Assembly (NCBI RefSeq): GCF_000014785.1
Contig: NC_008340.1
Coordinates: 2,580,001 to 2,612,000 of the forward strand
DNA length: 32,000 bases
Origin: Alkalilimnicola ehrlichii MLHE-1
GTDB taxonomy: Bacteria; Pseudomonadota; Gammaproteobacteria; Nitrococcales; Halorhodospiraceae
Direction of reading: 5' to 3'
Shown here: in pieces, positions 1-32,000 of the stretch
How the letters are laid out: the number at the start of each line of letters is the position of its first letter
Numbering within the stretch: the stretch's first letter is position 1
Notes under the pieces: generated by a model
Databases searched by the model: none
What the model saw: the letters and a program-made list of their open reading frames with translations, nothing else
What the model was told of the DNA's origin: nothing
Program-made: the position numbers and the translations under genes

Positions 1-1741
1 GCAGGCGGAGCGCTGCCGGGTCCCCCAGGTGGCCCCGGACCCCGAGTTCCACGTTCTCGCTCTGTTCCGGGGCAAGGGCGTGGGCCTCGTCCTTGATGCC
101 CTCGCGGATCACATCAGCACCGAGCATCCAATCACCCCGCGGCGTCCGGGTATCGGCACTCAGGGCTCTGAGGTCCGGGTACTTGAAGCCCTGGGCGTAG
201 TTCACCCGCAGGCTCGCCTGCGGGGCCAGCGCGTACACCACCCCGCCCTCCACCGAGGTGTTATCGCCCCCCACCGAGGCATCGTCAAAGCGCGCCCCAT
301 AGATGATGTCCAGCCGCTCGGTGGCCTGCCATTCGTGCTGGGCAAACACCCCGGCCTGCCAGCGTGAGCTGTCCTCCTGGCCTTCCACATTATCCCTGTA
401 CTCGAGATCCCGGTGCTCGAAGCCCGCCTGCACGGTATGCCGGACCACCGGTGTCCAGGTGCTCAGGAACTCGTTGGTCAACTCGATCAACGTCACATCA
501 CGACCCTGGAAGTCGCTCTCCTCCCGGCTCTCAAACCCCAGGTCCCGATAGGGGATGACCGCCACCGAGCGGTCTTTCTCATACCGGCTGTAGTGGATAC
601 GGTGATTGAGGGCCAGGCCCGCCGTCGCCTGCCAGTCGGCACTGGCGGCCACCTCCCAGCGCCGGTTGTCGTCGAGCCAGCGCACCGGGACGTTGAAGAC
701 CGGGCGGTAGCCGTCGTCATGCGCCAGGGCGGTGTTGGTCCTGCCGGCATTGATGAAGTCACGGCGGCGCTCCTCCCACAGGTGGCTGGCGTCCAGGCGG
801 ACGCTGAACCGGTCGCTGAACCAGTGCTCCAGCGAGCCCCCGAGGGTATGGACATCCGCCTCGTCGCGGCGGAACTCATCGATGGTGTACTCATCGGGCA
901 GATCCAGCTGGTTCACCCAGCCCGGTGCCTCGTCGCTGGATGGCGCCACGCGGTTTCCGGCAGGGCCGACACGGACCGGCGCGGTCGCCTCCTGTTGATA
1001 ACCATCCCGATGGCTGGCCTCCCCGAAAAGGGTGAACTGGGTATCCGCACTGCCGCCGAGCAGGTTGAACCCCACGTCATAGCGCGCCGCCTCGCCGTCC
1101 CGGGCCCGGGCGCCAGCCTGCACAGCCACACTGCCTTGCAGCCCCGGCCGGGGGCGCCGGGTCACGATGTTGATCACCCCGCCCAGGGCGTCCGAGCCGT
1201 AGAGCACACTGCCCGGCCCCTTGACGATCTCGATACGCTCGATGCGGTGGGTGGGGATGCGGTTCAGTTCATAGCGCCGGCTCGGCTCGCCGAGGACCCG
1301 GCGACCGTCGATCAGGATCACGGTGTCCTCCCGGGCCGCACCGCGCACCGAGTGCCCCGTCCCATCCGCGCTCACGAAGATACCCGAGTGGCTGCGCAGG
1401 GCCTCATCGAGAAGGGTCGCCCCACTGCGCTGGAGCTGTTCCGCGGTGATGACCTCCACACTACCCGGGCTTCGCTGGCGTGCCCGTTCGCTGCGGGTCG
1501 GCGCGGTCACAACCACCGGCGCCAGGCCGTAGGCCGCCTGGCCGTCAGCACCACCCGCCCCCAAGTCAACACCAGCCTGCCCCATCCCCGCGAACCCCAA
1601 CATGGCCGCCCCAAGCAACAGCCCGAGCCGCCGCGGGCCCCTTTCCGCCGGCCCCAGTGACCACCGGGGCCGGCCATTTCGGGAGGCGTTGTCGCGGGGT
1701 TTAGCACGGCGGGACGGGATACTGCCTGGTTGGGTGGACAT
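1..1741 (-). CDS. TonB-dependent outer-membrane receptor, N-terminal part (C-terminus lies beyond the window start)
   Basis: Absent from the ORF track because the frame runs off the window edge. My minus-strand translation from the ATG at 1741 gives MSTQPGSIPSRRAKPRDN...RRLGLLLGAAMLGFAGMGQA (signal-peptide-like). It continues TRSERARQRSPGSVEVITAE and RYELNRIPTHRIERIEIVKGPGSVLYGSDALGGVINIVT (about 1161-1276), the classic plug-domain motif. The 413..1660 + ORF is its antisense shadow. The start codon is less certain than the identity. Confidence 0.85.
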   Translation of the reverse strand, partial: MSTQPGSIPSRRAKPRDNASRNGRPRWSLGPAERGPRRLGLLLGAAMLGFAGMGQAGVDLGAGGADGQAAYGLAPVVVTAPTRSERARQRSPGSVEVITAEQLQRSGATLLDEALRSHSGIFVSADGTGHSVRGAAREDTVILIDGRRVLGEPSRRYELNRIPTHRIERIEIVKGPGSVLYGSDALGGVINIVTRRPRPGLQGSVAVQAGARARDGEAARYDVGFNLLGGSADTQFTLFGEASHRDGYQQEATAPVRVGPAGNRVAPSSDEAPGWVNQLDLPDEYTIDEFRRDEADVHTLGGSLEHWFSDRFSVRLDASHLWEERRRDFINAGRTNTALAHDDGYRPVFNVPVRWLDDNRRWEVAASADWQATAGLALNHRIHYSRYEKDRSVAVIPYRDLGFESREESDFQGRDVTLIELTNEFLSTWTPVVRHTVQAGFEHRDLEYRDNVEGQEDSSRWQAGVFAQHEWQATERLDIIYGARFDDASVGGDNTSVEGGVVYALAPQASLRVNYAQGFKYPDLRALSADTRTPRGDWMLGADVIREGIKDEAHALAPEQSENVELGVRGHLGDPAALRL

Positions 1742-1829
1742 CGGTGCCCTCATTTCCTTAGGCCAGAGCAAGGAGGCCGACGCCGCAGCAATGGCGCGCC
1801 TCCACGGGGATCCATCTATCACGAGATAT

Positions 1830-1848
1830 GCGAATGGTAACGATTCGT
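1830..1848. promoter_or_regulatory. Weak Fur-box-like AT-rich palindrome upstream of the TonB-dependent receptor
   Basis: CGAAT-GGTAACG-ATTCG inverted repeat. GCGAATGGTAACGATTCGT matches 11/19 positions of GATAATGATAATCATTATC by hand alignment. It lies about 90-110 bp upstream of the receptor ATG and is the only AT-rich patch in this spacer. Confidence 0.25.
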
Positions 1849-2001
1849 ATTACGTTTAACAACCGAGTAGCCCGGTGGGTGGGGCCGTACAACGGCCCAG
1901 CAGGCTACAGCGCGGCGGTGCGGATGGTAGGATTGGGGCCTTGCGGCACGGCCGACTTCGCCCGCTCGTGGGCACCACCGCTTTCAGGAGGCAATAACAA
2001 G

Positions 2002-2793
2002 ATGGGATTTCTCAACGGCAAGCGCGCCCTCATCGTGGGCGTGGCCAGCAACCGCTCTATCGCCTGGGGCATTGCCCAGGCCATGCGTGAACAGGGCGCC
2101 GAGCTGGCCTTCACCTACCAGACCGAGAAGCTGAAGGGCCGGGTCGAGGACCTGGCGGCCAAGGTGGACAGCGACATCGTGCTGCCGCTGGACGTGGCCG
2201 AGGATGAGCAGATCGATGCCGTCTTCCAGCAGCTCGGCGAGCGCTGGGACGGACTCGACATCGTGGTGCACGCGGTGGGCTTTGCGCCCCGCGAGGCGCT
2301 GGAGGGTTCCTTCGTGGAGAATACCAGTCGCGACGCCTACCGCATCGCCCACGACATCAGCGCCTACAGCTTCGTCGCCCTGGCCCGCGCCGCCCGGCCG
2401 ATGATGCAGGGCCGTAACGGCTCGCTGCTCACCCTCTCCTACCTGGGCGCGGAGCGCTCCATGCCCAACTACAACGTCATGGGCTCGGCCAAGGCCAGCC
2501 TGGAGGCCAGCGCCCGCTTCATGGCCGCCGACCTGGGCCCGGAGGGCACCCGGGTCAACGCCATCTCCGCCGGCCCCATCCGCACCCTGGCTGCCTCCGG
2601 CATCGGCAACTTCAAGAAGATGCTGCAGTTCAACGCCAACGCCGCGCCGTTGCGCCGCAACGTCAGCACCGAAGAGGTGGGCAACGCCGCCGCCTTCCTC
2701 TGCTCCGACCTGGCCTCCGGCATCACCGGCGAGGTGCTGCACGTGGACGCCGGCTTCAACACCGTGGCGCTGTCCAGCTCACTGATGGAGTGA
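2002..2793 (+). CDS. fabI: Enoyl-[acyl-carrier-protein] reductase (NADH), FabI
   Basis: [40 protein letters not shown]..., with [24 protein letters not shown] (Tyr/Lys catalytic region), typical of FabI. AGGAGG at 1986-1991 precedes the internal ATG at 2002. The track ORF start at 1828 is an upstream extension. Confidence 0.95.
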
Positions 2794-2799
2794 CCGGTG

Positions 2800-2831
2800 G
2801 ACCGGGCCGCGGGTCACACCGCGGCCCGGTC
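2800..2831. terminator. GC-rich hairpin between the convergent fabI and lipoprotein genes
   Basis: GACCGGGCCGCGG-gtcaca-CCGCGGCCCGGTC, a perfect 13-bp stem directly after the fabI stop. There is no clear T-run on either side. Confidence 0.4.
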
Positions 2832-2846
2832 TCCGCGAGGGGCGCC

Positions 2847-3248
2847 TCAGAGGTTATCCTCGATGGCACGCAGGATGTGGCGGGACTTGGTCTCGTCACC
2901 GAAGTGACCGACCCGGATCCGCACCTCGGAGATGTTGTCGGTCTTCTTCAGGACCCGGATGTGCACCGTCTTGTCGTCGGCGTCCTCCAGCTCGTAGCGG
3001 GCGGTCAGGCCGTCCGTGCGCCGGTCCACCTCGGCCAGCTCCAGTTGGCGGATGGCCGCCTCGGTGGCGTCCCGGCACTGCCGGTAGCCGCACTCCAGCT
3101 CCGAGCGCAGCTCACCGCGGACATAGGCCACGGCCCCCGCCGCCCCGCCGCCGGCCACCAGCGCCGCACAGCCGGACAACAGCACCGGCGTGCCGGCGAA
3201 CAGCAACACCCACATCAAGGGCAGGGCAAGCAGCCTTTTCTTCATCAC
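2847..3248 (-). CDS. Small lipoprotein (DUF3568-like by recollection)
   Basis: 133 aa. The signal peptide plus lipobox MMKKRLLALPLMWVLLFAGTPVLLSGC is followed by a soluble domain. Confidence 0.75.
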   Translation of the reverse strand: MMKKRLLALPLMWVLLFAGTPVLLSGCAALVAGGGAAGAVAYVRGELRSELECGYRQCRDATEAAIRQLELAEVDRRTDGLTARYELEDADDKTVHIRVLKKTDNISEVRIRVGHFGDETKSRHILRAIEDNL

Positions 3249-3341
3249 GTTATCTCCTGATGCATTCCGGGTTATCGATTGGGGTAATGGCCGGCGCCGG
3301 GCGCCGGAATCGGTTCACGAACATAGACCAAACCCGGGCAT

Positions 3342-3376
3342 AAAAAAACCCGCACCATTCGGCAGAACGGCGCGGG
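3342..3376 (-). terminator. Rho-independent terminator after the lactate permease gene
   Basis: The minus strand reads CCCGCGCCGTTCTGCCGAATGGTGCGGG followed by TTTTTTTA, 46 nt downstream of the permease stop. Confidence 0.7.
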
Positions 3377-3421
3377 CCTGCCAACTCCCCTCCGAGGGTC
3401 AGGAAGAGAGGGGAGAACGGC

Positions 3422-5257
3422 TTAGCTCAACGCGGGTCGGCGCCCCTTGTTGAGGGCCATAAAGCCCAGCCACAGCGCCGCCCAACCGATCCACAGCAGG
3501 TACCAGAAGTTCATACCGCCGACGATGATGGCCATGCCGATCAAGCCGGCCGCCAACACATAATAGACCATGGGCAGCAACGTCTTGCGGATGATGTCGC
3601 CCTCGCGGCCGATCAGACCCACCGTGGCGGAGGCCGCCACCACGTTGTGCACGGTCACCATGTTGCCGCCGGCACCGCCCACCGCCTGCAGGGCCACCAC
3701 CCAGGTCGCGCCGGAGGCGGTCAGGCCGATCTGCTCGGCTGTGGAGATCTGGAAGAAGGAGAACATCAGGTTACTCACCGTGTTACTCCCGGCCAGGAAG
3801 GCGCCCAGACCACCGATCAGCGGCGAGAACAAGGGCCACAACCCGCCCGTGAGGGTGGCCACCCCCTGGGCCAGCATCTCCGGCATGCTCGCCACCTGGG
3901 CCGCAGCGCCCAGCCCCACGCCGTCCTGCAGCGCCATGCGGATCTCCTCCACCGTCTGCAGGCCGTCCGGCGCGGAGTTGATGAACACCTGCACCATGGG
4001 CACGGCGAAGATCAACGCCACCCCGGCGGCGAGGATGGTCCGGCCCGCGGTCTTCCAGGCGTTGAGGTAGTTACCGTGGGTCCACATCTGGTGCAGGAAG
4101 TAGGTGATCACCGAGGTCACCAGCAGCACGAAGCCGGGCAGGTAGAGCGGTGTCGAGGCCGCGGTGATGCCGGAGCCGAAGATATCCTCCCAGGCAAAGC
4201 GCACCGACTGCAGCGCGTCCACCACCGGGTCGATGGTCCGGGTGAGCACCAGCAGCACCGCCACCACCACGTAGGGGGCCCAGGCCTGCATCTGGCTCAG
4301 GGCGAACCCCTCGGCCCGTTCGGGCGTGGTCTCATCCTGCAGCCGGCTGATCCATTCCGGTTCCCACTTGCTGCGCTCCTCGAAGTGGAAGGTGTCCTTG
4401 GGGATCAGGAAGCCCTTCCGGGCCGCCGGTACCACAATGGCCAGCCCGATCAGCCCGCCGATCAGCGACGGGAAGGCCGGCCCCAGCAGCGCCGCCACCG
4501 CATAATAGGGCACCACGAAGGCCACCCCCGCGAACAGGGCAAAGGGCCAGGCGCGCAGGCCGTCGACGAAGGAGCGGTTGGCACCGAAGAAGCGGGTGAG
4601 CATGCCCACCATGATCAGCGGCACCAGGAAACCGACCAGAGAGTGGATCAGCGCCACCTGCATGCCGATCTGATTCACCATCTCGGCGTGGGTGGTGCCC
4701 AAGGCCTCGATCACCCGCTCGGTAACGCTCTGGTCGGCCAGGCCGGCGTTCACCCCCACCAGGATCGGGGTGCCCACCGCACCGAAGGAGACCGGGGTGG
4801 ACTGGATGATCAGCGCCGACATGACCGCCGCCATGGCCGGGAAGCCCAGGGCCACCAGCAGCGGTGCCGCGATCGCCGCCGGCGTGCCGAAACCCGAGGC
4901 CCCCTCGATCAGGCAGCCGAACAGCCAGGCGACGATGATGGCCTGCACCCGCCGGTCCGGCGAGATGTCGCGAAAGCCCTGCTGTATCGTCGCGATGGCG
5001 CCGCTCTCCTTCAGGGTGTAGAGCAGCAGAATCGCCCCGAAGACAATGAACAATATGTTGAGCGCCACCACGATGCCGTTGATCGAGGCAGCCGCCACCA
5101 CGTTCAGGTCGGTGCCCCAGAAGAACAGGGCAACCAGGACGGCCACCACATAGGCCAACGGCATGGCATGCTTCGCCGGCCATCGAAGGATCACCAGAAA
5201 CAGCGCCACCGTCGCCAGTGGCAACAGGGCGAAAAAGACGAGCACTCCCAGATTCAT
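3422..5257 (-). CDS. lctP: L-lactate permease (LctP/LldP family)
   Basis: 611-aa polytopic membrane protein. The N-terminus [38 protein letters not shown] and the overall pattern are LctP-like. GGAGGAGG lies upstream. It sits directly downstream of lutABC on the same strand. Confidence 0.88.
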
Positions 5258-5387
5258 GAGCCCAACACCTCCTCCGGATCATTATTGAAGTGGGCTGGCA
5301 AGGTCCTTTCCGGCTTCTCTATCCATCGGCCTTCCACCACGGCCAGCACCGCTTTCGCAGGCTTACTGCCTGTCTCTCCCCGGCCGG

Positions 5388-6047
5388 TTACGCCCCGGCC
5401 AGCAACACGAGCAGTCGGCGCGGCCCGTGGGCCCCCAACTGCATGGTCTGCTCGACATCGGCCGTCCGCGACGGCCCGGTAATCAGGTTGATGACCCGCG
5501 GCCAGTCGTTGCCCAGGCGCTCGCGCAACACCACCCAGGCGTCCTCGAAATGCCCGACCAGGCGATCGGCGTCCACCAGCACCACGTGGTAATCGGGCAG
5601 GAAATTCAGGGTGGTGGGCGTCTCCGGCCCGGAGCGCAGGATCACGGTGCCGGTCTCAGCCACCGCCAGTACCGCCTCACTGACCCCTACCAGGTCGTCG
5701 CCGGCACTGGCGCCCTCGGTGACCGAGAGCCCGGCTCCAGCCCAGTCCAACCCGGCCAGCGCCGGCGCCATGCGCGCTTCCGCGGCCACCCCCTGGGCCT
5801 CGAGCCAGGTCTTGAGCGCCGCCGGTGCCTGATCGCGGTCGGCGATCCGCAGGCACTCCCCGGCCACCTTCTCAACGCCCGCGGCAAAGAGTTCGGCCAG
5901 TGGCCGCGCCGGCAACGCGGGGCGCAGCGGGTTCTGCTCACCCCCATGGATGCGCTGGTCCAGCACCGCCCTGCGGCTGTCCGACAGCGCCGGCCGGCCC
6001 AGGCCGCGGCGGACCGCGCCGAGTATCCGTTCCCGCCCGTCACTCAT
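5388..6047 (-). CDS. lutC: Lactate utilisation protein C (LUD domain)
   Basis: MSDGRERILGAVRRGLG...VSEAVLAVAETGTVIL...NFLPDYHVVLV is LutC/YkgG-like. The ATG at 6047 overlaps the lutB stop (ATGAGTGA). The track start at 6077 is an extension. Confidence 0.85.
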   Translation of the reverse strand: MSDGRERILGAVRRGLGRPALSDSRRAVLDQRIHGGEQNPLRPALPARPLAELFAAGVEKVAGECLRIADRDQAPAALKTWLEAQGVAAEARMAPALAGLDWAGAGLSVTEGASAGDDLVGVSEAVLAVAETGTVILRSGPETPTTLNFLPDYHVVLVDADRLVGHFEDAWVVLRERLGNDWPRVINLITGPSRTADVEQTMQLGAHGPRRLLVLLAGA

Positions 6048-7470
6048 GACCGCGCCCCCCGCGCCGCTTCCAGGCACTCATAAAGGTCTCCCCCTGCGGC
6101 GCCGGGAGGACCCGGCCGCCGGCCATCCAGTTGCCGGCCAGCGGCACCCGGGTGAGATAACCGCGCCGGCCACCGAACGCCGCCAGCATCCGCGCCTGTA
6201 CCCGGGTGACCAGCCGATACGCAGCGGGCCGGCGTACCAGCCAGCCCCAGGCCGCCAGGCCCCAGCGGGTGCGGGCAGTGCCCAGACGGGCCTGGAACTG
6301 GCGATGGCGCAGGTTGCGCAGCAGGTCGGGCAGCGGGATGCGCACCGGGCAGACTTCCTGGCAGCGGCCGTTCAGGGTGCAGGCGTTGGGCAGGTCCTTG
6401 GCCTCGCGCAGGCCCAGAGTGAGCGGCGTGAGCACCGAGCCCATGGGACCGGGGTAGACCCAGCCGTAGGCGTGCCCGCCGATCGCGCCGTAGACCGGGC
6501 AATGGTTGATGCAGGCACCGCAGCGGATACAGCGCAGCATCTCGCGGAACTCATCGCCCAGCATGGCGGAGCGGCCATTGTCGATGAGCACCACGTGGTA
6601 GGCCTCCGGCCCGTCGGGATCGGCCGGCCGGCGCGGCCCGGAGAACAGACTGGTGTAACTGGTGATGTCCTGACCGGTGGCGCTGCGGCCCAGCAGGCGC
6701 AGCAGCGTCGTGGTGTCCTCCATGTTGGGCACCACCTTCTCGATCCCGGCCGTCACGATCTGCACCCGGGGCAGCGTGCTGGTCAGATCGCCGTTGCCCT
6801 CATTGGTGACGATGATGTTGCAGCCATTCTCCGCCACCAGGAAGTTGGCCCCGGTGATGCCCACATCCGCCGACAGGTACTTCTGACGCAGCACCTGGCG
6901 CGCCTCGTTGACCAGGTCCGAGACCTCGGTGAGCTTTTTCTTGTAGCCATACTTTGCGTGAAAGCGGTGGAAGAGCTCGGAGATCTCCTCCCGGGTCTTG
7001 TGGATGGCGGGGGCGATGATATGGCTGGGGGGTTCCTCGGCCAGTTGGATGATGTACTCGCCCAAGTCGGTCTCCACCACCTCCAGGCCGTCCGCCTCCA
7101 GGGCTTCGTTGACCCCCACCTCCTCGCCCACCATGGATTTGCCCTTGATGACACTACGGGCCCGGGCCTCGCGGCAGATATCCCGCACAATGTTGCGGGC
7201 CTCCTCCGCGTCCGCCGCCCAGTGCACCTGCCCGCCATTGCGCTGCACGGCCGCCTCGTAGCGCTCCAGGTAGTGGTCGAGATGCTCCAGGGTGTGGTTC
7301 TTGATCTCCACCGCGCGATCGCGCAGGGCGTCGAACTCGGCCAGGGCGCTCACCGCGTTAAAGCGCTTGAGCACAAACCCGTCCTTGGCCCGCGCCAACG
7401 CCGACTGCAGGGTGGGGTTGTGCAGGGCCGCACCGGCGCGCTGGACGAACTCATGGCTGTGCGATTCCAT
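6040..7470 (-). CDS. lutB: Lactate utilisation protein B, 4Fe-4S iron-sulfur protein
   Basis: MESHSHEFVQRAGAALHNPTLQSALARAKDGF..., with two ferredoxin-type clusters, CIRCGACINHCPVY and CTLNGRCQEVCPVRIP. The ATG at 7470 overlaps the lutA TGA (TGATG). The track start at 7716 is an Arg/Gly-rich artefactual extension. Confidence 0.9.
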   Translation of the reverse strand: MESHSHEFVQRAGAALHNPTLQSALARAKDGFVLKRFNAVSALAEFDALRDRAVEIKNHTLEHLDHYLERYEAAVQRNGGQVHWAADAEEARNIVRDICREARARSVIKGKSMVGEEVGVNEALEADGLEVVETDLGEYIIQLAEEPPSHIIAPAIHKTREEISELFHRFHAKYGYKKKLTEVSDLVNEARQVLRQKYLSADVGITGANFLVAENGCNIIVTNEGNGDLTSTLPRVQIVTAGIEKVVPNMEDTTTLLRLLGRSATGQDITSYTSLFSGPRRPADPDGPEAYHVVLIDNGRSAMLGDEFREMLRCIRCGACINHCPVYGAIGGHAYGWVYPGPMGSVLTPLTLGLREAKDLPNACTLNGRCQEVCPVRIPLPDLLRNLRHRQFQARLGTARTRWGLAAWGWLVRRPAAYRLVTRVQARMLAAFGGRRGYLTRVPLAGNWMAGGRVLPAPQGETFMSAWKRRGGRGHE

Positions 7471-8252
7471 CAGTCCGCCTCCGCGTCGCCGATCCCGGGC
7501 CCGTCGGCCATGCCGGCCAACACCTCTGCGGTATGGTAGACGCGCACCGCGGAACCCGCCGCCTTCAACCGCCCCGCCATATTCAGCAAACAGCCCAGAT
7601 CGCCGCCGAGGAGCGCGTCGGCGCCGGTGGCCTCCGCGGCCTTGGCCTTGTCCGCCACCATGCGCCCGGAGATCTCCGGGTACTTGACGCAGAAGGTGCC
7701 GCCGAAACCGCAGCAAACCTCCGCGTCCTCCATCTCCACCAGCTCCAGCCCCTCCACCCGGCGCAACAGCTCACGCGGCTGAGCCTTCACCCCAAGCTGA
7801 CGCAGACCGCTGCAGCTGTCGTGGTAGGTCACCCGGCCGGGAAAGCGGGCCTGGACACTGTCGCCCGCACCGAGCACATCGGTGAGAAAGCGGAACAGCT
7901 CGAAGGAGCGGTCCGCCAGGTGGCGGGCCCGGCTCTGCCATTCGGCGGAGTGGGGAAACAGATCCGGGTACTTGTGCACGCTACCGACACAGGAGCCGGA
8001 GGGTGCCACCAGGTAATCGTAGGGTTCGAAGGCGGTGATCACCGCCCGCGCCAGTTCGGCGGCGGTGATGTTATCGCCGCTGTTGTGGGCCGGCTGCCCA
8101 CAGCAGGTCTGCCGGGTCGGCACCACCACCGTGCAGCCGGCCTGCTCCAGCAGACGGACGGCGGCGAAGCCGACATCGGGCCGGTAAACATCCACCAGGC
8201 AGGTCACCAGCAGACCCACCCGCGGGCCTCGTCGGGATTCGCTTGTCGTCAT
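7470..8252 (-). CDS. lutA: Lactate utilisation protein A, (Fe-S)-binding CCG-domain oxidoreductase
   Basis: RVGLLVTCLVDVYRPDVGFAAVRLLEQAGCTVVVPTRQTCCGQP and CCGFGGTF are CCG motifs typical of LutA/YkgE. GGAG lies 8 nt upstream of the ATG. Confidence 0.9.
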   Translation of the reverse strand: MTTSESRRGPRVGLLVTCLVDVYRPDVGFAAVRLLEQAGCTVVVPTRQTCCGQPAHNSGDNITAAELARAVITAFEPYDYLVAPSGSCVGSVHKYPDLFPHSAEWQSRARHLADRSFELFRFLTDVLGAGDSVQARFPGRVTYHDSCSGLRQLGVKAQPRELLRRVEGLELVEMEDAEVCCGFGGTFCVKYPEISGRMVADKAKAAEATGADALLGGDLGCLLNMAGRLKAAGSAVRVYHTAEVLAGMADGPGIGDAEAD

Positions 8253-8325
8253 CAGTCGGGCTCCGGGTCCGCAGCATCGGCATCTGCCCTGATCCTGCGG
8301 CCTTTCTTATTTGGGCGAAATTATT

Positions 8326-8364
8326 ATTGGTCAAATCACTTGCCCAGCACATGGTCTGACCGAT
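8326..8364. promoter_or_regulatory. Candidate GntR/FadR-type operator half-sites in the lutA / regulator divergent spacer
   Basis: ATTGGTCAAATCAC (8326-8339) and ATGGTCTGACCGAT (8351-8364) resemble the TGGT-N3-ACCA core of PdhR/LldR-type operators. They lie in the only AT-rich part of the 266-bp spacer. Confidence 0.3.
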
Positions 8365-8518
8365 CTCTTATACTTGTCAATAGTCGAGATAGCGCGCCCT
8401 GTCGAGATCGGAAGGGTCCCGGTCAACTGCGGTACAATGCATGCTTAGCAGCCAGGACAGCCCGTAGGGCTAGGCGCACCCGGTGAACCGCCCCGCGGAG
8501 GAGAGGCAATAGCGCACC

Positions 8519-9286
8519 ATGACCTTCAAAACCATAAAACCCGCTCGGCTCTCGGACTCCATCATCCAGCAGATCGAAGAGCTGATCCTCAACGGCGTGC
8601 TCAAGCCCGGCGACCGCCTGCCGGCGGAGCGCGAACTGGCTCAGGAGCTGGATGTCTCCCGGCCCTCGCTGCGCGAGGCCCTGCTCAAGTTGGAGGCACG
8701 GGGGCTGTTGAAGGCGCGGCCCGGGGGCGGCACCTTCGTGGCGGACATCGCTGCGCCGACGGTCACCGAGCCGCTGGTGGAGCTGCTCAAGGACCGGCCC
8801 GAGGCCACCTTCCAGATCCTGGAACTGCGCCACGCCCTGGAGGAGATGGCCGCCTGGTACGCCGCCGAGCGCGCCACCGAGGCCGACCGCGAGATCATCC
8901 GCCGGCGTTTCGAGGCGTTGATGGAGCTCTACGACACCAACGACGACCCGGACCTGGACGCCGAGGCCGACGCCGAATTCCACCTGGCCATCGCCGACGC
9001 CTCCCACAACGTGGCGCTGATCCATGTCGTCCGGGGGCTGTTCTCGCTGCTGCGCAACAGCATTACCCGGTCGCTGCACCAACTGAAGCAGCGCAACGAG
9101 GACTACGCCCCGTTACGCGAACAGCACCGGGCCATCTATGAGGCGATCATGGCGGGGGATGCAGCGCGCGCCAAGGAGGCGGCGAACGTGCACCTGACGT
9201 ACGTGGAGGAGTTCATGCGCAAGGGCATGGCCATGCAGGACCGCGAGGCCGTCTCCCAACGCCGGCTGCGCCGGATGCGGGACTGA
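8519..9286 (+). CDS. GntR/FadR-family transcriptional regulator (LldR/PdhR-like)
   Basis: The N-terminal wHTH is LKPGDRLPAERELAQELDVSRPSLREALLKLEARGLL. The C-terminal FCD-like helical domain includes EFHLAIADASHN. It is divergent from the lutABC-lctP operon. Confidence 0.9.
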   Translation: MTFKTIKPARLSDSIIQQIEELILNGVLKPGDRLPAERELAQELDVSRPSLREALLKLEARGLLKARPGGGTFVADIAAPTVTEPLVELLKDRPEATFQILELRHALEEMAAWYAAERATEADREIIRRRFEALMELYDTNDDPDLDAEADAEFHLAIADASHNVALIHVVRGLFSLLRNSITRSLHQLKQRNEDYAPLREQHRAIYEAIMAGDAARAKEAANVHLTYVEEFMRKGMAMQDREAVSQRRLRRMRD

Positions 9287-9298
9287 CACTGATCACCG

Positions 9299-9684
9299 CG
9301 GGGGGTGGGTGTGGCGGGTGCCCTCCCCCTGGTCACTGCGAGCCCCCGACCCATCACCCGTCACTGCGAGCCCCCGACCCATCACCCGTCACTGCGAGCC
9401 CCCGACCCATCACCCGTCACTGCGAGCCCCCGACCCATCACCCGTCACTGCGAGCCCCGGAGGGGCGCGGCAGTCCACGCCAGGGTATGGATCGCCGCGT
9501 CGCTTCGCTCCTCGCGATGACGGGGGGTGGCGCCCCCACCGTCACTGCGAGCGCGGCCCCGCCCCCACCGTCACTGCGAGCGCGGCCCCACCCCCACCGT
9601 CACTGCGAGGAGGCGAAGCCGACGTGGCAGTCTACCGCCCTGGATCGCCACGGGCCTGCAGCCCTCGCGATGACGGGGAGGGGG
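9299..9684 (+). repeat. Repeat array A of the GTCACTGCGAG...CTCGCGATGAC hairpin family
   Basis: It fills the whole convergent spacer between the regulator and ppiD. Heads fall at 9332/9360/9388/9416/9444 (28-bp period, identical filler CCCCCGACCCATCACCC). A full hairpin unit spans 9444-9523. Further heads fall at 9541/9570/9599 (29-bp period), and a second full unit ends about 9677. Confidence 0.95.
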
Positions 9685-9695
9685 CGTAGGCCGCG

Positions 9696-11150
9696 CTAGT
9701 CGCGCAGTTTGACGTCCATTTCCTCGCGCAGGCCGGCCATCAGGGCCTGCCATTCGCTCTGGCTGAACACCTGCCGCAGGTCGGCGCGCCAATGCTCGCG
9801 CTCTTCATCGCCCAGGTCGGTGTCGCCGTCGGTGACGGCCACCACCTGCACCACGGCATAGTCGCCGCCCTGCACGCTGGTCCCGCCAACGCTGGGCTGG
9901 CCGTCCACCGGCCGTGGCAGCCGGAAGGCCCGGTCCACCACCTGGGTGGGTACGGCATCGCTCAGGGTGCCGCGGTCCAGGCCCTCGGCGCTGCGCACCT
10001 CCAGGCCCTCTCGCTCGGCCAGTTCCGCCATCTCGGCGCCGGCGGCGATCTCCCGCTCCAGCAGCTCGCCCAGGTTGCGGGCCTGCAGGCGGCCCTGCTC
10101 GCGGGCGAGTTCGCGGCGAATCTCATCGGCCACCTCATCCAGCCCCAGCGGCTCGGCCTCGCGGACATCGTCCACCCGCAGCAGCAAGGCATGGCCGGAG
10201 CCGAGCTCGATCAGCTCGCTGTTGTACCCGAACTCCAGCACATCGTCACTGAAGGCGGCCTCCACCACCTCCGGCCGGCCCCACAGGCCCTCGGCGCTGC
10301 CGTCCTCCGGCACCCAGTCACTGTAGCTCAGCTCGACGCCCAGCAGGTCGGCCGCCGACTGCAGGCTGTCCGGGTCCTCGTAGGCCACGTTCGCGGCGTC
10401 CTCGGTGAGCTCGAAAAAGCGGGTGCTGTCATCGGGGGCCAGCTCGTCCTGGTGCAGCTCGATGTACTCCAGGCGCACCTGGCGCGGTGCCGTATAGCGC
10501 TCGGCGTTCTCCTCATAGTGAGCCTGAACGGCCGCATCGGAGACCGCGTCCGGAGCCTCGTCCGCCGACACTACCAGGTAGTGGATATCGCGCTGTTGGC
10601 GGTCCAGGGCCGCGAGGCGCGCCGTATCCCAGTCACGCACCAGCGCCGAGCCGGTCACCGCCCGCTGGAACTGCTCCACCAGCAGGTCGCGCCGGACCAT
10701 CTCTTCGTACTGATCGGGGGTGAGGCGGTTCGCGCTCAGCAACTGCTGGTAGCGCTCCATGGAAAAGGTGCCGCCCTGGTGGAAGATGTCCTGCTGGCGG
10801 ATCCGCTGGGCCACGGCACGGTCCCCCACCCGCAGGTTGCCGTCGGTGACCAGCACGTGCAGCAGGGCCTCCTCGATAAGGCCGTCCCGGGCCTCCCGGC
10901 GTAGCGTGCTCTCATCGACACCGGCGGCACCCAGGTCGCCGAAGAACTCCTCCAGCTGCCGTTGCTGCTGACGGGCGCGCTCGGCCACCTGCTCGCGCGT
11001 GATCTCAACGCCCTCGACCTCGGCCACCACGCGACCGTCATCGCCGGCGAAGTAACTGTAACCGCCCACCACGATGAAGGGCAGGCTGATGACGATGACC
11101 ACGGCCCAGGCCACCCAGCCTTTGACCGCCGAACGAATCGCTTCAAGCAT
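9696..11150 (-). CDS. ppiD: PpiD-like periplasmic chaperone (SurA N-terminal-domain protein)
   Basis: N-terminal membrane anchor MLEAIRSAVKGWVAWAVVIVISLPFIVVGGYSYF. The position downstream of hupB and the tRNAs is the canonical ppiD position. At 484 aa it is shorter than E. coli PpiD. Confidence 0.75.
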   Translation of the reverse strand: MLEAIRSAVKGWVAWAVVIVISLPFIVVGGYSYFAGDDGRVVAEVEGVEITREQVAERARQQQRQLEEFFGDLGAAGVDESTLRREARDGLIEEALLHVLVTDGNLRVGDRAVAQRIRQQDIFHQGGTFSMERYQQLLSANRLTPDQYEEMVRRDLLVEQFQRAVTGSALVRDWDTARLAALDRQQRDIHYLVVSADEAPDAVSDAAVQAHYEENAERYTAPRQVRLEYIELHQDELAPDDSTRFFELTEDAANVAYEDPDSLQSAADLLGVELSYSDWVPEDGSAEGLWGRPEVVEAAFSDDVLEFGYNSELIELGSGHALLLRVDDVREAEPLGLDEVADEIRRELAREQGRLQARNLGELLEREIAAGAEMAELAEREGLEVRSAEGLDRGTLSDAVPTQVVDRAFRLPRPVDGQPSVGGTSVQGGDYAVVQVVAVTDGDTDLGDEEREHWRADLRQVFSQSEWQALMAGLREEMDVKLRD

Positions 11151-11235
11151 TGGACGCCATCCTGAAGAAAACCTGGGGTTGCGTATATGGACCCGCCGGG
11201 CGCACCGTTCGTTCCGGTGCGGGGCCCAGACACGA

Positions 11236-11260
11236 AAAAGGCGCCACGTGGGCGCCTTCT
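11236..11260 (-). terminator. Rho-independent terminator after tRNA-Asp
   Basis: The minus strand reads AAGGCGCC-cacg-TGGCGCCTT followed by TTTCGTG. Confidence 0.6.
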
Positions 11261-11269
11261 TCTCGGTGT

Positions 11270-11346
11270 TGGCGGAGCGGACGGGACTCGAACCCGCGAC
11301 CTCCGGCGTGACAGGCCGGCATTCTAACCAACTGAACTACCGCTCC
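11270..11346 (-). tRNA. tRNA-Asp (anticodon GTC)
   Basis: The reverse complement is GGAGCGGTAGTTCAGTTGGTTAGAATGCCGGCCTGTCACGCCGGAGGTCGCGGGTTCGAGTCCCGTCCGCTCCGCCA. This is near-identical to E. coli tRNA-Asp as I recall it, with anticodon loop CTGTCAC. Confidence 0.95.
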
Positions 11347-11359
11347 GGATTGTAACCCT

Positions 11360-11435
11360 TGGTGGGTGGTGAGGGGATCGAACCCCCGACATTCGCCTTG
11401 TAAGGGCGACGCTCTCCCAGCTGAGCTAACCACCC
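11360..11435 (-). tRNA. tRNA-Val (anticodon TAC)
   Basis: The reverse complement is GGGTGGTTAGCTCAGCTGGGAGAGCGTCGCCCTTACAAGGCGAATGTCGGGGGTTCGATCCCCTCACCACCCACCA. The cloverleaf folds by hand, with anticodon loop CTTACAA. Confidence 0.95.
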
Positions 11436-11449
11436 CGAACTGGCGGCGC

Positions 11450-11722
11450 TTAGTTTACTGCATCCTTCAGCGCTTTGCCAGCCTTGAAACTGGGAACCTT
11501 GGAAGCCGCGATGTTGATCGTCTCCCCGGTGCGGGGGTTACGACCGGTGCGGGCGGCGCGCTCGCGAACCTGGAAGGTTCCGAACCCGACCAGGGTGACC
11601 TGGTCCCCTTCCTTGAGGGCGTTGGTGACACACTCGACCATCGAATCCACCGCCCTCGAGGCCGCAGCCTTGGAGATGTCGGCGGATTGAGCCACGGCTT
11701 CGATCAGTTCCGACTTGTTCAT
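11450..11722 (-). CDS. hupB: DNA-binding protein HU-beta
   Basis: [90 protein letters not shown] is a full-length HU. Confidence 0.95.
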
Positions 11723-11860
11723 TACGCGCTTCCTCTTGGATTCTGTTTCGACGGACAGCCAGCCTGAACCCGTCTGCCCCTCTGGGTGCCCCTATCAGGC
11801 CTCAAAACCCTGCCGCGGGAAGCGAGGTGCTGATTGTACCGGAGCTTCTGGCTTTTGCAA

Positions 11861-11887
11861 CCCCGCCGCCGGGGCGGGGCTTTTTGT
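11861..11887. terminator. Hairpin plus T-run in the lon-hupB spacer (canonical in + orientation; A-run/hairpin on the lon strand)
   Basis: CCCCGCC-gccgg-GGCGGGG followed by CTTTTTGTT on the + strand. It lies about 110 nt downstream of the lon stop, and lon is on the minus strand. Confidence 0.4.
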
Positions 11888-11989
11888 TATCGCAGGGCGC
11901 GGAGCGCGCTGCCCCGCGAGTGCGTGCGACGAGTTATAGCAAGGCGCTCTCCGGCGTGTCAACAAAGCAACACGCCGGGAAAACCGTGC

Positions 11990-14440
11990 TCAGTGGGCCC
12001 GCGCGCCTTCGCCGCGCCCCTTGTTCTTGGCTGGCTTCGCGCTGGCCTCGGCGGGTTGTTGCGGCCCCGGCTCGGGGTGTCGCAAAAGTGCAACATCGAG
12101 CACTTCGTCAATCCAGCGCACCGGAATAATCTTCAGCCGGCTCTTGATATTCTTCGGTATCTCCTGAAGATCCTTGCGGTTTTCCTCGGGAATCAGCACC
12201 GTCTTGATGCCCCCGCGCAGGGCCGCCAGCAGCTTCTCCTTGAGCCCGCCGATGGGCAGCACCTCGCCGCGCAGGGTGATCTCACCGGTCATGGCGACGC
12301 TGGCCTTCACCGGGATACCGGTCAGTGCGGAGACCAGGGCGGTGCACATCCCGATACCCGCAGAGGGGCCATCCTTGGGGATGGCGCCTTCGGGGACGTG
12401 GATGTGGATGTCCTTGTTCTGGTGGAACTCCGGATCAAGCCCCAGGCGGTCGGCGCGGCTGCGCACCACCGTGGTGGCGGCCTGAATGGACTCCTTCATT
12501 ACATCGCCCAACTGGCCGGTGTGGGTCACCTTGCCCTTACCCGGCACCACGGCCGACTCGATGGTGAGCAGCTCGCCCCCCACCTCGGTCCAGGCCAGGC
12601 CGGTCACCTGCCCCACCTGGTCGTTTTCCTCCGCCACGCCGTAGCGGAAGCGACGCACGCCCAGGTACTTGTCCAGGTTGCGGGCAGAGACCACCACCTT
12701 GCCGTCGGCGTCCCGGCTGGTCTTGCTGTCCGGGCTGACCAGGTCCTTAACCACCTTGCGGCAGATCTTGGCCAGCTCCCGCTCCAGGTTCCGCACCCCC
12801 GCCTCGCGGGTGTAGTAACGGATGATGTCGCGGATGGCGGTCTGCTTGACTTCCAGTTCCGACTTGCGGATGCCGTTGGCCTTCATCTGCTTGGCCAGCA
12901 GGTAGCGCTCGGCGATGTTGATCTTCTCGTCCTCCGTGTACCCCGGTAGCCGGATGACCTCCATGCGGTCGAGCAGCGGCGCCGGGATGTTCATGGTGTT
13001 GGCAGTGGCCACGAACATCACGTCAGAGAGGTCGAACTCCACCTCCAGGTAGTGATCGGCGAAGGTGCTGTTCTGCTCCGGGTCCAGGACCTCGAGTAGC
13101 GCCGAGGCCGGGTCGCCACGGAAATCCATGGCCATCTTGTCGATCTCGTCGAGCAGGAACAGCGGGTTGCGGGTCCCCACCTTGGCCAGGTTCTGGACGA
13201 TCTTGCCCGGCAGCGAGCCGATGTAGGTCCGCCGGTGGCCCCGGATCTCCGCCTCGTCACGGACGCCGCCCAGCGACATGCGGGTGAACTTCCGGTTGGT
13301 CGCCCGGGCGATGGACTGCCCCAGCGAGGTCTTGCCCACGCCGGGCGGGCCGACCAGGCAGAGGATCGGCCCCTTCACCTTGCGCACCCGCTGCTGTACG
13401 GCGAGGTACTCCAGGATCCGCTCCTTGACCTTCTCCAGGCCGTAGTGATCGGCATCCAGCACCTCTTCGGCGTGTTTGAGATCCTTGCGGACCCGGCTGC
13501 GCTTCTTCCAGGGCACGTCCACCAGCCAGTCCAGGTAGTTGCGCACCACCGTCGCCTCGGCGGACATGGGCGACATCATCTTCAGCTTGTTCAGCTCGGC
13601 CTTGGCCTTCTCGGCGGCCTCCTTGGGCATGCCCGATTCCTCGATCTTGCGCTCGAGGTCCTCGGTCTCGTTGGGCACGTCCTCCAGCTCACCCAGCTCC
13701 TTCTGGATGGCCTTCATCTGTTCGTTCAGGTAGTACTCGCGCTGGCTCTTCTCCATCTGCTGCTTGACGCGCCCACGGATGCGCTTTTCGATCTGGAGGA
13801 TGTCCAACTCCGCCTCAATCAGCGACATCAGGTGCTCGAGCCGCTCGCGCACGTCCTCGATCTCGAGCACGTGCTGCTTCTCCTCGACCTTCAGCGCCAT
13901 GTGGGCGGCGATGGTGTCGGCCAGCCGGCCGGGCTCCTCGATGTTCTGCAGCGAGGAGAGGATCTCCGGCGGCACCTTCTTGTTGAGCTTGACGTACTGG
14001 TCGAAGTGATTCATCGCCGAGCGCATGAGCACTTCCATCTCGCGGTCGGTGGGGGCCTCCTCCTCGGCCACCACCACCACCTGGGCGGCAAAGTACTGGT
14101 CGCGCTCGACCAGATCGACCAGGCGCGCGCGCTCCACGCCCTCCACCAACACCTTCACGGTCCCATCCGGCAGTTTGAGCATCTGCAGGATGGAGGCCAT
14201 GGTGCCGTAGGCGTAAAGATCTTTCGTGGCCGGCTCGTCCACCTCGGCGCTCTTCTGGGCCACCAGGAAGATCCGCTTGTCCTCCTCCATGGCCGCATCC
14301 AGCGCGGCGATCGACTTTTCACGCCCCACGAACAGAGGGATGACCATGTGGGGGTAGACCACCACGTCGCGCAGCGGCAGCACCGGCGCCTCGGTCATGC
14401 CGGGGGTGCGCACGTTGGCGGTCGGTTCGTTCTCGGCCAT
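11990..14440 (-). CDS. lon: ATP-dependent Lon protease
   Basis: [26 protein letters not shown] near the N-terminus, Walker [16 protein letters not shown], and the catalytic region [21 protein letters not shown]. Confidence 0.97.
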
Positions 14441-14506
14441 AGGGTTACCTCAATTGGGAAAGCGGTCCTGCCGGGGCACCATTGGCGCCGGCCTGTCATG
14501 CGTGAG

Positions 14507-14535
14507 ACGTGGGGGCGGCGTTGGCGGTTTTCAAG
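14507..14535 (-). promoter_or_regulatory. Sigma32-like heat-shock promoter for lon
   Basis: The minus strand reads CTTGAAA (14535-14529), a 13-nt spacer, then CCCCCACGT (14515-14507). The E. coli consensus is CTTGAAA-N13-17-CCCCATNT. It lies between lon and repeat array B. Confidence 0.45.
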
Positions 14536-14557
14536 GCCCGGGTGGTGCTGGGGGGCG

Positions 14558-15012
14558 GGTGGATCGCCGCGTCGCTGCGCTCCTCGCGATGACGGGGAGA
14601 AACCCTCCGGCCCGCGCGATGACGGGGTGGTGGGCCCCCACCGTCACTGCGAGGAGTGGCCCCCAACCGTCACTGCGAGGAGTGGCCCCCAACCGTCACT
14701 GCGAGGAGCGAAGCGACGTGGCAGTCTACCCCTCTGGATCGCCACGGGCCGTCGGCCCTCGCGATGACGGGGGTGGTGCCCCCTGCCCCCGTCACTGCGA
14801 GCCCCGAAGGGGCGTGGCAGTCCATGCCGGGGTGTGGATCGCCGCGTCGCTTCGCTCCTCGCGATGACGGGGAGAAACCCTCCGGCCCGCGCGATGACGG
14901 GGTGATGGGCCCCCACCGTCACTGCGAGGAGGCGAAGCCGACGTGGCAGTCTACCCCTCTGGATCGCCACGGGCCTTCGGCCCTCGCGATGACGGGGGTG
15001 GTGCCCCGCGAT
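14558..15012 (+). repeat. Repeat array B of the hairpin family (clpX-lon spacer)
   Basis: Tail-only modules at 14558-14630. Heads at 14643/14669/14695 (26-bp period, filler GAGTGGCCCCCAACC). Full units run about 14695-14770, 14791-14870 and 14918-14995. Confidence 0.95.
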
Positions 15013-15033
15013 GCCGGCGTCTGCCCCCACCGG

Positions 15034-16311
15034 TCAGTCGGAGGAAGCCGCCCGCGACTGCTCCTGATTGCCGTAGATGATGTAGGGCCGCGTCTCGCCG
15101 CGGATCACGGCGTCGTCCACCACCACCTTTTCAACGTTCTCCATGGAGGGCAGATCGTACATGGTGTCCAGCAGCACGTGCTCGAGGATGGTGCGCAGGC
15201 CGCGGGCACCGGTCTTGCGGTCCATGGCCTTGCGGGCCACGGCGCGCAGGGCGTCCTCGCGGAACTCCAGCTCCACACCCTCCATCTCGAACAGCTTCTG
15301 GTACTGCTTGACCAGGGCGTTCTTGGGCGCGGAGAGGATCTCCACCAGGGCCTGCTCGTCCAGCTCCTCCAGGGTGGCGACCACCGGCAGGCGGCCGACA
15401 AACTCCGGGATCAGGCCGTACTTGACCAGATCCTCGGGCTCCACGTCCTGCAGGGTCTCACCCACCGAGCGCTTCTCGTCCTTGGACTTGATCTCGGCGG
15501 AGAAGCCGATACCGCCCTTCTCGGAACGGTCCTGGATGACCTTGTCCAGGCCGGCGAAGGCGCCGCCGCAGATGAACAGGATGCCGCCGGTGTCCACCTG
15601 CAGGAACTCCTGCTGCGGGTGCTTGCGGCCGCCCTGGGGCGGCACCGAGGCCGTGGTGCCCTCGATCAGCTTGAGCAGCGCCTGCTGCACCCCCTCGCCC
15701 GAGACGTCGCGGGTGATGGAGGGGTTGTCCGCCTTGCGCGAGACCTTGTCGATCTCGTCGATGTAGACGATGCCCTGCTGGGCCTTCTCCACATCGTAAT
15801 CGCACTTTTGCAGCAGCTTCTGGATGATGTTCTCCACGTCCTCACCGACGTACCCCGCCTCGGTCAGGGTGGTGGCGTCGGCAATGGTGAAGGGCACGTT
15901 GAGCATGCGCGCCAGCGTCTCGGCCAGCAGCGTCTTGCCCGAGCCGGTGGGGCCGATGAGCAGGATATTGCTCTTGGACAGCTCCACCTCGTCCTTGCGG
16001 CTGCCCGCCTCGAGGCGTTTGTAGTGGTTGTAGACGGCCACCGAGAGCACCTTCTTGGCGTGCTCCTGCCCCACCACGAACTCATCCAGCACCTGGTTGA
16101 TCTCGTGAGGCCGCGGCAGGCCCGCCCCCGCGGAGCTGGACTGCTCCTGCAGCTCCTCGCGGATAATGTCGTTGCAGAGCTCGACGCACTCGTCACACAC
16201 AAACACCGAGGGCCCGGCGATCAGCTTGCGGACCTCGTGCTGGCTCTTCCCGCAGAAAGAACAGTAAAGGAGCTTGCCGCCGTCGTCTCTGCCGTTGTCT
16301 TTGTCGGTCAT
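15034..16311 (-). CDS. clpX: ATP-dependent Clp protease ATP-binding subunit ClpX
   Basis: Zinc-finger [30 protein letters not shown], Walker [16 protein letters not shown], and Walker [11 protein letters not shown]. Confidence 0.97.
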
Positions 16312-16477
16312 GACCTGACCTCGCCTCGCGAAATTGGACTTACTTGCAATTAACGATGCCTGTTTTCAAAGTAGCACGCAAGTCAACCACGGCGCGTTGG
16401 TGAGCGCCGCATGAGCGCACCTACAGGCAATATGGAGGATTGCGTAAGGGGGTGCAACGGAAGGGTGGGAGGTCGTC

Positions 16478-16504
16478 GTGCCCCGGGGCCGTCCCCCGGG
16501 GCAC
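16478..16504. other. Perfect 11-bp GC hairpin just downstream of the clpP stop (possible attenuator or processing site before clpX)
   Basis: GTGCCCCGGGG-ccgtc-CCCCGGGGCAC. There is no U-tract on the minus strand. Confidence 0.3.
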
Positions 16505-16513
16505 CCGGCGCGC

Positions 16514-17158
16514 TCAGGCCTGATCCAGCGCCTTGCGGTCGGCCAGCACCGCGTCCACCAGGCCGTACTCACAGGCCGTGTCCGGGCTCATGAAGTTGTC
16601 GCGGTCGGTGTCCCGCGCGATGGTCTCCATGTCCTGACCGGTGTGGTGGGCCATGATGCGATTCAGCCGGTCCCGCATGTCGAGGATCTCCCGGGCGTGG
16701 ATATCCACGTCGGTGGCCTGGCCCTGGAAACCGCCCAGCGGCTGGTGAATCATCATCCGCGAGTTGGGCAGCGCGTAGCGCTTGCCCTTGGTCCCGCCGG
16801 TGAGCAGCAGCGCGCCCATGCTGGCGGCCTGACCAATACACACCGTCGAGACATCCGGCTTGATGAACTGCATGGTGTCGTAGATGGCCAGCCCCGCCGT
16901 CACTGCGCCCCCCGGGCTGTTGATGTAGATGTGGATGTCCTTATCGGGGTTCTCCGACTCCAGGAACAGGAGCTGGGCGACGATCAGGTTGGCCATGTGG
17001 TCCTCCACCGGCCCGACCAGGAAGATCACCCGTTCTTTCAGCAGGCGGGAGTAAATATCGTACGCCCGCTCACCCCGGGCGGACTGCTCCACCACCATCG
17101 GCACCAGGCCGGTGGCCTCGATCTCCGGGGCCAGGCCCTCGCGGCGCTCATCGCTCAT
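16514..17158 (-). CDS. clpP: ATP-dependent Clp protease proteolytic subunit ClpP
   Basis: [67 protein letters not shown] and the catalytic [11 protein letters not shown]. The ATG is only 6 nt after the tig stop. Confidence 0.97.
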
Positions 17159-17164
17159 ACGGGC

Positions 17165-18517
17165 TTACTCCTTCGTCTCGTCTTGCTTGGACTCGCCCTC
17201 GGCCGACTCGGCCTCGGGCTGCTGCGGGCTCATCAGCTCCTGCAGTGACATGGGCTTGTCCTCGACCTGCGCCTGCTGGACCACGTAGTCGACCACCTGG
17301 TCCTCCAGCACGGCCACCTCCACGCCCTCCATCAGCTGACGATTCTGGGCGTAGTAGCGCAGCACCTCTTCGGGCTGCTCGTAGCCGGCCGCCATCTCCT
17401 GCAGCGACTGCATGACCCGATCGCGGTCGAGCTTGATGTCGTTGCTGCGCACCAACTCGTTGACAATCAGGCCCAGGGCCACCCGGCGGCGGGCGTTCTC
17501 CTCGAACAGGGCGGCCGGCAGGTCGTCGGGCTCCTCCTGGCCGGACTGCTGCTGGCGGGACTGCTCCTGCTGGCGCAGCTGGTCGATCTCGGCATCCACC
17601 AGCACCTTCGGCAGTTCGATATCGGTGATATCGAGAAGCTGGTCCATCACCTGATGCTTGACCCGGCTGGCAACGGTCTGGTCGCGCTCGCGCTCCAGAT
17701 TGGTCTTGATCGCCTCGCGCAGCTTCTCGACCCCGCCCTCCTTGACGCCCACCTTCTCGGCGAAGGCATCGTCGATCTCCGGGTACTCCGGGGCCTCCAC
17801 CGTCTTAACCGTGACCGCGAACTGCCCGGCCTTGCCGGCCACCTCGCTGTCGGGGAACTCCTCCGGGAAGGTGTGCTCGATGGTGGTCTCGTCGCCGGCC
17901 TTGACGCCGGTGAGCCCCTCCTCGAAGGCCGGCGGCATCTGCCCGGCACCCAGCACCACGGGCACGTCGTTGCCCTCGTTGCCGGAGAACTCCTCACCGT
18001 CCACGGTGCCCTTGAAGTCGATGACCACCCGGTCCCCCTCCTGGGAGGCGCGGTCCACCTCGTTGTACTCGGCCTGCTGCTTGCGCAGGCGCTCGAGCAC
18101 CTCATCCACGTCGGCGTCGGTGATCTCCACCTGCGGGCGCTCGACCTTGATCTGGTCCAGGCCGGTGACCTCGAAGCTGGGCAGCACCTCGAAGGTGGCC
18201 TGGTACTCCAGGTCCTTGCCCTCCTCGGTCTGCTTGGGCTCGATCTCGGGGTTACCGGCCGGGCGCAGCTCCTTCTCACGCAGCGCCTCACTGTAGGTGC
18301 TCTGGACCAGCTCGCTCAGCACCTCGCCGCGCACCTGGGGCCCGTAGCGCTTGCGCACCACCTTGAGCGGCACCTTGCCCGGGCGGAAGCCGTCCATGCG
18401 AACGTTGCCGCGAAGCGACCGCAGGCGCTGATCCACCTTCTCCTCGACCTGCTCTGCGGGCACCTGCACGGTCATGCGGCGACCCAGCCCCTCGGTCGTC
18501 TCCACTGAAACTTGCAT
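17165..18517 (-). CDS. tig: Trigger factor
   Basis: MQVSVETTEGLGRRMTVQVPAEQVEEKVDQRLRSLRGNVRMDGFRPGKVP is the canonical trigger-factor N-terminus. The track start at 18631 reads through the tRNA-Leu gene and is rejected. Confidence 0.95.
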   Translation of the reverse strand: MQVSVETTEGLGRRMTVQVPAEQVEEKVDQRLRSLRGNVRMDGFRPGKVPLKVVRKRYGPQVRGEVLSELVQSTYSEALREKELRPAGNPEIEPKQTEEGKDLEYQATFEVLPSFEVTGLDQIKVERPQVEITDADVDEVLERLRKQQAEYNEVDRASQEGDRVVIDFKGTVDGEEFSGNEGNDVPVVLGAGQMPPAFEEGLTGVKAGDETTIEHTFPEEFPDSEVAGKAGQFAVTVKTVEAPEYPEIDDAFAEKVGVKEGGVEKLREAIKTNLERERDQTVASRVKHQVMDQLLDITDIELPKVLVDAEIDQLRQQEQSRQQQSGQEEPDDLPAALFEENARRRVALGLIVNELVRSNDIKLDRDRVMQSLQEMAAGYEQPEEVLRYYAQNRQLMEGVEVAVLEDQVVDYVVQQAQVEDKPMSLQELMSPQQPEAESAEGESKQDETKE

Positions 18518-18587
18518 TGAAAACCCCTTAACCGTCCTGTTCGCGGCGCCGCCGGGCGGCCACCGCCGTGTCTTTGAACTTGATGTG

Positions 18588-18674
18588 TGGTGCGAAAGGG
18601 GAGACTCGAACTCCCACGGGGTCGCCCCCACCAGGACCTAAACCTGGCGCGTCTACCAATTCCGCCACTTTCGC
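18588..18674 (-). tRNA. tRNA-Leu (anticodon TAG)
   Basis: The reverse complement is GCGAAAGTGGCGGAATTGGTAGACGCGCCAGGTTTAGGTCCTGGTGGGGGCGACCCCGTGGGAGTTCGAGTCTCCCCTTTCGCACCA. It has a long variable arm, and the acceptor stem GCGAAAG/CTTTCGC pairs. Confidence 0.9.
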
Positions 18675-18696
18675 GCTTGAATCTTGGTAGCCGGGT

Positions 18697-18702
18697 AGTA
18701 TA
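18697..18702 (-). promoter_or_regulatory. Possible -10 element (TATACT) for the tRNA-Leu/tig transcript
   Basis: TATACT on the minus strand lies about 22 nt upstream of the tRNA 5' end. No convincing -35 element was found. Confidence 0.25.
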
Positions 18703-18753
18703 GCGCCAGCAACGCCGCGGGAAAAACCACCCGCTTTACGACGAGGGAGACGC

Positions 18754-19512
18754 ATGGGAACGCTGAAGACGCTCATCGGCCTGCTGGCCATGCCGCTGCC
18801 GCTGGCGGCGGTGCTGCTGTTGGCCGGCCTGCTGGCCGTCGGGTTGGGCCGGCAGCGGCTGGGCCTGACGCTTCTGGCCGCAGCGCCGGCGTTGGTGGTG
18901 GTGCTGGCCTGGGCACCGGTGGCCGACCGGCTGCTCGCCCCCCTGGAGCAGCGCCACCCGCCGGTGCATGACGCCCGCGACCACCCGGAGGCGCAGGCCA
19001 TCGTGGTGCTCGGCTCGGGTTACTCCCCCCACCTGGCCCTGCCGGTCACCGCGCAGCTCAACGACAGCGGCCTGGTGCGACTGAACGAAGGCATCCGCCT
19101 GCACCGCCAGCGCCCGGCGCTCCCCCTGATCGTCTCCGGCGGCGCCCGCCCCGACCAGGCCCCGATCGCCGAGGGCTTCCGCCGCGCGGCCATCGCCCTG
19201 GGCGTTGCGGACGACCGCCTCCTCCCCCTCACCGAGCCCCGCGACACCGCCCAGGAGGCCTATGCCACCCGCGAGGTCCTAGGCGAGGGGGCCACCGTGT
19301 TGCTGGTCACCTCCGCCTCTCACATCCACCGCGCCCAGGCGCACTTCCACCGCGCCGGCCTCAACCCCATCCCGGCCCCCACTCGCCACAAGGCCGGCCA
19401 CGTCCGCCCCGCCACCCCCGGCTACTGGATCCCCAGCGCCACCCACCTGCGCAAGAGCGAACGGGCCCTCTACGAATACATGGGCCTCCTGGCCGCGGGG
19501 CTGGACCACTGA
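18754..19512 (+). CDS. DUF218 (ElyC/YdcF/SanA-family) membrane-anchored protein
   Basis: N-terminal TM helices, then AIVVLGSGY...LPLIVSGG...DTAQEAYATREVL...VLLVTSASHIHRA, a pattern typical of DUF218. GGGAGA lies upstream of the ATG. Confidence 0.8.
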   Translation: MGTLKTLIGLLAMPLPLAAVLLLAGLLAVGLGRQRLGLTLLAAAPALVVVLAWAPVADRLLAPLEQRHPPVHDARDHPEAQAIVVLGSGYSPHLALPVTAQLNDSGLVRLNEGIRLHRQRPALPLIVSGGARPDQAPIAEGFRRAAIALGVADDRLLPLTEPRDTAQEAYATREVLGEGATVLLVTSASHIHRAQAHFHRAGLNPIPAPTRHKAGHVRPATPGYWIPSATHLRKSERALYEYMGLLAAGLDH

Positions 19513-19545
19513 CAACAAAGCCCCTCGACGATCCACACGCCGCAT

Positions 19546-20240
19546 GGACTGCCGCGCCCCCTTCGGGGGCTCGCAGTGACAGTGGAGGCACCACCCCCCG
19601 GTTATCGCGAGGGCCGCCACCTCCTCCCCGTCATCGCCAGGGCCGCCACCTCCTCCCCGTCATCGCCAGGGCCGCCACCTCCTCTCCGTCATCGCGAGGG
19701 CCGAAGGCCCGTGGCGATCCAGAGGGGTAGACTGCCACGTCGGCTTCGCCTCCTCGCAGTGACAGTGGGGGTACACCACCGCCCGTCATCGCGAGGAGCG
19801 CCCCTCCCCCCGTCATCGCGAGGGCCGAAGGCCCGTGGCGATCCAGAGGGGTAGACTGCCACGTCGGCTTCGCCTCCTCGCAGTGACAGTGGGGGTACAC
19901 CACCGCCCGTCATCGCGAGGAGCGCCCCTCCCCCCGTCATCGCGAGGGCCGAAGGCCCGTGGCGATCCAGGGCGGTAGACTGCCACGTCGGCTTCGCCTC
20001 CTCGCAGTGACAGTGGGGGTACACCACCGCCCGTCATCGCGAGGAGCGCCCCTCCCCCCGTCATCGCGAGGGCCGAAGGCCCGTGGCGATCCAGGGCGGT
20101 AGACTGCGACGTCGGCTTCGCCTCCTCGCAGTGACGGTGGGGGTGGGTCCCCGCTCGCAGCGACGGCGGGGCTTCCCCCGTCATCGCGAGGGCCGCCCCT
20201 CCCCTCGTCATCGCGAGGAGCGAAGCGACGCGGCGATCCA
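19546..20240 (-). repeat. Repeat array C of the hairpin family (inverted orientation)
   Basis: Tail micro-tandem at 19601/19630/19659/19688 (29-bp period). Four composite units follow with a 124-bp period (GTCATCGCGAGGGCCGAAGG at 19688/19812/19936/20060). Degenerate modules end at about 20240, 25 bp from the GIY-YIG stop. Confidence 0.95.
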
Positions 20241-20264
20241 TACGCCGCCCAGGACCGCCACGCC

Positions 20265-20552
20265 TTAAATGATGTCGTGATACAAATCCCGCCACCCCGG
20301 ATTCATTGACTCTATCAACCCCACCTTCCGATTCCGGTTTCCCGACTTCAACTGCTTCTCCCGGCCGATGGCCGATGTCATGGTTTCATGGACTTCATAC
20401 CACACCAGCCGATGCAGGCCGTACCGTCGGGTAAACCCATCCACAAAGCCGGATTTATGCTGCCAGACACGTTGCACCAGGTTGCTGGTGACGCCGACAT
20501 AAAGCGTGCCGTTCCGGCCATTGGTCATGATATAGACACAGGGTTGGTTCAT
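20265..20552 (-). CDS. Stand-alone GIY-YIG nuclease (URI domain, COG2827/YhbQ-like)
   Basis: 95 aa: CVYIMTNGRNGTLYVGVTSNLVQRVWQHK...GFTRRYGLHRLVWYEVHETMTSAIGREKQLKSGNRNRKVGLIE (GIY...YVG, catalytic R and E). A strong AAGGAGG lies 7 nt upstream. GC is visibly lower (one 60-nt line spot-counted at 52%). Confidence 0.9.
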   Translation of the reverse strand: MNQPCVYIMTNGRNGTLYVGVTSNLVQRVWQHKSGFVDGFTRRYGLHRLVWYEVHETMTSAIGREKQLKSGNRNRKVGLIESMNPGWRDLYHDII

Positions 20553-20585
20553 ATGAGCCCTCCTTGGCCCTGAGTGATTCGCCGC

Positions 20586-21335
20586 CTATCCCCACTGCAC
20601 CACGCCCCGCACCAGCGTATACCCCCCGGCGACCAACGCCACTCCCAGCATCAGGTTCCGGTACGCGGCCAATGGAATCCAGTGGCCGAGGTACCGCGAC
20701 ACCCCCAGCCCCAGCACCACCCCCGGCAACAGGCTGGCGGCCAACGCCACATCCTGCCAGCCGAACCGCCCGGCCATGCCCAGCGCCGTGAGCGACATGA
20801 CGCTCATGGGCACGAAAATGGCATATAGCGTGCCGCGCACCCGCGCTGGAGAGGCGTTCTGATAGGCCAGCCCCAACGGCGGCCCACCCACTCCGGTAAT
20901 CGTGCCCATGGTCGCCGCGCACAGGCTGCCTGAGAACACCACGCTGCCGCGGGGCTGCACCTGGAGCCGGACCCAGCTCAGCACCACGGCCACCACAATC
21001 AGCGCCCCGAACAGGGTCTGCCACGCCGACAGCGGCAGCAGGCCGATCACCAGATAGGCCAACGCCGCCCCCAGCAGCGCCCCAGGCCAAGCCCAAGCCA
21101 GATCACGCACCACCACATGACGGGCATTGGCGCGCAGCAGCATCAGCGGCAGGATACCGCCGATCAGGACCAGCGGCGCCGGCACCAGGGTCGGGTGGAT
21201 CAGAAACAGCAAGGGCGCGCTGAACAGGGCCACGCCGTACCCGATCACGCCCTGGATCGCCGCACCGACGACGACGACACTCACCGCCAGCACCCACTGA
21301 AGCAGGCCCAGATCACCGAACACGATTGTCTCCAT
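20586..21335 (-). CDS. TauE/SafE (DUF81) family anion-exporter permease
   Basis: 249 aa with about 7-8 TM segments. The Gly-rich motifs GAAIQGVIGYGVALFSAPLL and TGVGGPPLGLAY are typical of the family. Confidence 0.85.
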   Translation of the reverse strand: METIVFGDLGLLQWVLAVSVVVVGAAIQGVIGYGVALFSAPLLFLIHPTLVPAPLVLIGGILPLMLLRANARHVVVRDLAWAWPGALLGAALAYLVIGLLPLSAWQTLFGALIVVAVVLSWVRLQVQPRGSVVFSGSLCAATMGTITGVGGPPLGLAYQNASPARVRGTLYAIFVPMSVMSLTALGMAGRFGWQDVALAASLLPGVVLGLGVSRYLGHWIPLAAYRNLMLGVALVAGGYTLVRGVVQWG

Positions 21336-21390
21336 TGCAAGCCATCATTCCCGCCGCAGCCAGTGTGCCAACCTACACCGCGGTTACCGG

Positions 21391-21673
21391 ACTGCACAGA
21401 GGGGCGTGGCAGTCCAGGCGGCGGGTGGATCGCCGCGTCGCTTCGCTCCTCGCGATGACGGGGGTGGGTGCCGCCCCCACCGTCACTGCGAGGAGGCGAA
21501 GCCGACGTGGCAGTCTACCGCTCTGGATCGCCACGGGCCTTCGGCCCTCGCGATGACGGGGGTGCCCCGTTCCTCGTTGATTCGGGCCCGCGCAGCGGGG
21601 AGGGGGGCTCGCGATGACGGGGTGGGTGCCGCCCCCACCGTCACTGCGAGCCCCGGAGGGGCGTGGCAGTCCA
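21391..21673 (+). repeat. Repeat array D of the hairpin family
   Basis: A degenerate head plus GGGGCGTGGCAGTCC...TGGATCGCCGCGTCGCTTCGCTCCTCGCGATGACGG, a full unit at 21481-21560, a tail-only module about 21608-21620, and a head plus half unit at 21639-21673. Confidence 0.9.
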
Positions 21674-21814
21674 GACCGAGGGCTATTGGCTGCGGCTACA
21701 AAACGCTTACGATCTGGAGGAGGCACGCCGCCACATGGCCGCATGAGCGGCAGCACCTGCTGCGCAGTTCACGGGCTTGTATTTAGCCCTGCTTCCGTTG
21801 CGCCTTGAAAGGCC

Positions 21815-23002
21815 TCAGATCTGCCGCAACGCACGCTCCAAATGCCCAAAGCCGATCCGCTCCTGTTCCAGCCTCAGGCAATCCTGCAGGGTATCTTCCC
21901 GCAGGTCCTGGAAAAGCGCCTGTTCCGCCTCGGTGAGTAGCGAAAGGCGCCCTGTGAACCGCTTGTTAGCCGGCTCCCGCCCCCACATCTCACGGTGCAT
22001 CTCCAACGTCTCGCGGTCCATGAGCAGGGATCGGGCGTGGGGCAGGCGGGTGCGCAGGCGGTGGAGCATGGCGAAGCCGTGGGTGTCGATATCGCCCCAG
22101 TAGTGGACCGCCACCTCCCGCAGCCAGCCAACCCCCGCCAACCGCTCCAGCCCATAGCCCAGACCGAAGATCACCAGGCCGCCCGGGTGGTCGGGGAAGG
22201 CCAGGCCATTGATCTCGTTCTCGGTGATGAAGACCCGGCGCACCGGCAGGCGCAGGTCGGCGAACTGTTCCGGGGGCACCGAGAGGTCGCTCAGCCCCTG
22301 CACGTAGAGGGCGGGGTCCAGCAACCGGAAGCGCACCAGCGCCGGCTTCTCCCGCAGCCCGAAACGCCGTTCGAAGCCCCGGGCGCCGGTGGCCGACGGG
22401 TCGATGGCGGCCTCGGGCAGCACCGCGTCCAACAACTCGGTGAACAGCCGGCGCCGGGCCTCGATGAACTTGGTGTCCACCCCGGGGATGTCCAGTTGCC
22501 GCAGATAGATACCGGGCCGGGGGTGGGCGCGGAACCAGTCCAGCACGTCCAGAATGCGCGGCCAGGCCCCGGCCTCCGCCAGCGCCTGCAGCGGCCGCCG
22601 GGCCAGCCAGTCTGCCAGCGACGGGAAGCGGCGCAGGGTCTCCCCGGCCAGCGCCCGAAAGCGGGCCGCCTCCCGCTCACGGCCGATCAGGCGCAAGCCG
22701 TCCGCCTCGCTCGGGACAATCGCCCCGGCGGGCAGGTCATTGGCCCCATGCACCCGGTGGTTCACCCGCCGCCACTCGATCCCGTAGCCGTACCCCCGCT
22801 CATCGCGGCTGCCGGCCTGAAGCTGCTGCACCCAACGGCGCACGGCGACGAAGTCCTCGGCCAGATCCCGGGAGGTGGGGCGGCGCAGCCGCAGCGTGAG
22901 CGGAAAGAGCGACTCGCCGCGCACATAGGCGGCCAGCCAATCGCCGCGCTCCCATTGGCGCAACAACTGCTGGCGCAGCTCGTCGGGTGTCGTCCAACTC
23001 AT
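21815..23002 (-). CDS. jetD: Wadjet JetD (DUF3322 plus Toprim/DUF2220 nuclease subunit)
   Basis: From the internal ATG at 23002 (ATGA overlap with the jetC stop): MSWTTPDELRQQLLRQWERGDWL... Toprim acidic motifs are VFITENEINGLAF and YWGDIDTHGFAMLHRLR. The track start at 23278 lies inside jetC and is rejected. Confidence 0.9.
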   Translation of the reverse strand: MSWTTPDELRQQLLRQWERGDWLAAYVRGESLFPLTLRLRRPTSRDLAEDFVAVRRWVQQLQAGSRDERGYGYGIEWRRVNHRVHGANDLPAGAIVPSEADGLRLIGREREAARFRALAGETLRRFPSLADWLARRPLQALAEAGAWPRILDVLDWFRAHPRPGIYLRQLDIPGVDTKFIEARRRLFTELLDAVLPEAAIDPSATGARGFERRFGLREKPALVRFRLLDPALYVQGLSDLSVPPEQFADLRLPVRRVFITENEINGLAFPDHPGGLVIFGLGYGLERLAGVGWLREVAVHYWGDIDTHGFAMLHRLRTRLPHARSLLMDRETLEMHREMWGREPANKRFTGRLSLLTEAEQALFQDLREDTLQDCLRLEQERIGFGHLERALRQI

Positions 23003-26000
23003 GGCGCGATACGCTGGCGGGCGGCCTTCTCCGCCTGGTACTCCGCAATGGTGAGATTGCGCACCATAGACTCGCGCCCCTCCACGTTGTGCACAAACCC
23101 CACGCTGGCCACGAAGGGCTCGATGATGTGGATCTTCTGCAACGGGGTGACGATCAGCAACTGCAGGTTCAACCGCTGGAACAGCTCCAGGCCGTAACGG
23201 GCGGACTCGTCCGAGCCGCGGCCGAAGGCCTCGTCGATGACCACGAAGCGGAACGAGCGCGAGCGGGTCTCGCCCCACTCCAGCCCGAACTGGTAGGCCA
23301 GGCTCGCGGCCAGCACGGTATAGGCCAGCTTCTCCTTCTGCCCCCCGGACTTGCCCCCGGAATCGGCGTAGTGCTCGTACTCGCTGTCGTCCTCGCGCCA
23401 GCGTTCGGAGGCGGAGAAGACGAACCAGTTGCGCACATCGGTGACCTTGCGGGTCCAGCGCCGGTCCAGGTCGGTGGTTCCCTCCCGGCCGCGGAAGCGC
23501 TCGATGATGGCCTTCACCTGCAGGAACTTGGCCTCGGAGTACTGATCGTCGTCCGAGCCGGTCACCGCCCCCTCGGTGCAGGCGCGCAGGCTCTGCTGAA
23601 AGTCGCGGATCTCCGCGTCCGGGGCGCTTTCCGCCATCAGGGTGATGTAACGGTTGTCGTTGTAGTCGATCTCACGCAGCGAGCGGTTGATGGTGCCGAT
23701 GCGCTCCAGGATCGCCTGGCGCTCCCGATGCAGCCGGCTCTGGAAGGCGGCCACCTCGCGGATGGTGTTTTCGTTGAGCAGCTCCTTGAAGCGGGCCTCG
23801 AAGCGGGGCAGATCATCTGCCTGCAACTGCTCGAGCATGGCGCGATAGTCGCCGGCGGCCTCGACGCTCACATCCACCTCCTGGCTGTCCAGCGGCCAGG
23901 CGTCCTGGTAGCGGCGCATGGCGTCGATGATGCGGTCGCGCAACTGCGCCAGGCGCTTGTCCTCCGCGTCGATCTTGCCCTGCAGCCATTCGCGCATGTC
24001 CTTCTCGCGGTTGTCGCAGGACTCCACCGTCAGGGTGTGCTCACCCAGGGCCTCGTCGCGCATGGCGGCCAGGCGCGGAAAGTAGGTCTGCTGCGCCTCT
24101 TCCGGTGTCGACTCCAACAGCGTGTGGCAATCCTGCCACTGGGCCCGGGCCTGCTCCTGTTTCAGCTCGTTGGCGCTGATCTCGCGATCCGCCTGGCGGA
24201 CCTCGCCCTCGACGCCCTTGATGGTCTTTTCCAGCTCATCCAGTTGCCGCTCCAGCGCCCGGAGCACGTCCGAGCCCTCGGCCAGCTCCCGGTACTCGCG
24301 CTCCAGCGCCTCAATGTCGGCAGCCAGCGGACGCCAGTCCAGGGCCTGAAAATCCTGGAACAGGGTCAGCTCCTGGATGGTGTCGCGGCGGGCCTCCTGG
24401 GCCCGCCGTTCGTCCTCCCAGCCACCGATGCGCTTGGCGATGGCCTGCATGCGCTCGGCCAGCCCGTCGGCCTCGGCCTCCAGCGCGGCGATCTTCGCCT
24501 CGTTGCTCCAGCCCAGCACATAACGGGTGCGGTCATCGATACGGTGGCGGTCGTCCTTCTCGTGGCGGCCACCGCCGGCCTTTATCTGCCCGGCACGGGT
24601 GATCGCCCGCTTCTCACGACGGAATTGCTGCAGATCGGTGCAGCAAGCGTAATCGAAGCGCTGCGCCAGCGCCTGCTCCAGCCAGGTATAAAACGCCGAC
24701 TCCGGCCGGATGGCCAGCTTGCGCACCAGCGAGTCGGCGTGCAGCGACGGCGGCGGCGCGTCGCGGGCTTCGCGCACGCGGTAGTAGACCAACCGCCCCC
24801 GCAACCGGGTGCGGTCCACCCACTCGGCGACGCGGGCGTAGTGGCTGTCGGGCACCAGCAGCGACAGGCCGAAGTTGTGCAGCACCCGTTCGATGGCGCC
24901 CTCCCAGTCGCGCTCGTCGTCACGCACCTGCAGCAGTTCACCGGCGAAGGGCAGGTCCTCGGCGGGCACCTCCAGCGCGCGGCACAGGGCGGTGCGGATG
25001 GCGAGGATCTCCGCCGGGATGTTGGAGCGTCGACCGCGCAGCGATGCCAGCTCGGCATCCAGGTCCTCGTGCCGCCCCTTGAGCTGGTGCAGCTCCACGC
25101 TGGCCTCCGTAATCCGGTTCTGCAGCTCGCTGCGGGCGGTCTCGGTGGCCTCGCGGGCCACGGTGAGCGCCTCGCGGTTGGCGTGAAAGACCTCGTCGCT
25201 GGTGGCATCGGGCAGCTCCAGCCGGTGCGCCAGCCGCCGGTAGCGCTCGGCCTTCTCGCTGCGCTCCGCCTTCTCCCGCCGCTTGCGCTCCAGCTCCGCC
25301 TTGATCCGCTCCAGGCGGTCGCCGCCGTTCTCGGCGATCGCCTGCTTGAGCTCGTCGCGCCGGGCCCGCTGCTCGGTGAGCCGAGTGCTCAGCCCCTCAA
25401 TGCGCTGCTGCAGCCGCTCGTGCTCCTGGCCCAGGTTGTCCAACCGGCGGTCCAGCAGCTCGGCCTTCAGCGAGGCGAACCAGGGCCGCAACGCCTGGCG
25501 GCAATCGCGCAGCTCCCGGGCCCGGGTGGCCCGTTGGTCGTGCTCGTCGGCATCGCGCACCAGGGGAATCAACTGCGCCACCTGCGACTTGGCCTTCAAC
25601 ACCGCCTCGTGGGCCCGGTTGAGGTCGTCGAAATGGCGGATCAGCGCCTCGATCCGCTCCTCGACGGGGAAGGCCTCCAGCATGTGACTGCGCACGAACT
25701 CGGTCAGGTTACCCACCGACTTCATGGAGACCGTCTGGTTAAAGAGCTCCAGGGCCTGCTCATTGTCGATGCCGAAGCGCCGCCGGAAGGCACCGCCGTA
25801 GGGCGGAAAGGTGTCGTACAACTCCACGTGGGGCAGCCCGCGCAGGCGCTTGCGCAGGTTGGCCAGGTCGGTGCCGAAATTGGCGAAGTGCTCGGCGATG
25901 TTCAGCGGGCGGTCGGCGACCACGAAAAACCGCGCCGGCTGGCCCTGGGTGTCCTTCATCCAGAAGACCTGGGCCAGGGTCACATCGTGGCCGAAGCCCT

Positions 26001-26391
26001 CGTTGTGGAAGTGGCCGAGGATGACCGAGTAGTTGTTATGGTCGCGCAGGCCCACCGGCTTGCTGGCCAAGCCGGCGTCGCTACGCTCCGACTTGTAGTA
26101 GCCGAGGACGTAAGAGCGCAGGCTGCGCTCCTTGGCCTCCGCGCCGGCGGCCTTGTTGTAGGTGATCCGCTGAGCCGGCACCAGCAGCGTGGTGATGGCG
26201 TCCACCAAGGTGGACTTGCCGGAGCCGATGTCCCCGGTCAGCAGGCTGTTGTCGCCGCCGGGCTGCAGCGACCAGACGCGGTCGTGGAAGGTGCCCCAGT
26301 TGAACACCTCCAGCCGCTGGAGGCGAAAACCGGTGCGCTGGTCGGAGCCGGCGAAATCCAGTCCCTGGGTTTCCATACGATGGGGTTCCAT
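22999..26391 (-). CDS. jetC: Wadjet JetC (SMC/MukB-like ATPase)
   Basis: 1130 aa from the ATG at 26391. It has FRLQRLEVFNWGTFHDRVW, Walker A LLTGDIGSGKSTLVDAI, a long central Glu/Arg/Leu-rich coiled-coil region, and Walker B FRFVVIDEAFGRGSD. Confidence 0.92.
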   Translation of the reverse strand: MEPHRMETQGLDFAGSDQRTGFRLQRLEVFNWGTFHDRVWSLQPGGDNSLLTGDIGSGKSTLVDAITTLLVPAQRITYNKAAGAEAKERSLRSYVLGYYKSERSDAGLASKPVGLRDHNNYSVILGHFHNEGFGHDVTLAQVFWMKDTQGQPARFFVVADRPLNIAEHFANFGTDLANLRKRLRGLPHVELYDTFPPYGGAFRRRFGIDNEQALELFNQTVSMKSVGNLTEFVRSHMLEAFPVEERIEALIRHFDDLNRAHEAVLKAKSQVAQLIPLVRDADEHDQRATRARELRDCRQALRPWFASLKAELLDRRLDNLGQEHERLQQRIEGLSTRLTEQRARRDELKQAIAENGGDRLERIKAELERKRREKAERSEKAERYRRLAHRLELPDATSDEVFHANREALTVAREATETARSELQNRITEASVELHQLKGRHEDLDAELASLRGRRSNIPAEILAIRTALCRALEVPAEDLPFAGELLQVRDDERDWEGAIERVLHNFGLSLLVPDSHYARVAEWVDRTRLRGRLVYYRVREARDAPPPSLHADSLVRKLAIRPESAFYTWLEQALAQRFDYACCTDLQQFRREKRAITRAGQIKAGGGRHEKDDRHRIDDRTRYVLGWSNEAKIAALEAEADGLAERMQAIAKRIGGWEDERRAQEARRDTIQELTLFQDFQALDWRPLAADIEALEREYRELAEGSDVLRALERQLDELEKTIKGVEGEVRQADREISANELKQEQARAQWQDCHTLLESTPEEAQQTYFPRLAAMRDEALGEHTLTVESCDNREKDMREWLQGKIDAEDKRLAQLRDRIIDAMRRYQDAWPLDSQEVDVSVEAAGDYRAMLEQLQADDLPRFEARFKELLNENTIREVAAFQSRLHRERQAILERIGTINRSLREIDYNDNRYITLMAESAPDAEIRDFQQSLRACTEGAVTGSDDDQYSEAKFLQVKAIIERFRGREGTTDLDRRWTRKVTDVRNWFVFSASERWREDDSEYEHYADSGGKSGGQKEKLAYTVLAASLAYQFGLEWGETRSRSFRFVVIDEAFGRGSDESARYGLELFQRLNLQLLIVTPLQKIHIIEPFVASVGFVHNVEGRESMVRNLTIAEYQAEKAARQRIAP

Positions 26392-26393
26392 GC

Positions 26394-26993
26394 TCACTGC
26401 CCGTCGCCGGCGGTAGTGGTGGCCTCGGCGTGCTCGCGGTACTCGGCCAGGCGCTGGTCGAACTCCGCCAGCCACTGGGCGTCGATATAGGCCTTGATGA
26501 TCCGGCGCACCTCGTACTGATTATCCTGCCCGCGCAGCCGGCGCAGGAAACCCAGCTCCACCACCTTGTTGATGTCCGCGTGCACCCGGTCCACCAACTT
26601 CGCCTCGTTGGCGCTGGCCGGCAGGAAGACACGGATCAGCTCCACGATCTGCTCCCGCGAGAGGATCAGCCGCGGGTCGCCGCCGCCGGCATCGTGCTCC
26701 ACCAGCTTCTTGCGCAGCAGCGCCAGCAGCAGGCTTACCGGGTAGGTGAGCTGGCGGCGCGGCACCAGCCGGGGCAGCTCCGGCTCGTCCTCGGCGGGGG
26801 TCCGCTGGCGCAGGCAGGCGTGGCCCTCGGCCTCGTCCAGCATCAGCTCCAGCCCGAGCACGGCCACGTGGTCGCGCACCCGCGCCTGGTGGTCCTCAAG
26901 CACCTGCCAGTAGCGAGGGTTCTGGTCCTTGTACAGCACACCCTTGAACAGGGTGATCAGCATGGCCGAGAAGTCGGCGTCCTGTTCGCTCAT
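26394..26993 (-). CDS. jetB: Wadjet JetB (DUF4194, kleisin-associated KITE-like subunit)
   Basis: 199 aa from the ATG at 26993: MSEQDADFSAMLITLFKGVLYKDQNPRYWQVLEDHQARVRDHVAVLGLELMLDEAEGHACLRQ. This pattern, the size, and the position between jetA and jetC are all as in JetB. Confidence 0.85.
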   Translation of the reverse strand: MSEQDADFSAMLITLFKGVLYKDQNPRYWQVLEDHQARVRDHVAVLGLELMLDEAEGHACLRQRTPAEDEPELPRLVPRRQLTYPVSLLLALLRKKLVEHDAGGGDPRLILSREQIVELIRVFLPASANEAKLVDRVHADINKVVELGFLRRLRGQDNQYEVRRIIKAYIDAQWLAEFDQRLAEYREHAEATTTAGDGQ

Positions 26994-26997
26994 AGGC

Positions 26998-28434
26998 TCA
27001 ACGGCAGAAGATAACCTGCGGTAGCGTGGCGCTGCGGGCAACGCCGTCACGGTCGCGCCAGTATACGGTCTGCTGGCGGGTTTCATCGATCACGCTGCGG
27101 TGATCCTCTGTGGCCAGGGCCAGGTAGACCACCAGTTCGGCCAGGCCCTGCTCCAGCGGGTGTTGCTCCAACAGGGCCGCCAGGCTGATCTGCTCGCGGG
27201 TCTGCAGCGCCCGGCGCACCTGCCCTTGCAGCCGGGTGCGGTCCACGTAGGCCTGGTCGAACAGCGCCGCCACGTCGCCCTCCGCCTCGCCCGCCTCCAG
27301 CACCTGCTGCTCGATGCGCGGCGTAACCGGCGGACTGAAGAGCGGGCGCTCCATGGGCAGCTCCACCCGGGGCGCGGGTTCGTCCAGGGCCATGGTGAAA
27401 TCCCGGGGCGGGGCTTCCCGCAGGTGCAGGGCCTGCTGCTCCAACTCGCGGATCAGCCCCATGATGCGGCGGTTCTCCAGCCAGGCCTGATCGTCCAGAT
27501 AGCGGCGCAACTGCTCGGAGAGCCGCGCCACCACCCGCTGGGTGTGCTCGCCCGCCGCCAGCCAGTCGTAATGGATGCGGGCCAGGGTCGGGTCGGGCGC
27601 CACCTCGGTCACGGGCTCGAGCGCCAGGGTGCGCTCGAGCAGTTCGGTCAACTCCTCCTGGCGAGCCGGGGACATGAGCAGATCCCAGAAGGCGCGGAAG
27701 CTGCGGCCCTGGTCGGAATCGGCGATGCGGTCGTGCTCGCCGAAGACCTGGTCGAGGATATCGCCCTTGCCGCCCTCCCAGGTGGCCACCTGCTCGCGCA
27801 CCTGGCGGTCCAGCGCGCGGAAGTTGGCCTCCACCTGGCGGAAGTCCCCCAGCAGCCCGCGGGCCGTGTCGGCCATCTGCAGAAAACGCTCGCGCAGGCG
27901 GGTGGGGTCCATCAGGTTCAGGTGCCCGGCCCGCACCTCGTCGATCTCGCGCTCGATGGCGTCGCGCCGCGCCTCCAGATCGCGCAGGCGGGCCTCCGGG
28001 TCGGTCTCCGCCCCCTCCACGATCTGTTTCAGCAGATCAAACACCAGGGTGAGCCGCGACTCCGCACCGATAAAGTGGGCCTGCTCCAGGCCCGCCAGCC
28101 ACTGGATCGCCTGCTCGGTGGCCGGGGTGAGGTCGTAGTGGGGTTCGTCGCTGTGCTGCGGGTAGTACTTGCGCAACCAACCGCGCTCATCGGCAGCCCA
28201 ATATGCCAGGTACTCGTGAGCGCCCTGCTGGTAGGCCTCGTCACCCAACCGGGCGCGCAGGTGGTAGAGGTAGTCCTCCAGCGCATTCTCCAGCTCCGAG
28301 GCCGGCAGCGCCCGCACGTTGGGCACCACGAAACAGCGGTGCAGAAAGGCCACGACCATCGGCGCGTTACCGGCCTGCAACAGGCGCCACCCCGGATGGG
28401 TGCGCCGCAGGCTGTATAGGTGATCGTGATCCAT
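26998..28434 (-). CDS. jetA: Wadjet JetA (DUF3375, kleisin-like subunit)
   Basis: 478 aa: MDHDHLYSLRRTHPGWRLLQAGNAPMVVAFLHRCF...LEDYLYHLR...YLAYWAADERGWLRKYY. It is the first gene of the four-gene operon. Confidence 0.88.
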   Translation of the reverse strand: MDHDHLYSLRRTHPGWRLLQAGNAPMVVAFLHRCFVVPNVRALPASELENALEDYLYHLRARLGDEAYQQGAHEYLAYWAADERGWLRKYYPQHSDEPHYDLTPATEQAIQWLAGLEQAHFIGAESRLTLVFDLLKQIVEGAETDPEARLRDLEARRDAIEREIDEVRAGHLNLMDPTRLRERFLQMADTARGLLGDFRQVEANFRALDRQVREQVATWEGGKGDILDQVFGEHDRIADSDQGRSFRAFWDLLMSPARQEELTELLERTLALEPVTEVAPDPTLARIHYDWLAAGEHTQRVVARLSEQLRRYLDDQAWLENRRIMGLIRELEQQALHLREAPPRDFTMALDEPAPRVELPMERPLFSPPVTPRIEQQVLEAGEAEGDVAALFDQAYVDRTRLQGQVRRALQTREQISLAALLEQHPLEQGLAELVVYLALATEDHRSVIDETRQQTVYWRDRDGVARSATLPQVIFCR

Positions 28435-28461
28435 GGGGCTCGGGGTCGGGAATGTCGGGGG

Positions 28462-28470
28462 ATTGTAGCA
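28462..28470 (-). promoter_or_regulatory. Possible extended -10 promoter (TGcTACAAT) for jetA
   Basis: The minus strand reads TTGCTACAAT about 27-36 nt upstream of the jetA ATG. No good -35 element is present. Only about 65 bp separate jetA from repeat array E. Confidence 0.25.
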
Positions 28471-28499
28471 AGGTGGCCGGGCCTCGGCCTATGACGGCG

Positions 28500-29265
28500 T
28501 GTGGATCGCCGCGTCGCTGCGCTCCTCGCGATGACGGAGGGGTGGGTGCCCCCCACCGTCACTGCGAGCGCGGATCCGCCCCCACCGTCACTGCGAGGAG
28601 CGAAGCGACGTGGCAGTCTACCCCTCTGGATCGCCACGGGCCTCCGACCCTCGCGATGACGGGGGGTGTTACCCCACCGTCACTGCGAGGAGGCGAAGCC
28701 GACGTGGCAGTCTACCCCTCTGGATCGCCACGGGCCTCCGGCCCTCGCGATGACGGGGGGTGTTGCCCCCACCGTCACTGCGAGGAGGCGAAGCCGACGT
28801 GGCAGTCTACCCCTCTGGATCGCCGCGGGCCTCCGGCCCTCGCGATGACCGGGGGGTGTTGCCCCCACCGTCACTGCGAGGAGGCGAAGCCGACGTGGCA
28901 GTCTACCCCTCTGGATCGCCACGGGCCTCCGGCCCTCGCGATGACGGGGGGTGTTGCCCCCACCGTCACTGCGAGGAGGCGAAGCCGACGTGGCAGTCTA
29001 CCCCTCTGGATCGCCGCGGGCCTTCGGCCCTCGCGATGACGGGGGGTGTTGCCCCCACCGTCACTGCGAGGAGGCGAAGCCGACGTGGCAGTCTACCCCT
29101 CTGGATCGCCGCGGGCCTTCGGCCCTCGCGATGACGGGGGGTGTTGCCCCCACCGTCACTGCGAGGAGGCGAAGCCGACGTGGCAGTCTACCGCCCTGGA
29201 TCGCCGCGGGCCTCCGGCCCTCGCGATGACCGGGGGGAAAGCCTCCGGCCCTCGCGATGACGGGG
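28500..29265 (+). repeat. Repeat array E of the hairpin family (type array, 95-bp units)
   Basis: Heads GTCACTGCGAG at 28558, 28587, 28679, 28774, 28870, 28965, 29060 and 29155. Seven near-identical full units have periods of 92-96 bp. Two tail-only modules close the array at about 29265. Confidence 0.97.
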
Positions 29266-29390
29266 ATAACCCGTCAACCTGAGGGGCGGCCGTTGGACAA
29301 CGTAATTAGAGACTCATACCATATTGAGCATCCCTCCCGGCAACCTTTTGACAGCCACCGGGAATCCCGAGCCCCCAGAAGCCACCTTTC

Positions 29391-30575
29391 ATGTTAAGCG
29401 ACCAAGACCTGCTTGAACGCCTACGGAACGGGGAGTCCCGTCGGGTGGAGTTCAAACCCTCCACGGCGCAAAATACCGCGATCCGGAGGGCCATCTGTGC
29501 ATTCGCCAACGATCTTGATGGGCAGGGCGAGATCGGCGTGATCTTCGTGGGGCTCAACGATGACGGGACCTGCAAAGGGATCGAACATCCAGACCGCGAC
29601 CAGAAGAAGCTATCCGACTGGGCCTTGGGGGGCGACATCCTCCCCCTTCCTGACGTGGAAATCGGTTATCGCGAGCTGGACGGTTGCCCTGTCATAGTCG
29701 CCGAGATACGCCCCCACCAAGAACCCCCGGTACGCTACCAGGGCCAGGCGTGGGTCAGGGTTGGCACCACCAACCGCCGCGCTACTCCGGAACAGGAGAG
29801 ACGTTTGGCGGAGCGACGGCGGGGCGGAGACCTTCCCTTCGACCATCGGCCGGCCCCCGGCGCCAGTCTTGATGACCTCGATCTGAGGTACTTCGAGCGC
29901 GAGTACCTGCCCAATGCCGTCGCACCGGAGGTCCTGGAAGAGAACAACCGTAGCATCGAAGATCAACTCAACGCCCTCAGGTTTCTCACCCAGGGCCAAG
30001 TCAACCACGGTGCTCTGCTCGTCCTGGGGCACGACCCGACCGCCTATATACCGGGGGCCTACGTGCAGTTCCTACGCATCGACGGAACCGAGCTGGGCGA
30101 CCCCATCAAGGACGAAAAGAGACTGACCGGCAACCTGCCCGAGGTCATGGCGCAGCTGGACGAGTTGTTGGAGGTGCACATCCAGGTTGCTGTCGACATC
30201 GAGGCCGGATCACGGGAGCAGCGCCAGCCCGACTACCCCGTTGTTGCCTTGCAGCAACTCACCCGGAACGCCCTCATCCATCGCGCCTACGAAGGCAGCC
30301 ACGCGCCGGTCCGCGTCTATTGGTTCAGAGACCGGGTGGAAATTCAGAACCCCGGCGGACTCTACGGCCAAGTCACCACCGACAACTTCGGTCAGGGTGT
30401 CACCGATTACCGCAACCCCCTGATAGCAGAAGCCATGCATATTCTCGGCTACGTACAGAGATTCGGGTTCGGCATCCCATTGGCACAGCGCCACCTGCGG
30501 GAAAACGGCAACCCCGACCCCGATTTTCAGTTCGCGCCAGAGTTCCTGGCCGTCACCGTGAGGGCAGTGACGTGA
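29391..30575 (+). CDS. Schlafen/AlbA_2-domain protein with a C-terminal HATPase_c_4-like domain (COG2865-like), no terminal wHTH
   Basis: The N-terminal motif set is LLERLRNGESRRVEFKPS...AICAFANDLDGQGEIGVIFVGLNDDGTCKGI. The C-terminal segment is QLTRNALIHRAYEGSHAPVRVYWFRDRVEIQNPGGLYG...YRNPLIAEAMHILGYVQRFGFGIPL. Domain names come from motif memory, not from a search. Confidence 0.85.
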   Translation: MLSDQDLLERLRNGESRRVEFKPSTAQNTAIRRAICAFANDLDGQGEIGVIFVGLNDDGTCKGIEHPDRDQKKLSDWALGGDILPLPDVEIGYRELDGCPVIVAEIRPHQEPPVRYQGQAWVRVGTTNRRATPEQERRLAERRRGGDLPFDHRPAPGASLDDLDLRYFEREYLPNAVAPEVLEENNRSIEDQLNALRFLTQGQVNHGALLVLGHDPTAYIPGAYVQFLRIDGTELGDPIKDEKRLTGNLPEVMAQLDELLEVHIQVAVDIEAGSREQRQPDYPVVALQQLTRNALIHRAYEGSHAPVRVYWFRDRVEIQNPGGLYGQVTTDNFGQGVTDYRNPLIAEAMHILGYVQRFGFGIPLAQRHLRENGNPDPDFQFAPEFLAVTVRAVT

Positions 30576-31543
30576 TAACCATTGCCTTCTTCAACAACAA
30601 GGGTGGCGTCGGCAAGACTGCTTTGGTCTACCATTTGGCCTGGATGTTCGCCGATCAGGGCCGGTCCGTGCTCGCCGCGGACCTGGACCCCCAAGCCAAC
30701 CTCTCCACCATGTTCCTGGACGAACAAAGCCTGGAAGGCTTCTGGCCGGAGGGGGACAGCACGCATACCGTACTCTCACCCATACGCCCACTGCTGGAAG
30801 GCGAAGGCGGCATCGAAAGCCCTCATGTTGAGCCCATCGAGGACCTAGGCCTGCTGGTCGGAGACCTGGCCCTGTCCGGCTTCGAGGACGAACTCTCCCA
30901 GCAATGGCCCCGCTGCCTGGACGGCGAGAAGCGGGCCTTTCGCATCATCGGCGCCTTTGCCGAAGTCATCCAACGTGCCGGCGCCAACCGGGAAGCCGAC
31001 CTGGCGCTGGTGGATGTCGGCCCCAACCTGGGAGCCATCAATCGTGCCGCACTCATTGCCGCAGATTATGTGGTCGTGCCCCTGGGGCCGGACCTCTTTT
31101 CCCTGAAGGGACTGCAAAACCTGGGCCCCACCCTCCGACGGTGGCGTACGGACTGGCGCAAGCGGCTGCAGGAATTACCCACCAATGTACAAGCCCCATC
31201 GGGGCAAATGACGCCGATCGGTTACGTGGTCATGCAGCATTCCGTCCGACTTGACCGGCCGGTCAAGGCGTATGGCAAATGGATGGACCGGATCCCCAGC
31301 ACTTACCACCGTTACGTCCTCGACAAACCGGACGCTGCCAACCTGCGTGTCGACGACGACAGCGAATGTCTGGCTGCATTGAAGGACTATCGGAGCCTGA
31401 TGCCCATGGCTCAGGAAGCCCGCAAGCCCATGTTTCACCTCAAACCGGCGGACGGCGCCATCGGCTCCCACGTCCGTGCGGTACAAAACTGCTACAAAGA
31501 TTTCCGGGACCTGGCAGCGGCTATCGACAGCCGCACGCAGTGA
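30572..31543 (+). CDS. Orphan ParA/MinD-superfamily ATPase with a C-terminal extension
   Basis: GTG at 30572 overlaps the upstream TGA (GTGA). Motifs are VITIAFFNNKGGVGKTALV (deviant Walker A), LAADLDPQANLS and DLALVDVGPNLG. The next in-frame ATG would remove the Walker A, and the track ATG at 30320 would overlap the upstream gene by about 250 nt. Confidence 0.85.
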   Translation: MITIAFFNNKGGVGKTALVYHLAWMFADQGRSVLAADLDPQANLSTMFLDEQSLEGFWPEGDSTHTVLSPIRPLLEGEGGIESPHVEPIEDLGLLVGDLALSGFEDELSQQWPRCLDGEKRAFRIIGAFAEVIQRAGANREADLALVDVGPNLGAINRAALIAADYVVVPLGPDLFSLKGLQNLGPTLRRWRTDWRKRLQELPTNVQAPSGQMTPIGYVVMQHSVRLDRPVKAYGKWMDRIPSTYHRYVLDKPDAANLRVDDDSECLAALKDYRSLMPMAQEARKPMFHLKPADGAIGSHVRAVQNCYKDFRDLAAAIDSRTQ

Positions 31544-32000
31544 CGGTGGGGGCACCCCCCGTCATCGTGATGAGTGCAGGCCCTCCCCCCGGCATCGCGA
31601 GGGCCGAAGGCCCGTGGCGATCCAAGGCGGTAGACTGCCACGTCGGCTTCGCCTCCTCGCAGTGACGGTGTGGGCAACACCCCCCGTCATCGCGAGGGCC
31701 GAAGGCCCGTGGCGATCCAAGGCGGTAGACTGCCGCGTCGGCTTCGCCTCCTCGCAGTGACGGTGTGGGCAACACCCCCCGTCATCGCGAGGGCCGAAGG
31801 CCCGTGGCGATCCAAGGCGGTAGACTGCCACGTCGGCTTCGCCTCCTCGCAGTGACGGTGGGGTAACACCCCCGTCATCGCGAGGGCCGAAGGCCCGCGG
31901 CGATCCAGGGCGGTAGACTGCCACGTCGGCTTCGCCTCCTCGCAGTGACGGTGGGGGCAACACCCCCCGTCATCGCGAGGGCCGAAGGCCCGCGGCGATC
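31543..32000 (-). repeat. Repeat array F of the hairpin family (inverted orientation, runs off the window end)
   Basis: Tails G(T/G)CATCGCGAGGGCCGAAGG fall at 31591, 31686, 31781, 31874 and 31969 (period 93-95 bp). The reverse complement of a unit is near-identical to array E units, including the linker GGGGGGTGTTGCCC. Confidence 0.95.

Follow-up and report, generated by a model that had tools for sequence, protein, structure and literature searches.

Dimers of CGTC-tagged hairpins with a GAG internal loop in Alkalilimnicola ehrlichii as candidate sites for a cognate Ssn nuclease

Introduction

The CGTC-tagged REP superfamily was described by Di Nocera, De Gregorio and Rocco (2013, BMC Genomics 14:522; PMC3733652), who distinguished the families CGTC-1 to CGTC-4, included the Neisseria dRS3 and Rickettsia RPE-4/6 repeats, and concluded that CGTC REPs have no dedicated enzyme; Alkalilimnicola was outside the genomes that they analysed. 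The SRM/Ssn system was described by Chenal et al. (2025, Nat Commun 16:2388; PMC11893778). Ssn is a GIY-YIG nuclease of single-stranded DNA (ssDNA), which cuts a few nucleotides 5' of the tag of its NTS/SRM repeats, and neither double-stranded DNA nor RNA is a substrate. The experiments covered Neisseria, N. elongata, N. wadsworthii, and Wolbachia SsnA, and mutants were made of the catalytic Tyr, Tyr, and Glu of N. meningitidis SsnA (Y6, Y17, and E64). SsnA measurably altered the transformation of NTS-bearing DNA, and ssnA was present in 81% of the genomes with more than 200 SRM (PMC11893778).

In this study, we analysed a 32-kb stretch of Alkalilimnicola DNA, hereafter the window, in which a preliminary description had flagged a GC-rich hairpin repeat and had stated that no formal description of such repeats was known. 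Such descriptions do exist, of the CGTC-tagged REPs (PMC3733652) and of the NTS/SRM repeats that go with the Ssn nucleases (PMC11893778); a literature search for four core strings retrieved unrelated primers only. We consider it likely that the flagged unit is a dimer of CGTC-tagged REP-type (SRM) bipartite hairpins that are candidate sites for a cognate Ssn. The superfamily and the Ssn system are already known, and what is new is the variant with a GAG internal loop, a 5-bp basal stem, and a GNA loop, together with its Ssn subclade.

Results

Flagged unit and repeat arrays of the window

The sequence of the flagged unit was CGTCACTGCGAGGAGCGAAGCGACGTGGCAGTCTA-cccctc-TGGATCGCCACGGGCCGTCGGCCCTCGCGATGACG, identical to the unit quoted in the preliminary description. 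It was composed of two hairpin modules, as follows.

14694-14769, no strand assigned: flagged unit, a single tail-to-tail dimer (76 nt) of two hairpin modules with tags facing outward
14694-14728, plus strand: module A, with a CGTC tag, an ACTGC/GCAGT basal stem, a GAG...CGTG internal loop, an apical GC-GAA-GC mini-hairpin, and a CTA tail, laid out as CGTC-ACTGC-GAG-(mini-hairpin)-CGTG-GCAGT-CTA
14735-14769, minus strand: module B, with a CGTC tag, an ATCGC/GCGAT stem, a GGCC-GNC-GGCC apical hairpin, and a CCA tail

The core GTCAYYGCGAG had 63 exact matches on the two strands of the 32 kb, where dinucleotide shuffles predict 0.20 (at most 2 in any one shuffle), and all 63 fell in six intergenic arrays that contained about 46 complete modules.

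9304-9692, no strand assigned: array 1, between convergent GntR-type and SurA-like genes, with four complete modules and half-site runs at 9332-9458 (28 nt x 4.5, 100% identical) and 9531-9609 (29 nt x 2.7)
14554-15008, no strand assigned: array 2, between the clpX stop and the lon start, holding the flagged unit, with a half-site run at 14633-14708 (26 nt x 3)
19548-20240, no strand assigned: array 3, directly downstream of the ssn gene, with a 124-nt unit x 3.9 (an A/B dimer plus one extra half-site) and half-site runs at 19589-19703 and 20160-20216
21399-21682, no strand assigned: array 4, between a TauE-family gene and jetD, with four complete modules and one orphan head
28496-29265, no strand assigned: array 5, between jetA and a Schlafen/AlbA_2 gene, with a 95-nt A/B dimer unit x 7 (97% matches)
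31536-32000, no strand assigned: array 6, continuing past the window end, with a 95-nt dimer unit repeated at least 4.4 times

Array 2 contained eight distinct complete modules, which formed four A/B dimers; a ninth, longer detector match at 14669-14725 nests round the module at 14695 and was left out of the eight. Array 6 was inverted relative to array 5 (94-98% complementary), and the two therefore bracket two genes. Each half-site run was composed of the tag and the 5' arm, repeated with a period of 26-29 nt upstream of a complete hairpin, and such runs accompanied hairpins of both classes, those of the window (hereafter the GCGAG class) and those of canonical type, in several unrelated lineages. 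A CRISPR-like array was rejected as an explanation of the 26-29-nt runs because their "spacers" were identical.

The repeats also leave a trace in the open reading frames. The artefact peptides reported in the preliminary description were found in the window (HCEERSDVAV twice, SPRRFAPRDDG and VASLLAMTG three times each), the shorter RHCEE, ALAMTG, FGPRDDG, and SLRG occurred 12-23 times, and the spurious ORF at 19813-20295 likewise carries artefact peptides. For the class as a whole, the annotation artefact peptides are of the types HCEE.., ..LLAMTG, and ..APRDDG/APRNDG. The intragenic peptides reported for CGTC REPs are VIPAKAGI/DSRFRGND, VIAGLDPAI/DGRVKPGHD, and VIPWLDHGI, none of which is of the GCGAG class (PMC3733652).

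Architecture and fold of the modules

A module of the GCGAG class opens, at its 5' end, with the unpaired tag (C/T)GTC, which is followed by a basal stem of 5 bp, A(T/C)(T/C)GC. A conserved internal loop (GAG on the 5' side, G-N-R on the 3' side) separates this stem from an apical one, which is variable and capped by a triloop of GNA type; the 3' end is the unpaired tail C(C/T)A. Module length ranged from 29 to 45 nt. The basal stem was of the types ATTGC, ATCGC, ACTGC, and ATTAC, each with its matching 3' arm; this pairing was imposed by the search pattern and is therefore not independent evidence. In the apical stem, compensatory double changes were present in all five pairs among 82 distinct 35-nt modules, with a covariation score of 0.265 against 0.094 in shuffles, none of 500 of which reached the observed value. 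The proposed structure paired 88% of the cells, compared with 23-55% in slid controls. By nearest-neighbour DNA folding, the modules were not set apart from shuffles, with unremarkable z-scores of +0.3, -1.1, and -0.3, compared with -4.3 for a canonical NTS; the whole dimer gave -2.2. Because the folding stability was unremarkable, the support for the fold rests on covariation. At positions that the search left free, the first base of the tag was C or T in 276 of 290 modules, and the first base of the tail was C in at least 275 of the 290, CCA being the commonest tail. The unpaired tag and tail thus stayed conserved while the stems changed.

This conservation bears on the possibility that the hairpins act mainly as RNA, as terminators, attenuators, or 3'-end stabilisers of mRNA, which has been proposed for classical REPs. 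All six arrays are intergenic and four are located at 3' ends of genes, as would be expected from such a role, and REPs are mostly downstream of coding regions (Di Nocera 2013, PMC3733652). However, array 5 is between divergent genes, arrays 2 and 4 are upstream of lon and the TauE gene, respectively, and no T-runs follow the hairpins. Conservation falls on the unpaired CGTC tag and on the C(C/T)A tail, neither of which matters to a terminator, and the RNA version of the site is not bound by SsnA (PMC11893778). A search of the window against Rfam at gathering thresholds returned three tRNAs only, with no match to the arrays; therefore, no known RNA family matches them. The GC-GNA-GC mini-hairpins at the apex belong to a classic type of DNA hairpin (d(GCGAAGC)), which also argues against a role as RNA, and we regard that role as improbable. 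A hammerhead or other ribozyme, prompted by GUC and GAG...CGAA, was rejected on inspection: the 3' triplet varies (GAA, GCG, and GTG) and the hammerhead core is absent.

Comparison with known tagged hairpins

Like NTS/SRM repeats, the modules of the window have an orienting unpaired CGTC(A) tag, a C-C-A-type tail, and an inverted-repeat hairpin of approximately 20-50 nt; both are present in high copy, in clusters that bracket genes, and both are associated with a gene for a GIY-YIG protein of one domain and about 95 aa (SRM-ssn-SRM layout). In the canonical NTS, a perfect stem of 8 bp (ATTCCCGC) carries a loop of 4 nt. In the window class, by contrast, the basal stem is 5 bp long and is followed by a GAG/GNR internal loop and then by an apical stem-loop that varies, and the cognate proteins of this class have G71/R(K)75 instead of the W71/W75 of the canonical class. 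The published SRM pattern, HGTCWYN(0-2)YYVSBRHN(0-5)WNVSBRGN(0-2)RNCYNB, matched none of the 290 GCGAG-class modules and had no match in the window; as a positive control, it matched 85 of 124 canonical modules near ssn genes.

With the CGTC-tagged REPs, the window class shares the CGTC (or TGTC) tag, the CCA tail, and the A-T first stem positions (module B here and the ATTGC type elsewhere), as well as the predominance of inverted dimers, frequent heterodimers, intergenic location, and wide phyletic spread. Module A departs from the criteria for these REPs, since its stem opens with A-C and its tail is CTA. The dimers of the class are joined tail to tail, so that the tags point outward. The stems of CGTC-1 to CGTC-4 are 8-9 bp and the loops 4-5 nt, from which the window class differs, a distinction drawn from textual descriptions only.

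The REP/BIME repeats and the REPINs mobilised by RAYTs (IS200/IS605-type Y1) are likewise short tagged hairpins in inverted doublets with a short spacer, and they likewise involve a small nuclease gene flanked by its own repeats and recognition of ssDNA hairpins. It could accordingly be proposed that the units are REPINs moved by a RAYT (Y1/HUH), or MITEs moved in trans by a DDE transposase that recognises 11-nt TIRs: the dimer-of-hairpins form is REPIN-like, and the outer GTCAYYGCGAG and CTCGCRRTGAC ends resemble terminal inverted repeats. In the REP/REPIN-RAYT systems, however, the tag is GTAG and the enzyme an HUH/Y1 transposase, whereas the window class has a CGTC tag and a GIY-YIG nuclease, and the two proteins are not homologous. 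The genes of the 32-kb window included no Y1_Tnp or other transposase domain, so that the Y1 transposase named as a possible partner in the preliminary description found no counterpart there, and no transposase flanked by CGTC repeats was found in the earlier survey (Di Nocera 2013, PMC3733652). Round 127 isolated dimers there was no target-site duplication, with direct 2-nt matches in 5 cases against 7.9 expected, and the only symmetry in the flanks was an inverted match of 1-2 nt, which the tag itself accounts for. The absence of target-site duplication led us to reject a MITE, and the proposal of transposition by a RAYT or DDE transposase as a whole appears highly improbable. We know of no strand-transfer chemistry among GIY-YIG enzymes.

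The ssn homologue of the window

A gene for a small GIY-YIG protein was located in the same window, 5.5 kb from the flagged unit and adjoining array 3.

20265-20552, minus strand: ssn homologue, encoding a GIY-YIG nuclease of 95 aa and one domain; the ribosome-binding site AAGGAGG precedes the ATG by 6 nt

PF01541 was the sole domain of the window Ssn, and its AlphaFold2 model had the GIY-YIG fold with a pLDDT of 93. The protein showed 60.2% identity over 93 aa (E = 8e-31) with the SsnA homologue of N. gonorrhoeae, the gene of which is flanked by canonical NTS. A search of NCBIfam with the window Ssn gave no specific family name, and a sequence search of the PDB retrieved no more than distant relatives (UPF0213 and UvrC). 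In the family alignment, the residues of catalytic type (Y7, Y18, R28, E65, and N84) were invariant, Y7, Y18, and E65 being so across 43 homologues; from the one-residue offset in the tblastn alignment, Y7/Y18/E65 would correspond to Y6/Y17/E64 of N. meningitidis SsnA. At positions 71 and 75, the window Ssn has G and R, respectively, which mark the GCGAG-hairpin clade.

Association of ssn genes with hairpin classes

The last module of array 3 (20207-20237) ended 28 nt past the ssn stop codon, in the TGG-hairpin-GACG orientation relative to the gene, and the window gene had a module on this 3' side only. Since there are six arrays in 32 kb, adjacency in the window alone would be weak evidence. 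We also compared 80 loci of ssn homologues from many phyla, a sample biased toward relatives of the window protein. At least one GTCA-tagged hairpin was present within 300 nt of the gene in 76 of these loci, and the density of such hairpins was 5.5 per kb near the gene, 0.55 per kb further off, and about 0.3 per kb in random sequence. At a typical locus, CGTC-hairpin-CCA preceded the ATG by 10-25 nt, and TGG-hairpin-GACG followed the stop at a distance of 8-20 nt; several GCGAG-class loci (L150, L200, and L216) had flanking modules in irregular or reversed orientation. Within the 500-nt flanks, 18 loci had GCGAG-class hairpins only, 50 had pattern-type SRM, and 12 had neither.

The hairpin class followed the protein sequence. 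Position 71 was G in all 19 proteins flanked by GCGAG-class hairpins and W in all 56 flanked by 8-bp stems, and position 75 was R/K in the former and W in the latter. The nearest protein neighbour had the same hairpin class in 73 of 75 cases (permutation p = 0.0002). The preliminary description had surmised recognition by a conserved protein and had named GIY-YIG proteins as candidates; both proposals are supported by the 95-aa gene that adjoins an array, by the CGTC-tagged hairpins at no more than 300 nt in 76 of 80 loci, and by the fact that ssn homologues of many phyla adjoin modules whose class tracks the protein subclade.

The same data bear on the proposal that the repeats are autonomous REP-like elements, with an origin and a function of their own, and that the small GIY-YIG gene is a homing-endonuclease-like parasite which inserts in the spacers of REP dimers that already exist. 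The association would then be real, but the nuclease would have no part in making the repeats and would not employ them in the service of the host. Three observations would suit a parasite: the usual position of the gene is precisely the spacer of a dimer with outward tags; the majority of repeat copies have no ssn gene nearby; and very distant phyla have Ssn homologues that are 60-75% identical, which implies horizontal spread. The near-perfect co-variation of protein clade and hairpin class, on the other hand, fits a cognate recognition pair, and two published results, the presence of ssnA in 81% of the genomes with more than 200 SRM and the effect of SsnA on transformation of NTS-bearing DNA (PMC11893778), also speak against a parasite. 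We judge the parasite to be an unlikely explanation; it is not mutually exclusive with the reading of the hairpins as Ssn sites. A linkage between nuclease and individual repeat copies was ruled out, as only 1 of 120 repeat-bearing loci examined in a viral collection encoded a homologue, 4.7 kb away, and a protein-seeded scan of viral contigs found no homologue.

Spread across genomes

The preliminary description had proposed that similar hairpins occur in distant phyla. The low-GC form, GTCATTGCGAG...GAAGCAATC ... GATTGCTTCG...CTCGCAATGAC, exists in bulk, and the GC-rich unit belongs to the same family as these GTCATTGCGAG/CTCGCAATGAC hairpins, with an identical architecture in contigs of GC 0.36-0.73. 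The pattern search that had been proposed, run as GTCAYTGCGAG-N40-70-CTCGCRATGAC, matched at least 120 contigs of the viral collection, against about one by chance on a rough estimate. The same architecture was present in named Alpha-, Beta-, Gamma-, and Deltaproteobacteria and on plasmids of the cyanobacteria Calothrix, Aulosira, Trichormus, and Tolypothrix. Of the phyla named in the preliminary description, the Cyanobacteria (on plasmids) were borne out; the Bacteroidetes were unconfirmed for the exact core, because a phage database gave the full module in three unverified gut contigs only and otherwise partial matches. In Spirosoma, the hairpin that flanks an ssn gene is a related one of the GAG class whose basal stem differs (GTCATCCCGAG..GGGATC).

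Discussion

The co-variation of hairpin class and protein clade suggests that the hairpins probably serve as recognition sites for the window Ssn. By analogy with the SsnA experiments (PMC11893778), DNA made single-stranded during uptake, conjugation, replication, or repair would allow each module to fold; the cognate Ssn would bind the tag and the hairpin, reading both sequence and structure, and would cut the single strand a few nucleotides 5' of the tag. The outcome would be restriction of repeat-bearing ssDNA or modulation of its recombination, with the strongest effect on genes that arrays bracket, which here are the Wadjet operon and the Schlafen/ParA pair. It is plausible, as a hypothesis only, that the repeats multiply from an IS-like SRM-ssn-SRM unit. 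To our knowledge, Alkalilimnicola is not known as naturally transformable.

More tentatively, the GAG-loop hairpins and the G71/R(K)75 Ssn proteins could form a distinct specificity class of ssDNA nucleases, with the half-site runs as footprints of Ssn cleavage. Residues 71 and 75, which follow directly after the helix of the catalytic Glu, may be the read-out determinants for the stem, and the clean split between G71/R75 and W71/W75 is a candidate specificity switch. The half-site runs may arise by an Ssn cut just 5' of the tag followed by slipped resynthesis.

Among known site-specific nucleases, only the Ssn enzymes act exclusively on ssDNA. Their use as tools, as proposed by Chenal et al. 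(PMC11893778), depends on a catalogue of enzyme-site pairs, to which the window offers a complete candidate pair of a 95-aa enzyme and two natural site variants, with a site architecture invisible to the published pattern. The GCGAG class covers 18 of the 30 ssn loci left motif-less by that pattern among the 80 loci, a set weighted toward relatives of the window protein. Recognising the class would also remove recurrent spurious ORFs and false C-terminal extensions from the annotation of Proteobacteria and Cyanobacteria. The arrays round the Wadjet operon fit the "repeat-gene-repeat" arrangement, which limits transformation in Neisseria, and the half-site runs, if they are indeed cleavage footprints, would be the first mechanistic clue to the multiplication of CGTC repeats.

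Repeat arrays in the window

The repeat dimer singled out in the preliminary description was located at 14694–14769, and its 11-nt core, GTCAYYGCGAG, occurred 63 times on both strands of the window against 0.20 expected from dinucleotide-preserving shuffles, which bears out the repetition. All copies were confined to six intergenic arrays.

about 9304–9692: intergenic array 1
about 14554–15008: intergenic array 2
about 19548–20240: intergenic array 3
about 21399–21682: intergenic array 4
about 28496–29265: intergenic array 5
about 31536–32000: intergenic array 6

Six-frame translation of the window also recovered the artefact peptides that had been listed, HCEERSDVAV twice and SPRRFAPRDDG and VASLLAMTG three times each, with shorter forms appearing 12–23 times each; they were also present inside spurious ORFs (e.g. 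19813–20295). A module detector (GTCA, stem of at least 5 nt, inner part of 3–45 nt, reverse-complement arm) gave 62 matches in the window, compared with about 10 in random sequence of equal first-order composition. About 46 of the 62 were true complete modules, every one within the arrays, and 11 further copies were "orphan heads" consisting of the tag and 5' arm only. The only Rfam matches of the window were three tRNA genes, none of them within a repeat array.

11273–11346, minus strand: tRNA gene
11363–11435, minus strand: tRNA gene
18591–18674, minus strand: tRNA gene

Architecture of the hairpin modules

The modules of the window were of two types, CGTC-ACTGC-GAG-[apical hairpin]-CG(T/C)G-GCAGT-C(T/C)A (module A) and CGTC-ATCGC-GAG-[apical hairpin]-CG(T/C)G-GCGAT-CCA (module B), and this bipartite organization of tag, 5-bp basal stem, GAG internal loop, apical hairpin, and tail is referred to as the GCGAG class. 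The dimer at 14694–14769 was one A(+)/B(-) pair, with tails facing across about 6 nt and tags outward, and the A/B dimer recurred every 95 nt (7 copies in one array, at least 4.4 in another) or every 124 nt (3.9 copies). The apical parts kept their self-complementarity although the sequence varied from copy to copy (GC-GAA-GC, GGC-GAA-GCC, CCCC-GAA-GGGG, and GGCC-GAA-GGCC, for example). When 82 distinct 35-nt modules from the window and many unrelated contigs were aligned, compensatory double changes were found at all five of the five apical pairs, and unpaired apical cells were mostly tandem G.A/A.G. The covariation score was 0.265 versus 0.094 in shuffles, a value reached by 0 of 500 shuffles, and the proposed structure paired 88% of cells compared with 23–55% in slid registers. 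There were four basal-stem types (ATTGC, ATCGC, ACTGC, and ATTAC), each with a matching 3' arm, although pairing of the basal helix was imposed by the search pattern and is thus not independent evidence. Two unpaired positions unconstrained by the search were conserved: of 290 modules, 276 had C or T immediately 5' of GTC, and at least 275 had a tail beginning with C. Nearest-neighbour DNA folding did not single out the modules (z = +0.3, -1.1, and -0.3); the canonical 8-bp NTS hairpin of the published Ssn system gave z = -4.3. Nearest-neighbour parameters poorly capture d(GCGNAGC) mini-hairpins and tandem G.A pairs, both of which have unusual stability in DNA.

These features bear on two other explanations. 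A function of the hairpins at the RNA level, as terminator or stabiliser, would suit the location of four arrays, but it does not suit that of the remaining ones and leaves the conserved tag and tail unexplained; we regard it as improbable. That the units are RAYT-mobilised REPINs or DDE-type MITEs is scarcely credible, given that the tag is wrong, the window has no transposase, and no target-site duplication was found beside 127 dimers.

Relationship to CGTC REPs and the Ssn system

The earlier statement that such repeats lacked a formal description is outdated, since the kind was reported in 2013 and again in 2025. The first of these reports (Di Nocera et al. 2013, PMC3733652) set out a superfamily of CGTC-tagged REPs in five phyla, Neisseria dRS3 and Rickettsia RPE-4/6 among them, in which stems of 8–9 bp start A-T, loops measure 4–5 nt, the tail is CCA, and most dimers are inverted; it concluded that a dedicated enzyme was lacking. 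GCGAG-class peptides are absent from their intragenic peptide lists, and Alkalilimnicola was outside that analysis. The missing partner was supplied by Chenal et al. (2025, PMC11893778): SsnA (cd10448) is a small single-domain GIY-YIG nuclease whose genes are flanked by NTS (CGTCATTCCCGCGMAVGCGGGAATCYRG), more generally SRMs. SsnA binds the hairpin as ssDNA only and cuts a few nt upstream of it; it depends on sequence as well as structure, though not on the identity of the loop, and ignores dsDNA and RNA (PMC11893778). It lowered transformation by NTS-bearing DNA, and the authors compared the NTS-ssnA-NTS unit with an insertion sequence and with RAYT/REP (PMC11893778).

The window contains a homologue, and a module ends 28 nt past its stop codon.

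20265–20552, minus strand: ssn homologue (95 aa, PF01541), with an AAGGAGG ribosome-binding site

The exact protein carries the annotation GIY-YIG nuclease family protein in A. ehrlichii MLHE-1. It showed 60.2% identity (E=8e-31) with an N. gonorrhoeae homologue flanked by canonical NTS repeats; the record carrying the latter, NZ_CP119140.1 (fetched locus L219; 2.17 Mb), is filed as a "plasmid" and is evidently the chromosome. The catalytic-type residues Y7, Y18, and E65 were invariant in the family alignment. The AlphaFold2 model (pLDDT 93.4) had a GIY-YIG fold with UPF0213 BH0048, UvrC-N, and Slx1 as nearest structures; no Ssn structure was among the PDB entries searched. Because of this identity, the invariant residues, and the fold, the window system is a member of the Ssn/SRM kind. 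New here are a distinct form of hairpin, which the published motif misses, its cognate Ssn subclade, which carries a candidate signature of specificity, and the half-site runs.

The family alignment was used to fetch 80 genome loci, a sample biased toward relatives of the window protein; in 76 of them, one or more GTCA-tagged hairpins lay no more than 300 nt from the gene. The preliminary description, in which wide conservation of the core would argue for recognition by a conserved protein, was essentially right, and the association with the GIY-YIG gene held across phyla. Hairpin density in the 80 loci was 5.5/kb near ssn versus 0.55/kb further off (about 0.3/kb in random sequence). The commonest layout had CGTC-hairpin-CCA 10–25 nt before the ATG and TGG-hairpin-GACG 8–20 nt after the stop codon, the gene occupying the spacer of a tag-outward dimer.

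Homologues with 60–82% identity were found in Proteobacteria, SAR202/Dehalococcoidia, Gemmatimonadota, Latescibacterota, Nitrospina, and Bipolaricaulota. MAGs of Chloroflexota/Dehalococcoidia and the latter four groups encoded Ssn proteins with 60–72% identity to the gammaproteobacterial one, far above expectation for vertical descent across phyla, which implies that the gene was passed on horizontally together with its hairpins. Such spread, like the position of ssn in the dimer spacer, would also be compatible with the small GIY-YIG gene being a homing-type parasite of pre-existing REP dimers. We consider this unlikely, and it would not exclude the model in which a cognate Ssn recognises and nicks the modules.

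Homologues were also seen on plasmids. In Planktothrix agardhii p1 (L220, a fetched locus, 401–685), the gene has a type IIL MmeI restriction-modification gene on one side and DISARM drmA on the other, and GTCATTCTGAG...GAAGAATC hairpins, together with the corresponding half-site runs, flank it. In Novosphingobium aromaticivorans pNL2 (locus L222, 383–709), CGTC-GCCCCGTG-CTTGA-CACGGGGC hairpins lie on both sides, with an 8-bp stem not starting A-T and a 5-nt loop; these sizes fit those given for family CGTC-2 (PMC3733652).

Correspondence between hairpin class and protein clade

No matches in the window were obtained with the published SRM search pattern (PMC11893778), which also matched 0 of 290 distinct GCGAG-class modules but 85 of 124 canonical modules near ssn. 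Within 500 nt of the gene, 50 of the 80 loci had a pattern-type SRM, 18 the GCGAG class only, and 12 neither; in this sample, biased toward relatives of the window protein, the GCGAG class accounted for 18 of the 30 loci left motif-less by the pattern.

The protein varied with the hairpin. Position 71 (window Ssn numbering) was G in 19/19 GCGAG-flanked proteins and W in 56/56 flanked by 8-bp stems, and position 75 was R or K in the former setting and W in the latter, within the motifs EKQLKxGxRxRK and KxWxRxWK (NTS-type), respectively. A protein shared its hairpin class with its nearest protein neighbour in 73 of 75 cases (permutation p=0.0002). Ssn proteins of Planktothrix and Spirosoma were intermediate (W71, K75) and paired with other GAG-class stems. 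In the model, residues 71 and 75 lie at the break after the E65-bearing helix and in the next helix; they may contact the DNA and are a candidate specificity determinant.

Phyletic distribution of the GCGAG class

The pattern GTCAYTGCGAG-N40-70-CTCGCRATGAC matched at least 120 stretches in a viral-contig collection (about one expected by chance, as a rough estimate). The matches listed shared the architecture GTCATTGCGAG-[hairpin]-CG(AA/CG/TG)GCAATC-spacer-GATTGC...CTCGCAATGAC and spanned GC contents of 0.36–0.73. Named carriers of the class were Gammaproteobacteria (Thioalkalivibrio, Marinospirillum, Chiayiivirga, Pseudomonadales), Betaproteobacteria (Thiobacillus, Nitrosomonas), Alphaproteobacteria (Sphingorhabdus, Novosphingobium, Erythrobacter, Allosphingosinicella, Bradyrhizobium, Xanthobacteraceae, Rhodospirillales), one deltaproteobacterial MAG, proteobacterial plasmids (Methylosinus, Methylocystis, Novosphingobium, Legionella, Halomonas), and cyanobacterial plasmids (Calothrix, Aulosira, Trichormus, Tolypothrix). 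The proposed occurrence across phyla therefore stood for Proteobacteria and Cyanobacteria; in Bacteroidota, the search yielded just a related class whose basal stem differs (GTCATCCCGAG..GGGATC, Spirosoma). The cyanobacterium Planktothrix had a further related class (GTCATTCTGAG..AGAATC), and both classes flank ssn genes.

Array dynamics and half-site runs

In four aligned blocks of a second A. ehrlichii genome (CP184336.1, fetched as L121), genes were 99.7–99.9% identical to those of the window in three blocks and 97.3% in the fourth, last block, and the sequence lacked 84, 95, and 251 nt, precisely at three arrays (about 9374–9416, 14913–14974, and 19896). These lengths correspond to three 28-nt half-site units, one 95-nt dimer unit, and close to two 124-nt units (248 nt). 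The differences indicate that array copy number changed recently.

A half-site run consists of the CGTC tag, 5' stem arm, and 15–18 nt of filler, repeated 2–5 times with a period of 26–29 nt directly upstream of a complete hairpin.

9332–9458: half-site run
9531–9609: half-site run
14633–14708: half-site run
19589–19703: half-site run
20160–20216: half-site run

Runs also occurred in Marinospirillum, Chiayiivirga, a low-GC proteobacterium, and three Chloroflexota loci (fetched loci L168, L178, L185, L195, L203, and L208), with both hairpin classes and in unrelated lineages. Among 391 modules, the 5' half was duplicated in 33, some of which were whole head-to-tail modules, and the 3' half rarely, in 9 (controls 7–8). 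The main text of the Ssn paper (PMC11893778) makes no mention of tandem arrangements.

Genes between arrays and proposed mechanism

A Wadjet-like jetABCD operon (21815–28434, minus strand) lies between the arrays at 21399–21682 and 28496–29265, so that a repeat-gene-repeat arrangement surrounds an anti-plasmid defence system.

26998–28434, minus strand: DUF3375 gene
26394–27086, minus strand: DUF4194/MksE gene
22999–26475, minus strand: SMC-like JetC gene
about 21815–23002, minus strand: JetD gene

A Schlafen AlbA_2/HATPase_c_4 gene and a ParA-like AAA_31 gene (29391–31543) lie between the arrays at 28496–29265 and 31536–32000, which are inverted copies, 94–98% complementary over up to 279 nt.

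By analogy with the published enzymology, the module would fold once single-stranded, and the cognate Ssn would recognise the tag and hairpin and nick the strand immediately on the 5' side of the tag. An additional role of Ssn in generating or spreading the repeats is purely a hypothesis. As a result of the nicking, arrays that bracket genes would limit the integration of incoming ssDNA carrying them.

Follow-up and report, generated by a model that had tools for sequence, protein, structure and literature searches.

The six repeat arrays in a 32,000-nt stretch of the Alkalilimnicola ehrlichii MLHE-1 genome (NC_008340.1:2580001-2612000, "the window") are most likely clusters of the known CGTC-tagged REP or Ssn-related motif (SRM) hairpins filling intergenic gaps, with a small GIY-YIG protein encoded beside one of them as their cognate Ssn-type nuclease. 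Arrays and GIY-YIG gene together would thus represent a variant form of a system reported in 2025 rather than a novel means of building islands.

The repeat unit is an imperfect hairpin of 33-37 nt. From its 5′ end it comprises a CGTC tag, a 5-bp outer stem (A-YY-GC), a conserved GAG/GYG internal loop, an inner stem, a T-C and a CCA/CTA tail; the inner stem is variable, G+C, 3-5 bp long, and closed by a 3-nt GNA triloop. Two variants, with ACTGC and ATCGC outer stems, alternate on opposite strands to form composite units of 95 bp and 124 bp, and the arrays are made only of these two variants plus short linkers, with whole units repeating at 96-98% identity. Both variants begin CCGTCA...; type 1 ends ...GCAGTCTA and type 2 ends ...GCGATCCA. 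Among 233 distinct relatives of the hairpin, from many phyla, the same conserved ends enclose 194 different inner inserts, mostly self-complementary and with GNA loops. GTCA is preceded by C in 139 of these relatives and by T in 65, the commonest tail is CCA (108/233), and the T-C 3′ of the palindrome is found in both variants and in the relatives. An Rfam search with the repeats matched no RNA family.

The head of the hairpin, GTCAYYGCSAG, occurs 65 times on the two strands of the 32-kb window, against 0.36 occurrences expected (at most 3 in 100 shuffles), and every copy falls within six clusters (Table 1). A sequence-only reading of this DNA had reported more than 30 heads and a repeat family covering about 3 kb, a tenth of the window; both estimates hold, as the six arrays sum to 3,016 bp, or 9.4%. 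None of the 65 heads lies inside a gene that a Pfam domain or the gene calls of related contigs support. Array C, for example, fills the space between the stop codons of DUF218 and the GIY-YIG gene up to 34 bp from the former and 25 bp from the latter. Short-read assemblies of the species break into contigs at every array, and number more than 700 contigs.

Table 1. Repeat arrays and intervening genes in the window. Head counts are given for MLHE-1 and for a second complete A. ehrlichii genome; tandem units are from TRF.
Feature	Coordinates	Strand or orientation	Head cluster	Heads (MLHE-1/second strain)	Repeat units	Setting or content
Array A	9320..9690	+	9332-9674	10/7	includes five head-only 28-bp units	between GntR (+) and PpiD-like gene (-), core region
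Array B	14571..15005	+	14583-14993	9/7		between clpX (-) and lon (-), core protease cluster
Array C	19546..20240	-	19570-20217	16/11	124-bp composite unit x3.9	convergent gap
ssn-like GIY-YIG gene	20265..20552	-				95 aa, single domain; MLHE-1 protein ABI57633
TauE/SafE permease	20586..21335	-				conserved DUF218 neighbour
Array D	21391..21673	+	21449-21650	5/5		between jetD and tauE
Wadjet operon jetD-jetC-jetB-jetA	21815..28434	-				flanked by direct arrays D and E
Array E	28500..29265	+	28525-29261	17/11	95-bp unit x7.0, 97% matches	divergent region between jetA and Schlafen-like gene
Two-gene cassette	29391..31543	+				Schlafen/AlbA_2-HATPase_c_4 29391-30575; ParA-like ATPase 30572-31543
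Array F	31543..32000	-	31543 to window end	at least 8/3	95-bp unit x4.4, subfamily shared with E, inverted	continues beyond window

Heads are present in core gaps and island gaps alike. The island carries defence and toxin-antitoxin modules with repeats at essentially every module junction, in agreement with the sequence-only reading, which had placed arrays at every accessory-module boundary; yet arrays A and B sit between core genes (GntR/PpiD and ClpX/Lon) of the tig-clpP-clpX-lon-ppiD cluster. TauE, too, belongs to the core and not to an accessory module, because it is a conserved syntenic neighbour of DUF218: in a relative of 79% identity, where TauE has 83% amino acid identity, the two genes are convergent across a 62-bp gap. 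Arrays are therefore not confined to accessory-module boundaries. By a rough count, repeats are denser at island gaps (13/17) than at neighbouring core gaps (4/14, p = 0.012), an enrichment that simple filling of intergenic gaps does not explain.

The GIY-YIG gene is tightly associated with the hairpins. A hairpin lies within 250 bp of the gene in 76/80 metagenomic homologues, and hairpins occur on both sides in 47/75 homologue loci. On the same contigs, 89/112 gaps beside the gene hold a hairpin against 9/86 other gaps (odds ratio 33, p = 1e-23), and hairpin density falls from 5.0 per kb within 250 bp of the homologues to ~0.2 per kb beyond 500 bp. The MLHE-1 gene itself has repeats on its 3′ side only, and is missing from the tauE-DUF218 site of the 79%-identity relative. 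Its product has GIY-YIG as sole Pfam domain (residues 4-74 of 95 aa), homologues are of similar length (95-97 aa), and residues Y7, Y18 and E65 are spaced exactly as Y6/Y17/E64 of N. meningitidis SsnA. E65 is invariant in the homologue alignment; the two tyrosine columns are not, because one sequence (L019) is cut at its N-terminus and another (L046) has Phe at one of them. The Tyr/Tyr/Glu spacing is also common to the UPF0213 family and is therefore supportive rather than decisive. An NCBIfam search with the protein gave no match, and the single, weak sequence match in the PDB (1ZG2, BH0048, E = 0.002) belongs to UPF0213, a different small GIY-YIG family. The protein had been read as cargo between arrays C and D; its association with hairpins across homologues instead makes it, very probably, a candidate partner single-strand nuclease of the repeats.

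Array orientation can be defined because the two head variants occupy opposite strands: GTCACTGCGAG lies on the plus strand and GTCATCGCGAG on the minus strand in arrays A, B, D and E, and the reverse holds in C and F, with both hairpin orientations occurring in every array. Head-variant strands and longest exact matches agree on the orientations proposed by the sequence-only reading (C and F minus, D and E plus), and the genes it placed between arrays were recovered (GIY-YIG and TauE; JetD, JetC, JetB and JetA; Schlafen/AlbA_2-HATPase_c_4 and a ParA-like ATPase), as was its shared, inverted 95-bp subfamily in E and F, whose arms match over 279 nt at 94% identity. The longest exact matches are 110 bp for E/F inverted, 42 bp for C/D inverted and 49 bp for D/E direct, and just 9-18 bp for the same pairs in the opposite orientation. 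RecA-dependent exchange needs less exact shared sequence than these stretches of 42-110 bp.

Such homology raises the alternative that the arrays serve first and foremost to build the island, as scaffolds for recombination or hot spots for insertion, inverted pairs driving inversion and direct pairs deletion or capture, an interpretation we regard as possible but doubtful. In three genomes (the window, the second A. ehrlichii strain and the relative L222) hardly a module junction lacks hairpins, island gaps are enriched over core gaps, and the dRS3/NTS repeats of Neisseria are linked to variable genes and recombination. In L222 the jetABCD coding region is exactly the 88%-identical block, with hairpins at both ends and neighbours on both sides that differ from those in A. 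ehrlichii, and the GIY-YIG and PIN modules occupy other positions. Because the Wadjet homology stops at operon edges beside hairpins and the neighbours differ, gene order changes at hairpin-marked junctions, which fits the earlier idea of arrays as assembly scaffolds over long timescales.

Within the species, however, the arrays differ in copy number alone. The second complete A. ehrlichii genome has flanks 99.7-99.9% identical to those of MLHE-1 and, from GntR to ParA, the same gene content and orientation; in that strain, three further arrays follow HipBA, DUF6364-PIN and an MqsA-like pair. Neither complete genome shows inversion, deletion or content change at arrays. Inversion of the cassette by RecA, as the sequence-only reading had envisaged, is physically plausible, given that inverted stretches match exactly over as much as 110 bp, but no inverted 29266-31542 segment was seen in the two genomes; its proposal that direct arrays drive deletion finds no D/E deletion junction in either; and where it proposed comparing gene content at arrays among relatives, neighbouring genes differ at hairpins in L222 and not between the two strains. 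Nor are arrays specific to island boundaries: here they also separate core housekeeping genes, and the 79%-identity relative carries them in different core gaps. The Schlafen/ParA cassette (62% GC against ~68% nearby) is conserved as a gene pair in other genera, where no hairpin repeats were found with it; the arrays are therefore a property of the host rather than of the cargo. E and F retain slight array-specific signatures (unit identity 96.7% within E and 95.8% within F, 94.6% between them), and the Pfam-scanned ORFs of the window include no integrase or transposase. A scaffold role could be real but secondary, beside the main explanation of the arrays as hairpin clusters with a partner nuclease.

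The arrays might otherwise act mainly as RNA: as has been suggested for E. coli REPs, 3′-UTR stem-loops would stabilise the transcript upstream of them or bring it to an end, and array positions would then simply mark operon ends. The hairpins would fold as RNA too, and arrays run against the gene strand in 6/6 co-directional A. ehrlichii gaps (B, D, F, and those after HipBA, PIN and the MqsA-like pair), with A and C in convergent gaps compatible with this polarity. But six of six amounts to a p of about 0.03 only, and the 79%-identity relative breaks the rule in its clpX-clpP gap and upstream of tauE. No gene lies upstream of array E, which sits in a divergent promoter region, and arrays do not coincide with T-runs or terminator-like sites. 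The 7-17 hairpins per array far exceed what a terminator needs, and RNA is not a ligand of the characterised Ssn enzyme. We therefore think a mainly RNA-level function unlikely.

If the arrays are hairpin clusters with a partner nuclease, a working model can be drawn by analogy with the Neisseria enzyme. The Ssn-type nuclease encoded next to array C would bind the hairpin only as single-stranded DNA, cleaving a few nucleotides on its upstream side, and may seed and maintain the repeats. Arrays would subsequently grow and shrink through slippage or unequal exchange, and repeats would pile up in the intergenic gaps that short operons provide. Incidentally, they may also supply portable homology and single-strand break sites that permit module exchange over long timescales.

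A bolder extension, to which we give little credence, is that nuclease and arrays constitute a cassette-boundary system for defence islands, an integrase-free analogue of the integron. Single-strand cuts, made at arrays on whichever strand is exposed, would have one of two effects: they would shield modules from being replaced by incoming single-stranded DNA, or they would set off exchange between arrays and so shuffle operons as wholes. If true, this would account for the higher density of arrays at defence and toxin-antitoxin junctions relative to the core gaps nearby, and for the different slots between hairpins in which related genomes carry Wadjet, PIN-TA and the nuclease gene itself.

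Several known systems invite comparison. As in an integron attC array, the island is a run of small same-strand modules, some of them toxin-antitoxin, each with a species-specific, imperfectly palindromic repeat after it; here, by contrast, there is no attC R/L-box, 3-17 hairpins rather than one site follow each module, repeats also lie between core genes, and no integrase was found in the window or in L132. A CRISPR array was considered and rejected: no unique spacers separate the units and there are no cas domains among the Pfam-scanned ORFs of the window. The E. coli REP/BIME-RAYT system shares tandem mosaic arrays of alternating hairpins at operon ends, copy number that varies between strains, and an associated single-copy nuclease gene flanked by repeats. 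Its elements, however, have a GTAG tag and an HUH/Y1 transposase where those here have CGTC and GIY-YIG, and there is no sequence relationship. That the arrays are classical BIMEs moved by a RAYT, or another array type such as CRISPR or attC, is suggested by their alternating tandem hairpins and by the superficially integron-like periodicity of cassette and repeat, but is highly improbable given the CGTC tag, the absence of Y1 (RAYT), cas and integrase genes from the window's Pfam-scanned ORFs, the lack of unique spacers, attC-type boxes or Rfam matches, and the GIY-YIG nuclease gene that accompanies the repeats in 76/80 loci.

Alternation of variants in opposite orientation is common to BIMEs, to NIMEs and to the arrays described here. 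NIME/dRS3 arrays are also large intergenic arrays of CGTC-type hairpins beside variable, non-essential genes, and have long been proposed as recombination substrates; they differ in containing, between dRS3 copies, unrelated RS units of 50-150 bp, and in serving as phage integration targets. The CGTC super-family of REPs is defined by a CGTC tag, a stem opening with an A/T pair and a CCA tail, forms clusters in Neisseria and Wolbachia, and has no known dedicated transposase (Di Nocera et al., 2013, PMC3733652). The hairpins here share its unpaired 5′ CGTC (or TGTC/CCTC), its short unpaired 3′ tail, mostly CCA, and its head-to-head and tail-to-tail pairing of intergenic neighbours without a tyrosine transposase, but have a composite stem in place of the simple 8-9-bp stems and 4-5-nt loops of the four described families. 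Grouped elements were described as rare outside Neisseria and Wolbachia, with few gammaproteobacterial examples, and the main text of that study does not mention Alkalilimnicola (Di Nocera et al., 2013, PMC3733652).

The closest counterpart is Ssn, a single-domain GIY-YIG protein of 94 aa with catalytic Y6/Y17/E64, encoded in an NTS-ssnA-NTS architecture, that specifically cleaves single-stranded DNA upstream of a hairpin (Chenal et al., 2025, Nat Commun, PMC11893778). Its cognate repeats are the SRMs, named NTS in Neisseria. The hairpins here differ from these in being longer (33-37 nt) and composite, with an internal loop and a GNA triloop, and in having two variants that alternate to build long tandem arrays from 95-bp and 124-bp units. 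The published SRM pattern, HGTCWYN(0-2)YYVSBRHN(0-5)WNVSBRGN(0-2)RNCYNB, has no match in the window and is found near the gene at 1/80 homologue loci, while matching the NTS control. Moreover, the repeats here belong to a free-living haloalkaliphile rather than to a symbiont or pathogen, and the arrays flank defence and toxin-antitoxin modules instead of surface-protein genes. The two systems nevertheless share a GIY-YIG protein of ~94 aa, a single domain lacking any DNA-binding extension, encoded beside oriented hairpins and flanked by cognate copies of them; intergenic repeats clustered around particular genes and widespread across phyla; and an oriented hairpin, 20-50 nt long, whose 5′ flank (CGTCA here) is conserved, as is the C just after the palindrome. 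The ends of the NTS, CGTCAT...GCGATCCAG (CGTCAT...ATCCAG), are identical to those of the A. ehrlichii elements, CGTCAT...ATCYRG.

The count of the 11-mer head GTCAYYGCSAG over both strands of the window is 65 against 0.36 expected (100 dinucleotide-preserving shuffles gave at most 3 copies), far above chance, and bears out the repeat family described by the sequence-only reading. Every copy lies within one of six clusters, arrays A to F, which together make up 3,016 bp, about a tenth of the window. Because the two head variants occupy opposite strands, each array has a definable orientation; those previously assigned to C, D, E and F agree with ours, to which we add A and B. The tandem units of arrays E and F (95 bp) and of array C (124 bp) each repeat at 96-97% matches within their own array (TRF). 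Exact matches reach 110 bp between E and F and 42 bp between C and D, both inverted, and 49 bp between D and E, direct, compared with just 9-18 bp in the wrong orientation for the same pairs; in addition, E and F have inverted arms of 279 nt in common at 94%.

Arrays and other located features (positions in the window unless another sequence is named; heads, copies of the 11-mer)
Feature	Position	Orientation or strand	Heads, window	Heads, CP184336.1	Remarks
Array A	9332-9674	+	10	7	26-29-bp short units present
Array B	14583-14993	+	9	7	26-29-bp short units present
Array C	19570-20217	-	16	11	124-bp unit x3.9 (TRF); 26-29-bp short units present
Array D	21449-21650	+	5	5	
Array E	28525-29261	+	17	11	95-bp unit x7.0 (TRF)
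Array F	31543 to window end	-	at least 8	3	95-bp unit x4.4 (TRF)
Head-only tandem units	9332-9458, 14633-14708, 19589-19703				also L128, 3' end
Trigger factor, longest ORF	17165-18631	-			488 aa, GTG start
tRNA-Leu	18588-18674	-			
GIY-YIG gene	20265-20552	-			95 aa; protein ABI57633
Stretch between jetD and array D	21674-21814				compared with L222 18953-19040
Cassette between E and F	29266-31542				proposed inversion
Schlafen/ParA pair	29391-31543				
ParA-like ORF	30572-31543				323 aa; in CP184336.1, 344 aa (L132 10001-11035)
Co-directional gaps, CP184336.1	L132 12807-13267, 14062-14514, 16133-16361				
Island beyond window, CP184336.1	L132 11226-20555				
Wadjet island, related contig	L222 1-20288				

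From Pfam domains of the window ORFs, the gene order is FabI-like, lactate permease, LutC/LutB, GntR, array A, PpiD-like, tRNA-Asp, tRNA-Val, Lon, array B, ClpX, ClpP, Tig, tRNA-Leu, DUF218, array C, GIY-YIG, TauE, array D, JetD-C-B-A, array E, Schlafen/AlbA_2-HATPase_c_4, ParA-like and array F; ClpP, Tig and tRNA-Leu share the - strand with ClpX. This places arrays A and B inside the highly conserved tig-clpP-clpX-lon-ppiD cluster. By a rough count, hairpins occur in 13 of 17 island gaps and in 4 of 14 neighbouring core gaps (p = 0.012). The Pfam-scanned ORFs of the window contain no transposase, integrase, cas or Y1 domain; Rfam found three tRNAs only, with no RNA family for the repeats, whether at gathering threshold or, for array E, with a permissive E-value, which gave chance microRNA-like matches only; and no terminator-like site coincides with an array. 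The longest trigger factor ORF overlaps tRNA-Leu, and since the protein is 450 aa in gene calls on related contigs, its true start is about 38 codons downstream.

An imperfect hairpin of 33-37 nt, rather than the 95-mer, is the basic element, and it comes in two types: type 1, CC-GTC-ACTGC-GAG-GAGGCGAAGCCGAC-GTG-GCAGT-C-TAC, and type 2, CC-GTC-ATCGC-GAG-GGCCGAAGGCC-CGTG-GCGAT-C-CAG. One of each, tail to tail, forms the 95-bp unit, successive units are joined head to head via a C/G-rich linker, and the 124-bp unit of array C has an extra head. Folded singly as DNA, the hairpins do not surpass shuffles in energy (z -0.9 to +0.3) because the sequence is G+C-rich, so we base the case for structure on covariation among relatives. 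Scanning one genome per species for the type-1 ends matched at least 120 stretches from many phyla, with about 18 expected by chance on our estimate. Among the matches listed, the ends are retained and the interior is swapped for other self-complementary inserts, with 194 different interiors over 233 distinct hairpins, an inner stem of at least 4 bp in 42% of them (9.5% in shuffles), loops that are mostly GAA, GCA, GTA or GGA, and CCA as the commonest tail. Among the matches listed in these stretches (L006-L125) and in the GIY-YIG loci described below (L133-L212), the ends GTCA-YY-GC-GAG ... G-Y-G-GC-RR-T-C are almost invariant and the inner stem is free to vary; such ends are kept from Campylobacterota to Chloroflexota, Bacteroidota, Spirochaetota and Acidobacteriota, and the loop is nearly always GNA with a C-G closing pair, a motif that we take to be that of the d(GCGAAGC) mini-hairpin, which is very stable.

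Three to five tandem units of 26-29 bp at the edges of arrays A, B and C consist of the CGTC head and 5' half-stem, then a C-rich spacer, without a 3' arm; they occur as well in a relative whose DUF218 protein is 79% identical (TauE, 83%). Such tandem half-hairpins are not a described REP/BIME or NTS arrangement, and might record cleavage and rejoining near the loop.

Array C lies 25 bp from the stop codon of the GIY-YIG gene, which encodes a single-domain protein. Three of the at least 120 hairpin-bearing stretches, all from other phyla, carry a homologue at most 250 bp from a hairpin, one of them with hairpins on both sides. Aligning four homologues led to 80 metagenomic loci at 54-82% identity. 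A strict pattern, with 3' arm G-N-G-G-C, placed a hairpin within 300 bp in 37 of the 80; inspection of the remaining loci revealed the same element with GAAGC instead of GTGGC, and we dropped this figure as an undercount. Relaxed to take G-A-A-G-C as well, the pattern gave 276 matches (1 in shuffled sequence), with a hairpin within 250 bp in 76 of 80 loci and on both sides in 47 of 75. On the same contigs, 89 of 112 gaps beside the gene contain a hairpin, compared with 9 of 86 others (odds ratio 33, p = 1e-23), and hairpin density, 5.0 per kb up to 250 bp from the gene, drops to about 0.2 per kb beyond 500 bp. The contigs bearing many of the homologues are very short, which is what one would expect of genes flanked by repeats.

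The window's proteins match those of Alkalilimnicola ehrlichii MLHE-1 exactly. A second complete strain, CP184336.1, is collinear with the window from GntR to the ParA-like gene, at 99.7-99.9% identity between arrays and 98% over the C-E interval as a whole, and all alignment breaks fall inside arrays. Head counts differ between the two strains, and the arrays are thus variable-number loci; no change of gene content or orientation accompanies the change in copy number between the window and CP184336.1. RecA-driven inversion of the cassette between E and F, proposed from sequence alone, is physically plausible given the 110-bp match, but has no support in the two complete genomes. Short-read contigs end within arrays and give no orientation for the cassette: in four sequencing runs carrying these genes the assembled contigs stop there, and the arrays thus account for the fragmentation of the species' short-read assemblies. 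Past ParA, CP184336.1 carries three more modules, HipBA, DUF6364-PIN and an MqsA-like pair, each with an array after it, and then IS21 and a group II intron, so that the module-then-array pattern continues. This part of the island includes IS21 istAB and a group II intron reverse transcriptase. A stop-codon base change (GCAGTGAC to GCAGTTAC) carries the CP184336.1 ParA-like frame into array F, and its C-terminal extension is translated array sequence.

More distant relatives place the modules differently. In the 79%-identity relative, DUF218 and TauE are convergent and 62 bp apart, with neither a GIY-YIG gene nor an array between them; TauE is therefore ancestral, and GIY-YIG together with array C forms the insert here. 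The same relative has arrays upstream of tauE, in opposite orientation, and in the clpX-clpP gap, which is array-free in the window. Further out still, DUF218 is surrounded by variable polysaccharide loci. On L222, a related soda-lake metagenome contig, the jetABCD coding block is flanked by hairpins on either side and shares 88% identity with its window counterpart over a stretch that coincides exactly with the four genes. On its upstream side are an MNT-like pair, DUF6364-PIN (a module present elsewhere in CP184336.1, at 83% nucleotide identity) and a GIY-YIG gene (82% amino acid identity); downstream, a HepT-MNT pair stands in place of TauE. The same modules thus occupy different hairpin-bounded slots in related genomes. 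Around this Wadjet operon, L222 also carries an OLD-family (AAA_15-TOPRIM) nuclease and MNT/HEPN-type pairs.

The first hairpin downstream of jetD is of the same unusual subtype in the window and in L222, with inner stem CCCCG/GGGGC, and may have travelled with the jet operon; compared with L222, the jetD stop codon of the window is separated from this hairpin by about 110 bp of additional unique sequence. Array orientation opposes the gene strand in all six co-directional gaps of A. ehrlichii (arrays B, D and F, and three in CP184336.1), putting the type-2 head in mRNA sense. We do not rely on this polarity as a rule, since the 79%-identity relative breaks it at two places, upstream of tauE and in the clpX-clpP gap.

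In Arhodomonas and other genera the Schlafen/ParA pair recurs as a conserved unit, adjoining MarR and polysaccharide genes without such hairpins; the repeats are therefore a property of the host lineage, not of the cargo. The two genes of the pair overlap by 4 bp and travel together. Identity of the ParA-like protein is 80-85% in Arhodomonas, Thiohalospira and Nitrococcus, and still 65-70% out to Planctomycetes. In four loci elsewhere (L213-L216) a MarR gene precedes the pair and polysaccharide-synthesis genes follow it; the window pair is isolated, at 62% GC compared with about 68% nearby.

Oriented composite hairpins form alternating tandem arrays, present in core and island gaps alike, whose copy number is in flux between strains; the hairpins are tightly associated with a small GIY-YIG gene, and the modules they bound are permuted between related genomes. 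By analogy with the Neisseria enzyme and REP/RAYT systems, we suggest that the nuclease recognises the hairpins in single-stranded DNA and may be responsible for their spread or maintenance, that slippage or unequal exchange would change array length, and that the arrays could supply homology, and perhaps break sites, for occasional exchange of whole modules. The proposal that the arrays are scaffolds for island assembly is partly supported as a long-term side effect, but not as a statement of what the arrays are. The arrays may promote module exchange, and they offer ready-made markers of variable copy number with which strains can be typed.

Di Nocera et al. (2013; PMC3733652) defined GTAG- and CGTC-tagged REP super-families, the CGTC elements having a CGTC head, an A/T stem start and a CCA tail, being clustered in Neisseria (dRS3) and Wolbachia, and "apparently lack[ing] a dedicated transposase". 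dRS3 is part of a longer oriented hairpin, NTS (CGTCATTCCCGCGMAVGCGGGAATCYRG), and the ssnA gene sits between NTS copies; SsnA, a 94-aa single-domain GIY-YIG protein of N. meningitidis (NMV_0044; cd10448; catalytic Y6, Y17 and E64), binds NTS solely as single-stranded DNA, cuts a few nucleotides upstream, and reduces transformation by NTS-flanked DNA, and related motifs (SRM) flank 71% of homologues (Chenal et al., 2025; PMC11893778). Literature searches with the repeat sequence itself matched unrelated primers only, and there were no results for Alkalilimnicola repeats, for COG2827/YhbQ, or for GIY-YIG combined with REP. Readings as CRISPR, integron attC or RAYT-REP were rejected: the Pfam-scanned ORFs of the window include no cas, integrase or Y1 domain, the units lack unique spacers, and the tag is CGTC, not GTAG.

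The window elements have the same ends as NTS (CGTCAT...ATCCAG), the window protein is the same size as SsnA with Y7/Y18/E65, and the gene-repeat architecture is the same. The element differs in stem and loop size from all four CGTC families described so far, and the degenerate SRM pattern, as printed in the methods of Chenal et al. (2025; PMC11893778), does not match the window hairpins, while the NTS control matches; near the homologues it matched 1 of 80 loci. NCBIfam gave no match for the GIY-YIG protein, and a PDB sequence search gave a sole, weak match, to the UPF0213 protein 1ZG2. Because of these differences in dimensions and pattern, the silence of NCBIfam and the weak PDB match, we place the window system among variants of the Ssn/SRM type rather than among its proven members. 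Published Ssn/SRM surveys probably undercount such systems, if reliant on the published pattern. On this reading, about a tenth of the window probably belongs to a system whose enzyme was characterised only in 2025, and that system is extended to a free-living soda-lake gammaproteobacterium, to a composite hairpin missed by the published pattern yet flanking 76 of 80 related nuclease genes from diverse metagenomes, and to arrays separating anti-plasmid (Wadjet) and toxin-antitoxin modules.

Follow-up and report, generated by a model that had tools for sequence, protein, structure and literature searches.

Positions 20265 to 20552 of a 32-kb window of the Alkalilimnicola ehrlichii MLHE-1 genome (32,000 nucleotides, the whole stretch analysed here) encode a small GIY-YIG nuclease, and the gene ends close to an intergenic array of hairpin repeats, array C. 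This raises the question whether enzyme and repeats belong together or are neighbours by accident. The first-pass annotation of this DNA had speculated that the nuclease is dedicated to the repeats and nicks or processes their hairpins, in the manner of RAYT and its REP elements. Our results support this idea and give it a name: the protein is very probably an Ssn-type single-stranded DNA endonuclease with the CGTC-tagged hairpins of the intergenic arrays as its cognate sites. The support comes from the embedding of homologous genes at 80 loci, from co-variation of hairpin class with protein clade and from 60% identity to a SsnA orthologue, while activity at the local units would follow by homology. 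We refer to the gene as ssn.

The 95-residue product is annotated in the reference strain as "GIY-YIG nuclease family protein" (100% identity, A. ehrlichii MLHE-1). Residues 4–74 match the Pfam GIY-YIG family PF01541 with E=8.6e-15; the Pfam and NCBIfam models leave the subfamily unresolved. The AlphaFold model, for which 43 homologues were used as input, has a pLDDT of 93.8 and consists of one compact GIY-YIG fold with no extra domain. Its nearest solved structures are the UPF0213 protein 1ZG2, the N-terminal domain of UvrC and Slx1. The motifs reported in the first-pass annotation are all present, with Tyr7 (in VYI), Tyr18 (in YVG), Arg28 and Glu65 invariant or nearly so across the family, and Tyr7, Tyr18 and Glu65 invariant across the 43 homologues. 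These four are the predicted catalytic residues. Gln67 and Gly71 are diagnostic of a clade, and in the AlphaFold model residue 71 is located in the turn after the helix bearing Glu65. Identity as a group I intron endonuclease was considered and rejected, as the TIGR01453 score of 17.1 bits is below the cut-off of 56 and an additional domain is lacking.

The start codon is preceded at a distance of 6 nt by the Shine-Dalgarno sequence AAGGAGG, earlier described, correctly, as a strong ribosome-binding site. Its context, CCAAGGAGGGC, is also found 5' of the 82%-identical gene of a relative, locus L087. Neither a hairpin unit nor a promoter-like site was found in the 33-bp spacer that separates ssn from the upstream TauE gene, so ssn is probably co-transcribed with TauE on a single messenger. 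The low GC content that had been estimated by eye is borne out: it is 53.5% for the gene, compared to 67.5% for the window, and ties for the lowest value of any 288-bp stretch in the window. As proof of foreign origin, this low GC is accepted only in part, since Ssn-family genes everywhere lie about 9 points (on average) under the GC of their hosts. GC1 and GC2 are low because the protein sequence is conserved; the informative part of the bias is GC3, which is 0.70, against about 0.9 (0.80–0.94 in the adjoining genes). Between ssn and its relatives, dN/dS is 0.03–0.15, and strong purifying selection thus acts on the gene.

The features of the locus and the arrays are collected in the table. 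From the stop codon of ssn to the nearest complete unit there are 26 nt (25 bp to the end of array C in the first-pass annotation). This unit is on the strand opposite ssn, the usual 3' arrangement of homologous loci. Array C is 692 bp long and is made of dimers amplified in tandem, with a period of 124 bp and 97% identity. It is not the largest array, as had been thought, since its 10 complete units compare with 15, at 28504-29230, in the array upstream of jetA. Nor is ssn the sole nuclease-type gene beside an array: the JetD gene ends about 145 nt from the array between TauE and jetD. Together, the six arrays fill most of the long spacers in the 3' two-thirds of the window. Their units alternate in orientation and are placed mostly 3' of genes and in convergent spacers.

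Table. Features of the ssn locus and of the repeat arrays in the 32-kb window.
Feature	Position	Strand	Remarks
ssn, 95-aa single-domain GIY-YIG nuclease of the Ssn family (predicted)	20265..20552	-	ORF, Pfam, homology, AlphaFold model
Shine-Dalgarno AAGGAGG, 6 nt 5' of the ATG	20559..20565	-	sequence
33-bp spacer, ssn to stop codon of upstream TauE gene	20553..20585	-	no hairpin unit, no promoter-like site
Proximal CGTC-tagged unit cGTCATCGCGAGGAGCGAAGCGACGCGGCGATCcat	20206..20241 (complete unit 20207-20238)	+	opposite strand to ssn
Array C, 10 complete units, both head types	19547..20238		tail-to-tail dimers
Head-only copies inside array C	19589-19703		
ssn + array C segment, 1073 bp, stop of TauE to stop of DUF218	19513..20585		
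Same-family array, 4 complete units + head-only tandem copies	9332..9674		
Same-family array in lon-clpX spacer, 7 complete units	14562..14993		
Same-family array between TauE and jetD, 4 complete units	21428..21671		
Largest same-family array in window, upstream of jetA, 15 complete units	28504..29261		95-bp period, 97% identity
Same-family array crossing window end, at least 8 complete units	31585..32000		
Wadjet operon jetABCD	21815-28434		
jetD	21815-23278		

Across the 32-kb window we counted 48–49 complete units and 65 heads, and the motif GTCAYYGCSAGG alone matches 53 times, against 0.07 matches expected. Complete units are 32–34 nt long and exist in two head types. The type-1 unit reads (C)GTC-ATCGC-GA-GGGCC-GAA-GGCCC-GTG-GCGAT-C(CA), with the head GTCATCGC...GCGATC, and the type-2 unit (C)GTC-ACTGC-...-GCAGT-C(TA), with the head GTCACTGC...GCAGTC. 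In both, a closing helix of 5 bp and a second, variable helix of 5 bp are separated by a conserved internal loop rich in purines, and the terminal loop has 3 nt; the internal loop has a GA-rich signature, GCGAG...CGYGGC. Units are joined tail-to-tail into dimers, with about 10 nt between them.

The published NTS and SRM patterns (see below) have no match in the 32-kb window, and none of the GCGAG-type units is matched by them; we therefore wrote a generic unit finder, which looks for GTC-W-Y, a closing helix of 5 bp and then a C. As the finder imposes helix 1 and the flanking bases, covariation was evaluated for helix 2 alone, in an alignment of 21 different units of 32 nt, some from the window and some from relatives. 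This helix is paired in 84% of cases and contains two-sided compensatory changes at three of its five pairs, the leftover non-standard cells being G·A and A·G oppositions. The flanks were re-checked on hairpins defined by the closing helix alone. Among 49 such hairpins, GTC precedes 48 (as CGTC in 42, TGTC in four and GGTC in two) and C follows all 49; the head begins with AT or AC, and 29 units have a CCA tail and 19 a CTA tail. The folding energy of single units is modest (−6 to −9 kcal/mol, with z-scores from −2 to +0.2). Searched with Rfam at the gathering threshold, the window yields three tRNAs alone, and the units match no known RNA family.

Within the window, the adjacency of ssn and array C is not above chance, and it is uninformative because half of the protein genes (11 of 22) have a unit within 200 nt of one of their ends. 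The significance of the link between ssn and the repeats comes from other genomes only. We compared 80 loci containing homologues at 61–75% identity with 277 control ORFs from the same loci. These loci are from alpha-, beta- and gammaproteobacteria, Chloroflexota/Dehalococcoidia, Latescibacterota and others, and include Thioalkalivibrio, Parvibaculum, Thiobacillus and many Betaproteobacteria. A CGTC hairpin is present within 150 nt upstream of 56 homologues (70%, against 6.5% of the control ORFs), within 150 nt downstream of 61 (76%, against 6.9%) and within this distance on both sides of 46 (57.5%, against 0.7%). The link across genomes is overwhelming, with an enrichment of about 80-fold for flanking on both sides. 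Fisher p values are about 1e-30 to 1e-35, although the loci are phylogenetically related and p overstates their independence. The density of units is 10–15 per kb within 50 nt of the gene and falls to 0.2–0.4 per kb beyond 1.2 kb, compared to 0.08 per kb in shuffled sequence.

The geometry is equally regular. In 21 of the 80 loci a unit on the same strand ends 14–16 nt before the ATG, and in 13 loci a unit on the opposite strand starts 3–4 nt after the stop codon; the gene is therefore bracketed by inverted hairpins. We conclude that Ssn-family genes are embedded between units of the CGTC hairpin superfamily. At the window gene, the 3' unit is oriented as usual and the 33 bp upstream contain none; the 82%-identical homologue of L087, the closest one for which the context is available, has units on both sides. 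The window and the 80 loci have no neighbours in common, as judged for TauE, DUF218, Tig, JetD and ClpP. A conserved chromosomal position of ssn and a general association with Wadjet are both ruled out in this way.

The protein can be placed in a described family. The reference used was an NTS-flanked 94-residue ORF of Neisseria gonorrhoeae (L081:1498-1782), a SsnA orthologue from a mislabelled chromosome in the plasmid collection. BLASTP aligns it to the window protein without gaps over 93 residues, with 60% identity and E=3e-42 (8e-31 by tblastn), and Tyr7, Tyr18 and Glu65 coincide with Tyr6, Tyr17 and Glu64 of the orthologue. Chenal et al. (Nat Commun 2025, PMC11893778), who described the Ssn family with SsnA of Neisseria meningitidis as its founding member, use homology to Neisseria SsnA with E<1e-10 as operational criterion; by this measure, the window gene is assigned to the Ssn family from its sequence. 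Members are single-domain GIY-YIG proteins of about 94 residues (CDD cd10448, GIY-YIG_unchar_3), and their genes are flanked by the hairpin repeat NTS (CGTCATTCCCGCGMAVGCGGGAATCYRG) or its degenerate version SRM (PMC11893778).

The partnership of nuclease and hairpin was thus already published in 2025. SsnA of N. meningitidis binds NTS sequence-specifically, provided that the DNA is single-stranded; its cut falls a few nucleotides upstream of the repeat, and neither double-stranded DNA nor RNA is a substrate (PMC11893778). [quoted passage not shown] In the same work, SRMs were found near 71% of homologues and on both sides of 42%, ssn was present in 81% of genomes with more than 200 SRMs, and an IS-like architecture was raised as a hypothesis (PMC11893778). 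The positions critical for SsnA are kept in the local units, the 5' GTC in 48 of 49 and the 3' C in 49 of 49. Like the Ssn/NTS pair, the local system combines a protein of 94–95 residues, with a single GIY-YIG domain and the same catalytic residues, with a multi-copy oriented hairpin whose stem begins with A, is preceded by a (C)GTC tag and is directly followed by C; the layout of unit, gene and inverted unit is found in relatives. It differs in that the local hairpin is 32–34 nt long, with two 5-bp helices around an internal loop, whereas NTS has a perfect 8–9-bp stem; in Gly71 and Gln67, where the canonical family has an invariant Trp; and in the window copy having its own strong ribosome-binding site and no 5' unit, with the units in tandem dimer arrays.

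The difference in hairpin is matched by a difference in the protein. All 15 proteins flanked by AYYGCGAG hairpins (15/15) form one exact NJ clade. Position 71 is Gly in 15 of these 15 and Trp in all 66 others, and position 67 is Gln in 15 of 15, compared to five of the 66 others. Four additional Gly71 proteins, chosen blind to their context, all have GCGAG hairpins beside them. The UPGMA bootstrap for the clade is weak (78 of 500), and residue 71 is stronger evidence for it than the tree. The SRM pattern is present at two of 14 loci of the GCGAG class, compared to 50 of the 66 remaining loci; in the full set of 80, 65% have an SRM and 35% have one on both sides, near the published 71% and 42% (PMC11893778). 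Hairpin class and protein clade therefore co-vary. The correlation between hairpin class and the change of Trp71 to Gly may reflect a single ancestral event, and we regard residue 71, with Gln67, as a lead to the specificity determinant, short of proof; it is a testable one for the engineering of single-stranded DNA nucleases. The SRM pattern overlooks a whole class of hairpins, and surveys based on it undercount Ssn-repeat pairs. As far as checked, the interrupted-stem GCGAG class, the Gly71 clade and the empty site described below go beyond Chenal et al. 2025.

Comparison with related genomes suggests that the gene moves. In the close relatives L084–L086, whose TauE is about 81% identical, just 61 bp, free of ssn and of units, separate TauE from DUF218; Alkalispirillum mobile has tRNA-Leu and tig directly after TauE. 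The presence of ssn and array C at the TauE-DUF218 site is thus lineage-specific. The orthologous clpX-lon spacer of A. mobile contains three units of identical unit types, and the repeat family is therefore older than the ssn insertion at the TauE site. L087 is a closer relative (JetA 92% identical, jetA dS 0.35), but its ssn has a dS of 1.78 and is at a different site, 2 kb upstream of jetA, where it is enclosed by a mirror-image pair of dimers, each about 80 bp long, that contain both unit types of MLHE-1. Distant homologues are found between sufB and sufC, between gltA and lpxB and upstream of recA, all flanked by CGTC hairpins, and identity of ssn across phyla is 62–82%. The empty site and the unusually high dS of ssn are concrete, if indirect, evidence of gene movement, a question that links Ssn to the origin of the CGTC REPs. 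The phage collection gave one weak match and no sign of phage-borne ssn, and no DNA match to ssn was found in E. coli genomes. Plasmid matches are mostly to chromids or mislabelled chromosomes, and hence are not evidence of plasmid mobility.

Transposing the published mechanism to A. ehrlichii, a unit that becomes single-stranded would fold on the strand reading 5'-CGTC-hairpin-C. Ssn would bind the folded hairpin, reading the hairpin sequence and the C just 3' of it, and would cut the tagged strand a few nucleotides 5' of CGTC, in the C-rich run before each unit. Double-stranded DNA and RNA would not be substrates, by homology with Neisseria SsnA. As the orientation of units alternates, sites would be present on both strands of an array. 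We infer both the activity of the window protein on the local units and the position of the cut in them by analogy with SsnA. Its recognition of the hairpin may differ from that of SsnA, because the local stem is interrupted and the NTS and SRM patterns are not matched. The 32-kb window contains one ssn gene for two head types (ATCGC and ACTGC); for one of the two, the enzyme may be a paralogue outside the window or may not exist. By analogy, the most likely role in the cell would be the cutting of unit-bearing single-stranded DNA during DNA uptake, conjugation or replication, shaping recombination; the role of SsnA in transformation may not carry over to A. ehrlichii, and generating or spreading the repeats is a possible further role. 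The main value of the analysis is the correct classification, which ties the pervasive intergenic arrays of A. ehrlichii to an Ssn-type nuclease.

Could Ssn also be the missing mobilising enzyme of CGTC-type REPs, with unit, ssn and unit forming a cassette that moves itself through single-stranded DNA? The arrays would then be products of Ssn as well as its targets, an extension of the explanation preferred here and compatible with it, which we hold as a tentative and rather unlikely proposal. In most loci the inverted hairpins stand on either side of the gene as terminal inverted repeats would, and the two mirror-image dimers beside ssn in L087 do so over about 80 bp each. The site that is empty in close relatives (61 bp, compared to 1073 bp in MLHE-1) and the unrelated positions of the gene from one related genome to the next (no neighbours are shared among the 80 loci) also suggest mobility, as do a dS between MLHE-1 and L087 of 1.78 for ssn but 0.35 for jetA, the 62–82% identity across phyla and a GC averaging 9 points under that of the host. 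Di Nocera et al. (BMC Genomics 2013, PMC3733652), who defined the CGTC-tagged REP superfamily, found no transposase for these repeats and concluded that they have no dedicated enzyme, and the IS-like architecture hypothesised by Chenal et al. (PMC11893778) points the same way. The loci analysed here, on the other hand, revealed neither target-site duplications nor defined element ends, and the repeats predate the ssn insertion, given the identical A. mobile units at orthologous spacers. The arrays resemble tandem amplification (periods of 95 and 124 bp, 97% identity), for which recombination or slippage suffices without an enzyme, and insertion versus deletion at the TauE site is not fully polarised. 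To our knowledge, single-domain GIY-YIG enzymes have no strand-transfer, ligation or other joining activity, cleavage alone having been demonstrated. The parallel with RAYT/REP (REPIN) and IS200/IS605 TnpA is by analogy only. In both, a small nuclease gene is flanked by, and would be specific for, multi-copy single-stranded DNA hairpins; repeats organised as inverted dimers and an enzyme that is possibly domesticated are further points of likeness. RAYT is an HUH Y1 transposase whose repeats have a GTAG tag, whereas the window protein is a GIY-YIG enzyme without Y1_Tnp and its repeats have a CGTC tag, and strand transfer has been demonstrated for Y1 enzymes but for no Ssn. If the cassette is mobile, it would be a GIY-YIG counterpart of RAYT/REPIN or IS200/IS605, the MLHE-1 locus would be a recent insertion and the Gly71/GCGAG clade a second specificity class, missed by the published motif.

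We consider it improbable that the hairpins are host elements acting as RNA or DNA (terminators, mRNA stabilisers or supercoiling sites), on which ssn has landed as a selfish, homing-type gene that adds nothing to them. Such host functions would fit the preference of units for positions 3' of genes and for convergent spacers, as described for CGTC REPs (PMC3733652), the repeats at orthologous sites of A. mobile that are independent of ssn at the TauE locus, and the low GC and patchy placement of the gene. SsnA, however, does not bind RNA and alters transformation in N. meningitidis, and ssn is present in 81% of genomes that contain over 200 SRMs (PMC11893778); the co-variation of residue 71 with hairpin class also shows mutual adaptation, which does not distinguish host benefit from parasitism. 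Simple coincidence, a generic small GIY-YIG or YhbQ-like repair nuclease beside one of many arrays, would agree with the 11 of 22 window genes that adjoin an array and with the unit on one side only of the window copy. It is effectively excluded by the roughly 80-fold enrichment of both-side flanking over control ORFs and by the 60% identity to the SsnA orthologue, compared to E=0.0024 for the UPF0213 structure. That structure (PDB 1ZG2, BH0048) bears on the comparison with YhbQ made in the first-pass annotation, which holds for architecture: UPF0213/YhbQ proteins are stand-alone GIY-YIG domains of about 100 residues, and 1ZG2 is the closest solved fold. In sequence the comparison is loose, with a marginal best PDB match to 1ZG2 (21 bits, about 26% identity), and we know of no report of repeat association for this group. 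GIY-YIG homing endonucleases of the I-TevI type share their catalytic fold with the window protein, for which a selfish or mobile way of life is plausible; the homing enzymes differ in their separate C-terminal DNA-binding domain, their intron or free-standing phage location and their cutting of double-stranded DNA.

Returning to the Ssn-type nuclease and its probable cognate hairpins, the repeats themselves can be related to the superfamily of Di Nocera et al. 2013, which includes the Neisseria repeats, dRS3/NTS being its CGTC-1 family (PMC3733652). CGTC REPs are mostly downstream of genes (PMC3733652), and the local units, with their CGTC or TGTC tag, a stem starting with AT and the CCA tail of type 1, likewise occur between genes as dimers and clusters, for the most part on the 3' side of a gene. 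The four published families have uninterrupted stems of 8–9 bp, loops of 4–5 nt and mainly head-to-head dimers (PMC3733652), whereas the local stem is interrupted, the loop is 3 nt, the dimers are tail-to-tail with spacers of about 10 nt and type 2 has a CTA tail. The local units are a structural variant of the CGTC superfamily, outside the four described families; A. ehrlichii is not mentioned in the main text of that paper (PMC3733652). Two of the species listed there, A. lipoferum and S. meliloti, have Ssn homologues with CGTC hairpins. At the N. aromaticivorans homologue the unit finder gave no match, and its flanks, read by eye, are of CGTC type without a stem starting with AT. In A. ehrlichii, the intergenic arrays also give rise to spurious ORFs.

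At the 80 fetched loci that encode homologues of ssn, the gene for the 95-residue GIY-YIG nuclease, the spacing of the upstream hairpin unit is stereotyped: where a 5' unit is present, it ends 14–16 nt before the ATG of ssn. In these 5'-unit loci, no obvious Shine-Dalgarno sequence is found between the unit and the start codon (for example, ...GGAATCCAGTACCCTGCGCCG-ATG). The ssn genes of the A. ehrlichii and Thioalkalivibrio clade have a strong ribosome-binding site and no adjacent 5' unit, suggesting that control of ssn expression differs between the two groups and, perhaps, that domestication has taken place.

The Ssn homologues found with hairpins in L091, L095/L096 and L094 lie in the sufB-sufC gap of the suf operon, just upstream of recA, or right behind an IS110 transposase gene; therefore, insertion of ssn and hairpins into housekeeping spacers seems to be tolerated. 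The Alkalispirillum mobile locus L082 contains gene fragments of an IS200/IS605-type Y1_Tnp and TnpB (Cas12f1-like_TNB), with a hairpin unit roughly 770 bp away, and a transposase system of this type is a conceivable candidate for an alternative mobiliser.

Coordinates of the features discussed (window positions unless a locus is named)
Feature	Location	Strand	Remarks
Head-only tandem arrays	9332-9458, 9531-9609, 14633-14708, 19589-19703		period 26-29 bp
Array ORF (example)	19813-20295	-	160 aa
Wadjet jetABCD operon, complete	21815-28434	-	DUF3375/JetA, JetB/MksE, SMC-like JetC, JetD with JetD_C domain
Schlafen/AlbA_2 + HATPase_c_4 (RecG-C-like) gene	29391-30575	+	
ParA/MinD-like ATPase gene	30320/30572-31543	+	
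Ssn homologue + hairpins	L091, 1483-1776		Azospirillum lipoferum 4B plasmid AZO_p3
Ssn homologues + hairpins	L095/L096, 1001-1294		
Ssn homologue + hairpins	L094, 1001-1288		
Y1_Tnp + TnpB gene fragments	L082, 1-610		RCDA01000007.1
Hairpin unit	L082, 1378-1409		RCDA01000007.1

The head-only tandem arrays reach a copy number of 4.5, with some copies 100% identical. They contain the CGTC head with its 5' half-stem and, because the 3' half is absent, their copies are unable to form the hairpin. Heads outnumber complete hairpins in the window, 65 versus 49. Several long open reading frames cross the repeat arrays at 19576-20295 on both strands, encoding peptides such as ...LAMTGGG... and ...VIARAEGPWRS... 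These frames almost certainly arise spuriously from the GC-rich repeats; they could end up in annotations as hypothetical proteins.

Hairpin arrays are present on either side of the Wadjet operon (21428-21671 and 28504-29261). In L087, the close relative, units are also found directly upstream of jetA, with ssn 2 kb upstream of that gene. The other 80 loci yielded no JetD, and the association of ssn and the repeats with Wadjet is therefore not general. The Schlafen/AlbA_2 and ParA/MinD-like genes, which adjoin the Wadjet operon and have an array on each side, may form a defence or mobile island.

GC content has another minimum, level with that of the ssn gene (0.545, 288-bp windows), at about 8250-8590, around the open reading frames 7470-8252 and 7533-8486. 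A source of the SsnA orthologue was provided by the two N. gonorrhoeae records NZ_CP119140.1 and NZ_CP119142.1 of the plasmid collection; at 2.17 Mb each, these are labelled plasmids but are evidently chromosomes.

Follow-up and report, generated by a model that had tools for sequence, protein, structure and literature searches.

The closest described relatives of the locus reported here are the JetABCD complex of Escherichia coli GF4-3 (type I; PDB 8as8, 8bfn, 8q72, 9qxr-9qxx), which matches it in all four subunits and in their order, the JetABCD complex of Pseudomonas aeruginosa PA14 (also type I; PDB 8dk1-8dk3, 7til), and MksBEFG of Corynebacterium glutamicum, which goes by another gene nomenclature and belongs to another phylum. 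The E248A substitution in E. coli JetD gives a cleavage-deficient protein (bioRxiv 10.1101/2023.11.03.565488). C. glutamicum MksG cleaves DNA alone in vitro, with use of Y258 proposed, and both E236 and D279 are required for its nuclease activity (PMC10123090). Type II and III Wadjet systems are made of the same four protein families, and the MukBEF/MksBEF condensins share the SMC-kleisin-KITE architecture but lack a nuclease subunit of the Toprim kind and work on the chromosome.

In the window (the whole 32-kb stretch of Alkalilimnicola ehrlichii MLHE-1 DNA that was analysed) the minus strand carries four co-directional genes, ordered jetA-jetB-jetC-jetD:

26998-28434, minus strand: jetA, 478 aa, kleisin-like subunit (DUF3375)
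26394-26993, minus strand: jetB, 199 aa, KITE/MukE-like subunit (DUF4194/MksE)
22999-26391, minus strand: jetC, 1130 aa, SMC/MukB-like ABC ATPase
21815-23002, minus strand: jetD, 395 aa, nuclease subunit (DUF3322 arm/CAP domain at the N-terminus, Toprim domain at the C-terminus)

The initial annotation had read these genes as a complete, type-I-like jetABCD (Wadjet) operon with tight gene coupling. Families, subtype, order, junctions and motifs all agree with that reading, and we put the probability that the A. ehrlichii MLHE-1 chromosome carries a complete, intact type I Wadjet system (JetABCD = MksBEFG = EptABCD) at roughly 93%. The annotated gene sizes, gene order and three junctions were each reproduced from the open reading frames and the sequence: the jetB ATG lies 4 nt past the jetA stop (TGAgcctATG), a 2-nt gap separates jetB from jetC (TGAgcATG), and jetC and jetD overlap by 4 nt (ATGA). 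The same junction architecture is kept in five related loci. Composition of the minus-strand frames is coding-like (GC3 0.89-0.94, GC2 0.36-0.47); these are the real frames, and the long antisense ORFs (e.g. 22987-26490 on the plus strand) are high-GC shadows. Alone among the jet genes, jetC has an ambiguous start, since the automatic call in a second strain begins at Met6 (1125 aa). We set that start aside and favor the 1130-aa protein because the TGAnnATG junction between jetB and jetC is conserved in four relatives.

Profile searches placed all four proteins in the JetA-D families, as type I and at full length, in line with the earlier assignment; all Pfam matches far exceed the gathering cut-offs. 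JetA matches PF11855 (DUF3375) with E=2.5e-163, covering residues 9-476 of 478 and profile positions 2-474 of 474. JetB matches PF13835 (DUF4194; 8.8e-48) and PF21980 (MksE; 3.9e-18), and JetD matches PF11795 (DUF3322; 3.1e-64) and PF09983 (JetD_C; 4.4e-65). In JetC the N-terminal head is recognized by AAA_29 (2.1e-24, residues 24-84) and the C-terminal head by SbcC_Walker_B (2.5e-24, residues 982-1072). The type I assignment is defined by the PADLOC profile scores of all four subunits: the best models are JetA1 PDLC00457 (717.7 bits, full length), JetB1 PDLC00474 (310.1 bits), JetC1 PDLC00512 (1677.3 bits, residues 6-1126) and JetD1 PDLC00530 (504.4 bits). While JetC1 and JetD1 reach E=0 and E=6e-152, the type II and III models match just marginally, with E of at least 2e-4 (JetC2 7.7e-4, JetD3 2.4e-4) or no score. 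JetD is 100% identical to the NCBI entry [quoted passage not shown] and has at least 7990 homologues at E<=1e-20. The operon is a standard type I Wadjet of a well-studied family, already named in public annotation, rather than a novel type of system, and holds little new biology.

Sequence matches in the PDB were solely to JetA, JetB, JetC and JetD/MksG chains. The top matches of JetC and JetA are the P. aeruginosa PA14 proteins (8dk2_C, 6.5e-67, residues 22-1113; 8dk1_A, 1.2e-22), and PA14 JetD (7til) matches residues 5-393 at 2.9e-17; nevertheless the PA14 system falls in a different type I sub-clade from the one marked by our best models (PDLC00457/474/512/530), and the sequence relation is remote. 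Against E. coli GF4-3, JetC matches 8as8_A (1.2e-63, residues 18-1118) with Walker A, Walker B and signature motif conserved, JetA matches 8q72_E (3.1e-21, residues 6-455), and JetD matches the E248A protein 8q72_M (5.8e-18, residues 5-356) with the DxD conserved. JetB is distant, reaching just 1e-05 with 8as8_C/9qxt_C; at 199 aa it is about 50 aa shorter than JetB of the solved complexes (249-250 aa; 250 in E. coli GF4-3), and several PADLOC JetB1 models match it in length. The top PDB match of JetD is C. glutamicum MksG (8b7f, 1.2e-20). Unlike E. coli GF4-3, the host here is a high-GC haloalkaliphile, and its system is known from sequence. Because the E-values are remote (JetC 1e-63 to 7e-67, JetD 1e-17 to 1e-20, JetB 1e-05), the plasmid size threshold, among other details, may differ from that of the biochemically studied systems.

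The catalytic residues noted in the initial annotation, JetC Walker A/B and the JetD Toprim acidic residues, are conserved on alignment to the solved proteins. JetC carries Walker A GDIGSGKST from residue 53 (G53-T61, with K59) and Walker B VVIDEAF at 1050 (E1054); its signature motif at 1015, SGGQKEK, was missing from the earlier motif list. In solved JetC the counterparts of the signature and Walker B are SGGEKE and IILDEAF, and the alignment is colinear over residues 22-1113, with the head halves N- and C-terminal to a predicted long arm and hinge. JetD has the Toprim motifs ITENE (E261) and GDIDTHGF (DxD, D304/D306), as well as E379/E381. E261 aligns with E. coli JetD E248 (A248 in the mutant structure) and with MksG E236; D304 aligns with MksG D279, and E379/E381 with the EQE motif (E349/E351) of MksG.

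A mechanism can be proposed from the homologous systems of E. coli GF4-3, P. aeruginosa PA14 and C. glutamicum. The kleisin JetA and a KITE dimer of JetB would bridge JetC dimers into a dimer of motors, which would load on DNA and extrude loops with ATP. On a small circle, which in the systems studied means a plasmid of up to ~100 kb, extrusion would run to completion, and the stalled, DNA-bending complex would activate the Toprim nuclease JetD, whose double-strand cut would prevent plasmid establishment. The 3.3-Mb chromosome would be spared, as extrusion on it would never complete. It is from this analogy that we infer expression, complex assembly, a size threshold and plasmid restriction in A. 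ehrlichii MLHE-1. This soda-lake, arsenite-oxidising haloalkaliphile is of interest for genetics and is predicted to be resistant to replicative plasmids of small size; it may become more tractable if jet is deleted or if large, linear or integrative vectors are used. Similar gains are reported for Clostridium cellulovorans once Wadjet was lost or removed, and its removal is reported to have been considered for Cupriavidus necator.

Sequence scans for signals that might drive the operon gave one candidate promoter element:

28462-28470, minus strand: putative extended -10 element (TGcTACAAT) lying 27 nt before the ATG of jetA, read from the sequence

The consensus promoter scan demands a -35 match and so did not call this element; neither the promoter nor the terminator consensus scan gave anything convincing for the operon. 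Three terminator-like matches fell inside jetC, a number at the level expected from shuffled sequence. The sequence ahead of jetA shows no Shine-Dalgarno, and no canonical terminator was found to follow jetD.

Relatives of the locus were found by exact-protein look-ups and two homologue searches, and the comparison set comprised the second strain, a sister species (Tig 90% identical) and further relatives; a genome-contig search with trigger factor as query returned solely a 43%-identical Oleiphilaceae MAG. The jet genes have a GC content of 0.68-0.70 against a window mean of 0.675, while the adjoining cassette at 29391-31543 has 0.61-0.62 (GC3 0.68-0.76), which bears out the earlier remark that the operon is host-like in GC and its neighbour is not. 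In the sister species the operon sits at the same site close to tig, and the Jet proteins there are 84-93.5% identical to ours, compared with 80.6-97.4% for the flanking housekeeping proteins. Composition and the sister-species comparison, with the same locus and neighbour-like divergence, thus support long residence of the operon at this chromosomal site, and the suggestion of an older residence holds. Between the two A. ehrlichii strains the jet genes differ by 64 synonymous and 26 non-synonymous changes (dN/dS 0.13; 0.07 for jetC), showing that they are under purifying selection. A plasmid location of the operon found no support: megablast of the operon against PLSDB gave just one match, 592 bp at 82%, to a Ca. 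Thiodictyon megaplasmid, and tblastn of JetD against plasmids gave at most 51% identity, the replicons of all matches listed measuring 484 kb or more.

In a more distant relative the tig locus lacks the cassette, members of the same Wadjet clade adjoin toxin-antitoxin, Abi/AbiE and type I restriction-modification genes in relatives, and H. halophila SL1 holds a decayed Wadjet relative. Jet identities with Methylonatrum are 78-90%, whereas Tig reaches no more than 66%, which suggests transfer. These comparisons suggest that the jet cassette was vertically retained at one locus in the two species and has also been shared horizontally among Ectothiorhodospiraceae of soda lakes, which makes it a tidy case of a Wadjet cassette both kept and exchanged. 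They also bear on whether the complex is instead a chromosome-organising condensin of the MksBEF type, with JetD accessory or unused and a role not in defence but in folding or segregating the chromosome. The MksE match of JetB, the MukBEF-like architecture of JetABC, the adjacency to core housekeeping genes and the vertical retention in two species would all fit such a role. We nonetheless consider it very unlikely: jetD is intact, overlaps jetC and keeps its metal-binding residues, published work describes JetD as confined to the JET/Wadjet family (bioRxiv 10.1101/2023.11.03.565488), and type I Wadjet models are the best match for all four proteins. Moreover, the unrelated contexts, the absence from the distant tig locus and the decay in H. 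halophila SL1 form the pattern of accessory defence genes, not of essential condensins. Less probable still is that the operon is a remnant, inactive or decaying and intact in looks only, since the scans that gave no convincing promoter, ribosome-binding site or terminator and the decayed H. halophila relative are set against four ORFs of full length by the HMMs, intact catalytic residues, the low dN/dS between strains (overall and in jetC) and an identity to the sister species comparable to that of the housekeeping neighbours.

The initial annotation had further placed the type I Wadjet operon in a defence island. That placement is less well supported than the operon itself: it draws on Wadjet, the sole recognised system in the 32-kb window, together with an uncharacterised neighbour. 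To the left lie TauE, a small GIY-YIG protein, DUF218, tRNA-Leu and tig-clpP-clpX-lon, and PADLOC gave no match for TauE, the GIY-YIG protein or DUF218. The right neighbour (29391-31543) is an uncharacterised two-gene cassette encoding an SLFN_AlbA_2/HATPase_c_4 protein and a ParA-like protein, whose PADLOC matches are domain-level only (Aga_SIR2-PNTD, 5e-15; PDC-M28B, 1e-7). Among the matches listed, tblastn of the ParA-like protein against plasmids gave generic ParA at no more than 35% identity, which says nothing on a defence role.

Finally, we looked at the repeats on either side of the operon:

28525-29262, no strand assigned: REP/BIME-like tandem array upstream of jetA, in which a 95-bp unit occurs 7 times at 28578-29237, with further copies at the edges
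21400-21700, no strand assigned: REP/BIME-like repeats between jetD and TauE, with one full 95-bp unit plus partial units

These had been described as two flanking arrays in direct orientation that could mediate loss of the operon by homologous recombination. The single full unit on the jetD side (~21440-21570; unit-scan score 165 of 190) is indeed direct relative to the 28578-29237 array, but the large left array (19589-20216) is inverted relative to it and direct relative to copies at 31.6-32.0+ kb, and the family is not specific to the locus. The core CGTCAYYGCGAG has five matches at 21449-21650 in the jetD-TauE intergenic region, and the core motif recurs in six intergenic stretches of the window, lon-clpX and GntR-ppiD among them. 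We therefore reject the repeats as island boundaries; they are a lineage-wide REP/BIME-like family. As for loss of the block, comparison with the second strain and the sister species turned up no deletion or inversion.

Synonymous divergence between the two strains is mosaic within the TauE-jetABCD block and reaches dS 0.048, ~20-fold higher than in the adjacent tig-clpPX-lon-ppiD genes (0.0023). Recombination at the arrays bracketing this block would explain the difference, and the arrays could be substrates through which the Wadjet cassette is swapped, inverted or lost between A. ehrlichii lineages. We regard this as unlikely, and the three genomes compared contain no inversion or deletion variants that would support it; if true, plasmid receptivity would be a strain- or population-variable trait. 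At the gathering threshold Rfam reported three tRNAs only, and the repeats belong to no known RNA family there. The array at 28578-29237 is regular (TRF period 95, 7.0 copies, 97% matches), and its 95-bp unit folds to -53.5 kcal/mol (z = -3.7).

The jetABCD operon is an ordinary type I Wadjet system: it is intact, evolves under purifying selection and already bears that name in RefSeq. The earlier Wadjet finding is real and was interpreted correctly. The four co-directional genes, with the sizes and junctions initially reported, were reproduced by a six-frame ORF list and by reading the junctions directly:

26998-28434, minus strand, jetA, 478 aa
26394-26993, minus strand, jetB, 199 aa
22999-26391, minus strand, jetC, 1130 aa
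21815-23002, minus strand, jetD, 395 aa

Gaps of 4 nt (TGAgcctATG) and 2 nt (TGAgcATG) separate jetA from jetB and jetB from jetC, and jetC and jetD overlap by ATGA. Codon-position GC (GC3 0.89-0.94, GC2 0.36-0.47) shows these minus-strand frames to be coding, and the long antisense ORFs over them were rejected as the usual shadows in a 67% GC genome. The sole ambiguity among the jet gene calls is the jetC start, placed automatically at Met6 in a second A. ehrlichii strain (GCA_049200435.1) to give 1125 aa. Since the start codon lies 2 bases past the jetB stop in five related loci (one of them with a 1-base overlap), we set Met6 aside and retained the 1130-aa protein. A candidate extended -10 element, TGcTACAAT (28462-28470, read directly), was the only transcription signal found for the operon; a consensus scan found no canonical terminator.

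Pfam and PADLOC-DB place all four proteins in the JetA-D families, as the initial annotation had proposed. Pfam matches were DUF3375 for JetA (2.5e-163), DUF4194 and MksE for JetB, AAA_29 at one end and SbcC_Walker_B at the other for JetC, and DUF3322 and JetD_C for JetD. The top PADLOC-DB matches were all full-length type I models (JetA1 717.7 bits, JetB1 310.1, JetC1 1677.3, JetD1 504.4), and type II and III models scored marginally. PDB sequence matches were limited to JetA, JetB, JetC and JetD/MksG chains, from the E. coli GF4-3, P. aeruginosa PA14 and C. glutamicum systems. JetC residues 22-1113 are colinear with solved JetC, which supports a head-arm-hinge-arm-head layout. JetD is 100% identical to an NCBI protein already carrying the Wadjet JetD name and has at least 7990 homologues at E<=1e-20; routine annotation has therefore already recognised the system. 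Side observations of modest interest are the REP/BIME arrays, mosaic divergence of the TauE-jet block, an AlbA_2-ParA cassette and a decayed Wadjet in Halorhodospira halophila SL1.

The catalytic residues described initially, JetC Walker A/B and the JetD Toprim acidic residues, are borne out on alignment. JetC retains Walker A (GDIGSGKST, K59), the ABC signature (S1015-GGQKE, aligned to SGGEKE) and Walker B (VVIDE1054AF, aligned to IILDEAF). JetD E261 lies opposite both MksG E236 and the alanine of E. coli JetD(E248A), a cleavage-deficient mutant (bioRxiv 10.1101/2023.11.03.565488); D304, within G-D-I-D, lies opposite MksG D279, and E379/E381 opposite E349/E351. In MksG, E236A and D279A drastically impair nuclease activity (PMC10123090). 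None of these residues is mutated in MLHE-1, and neither a failed family assignment nor catalytic loss counts against a Wadjet system here. By homology, JetA, JetB and JetC would form a dimer of SMC motors extruding DNA; full extrusion of a small circle would set off cleavage of the bent DNA by a JetD Toprim dimer, a fate that large chromosomes would escape. Nothing in the jet sequence contradicts this putative mechanism.

The surroundings of the operon are as follows:

lon, clpX, clpP and tig, left of the operon, with tig at 17165-18520, minus strand
18588-18674, minus strand, tRNA-Leu(TAG), directly upstream of tig, ~3 kb from jetD
18754-19512, plus strand, DUF218 gene, left of the operon
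19589-20216, repeat array, left of the operon
20265-20552, GIY-YIG gene, 95 aa, left of the operon
20586-21335, TauE-family permease, left of jetD
28578-29237, repeat array, right of jetA
29391-30575, plus strand, SLFN_AlbA_2/HATPase_c_4 gene, 394 aa, AlbA_2-ParA cassette
30572-31543, plus strand, ParA-like (AAA_31-like) ATPase gene, 323 aa, AlbA_2-ParA cassette
31585 to window end, repeat array, right of the cassette

Farther off, the ppiD-hupB interval contains tRNA-Asp and tRNA-Val (11270-11435, minus strand). The region had been called a defence island. PADLOC recognised no defence protein among the neighbours of the operon in the window, so the term is only weakly supported for MLHE-1. 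The cassette (of lower GC, 0.61-0.62, GC3 0.68-0.76; genes overlapping by 4 nt; bracketed by inverted REP arrays) gave domain-level PADLOC matches only (Aga_SIR2-PNTD 5e-15, PDC-M28B 1e-7). In relatives, the same Wadjet clade lies among defence genes. Methylonatrum has RES-Xre and AbiE genes there, together with a WYL regulator; in Alkalilimnicola sp. S0819 the neighbour is a type I R-M operon that encloses an AlbA_2/HATPase_c_4 gene (L011 15650-17614); an Ectothiorhodospiraceae MAG has PIN-Phd, and a sister species (a metagenome contig with 90% identical Tig) has HepT-MNT.

The repeats are a lineage-wide REP/BIME-like family, with tandem units of 26-29, 95 and 124 bp. Within the 95-bp unit the core CGTCAYYGCGAG appears as an inverted pair, and the unit folds to a long hairpin (-53.5 kcal/mol, z = -3.7). 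The window has 56 matches to the core (0.02 expected), which fall in six intergenic regions, GntR-ppiD and lon-clpX among them:

9332-9686, intergenic
14583-14994, intergenic
19589-20216, intergenic
21400-21700, intergenic
28525-29262, intergenic
31585-32000, intergenic

The core recurs in the sister species, for instance next to its Wadjet and at clpX-lon, and is absent from the loci examined of other genera. This distribution rules out the repeats as an island boundary. Array copy number varies between the two A. ehrlichii strains (84-, 95- and 219-bp indels). As to the direct-orientation arrays said to flank the operon, the single full unit (~21440-21570) in the 479-bp jetD-TauE spacer is indeed direct relative to 28578-29237, but the large left array (19589-20216) runs the opposite way to 28578-29237 (alignment score 477 reversed, 42 forward) and is direct relative to that at 31585+. 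With these orientations, deletion or inversion of the block by recombination is conceivable in principle; neither was seen in the three comparable genomes. A 278-aa plus-strand ORF (28203-29039) with repeated 'PLDRHGPPALAMTGG'-type peptides runs through the array and is almost certainly spurious, created by the repeats.

Gene order around the operon is identical in the second strain, and changes in the jet genes are mostly synonymous (dN/dS 0.13 overall, 0.07 for jetC), which argues for a functional, constrained operon. Synonymous divergence of the block from TauE through jet (20586-27377 against L005 1-6792) is ~20-fold above that of the adjacent housekeeping genes (dS 0.048 vs 0.0023 for tig-clpP-clpX-lon-ppiD). 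It is patchy, with 0 to 28 mismatches per 500 bp (28 at 22000-22499, none at 21500-21999), suggesting that parts of the block were replaced by allelic exchange through homologous recombination within the species.

The older residence proposed initially gains support from the sister species, where jetABCD occupies the same tig-proximal site and Jet proteins are 84-93.5% identical (flanking housekeeping proteins, 80.6-97.4%); the operon was therefore in place before the two species diverged. The stretch upstream of tig is a variable hotspot. In the sister species (L016 7842-8652 and 439-738) the jetD-TauE spacer, which in MLHE-1 contains REP units, is taken up by a HepT/MNT (NTP_transf_2) toxin-antitoxin pair. 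Upstream of jetA it has another MNT-like gene instead of the AlbA_2-ParA cassette, and DUF218 and GIY-YIG are missing between TauE and tig. A more distant genome (Tig 63% identical) carries folD-pilZ-radA upstream of tig and no Wadjet at that site. In Methylonatrum kenyense and the Ectothiorhodospiraceae MAG, Jet proteins are 74-90% identical in unrelated gene contexts. Among the 120 best trigger-factor homologues, Tig identity outside the sister species is at most 66%. Such a pattern suggests that the Wadjet cassette has spread horizontally among soda-lake Ectothiorhodospiraceae. Plasmid-borne homologues are at most 51% identical and, among the matches listed, all on replicons of at least 484 kb. 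The Wadjet of H. halophila SL1 (L012 7598-11188, CP000544.1) has decayed: JetA is cut to 412 aa, jetB is missing, and a 354-aa jetC remnant, stitched from residues ~432-638, 851-966 and 1084-1126, has lost both ATPase head motifs. Its jetD remains intact (395 aa, 66% identical), and an integrase gene and IS605-family genes lie nearby.

Follow-up and report, generated by a model that had tools for sequence, protein, structure and literature searches.

The window, by which we mean the whole stretch of 32,000 nucleotides of Alkalilimnicola ehrlichii MLHE-1 DNA that was analyzed, carries fabI, lctP, lutCBA, a gntR-like regulator gene, ppiD, tRNAs, hupB, lon, clpX, clpP and tig, together with a DUF218 gene, tauE, the Wadjet operon jetDCBA, a Schlafen/AlbA_2-HATPase gene and a parA-like gene. 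Between divergent gene starts at 28.5-29.3 kb lies a 95-bp tandem array, for which TRF gave 7.0 copies with 97% matches and 1% indels (28578-29237). The TRF consensus is the unit given in an earlier sequence-only reading of this DNA, and the seven near-identical units of about 95 bp described there were recovered. As a whole the cluster extends from 28504 to 29261; besides the seven units, it includes a solo half-unit, an orphan head and an orphan tail. Each unit is made of two inverted hairpin half-units of 32-34 nt, in the order L (+), 10-nt spacer, R (-), 19-nt G/C-rich linker, and the first unit is the GAGCGAAGCGACG variant. The parts of the cluster are as follows.

28504-28535, - strand: solo complete R-type half-unit, GTCATCGCGAG-GAGCGCAGCGACGC-GGCGATC, at the jetA-proximal cluster edge (half-unit parse)
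28558-28568, + strand: orphan L 5' head GTCACTGCGAG, lacking a 3' arm; the first complete L follows 29 bp downstream
28578-29237, no strand assigned: tandem array of seven units (TRF, sequence, half-unit parse)
28587-28660: doublet 1, L 28587-28618 (+) with inner module GAGCGAAGCGACGT, R 28629-28660 (-) (half-unit parse)
28679-28754: doublet 2, L 28679-28712 (+) with inner module GAGGCGAAGCCGACGT, R 28723-28754 (-) with inner module GGCCGGAGGCCCGT
28774-28849: doublet 3, L 28774-28807 (+), R 28818-28849 (-) (half-unit parse)
28870-28945: doublet 4, L 28870-28903 (+), R 28914-28945 (-) (half-unit parse)
28965-29040: doublet 5, L 28965-28998 (+), R 29009-29040 (-) (half-unit parse)
29060-29135: doublet 6, L 29060-29093 (+), R 29104-29135 (-) (half-unit parse)
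29155-29230: doublet 7, L 29155-29188 (+), R 29199-29230 (-) (half-unit parse)
29241-29261, - strand: orphan R 5' head with part of the inner stem, GTCATCGCGAGGGCCGGAGGC, lacking a 3' arm

Across the 32 kb we counted 63 copies of the 11-mer core GTCAYYGCGAG, compared with 0.20 copies expected and a maximum of 2 in 100 shuffles. All 63 cores fall within six intergenic gaps (9.3, 14.6, 19.5-20.2, 21.4-21.7, 28.5-29.3 and 31.6-32.0 kb), and the repeats occupy about 10% of the window. The five further clusters are listed below.

9332-9674, no strand assigned: cluster in the gap between the gntR-like gene and ppiD, with two orphan-head arrays (28 bp x 4.5 and 29 bp x 2.7) and a complete L/R doublet closing each of them
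14562-14993, no strand assigned: cluster in the lon/clpX gap, containing one R on its own, an orphan-head array (26 bp x 3) and three L/R doublets that represent three module types
19547-20238, no strand assigned: cluster adjoining the ssn-type gene described below, with a 29-bp orphan-head array at 19589-19703 and a 124-bp x 3.9 array at 19656-20144
21428-21671, no strand assigned: cluster in the tauE/jetD gap, with an R, an L/R doublet, an orphan R head and an L
31585-32000, no strand assigned: second 95-bp array, in inverted orientation, with at least 4.4 copies and continuing past the window end (TRF, parse)

The core always reads GTCACTGCGAG on one strand, paired with GTCATCGCGAG on the opposite strand. 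Of the half-units in the window, 47 are complete (22 of type L, 25 of type R), and about 15 further 5' heads are orphans. Convergent doublets were heterotypic in every case (L with R, 20/20), with their 3' ends 10 or 14 nt apart. The short-period arrays of 26-29 bp found by TRF consist of the 5' head alone, while the unit of the 124-bp array is an orphan head plus an R/L doublet. The alternative modules GAGCGAAGCGACG and CCCCGRAGGGGCG, which the sequence-only reading had reported as swapped in elsewhere in the window, are both present. Units occur in both orientations relative to neighboring genes, the clusters at 9.3, 19.5 and 31.6 kb are placed at gene 3' ends, and the Wadjet defense operon is bracketed by arrays.

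The half-unit hairpin is the conserved structure

The L half-unit (+) reads CGTC-ACTGC-GAG-(inner hairpin)-CGYG-GCAGT-C and the R half-unit (-) reads CGTC-ATCGC-GAG-(inner hairpin)-CGYG-GCGAT-C, and the grammar (C)GTC-AYYGC...GCRRT-C was found in all 47 complete half-units of the window. In each hairpin an outer stem of 5 bp (AYYGC/GCRRT) is followed by an internal loop that is conserved (GAG/CGNN), an inner stem of 3-5 bp that varies, and a GNA triloop. The inner hairpins, which correspond to the modules of the sequence-only reading, are interchangeable; examples are GGC-GAA-GCC, GGCC-GAA-GGCC, CCCC-GAA-GGGG and GAGC-GAA-GCGA.

The two half-unit types differ in a stem dinucleotide pair, CT:AG or TC:GA, which is complementary inside each half and always mismatched between halves. 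In a census that did not require complementarity, the dinucleotides were complementary in 48 of 50 window half-units. The same census at 120 loci of other genomes (n = 480), where chance would give 1 in 16, returned TC:GA 142 times, CT:AG 120 times, TT:AA 38 times, CC:GG seven times and TG:CA three times. Among 112 distinct 32-nt half-units, we counted 164 double-sided stem changes, compared with 50.6 +/- 5.1 after shuffling, and none of 500 shuffles reached 164; in the same set 86% of cells were paired in the half-unit hairpin, against at most 55% with slid partners. The inner stem covaries freely. Hardly any G-T pairs occur in the outer stem or at the innermost two positions of the inner stem, in keeping with a constraint that acts on DNA and not on RNA.

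The sequence-only reading had described each unit as an imperfect palindrome of about 80 nt and had proposed that units be folded and their arms examined for compensatory changes. Folded in silico, the whole unit does form a long hairpin (RNA, -48.9 kcal/mol, z = -3.9; DNA, -24.6 kcal/mol, z = -3.1), and RNA folds across units ranged from -46 to -62 kcal/mol (z from -3.7 to -6.1). Any two inverted copies placed next to each other would do so. Under DNA parameters the unit prefers the long hairpin (-24.6 kcal/mol) to two local hairpins (-14.5 kcal/mol), so that local folding would need kinetic trapping or a protein; compared with a homotypic design, the long hairpin loses 11 kcal/mol through heterotypy. 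Although the long form is the thermodynamic minimum, it is mismatched at exactly those positions that are compensated within half-units, and we rejected it as the conserved structure. What is conserved is the half-unit hairpin of 32-34 nt: compensatory changes are present between the arms of a half-unit but not between those of the 80-nt palindrome.

The tetranucleotide GTAG, which the same reading had pointed out on the opposite strand of the loop as a companion of REP hairpins, does occur in the main subtype, where the complementary strand of the central spacer carries it. Other window subtypes have the spacer CCATGCC, and other genomes have CCAG or CTCN; GTAG is therefore not a feature of the family, and we do not regard it as a REP hallmark here.

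A GIY-YIG gene beside the repeats and its relatives

About 8 kb from the array at 28.5-29.3 kb is a gene for a small protein, with a half-unit beyond its 3' end.

20265-20552, - strand: ssn-type gene for a predicted 95-aa single-domain GIY-YIG nuclease with Y7, Y18 and E65 (Pfam, AF2 model, homologues)
20207-20238, + strand: R-type half-unit, located 27 bp beyond the ssn stop codon and on the strand opposite to the gene, i.e., in the usual "head outward" position

PF01541 is the sole domain of the 95-aa protein (Pfam, E = 8.6e-15). AF2 predicts a GIY-YIG fold for the protein (pLDDT 93.5); the model was best matched in the PDB by UPF0213, the UvrC N-terminal domain and Slx1, all GIY-YIG folds, and no solved Ssn structure was in the PDB copy searched. 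By sequence the match to UPF0213 is remote (E = 0.0024), and searches of NCBIfam, PADLOC and PDB sequences with the protein returned no specific family. We found 2960 homologues, and those 57-82% identical to the window protein are spread across phyla. Y7, Y18 and E65 are invariant in the homologue alignment and line up with Y6, Y17 and E64, the catalytic residues of Neisseria meningitidis SsnA (94 aa).

The Ssn family (CDD cd10448) comprises single-domain GIY-YIG enzymes of about 94 aa (Chenal et al., Nat Commun 2025, PMC11893778). These enzymes bind hairpin repeats, the NTS CGTCATTCCCGCGMAVGCGGGAATCYRG in Neisseria and SRMs in general, as ssDNA only, and neither RNA nor dsDNA is a substrate; N. 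meningitidis SsnA did not bind RNA (PMC11893778). The NTS has the grammar C-GTC-ATTCCCGCG-MAV-CGCGGGAAT-C and the cut falls a few nucleotides upstream of the motif; the GTC preceding the palindrome is important for cutting and the C that follows it for binding, replacement or extension of the loop is tolerated, and changing the palindrome sequence abolished activity in Neisseria (PMC11893778). About half of the dRS3 copies are NTS motifs, and the N. meningitidis system lowers transformation by NTS-carrying DNA (PMC11893778). Biochemistry is known for four Ssn homologues, i.e., the Neisseria, N. elongata, N. wadsworthii and Wolbachia enzymes (PMC11893778). A literature search for the 11-mers returned just chance primer matches, and searches on A. 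ehrlichii repeats, YhbQ and later Ssn work found nothing beyond Chenal et al.

The A. ehrlichii repeats resemble this system in several respects. In both there is a small single-domain GIY-YIG protein (about 94-95 aa) and a directional hairpin whose palindrome is directly preceded by GTC and directly followed by C; intergenic copies are clustered around genes (hundreds in the published system, 63 cores in 32 kb here), motifs flank the nuclease gene, and the spread crosses phyla. However, the stem here is interrupted (5-bp outer stem, GAG/CGNN loop and variable inner hairpin), whereas the published stem is a continuous 9 bp. The motifs here are strictly heterotypic inverted doublets in tandem arrays, and the window protein belongs to a G71/K75 rather than a W71/W75 subclade. 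The published SRM string, HGTCWYN(0-2)YYVSBRHN(0-5)WNVSBRGN(0-2)RNCYNB, matched the NTS itself but had no match on either strand of the window. Neisseria dRS3 is similar in its NTS-family motifs and in clustering around particular genes, but it is defined only by ATTCCC-N8-GGGAAT, and sequence and organization differ here.

We looked for the repeat in other genomes starting from the DNA and from the protein. A head-N45-65-tail pattern gave more than 120 stretches among the matches listed (one-per-species genomes, many phyla), in Alpha-, Beta- and Gammaproteobacteria (including Halorhodospira and Thiohalorhabdus), Bacteroidota, Acidobacteriota, Chloroflexota, Gemmatimonadota and others. Although the query did not include the inner motifs GCAGTC and GATCGC, both are conserved in these matches. 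The repeat family is thus not a species-specific REP, and the sequence-only reading's description of a dispersed, modular and orientation-switching hairpin family, not confined to one locus, holds for the six window clusters and for the stretches listed elsewhere. Two of these loci, one from Chloroflexia and one from Rhodospirillales, have a homologue gene directly followed by a unit, and the Rhodospirillales gene has units on both sides. Among 120 DNA-first loci, jackhmmer found two ssn genes, which is too few for an enrichment statistic.

Starting from the protein, an alignment of 30 homologues (66-82% identical, several phyla) led to 80 metagenomic and 55 IMG/VR loci. A GTC-stem...stem-C hairpin lay within 200 bp of the gene in 75 of the 80 metagenomic loci, compared with 15-24 loci for control patterns, and on both sides of the gene in 61 of them. 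The preferred geometry was head outward: the motif was on the gene strand when upstream (71 times) and on the opposite strand when downstream (69 times). At the window ssn gene the motif is on one side, as the downstream half-unit followed by the 700-bp cluster, and the 33 bp upstream of the gene contain no half-unit. The flanking motifs at homologue loci form a series comprising GTCATTGCGAG...GCAATC (the commonest), GTCATTCCGGCGAAAGCCGGAATC and GTCATTCCCGCGAAGGCGGGAATC, the last being the Neisseria NTS itself. The exact 28-nt NTS consensus was present at ten loci beside proteins about 55-63% identical to the window protein, which indirectly links the latter to the published Ssn family.

The type of motif also tracked the protein. 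Motifs of the regex type occurred at 34 of the 80 loci and those of the GCGAG type at 35, and the two were together at none. Position 71 was glycine in all 34 proteins adjoining a GCGAG-type motif and tryptophan in 57 of 59 adjoining a regex-type motif, while position 75 was lysine or arginine with the former and tryptophan in 57 of 59 with the latter. In the AF2 model both positions are at the turn between the helix carrying E65 and the next helix. This agreement between motif type and protein signature supports the window enzyme as the cognate partner of the repeats, and points to positions 71 and 75 as candidate specificity residues.

Over a shared 15 kb, the genome of another A. ehrlichii strain (CP184336) has 98-99.7% identity to the window. 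The same array has 4.0 copies in that genome compared with 7.0 here, and there are two fewer 124-bp units beside ssn, with no other structural differences over the shared 15 kb. Synteny with CP184336 stops at about 31567, the start of the last array in the window. Between the two strains we saw no clean presence or absence of a doublet, tandem copy number alone being different; tandem copies may be gained and lost by unequal recombination or slippage. Short-read contigs of the locus, including one of 5.6 kb, stop at the arrays.

A row of putative Ssn sites and competing explanations

Very probably, in our view, the array consists of clustered Ssn-related hairpin motifs (SRM, to which the NTS belongs), with the GIY-YIG single-strand nuclease encoded at 20265-20552 (- strand) as their partner. 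The observations behind this reading are the anatomy of the half-units, the covariation within them, the link between gene and motif, and the covariation of protein signature with motif type. The A. ehrlichii array would then be a new instance of the known Ssn/SRM system, with a motif subclass that the published string misses, and the repeat probably acts as a protein-binding DNA hairpin, one of the roles that the sequence-only reading had suggested.

As Ssn sites, the motifs would form a row of 14, seven per strand, with the two motifs of each 95-bp unit convergent, their 3' ends 10 nt apart and their 5' GTC heads outward. When the DNA becomes single stranded, i.e., during replication or repair or in incoming transforming or conjugative DNA, a half-unit could fold into its hairpin. 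Ssn would bind this hairpin, recognize the bases that flank the palindrome (GTC directly 5', C directly 3') and then nick the same strand a few nucleotides upstream, which here would be in the C-rich linker. The restriction of cleavage to ssDNA and the position of the cut are carried over to the A. ehrlichii enzyme by analogy with its characterized relatives, as is any biological role, which might be to limit recombination of incoming ssDNA around the bracketed genes or might be selfish spread; the role in Neisseria may not be transferable to A. ehrlichii. One point against the Ssn reading, judged by the same analogy, is that acceptance of two stem alleles by one enzyme would sit badly with the loss of activity on changing the palindrome in Neisseria. 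Also counting against it are the lack of a match to the published SRM string in the window, the motif on one side only of the window ssn gene, and the preference of the whole unit for the long hairpin.

A bolder version, which we consider doubtful, is that the GCGAG-type motif and the G71/K75 Ssn subclade make up a distinct specificity class missed by the published search, and that the heterotypic L/R doublet is a mobilizable, gene-less miniature like a REPIN. The CT:AG and TC:GA alleles might then be kept different so that each strand folds local Ssn substrates and not the long hairpin, and the 26-29-bp arrays of orphan 5' heads might be scars of aborted copying.

The strongest competitor, possible in our judgment but on balance unlikely, would make the 76-nt L/R doublet a non-autonomous copy of an SRM-ssn-SRM mobile element, moved by Ssn in the manner of a MITE or REPIN, so that the arrays would reflect repeated insertions and not sites selected by the host. 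Doublets do share the head-outward geometry of the motifs flanking ssn, minus the gene, and the element crosses phyla alongside a protein that keeps 57-82% identity. Moreover, Chenal et al. likened NTS-ssnA-NTS to an insertion sequence and raised an IS-like origin (PMC11893778). The repeats also resemble IS200/IS605 hairpins and MITEs, in which imperfect hairpins are recognized as ssDNA and cut at a fixed distance outside, and which give rise to short non-autonomous derivatives. However, Ssn is a single nuclease domain that is not known to carry out strand transfer, the sole difference between the two strains was in tandem copy number, and we identified neither a transposase in the ORFs scanned nor a target-site duplication or other target-site signature here.

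Elements acting at the RNA level, such as terminators, 3' stabilizers, processing sites or a structured non-coding RNA, would agree with the strength of the predicted folds (-46 to -62 kcal/mol) and with the clusters at gene 3' ends (9.3, 19.5 and 31.6 kb), but we regard them as very unlikely. In the window, only tRNAs reached the Rfam gathering scores, and the array gave just generic hairpin or miRNA matches (E of 0.01 or worse) far below threshold. A scan of 28400-29420 found no terminator-like site with a T-tract, and the array sits between divergent gene starts; the terminator or 3'-stabilizer role that the sequence-only reading had offered among its options was dropped for this array on these grounds. 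The occurrence of units in both orientations relative to neighbor genes, the avoidance of G-U pairs in the stems and the failure of N. meningitidis SsnA to bind RNA (PMC11893778) also count against an RNA element. Judged on the sequence, hammerhead, hairpin-ribozyme, attC and CRISPR readings were rejected, their core motifs, spacers or cas genes being absent.

The sequence-only reading had likened the mosaic to enterobacterial BIMEs, a comparison with REP/BIME and RAYT that Chenal et al. also draw for the Ssn system (PMC11893778). As in REPs, BIMEs and REPINs, short intergenic hairpins of two variants alternate in inverted orientation in mosaic arrays, like Y and Z REPs, doublets are able to form a long hairpin, and a single-copy partner enzyme gene is flanked by repeats; GTAG is on the opposite spacer strand in the main subtype. 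That the hairpins are REP-like units spread and maintained by a RAYT (an IS200/IS605-type Y1 transposase) encoded elsewhere in the genome nevertheless seems to us extremely unlikely. The partner here is a predicted GIY-YIG nuclease, whereas that of REPs is an HUH/Y1 transposase, and the repeats co-occurred with the GIY-YIG gene in both the protein-first and the DNA-first loci. No GT(A/G)G tetranucleotide is conserved across subtypes or genomes, and the same 11-mer is common to many phyla, unlike species-specific REPs. Of the 119 ORFs with 80 aa or more, Pfam was run on the gene-sized candidates in each interval and on ten that were left over, and it found no RAYT, Y1 transposase (PF01797) or other transposase domain, as the earlier reading had stated for RAYT; the partner enzyme is, we suggest, not a RAYT but the 95-aa Ssn-type protein encoded in the window itself.

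A plain local satellite, i.e., tandem duplication with neither a dispersed family nor a specific partner, could account for internal units that are 97% identical and for the variation in copy number between strains, but it is refuted by the presence, within 32 kb, of six distinct clusters whose inner modules differ and by the cross-phylum matches, and we give it practically no weight.

Identification of the array as a cluster of Ssn-related motifs gives a name and a candidate partner enzyme to repeats that fill about 10% of the window. The published SRM string misses roughly half of the motif types found beside close Ssn homologues, and the two compensated stem alleles, the swappable inner hairpins and the two-residue signature are natural material on how a 95-residue enzyme reads a hairpin. 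Ssn enzymes are under development as site-specific ssDNA cutters, so that a second specificity class would have practical value. For A. ehrlichii itself, the bracketing of the Wadjet operon and the break in synteny at an array fit the idea that these motifs may shape the recombination of incoming DNA.

Orphan 5' heads of the repeat

Fifteen of the 63 5' heads in the window (core GTCAYYGCGAG) are orphans, and in every case it is the 5' part, never the 3' part, that stands by itself. For 14 of these 15 a second head lies no more than 49 nt away. There are tandem arrays with a period of 26-29 bp, whose sole content is the 5' head and a variable piece of the inner stem; each such array is closed by a complete half-unit, i.e., the 32-34-nt hairpin. 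Orphan-head features of the window include:

9332-9458, tandem array of orphan heads
9531-9609, tandem array of orphan heads
14633-14708, tandem array of orphan heads
19589-19703, tandem array of orphan heads
28558-28568, single orphan head
29241-29261, single orphan head

The same pattern was observed outside the window, at comparison loci L026, L016, L055 and L060.

Nuclease residues and homologues on contigs classed as viral

Across the loci encoding homologues of the window nuclease (L124-L257), the two Ssn groups were split almost perfectly by residues 71 and 75 (window protein residues 70-75). Proteins adjoining GCGAG-type motifs carry G71 with K/R75, and those adjoining motifs that fit the published SRM string carry W71 with W75. 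Residues 71 and 75 are candidate specificity determinants.

Homologues of the window nuclease were encoded on 55 IMG/VR contigs classed as viral (L204-L257). A GTC-stem...stem-C hairpin lay within 200 bp of the gene in 34 of the 53 contigs analysed, as against 28 for one control pattern. On seven contigs classed as viral, the exact Neisseria NTS consensus was found beside the nuclease gene.

Repeats around defence genes and at a break in synteny

The jetDCBA genes (21815-28434) form a complete Wadjet (JetABCD) operon, with motif clusters on each side (21428-21671 and 28504-29261). This is a "motif-gene-motif" layout, which in Neisseria reduces replacement by transforming DNA. Two genes adjoin the array of seven 95-bp units, and may together form a defence module:

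29391-30575, Schlafen/AlbA_2 and HATPase_c_4 protein (weak PADLOC matches to pAgo-associated proteins)
30320-31543, ParA-like ATPase (weak PDC-M28B match)

Synteny between MLHE-1 and the second A. ehrlichii strain (CP184336) was lost at about 31567, where the 31585-32000 array starts. CP184336 departs from MLHE-1 past the parA-like gene: there it has hipBA, PIN and MqsA-type modules, together with a Tn7/Mu-like transposase, and further arrays are interspersed among them. Logan short-read contigs of both strains (L001, L123) stop exactly at the arrays flanking the jet operon, which fits a high genome-wide copy number of the repeats.

A cluster between lon and clpX

Within the conserved tig-clpP-clpX-lon-hupB-tRNA-ppiD block, lon is separated from clpX by a 430-bp motif cluster (14562-14993). 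If the genes from tig to ppiD are co-transcribed, these repeats would sit within a housekeeping transcription unit.

Follow-up and report, generated by a model that had tools for sequence, protein, structure and literature searches.

The window analyzed here is a 32,000-nucleotide stretch of Alkalilimnicola ehrlichii MLHE-1 (contig NC_008340.1, positions 2,580,001 to 2,612,000) that contains two overlapping genes on the forward strand. ORF1 (29391-30575, + strand) encodes a protein of 394 aa that belongs, by ORF call, Pfam, AF2 model, Foldseek and homologue length, to the stand-alone Schlatpases. ORF2 (30572-31543, + strand) encodes a 323-aa ATPase with the ParA/Soj fold and a deviant Walker A motif (Pfam, AF2, Foldseek). 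The two reading frames share the four nucleotides GTGA (30572-30575, + strand), an overlap of start and stop codons that implies translational coupling. A consensus scan places a candidate sigma-70-type promoter (TGGACA-17-TACCAT, 29294-29322, + strand) 69 nt 5' of the ORF1 start; with one site found against 0.4 expected, it is a weak candidate for the ORF1 promoter. The GC content of the cassette is 62%, compared with 67-71% in its surroundings, in line with the lower GC suspected earlier.

The neighboring genes on the reverse strand form a Wadjet system, jetD-jetC-jetB-jetA (21815-28434, - strand), recognized by domain matches (DUF3375 in JetA; JetB/MksE; AAA_29 and SbcC_Walker_B in JetC; JetD_C and DUF3322 in JetD). 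As the earlier note described, only a repeat array separates Wadjet from the cassette: jetA is followed by seven 95-bp repeats (28578-29237, + strand) and then by ORF1. An inverted array of the same unit (31585-32000, - strand) begins beyond ORF2 and continues past the window end. The bracketing of the cassette by inverted arrays, also described in that note, is real (its arms reach up to 279 nt, with 94% complementarity), but the unit is found again at four other intergenic sites of the window, beside housekeeping genes, and the bracketing is thus not cassette-specific. The arrays were rejected as cassette boundaries because the unit is a genome-wide intergenic repeat; it has no match to structured RNAs in Rfam. 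Neither the repeats nor the adjacency to Wadjet, which is not a recurrent neighbor of the pair, is a conserved feature of the module.

The two proteins

Pfam agrees with the initial view of ORF1 as a protein with an AlbA_2/Schlafen N-terminus, an HATPase_c_4-like C-terminus and no wHTH. SLFN_AlbA_2 covers residues 15-131 (E 1e-16; 61.7 bits against a gathering threshold of 25.3), and HATPase_c_4 (PF13749), a GHKL domain, covers residues 305-389 (30303-30557, + strand; E 3e-19; 69.2 bits against 26). The chain stops five residues past HATPase_c_4 and therefore lacks a wHTH; Pfam detects no HTH of any kind and no HEPN family match at E<=0.01. The predicted catalytic Schlafen motif, E15-x4-E20-x-K22 (ESRRVEFK), lies at 29433-29456 (+ strand). 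Both glutamates are invariant in 69 members of the ORF1 family, and the AFAN box (C36-A-F-A-N40 in ORF1) is invariant as well, including N40. Position 22 is K in 45 members and T in 22; that T replaces K in one third of the family is an observation that runs counter to the conflict-module reading discussed below. The NCBI annotation gives ORF1 376 aa and is 18 codons too short, since homologues of about 394 aa back the longer form, which takes in E15. Database labels for ORF1 read “putative transcriptional regulator” or “DNA binding domain-containing protein.”

In the GHKL region, the N-box RNALIHRAY (residues 292-300) lies just upstream of the Pfam span, and the family shows no variation at N293, H297, R298 and Y300. 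The glutamate responsible for GHKL hydrolysis (E314 of RzAgo), four residues before the N-box Asn, is absent from ORF1, which has Q289 at the position equated with E314 by its motif offset to the invariant N-box Asn rather than by direct alignment. Position 289 is Q in 45 family members and E in 24, and unpaired Schlatpase paralogues in the examined loci carry E at the equivalent position. The GHKL domain of this lineage probably binds ATP and hydrolyzes it poorly. The AF2 model of ORF1 (pLDDT 91) finds its top Foldseek match in 3lmm/DIP2311, followed by GHKL kinases (the GHKL domains of PDK and HK853 are matched), with weak matches to SLFN11/14. By its domains and motifs, ORF1 is classified as a stand-alone Schlatpase: a Schlafen nuclease domain and a GHKL ATP-binding domain with no HTH.

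The reading frame of ORF2 is open from 30320, but its homologues all begin M-x-T-I-A-F-F-N-N-K-G-G-V-G-K-T, and this shared N-terminus fixes the start at GTG 30572 and the product at 323 aa. The deviant Walker A motif KGGVGKT (30599-30619, + strand) includes the signature lysine K10 and the P-loop lysine K15. The 58 homologues compared do not vary at G12-T16, D37, D39 and D148, and at least 90% of them keep K10. Pfam matches ORF2 to AAA_31 and CbiA, and Foldseek with the AF2 model (pLDDT 91) ranks 3pg5 first and then Soj/ParA (Soj E 2e-13), with probability 1.0 against Soj, ParA, McdA and MinD. According to the model and Foldseek, Soj/ParA structures align along the entire chain, with family-specific insertions making up the extra length. 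The ParA-type assignment and the GTG start in the overlap, both proposed in the earlier note, therefore stand, while the supposed C-terminal extension of about 110 aa gives way to insertions within the ParA fold.

Its fold and ATPase residues (the deviant Walker A, the signature lysine and the switch aspartates) are those of partition ParA/Soj, MinD and McdA. In contrast to these proteins, ORF2 has no ParB- or MinE-type partner, occurs off plasmids, carries its own insertions and is paired with putative toxic effectors. A role as a plasmid or phage partition gene was rejected: no homologue of at least 35% identity is present among 72,556 PLSDB plasmids, and no close homologue among 50,697 INPHARED phage records. 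The NCBIfam ParA_partition model scores 65.2 bits against a cut-off of 180, with the match confined to residues 3-46. ORF2 is not a partition ParA, because neither ParB nor any other third gene is conserved in the flanks of 80 loci, PLSDB holds no close homologue, and the ParA_partition score is below its cut-off. The ATPase family comprises 522 cluster representatives at E<=1e-30, and ORF2 belongs to a distinct ParA clade whose PDB representative is DIP2308 (3pg5).

Linkage of the genes and their known relatives

The pairing of the two genes is not due to chance. In a set of 80 genome loci defined by ORF2 relatives at 53-84% identity, from at least 17 phyla, an ORF1 relative lies directly upstream on the same strand in every locus, which bears out the conserved neighborhood that had been proposed as a check. 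A 4-nt start/stop overlap (ATGA, GTGA or TTGA) is present in 71 of the 80, as expected from the co-translation first suggested for this locus. All-against-all clustering of the flanking ORFs yields no third conserved gene. The distance matrices of the two proteins co-vary (Mantel r=0.60, a value reached in 0 of 2000 permutations), and the domains are also found in a natural fusion, P0373, in which SLFN_AlbA_2, HATPase_c_4 and ParA form a single 731-aa chain, identical on seven contigs from four sources. A second apparent fusion, P0482, was discarded owing to its arginine-rich, frameshift-like middle and its presence on a single contig. Judged from gene order and sequence, ORF1 and ORF2 constitute an obligate, translationally coupled unit. 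An ATPase identity of 55-85% across phyla is unusually high for an arms-race sensor, and in this respect runs counter to the conflict-module reading.

The earlier note recognized no named system in this pairing; likewise, PADLOC-DB v2.0 holds no system matched full-length by both proteins, and a description of a Schlafen-GHKL plus ParA-like pair was not found in the literature. ORF1 has partial matches to pAgo-associated Schlafen regions and nothing more, and ORF2 matches PDC-M28B over the Walker A region alone (residues 3-42). Identification of the pair with a named defense system was rejected, since the PADLOC and NCBIfam matches are partial or sub-threshold.

The closest characterized relatives of ORF1 are the prokaryotic Schlafens and Schlatpases, with which it shares SLFN_AlbA_2, the E-x4-E-x-K motif, the AFAN box and the PF13749 GHKL domain. 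Prokaryotic Schlafens with the E-x4-E-x-K motif are phage-activated anti-phage tRNases, their catalytic motif having been defined as E-x4-(E/D)-x-K (PMC13056530, Perez Taboada et al., Nat Microbiol 2026), and a SLFN+GHKL Schlatpase cleaves tRNA after ATP-driven tetramerization (bioRxiv 10.64898/2026.05.29.728809). Slfn-HisKinase is the commonest pSlfn class (34%); two Schlafen-HisKinase proteins tried in E. coli gave no defense (PMC13056530), an observation counter to the conflict-module reading. In contrast to the characterized proteins, to which a sensor is fused (Ig-like domain, DUF262 or pAgo core), ORF1 has no sensor in its chain and carries a Gln where RzAgo has its hydrolysis Glu; it is accompanied instead by an obligate, translationally coupled ParA-like ATPase, of which neither PMC13056530 nor bioRxiv 10.64898/2026.05.29.728809 makes mention.

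The sole precedent found for a ParA/Soj ATPase linked in operons to RNase-type conflict proteins is the MAE_18760 HEPN family, some members of which are Schlafen-fused; a 2013 survey (PMC3710099, Table 1) records operons that join such HEPN/Schlafen-fused proteins to a ParA/Soj ATPase. The MAE_18760 effector is defined by HEPN, whereas ORF1 has no Pfam-detectable HEPN; the comparison is with the survey description. No name or test exists for these operons, nor have they been presented as a pairing of Schlafen-GHKL with ParA. TrlG of Photorhabdus resembles ORF1 in architecture (AlbA_2 14-128, HATPase_c_4 298-365, no HTH, similar size) and causes growth arrest on induction (PMC7554251, Hapeshi et al. 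2020), which supports a toxic-effector role for ORF1. Its partners are TrlF, annotated as a histidinol phosphatase, and the 79-aa regulator TrlR, rather than a ParA-like ATPase; both are absent beside ORF1, where the ParA-like gene alone is conserved.

The best structural matches of ORF2 and ORF1 come from one organism, Corynebacterium diphtheriae. DIP2308 (3pg5) is about 25% identical to ORF2, and DIP2311 (3lmm), which is longer (583 aa), is about 18% identical to ORF1; both come from structural genomics and have no assigned function. A difference of three between their locus tags hints at a distant version of the same association. No Schlatpase lies within 7 kb of the DIP2308 orthologue of C. 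epidermidicanis.

Proposed function and competing explanations

The pair is probably an autonomous conflict module of two genes, horizontally mobile and of abortive-infection or toxin type, with ORF1 as effector RNase and ORF2 as its ATPase control. ORF1 would be a Schlafen-type RNase that most likely cuts tRNA and that needs ATP-driven oligomerization through the GHKL domain for its activity. Coupled translation would supply ORF2, a ParA-like ATP-dependent dimerization switch, in fixed proportion to ORF1; ORF2 may then bind and control its partner, either restraining it until a cue derived from an invader appears or permitting it to assemble. The resulting function is presumed to be anti-phage or anti-plasmid. 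The sensor/effector division of labor proposed in the earlier note is backed by remote ATPase relatives that accompany SIR2, RelA_SpoT and RES effectors, but the target proposed there, phage or plasmid DNA, is probably mistaken as far as the effector is concerned, as Schlafen domains are tRNases rather than DNA-acting (PMC13056530).

Schlafen nucleases have recently been established as an antiviral effector that targets tRNA in humans and bacteria alike. The form most frequent in bacteria, Schlafen plus GHKL without a sensor domain, lacks a known trigger and did not confer defense when tested alone; an obligate ParA-like partner is a concrete candidate answer to the question of control for one large branch of these proteins, spanning at least 17 phyla. 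The pair would also assign a non-partition role to the distinct ParA clade that contains 3pg5, a crystal structure (DIP2308) that has remained uncharacterized since 2010.

Flanking genes bear on the alternatives. In 41 loci the flanks are mostly housekeeping genes (family totals over pooled neighbors); one pair lies between pilT/U and pyrB/ruvX, and some lie in TA-rich regions with BrnT, RES and HNH genes. Other flanks include Hma, type III RM and AbiL genes, and one viral contig shows downstream coupling of a PglZ-like gene. Together with Wadjet beside the pair in the window and a BREX-related operon around it elsewhere, these genes give some loci a defense context, which favors the conflict-module reading. 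The neighborhoods are therefore mixed, with some defense islands and BREX-related operons and many housekeeping regions; enrichment in defense islands is not demonstrated, and a TA-like selfish cassette fits equally well. Such a toxin-antitoxin or stress-triggered growth-arrest cassette, with ORF1 as toxin and ORF2 as ATP-dependent antitoxin, would persist by addiction or dormancy control and not by blocking phage. Its two overlapping genes, scattered horizontally and often alone among housekeeping genes or in TA-rich regions, are consistent with this alternative, as are the temperature-induced growth arrest caused by TrlG, which shares the ORF1 architecture, and the pairing of ATPase relatives with toxSAS-like and RES toxins. 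ORF1 is truncated or frameshifted beside an intact ATPase gene in 12 of 79 loci, as expected of a costly partner, although the selection of loci confounds this count; against it stand two loci found from the ORF1 side in which the ATPase is frameshifted and ORF1 intact, possibly through long-read assembly errors. A toxin-first gene order and a 323-aa antitoxin are atypical of type II TA, and some pairs lie inside defense operons. On balance this alternative is unlikely, and TA and abortive-infection defense are not mutually exclusive.

An accessory or back-up module, non-autonomous and dependent on a neighboring large system (Wadjet here; BREX-related systems or Hma elsewhere), is improbable. 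Wadjet does adjoin the pair in the window, and at loci L083-L085 the pair is inside a BREX-related operon (SNF2/NOV_C helicase, DUF1156 methyltransferase, HEPN-DUF499), where the ATPase stop overlaps the start of the methyltransferase gene. A common gene of about 1000 aa lies directly downstream in four loci, and a 2026 survey (PMC12839542) describes Schlafen-HisK-wHTH proteins that reside within BREX and BREX-related loci. Yet Wadjet does not recur beside the pair, many loci have housekeeping flanks alone, and across 80 loci each gene is the other's sole conserved neighbor. More doubtful still is a ParA-driven positioning or partition device with ORF1 as adaptor or cargo (a ParB analogue binding nucleic acid), or with ORF1 as a transcription regulator. 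The complete ParA/Soj fold of ORF2, its intact ATPase residues and the regulator and DNA-binding labels on ORF1 agree with it, and ParA proteins always function with a stimulating partner. It is opposed by the plasmid and phage searches, by the ParA_partition score far under its cut-off, and by the lack of a conserved ParB, centromere, rep gene or integrase nearby. Moreover, ORF1 has no HTH and keeps its nuclease active site, and the related ATPases partner SIR2, RelA_SpoT and RES toxins rather than cargo adaptors.

Remote full-length ATPase relatives are 4-nt-coupled to SIR2_2 proteins at 21 viral-contig loci, on a Spirosoma plasmid and in Cellulomonas; others are coupled to RelA_SpoT proteins (25 loci), and in P0445 the ATPase is fused to a RES domain. 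Effectors are thus swapped across related ATPase clades, which casts the ATPase as their common regulator or sensor and the partner as the effector. Mycobacteriophage Phrann gp30, the antitoxin of the toxSAS gp29, was considered as a member of the ORF2 clade and rejected, as tblastn of the phage collection gave no mycobacteriophage match. Tentatively, DIP2308-type ATPases may be a general, exchangeable chassis for sensing and regulation on which a whole superfamily of small abortive-infection systems is built. One ATP-dependent dimer switch, which might sense the state of the DNA or nucleoid or else a phage protein, would be coupled in different lineages to a Schlafen tRNase, SIR2 NADase, RelA/SpoT-type toxSAS, RES toxin or HEPN RNase; of these branches, the Schlafen-ParA pair would be the most widespread and the best conserved. 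If true, this possibility would account for the control of the many stand-alone Schlatpases that lack a sensor. The finding of the pair also points to sister systems of two genes, not recognized by PADLOC, in which the partner is SIR2, RelA/SpoT or RES. One remote ATPase relative occupies the repressor-proximal moron slot of P22-like phages.

Linkage of the two genes

The pairing of ORF1, which encodes a Schlafen/AlbA_2 protein with a GHKL domain, and ORF2, which encodes a ParA-like ATPase, was examined by scanning one genome per GTDB species with an alignment of ORF2 homologues. Relatives of ORF2 with 53-84% identity occur at 80 loci in at least 17 phyla by record titles; the phyla and classes include Gammaproteobacteria, Cyanobacteriota, Planctomycetota, Actinomycetota, Acidobacteriota, Chloroflexota, Nitrospirota, Verrucomicrobiota, Bacteroidota, and Spirochaetia. 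At all 80 loci, tblastn places an ORF1 relative directly upstream on the same strand, and a 4-base stop/start overlap (ATGA, GTGA or TTGA) joins the genes in 71. When every flank ORF was clustered all against all, ORF1 and ORF2 were the only conserved genes; the largest real cluster after them spans five loci. The two proteins co-vary in pairwise distance (Mantel r=0.60), with 0 of 2000 permutations as high. Among 1.84 billion cluster representatives searched, 522 are ORF2 relatives at E<=1e-30. One of the 522, P0373 (731 aa), whose exact sequence is found on 7 contigs from four sources, carries SLFN_AlbA_2, HATPase_c_4, and ParA domains in a single chain with a short linker. Synteny, overlap, co-divergence, and this fusion together indicate that ORF1 and ORF2 are a functional unit; a physical complex of the two proteins is very probable.

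PADLOC recognized no system matching ORF1 or ORF2. Its matches were limited to the Schlafen regions of pAgo-associated proteins for ORF1 and to the Walker A stretch of PDC-M28B for ORF2. No homologue of at least 35% identity is present among 72,556 plasmids or among 50,697 phage records, and the pair is present in only 2 of 80 viral-contig matches. The absence of ParB, rep, relaxase, and integrase genes noted around the cassette extends to the family: none is conserved in the flanks of the 80 loci.

The two proteins

ORF1 (29391-30575, forward strand) encodes 394 aa, with Pfam matches to SLFN_AlbA_2 (residues 15-131) and HATPase_c_4 (305-389), and ends five residues past the latter. The NCBI start lies 18 codons downstream (excluding 29391-29444), giving a 376-aa protein that loses catalytic E15; homologues of about 394 aa that align from residue 1 favour the longer form. 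The predicted structure (pLDDT 91) aligns along its full length with DIP2311 (3lmm); GHKL kinases come next, and human SLFN11 and SLFN14 give weak matches. ORF1 has the active-site motif of Schlafen proteins, E15-x4-E20-x-K22, together with the AFAN box. Across 69 family members, E15, E20, and N40 are invariant, and position 22 carries K in 45 of them and T in 22.

The SLFN+GHKL unit was recently termed “Schlatpase,” and E314 of RzAgo was described as the base for ATP hydrolysis (bioRxiv 10.64898/2026.05.29.728809). By motif alignment, the E314-equivalent residue of ORF1 is Q289 (codon 30255-30257), four positions ahead of the Asn that is invariant in the N-box. This position is Q in 45 and E in 24 paired family members, and E in unpaired Schlatpase paralogues, a pattern which suggests that the GHKL domain in this lineage may bind ATP and hydrolyse it poorly. 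The ORF1 gene is disrupted (truncated, frameshifted or mostly deleted, with the ATPase intact) in 12 of 79 loci, all picked via an intact ATPase (L005, L015, L017, L023, L024, L052, L054, L056, L060, L067, L071, and L080). In two of three loci picked via ORF1 (L087 and L088), the Schlafen gene is intact and the ATPase is frameshifted, possibly through an error of long-read assembly.

ORF2 (323 aa, forward strand, AAA_31/CbiA matches in Pfam) is 100% identical to an annotated “ParA family protein” of the Alkalilimnicola ehrlichii MLHE-1 chromosome. Its open frame extends back to 30320. Every homologue begins M-x-T-I-A-F-F-N-N-K-G-G-V-G-K-T, which fixes the start at GTG 30572, within the GTGA closing ORF1, as the earlier note had proposed. 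Walker A G12-T16, D37, D39, and D148 are invariant among homologues. The structure is predicted with confidence (pLDDT 91). In both structure and sequence, the best match is DIP2308 (3pg5), an uncharacterised protein; Soj, ParA, McdA, and MinD come next. Because the whole chain aligns to Soj, its roughly 70 extra residues are insertions within the fold, in place of the C-terminal extension of about 110 aa first described. Against the NCBIfam partition-ParA model, ORF2 scores 65 bits, below the 180 cut-off. DIP2308 and DIP2311 are uncharacterised structural-genomics proteins of C. diphtheriae with locus tags three apart in the same genome; they may represent a distant version of the ORF2/ORF1 association.

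Proposed mechanism and precedents

Coupled translation would supply the two proteins together. The ATPase could act as a nucleotide-dependent dimer switch that, bound to the Schlatpase, controls when the latter assembles with ATP into the active tRNase. A cue from the invader, DNA or a phage protein, would act on the ATPase and so release or license the nuclease, with translation arrest as the outcome. Precedents include the phage-activated tRNase activity of prokaryotic Schlafen nucleases (PMC13056530), ATP-driven Schlatpase assembly (bioRxiv 10.64898/2026.05.29.728809), and the growth arrest caused by TrlG, a protein of the same architecture as ORF1 (PMC7554251). We infer the direction of restraint between ORF1 and ORF2, the trigger, and the outcome (defence versus addiction). 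The comparative evidence for a two-gene module is strong, and that for its putative function is indirect.

Schlafen and Schlatpase effectors are already known. A ParA-like partner is absent from the prokaryotic Schlafen paper (PMC13056530), the BREX survey (PMC12839542), and the Schlatpase preprint (bioRxiv 10.64898/2026.05.29.728809), and targeted literature searches found no description of the Schlafen-ParA pair. The nearest earlier mention is a single table entry in a 2013 survey (PMC3710099).

Genomic neighbourhoods and other partners of the ATPase

The context of the pair is mixed, with defence links at some loci and none at others. In the window it adjoins a complete Wadjet operon upstream of ORF1 (jetD-C-B-A, 21815-28434, reverse strand; jetA 478 aa, jetB 230 aa, jetC 1158 aa, jetD 487 aa), in which the longest ORFs of adjacent genes overlap; past Wadjet lie housekeeping tig, clpX, lon, and a SurA-like/PPIase-domain gene. 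Cassette GC is indeed lower than that of its surroundings (62% versus 67-71%). The 95-bp repeat arrays said to bracket the cassette are present on both sides, inverted relative to each other. The unit also recurs at four further intergenic sites in the window, so it is a genome-wide repeat and marks no cassette boundary. Repeats in the window occupy 9332-9636, 14633-14955, 19589-20216, 21482-21519, 28578-29237, and 31585-32000, and have no Rfam match. They belong to a tandem intergenic family (periods 26-29, 95 and 124 bp; common core GTCACTGCGAGG...CCTCGCGATGACGG) dispersed among housekeeping and island genes, frequently as arrays and in either orientation.

At three loci (L083-L085) the pair lies within a BREX-related operon (L083:850-20987, likewise L084 and L085) comprising an SNF2/NOV_C helicase, a 1406-aa SACS-like protein, Slfn, ParA, and a DUF1156 methyltransferase whose start overlaps the ATPase stop by 4 nt; the island continues with AAA_15/21 + DUF4276, AAA_21 + DUF3696, and HEPN-DUF499. 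A large gene directly downstream of the pair is common to four loci. Other flanks hold Hma, type III RM, and AbiL genes, a PglZ-like gene coupled downstream (L097), or an MmeI restriction-modification gene and a RhuM/Fic gene within 10 kb (L087). Pfam matches of 176 pooled neighbours are mostly housekeeping; the pair lies between pilT/U and pyrB/ruvX at L090 and in a TA-rich region at L088. These contexts fit a small selfish cassette that may at times land in, or be recruited into, defence islands.

Remote ORF2 relatives (23-36% identity, full-length match) have other partners. In 21 viral-contig loci, mostly with a 4-nt overlap, the gene downstream of the ATPase encodes a SIR2_2 protein (about 288 aa) that resembles ThsA and LmuA; the arrangement is also found on a Spirosoma plasmid and in Cellulomonas. 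Examples are L095:5001-6889, L179:7001-8898 and, among the viral contigs, L120:2415-4282 and L128:4787-6645. PADLOC recognized no system in this cassette. A toxSAS-like RelA_SpoT protein (220-240 aa) follows the ATPase in 25 viral-contig loci (e.g., L123:8414-10182, L146:10001-11807, and L168:10001-11838). Protein P0445 (545 aa, 5 contigs) is a natural fusion of the ATPase (residues 5-329) to a RES toxin domain (368-500). An ATPase that stays constant while its toxic partners are exchanged is the hallmark of a design with a regulator/sensor and an effector. The ParA-RelA_SpoT pair was also considered as the Phrann gp29/gp30 system and rejected, as tblastn against the phage collection gave no mycobacteriophage match.

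In C. epidermidicanis, the DIP2308 orthologue has GmrSD/MmeI restriction genes on one side and a Fic gene on the other. In the P22-like phages ST160 (L094:2756-5065) and SE1, the c2 repressor is followed by a DUF3024 gene and then a ParA-like gene of the ORF2 clade, at the position near the repressor where prophages typically carry exclusion genes. The Salmonella phage ST160 record labels the ParA-like gene a partition or regulatory protein.
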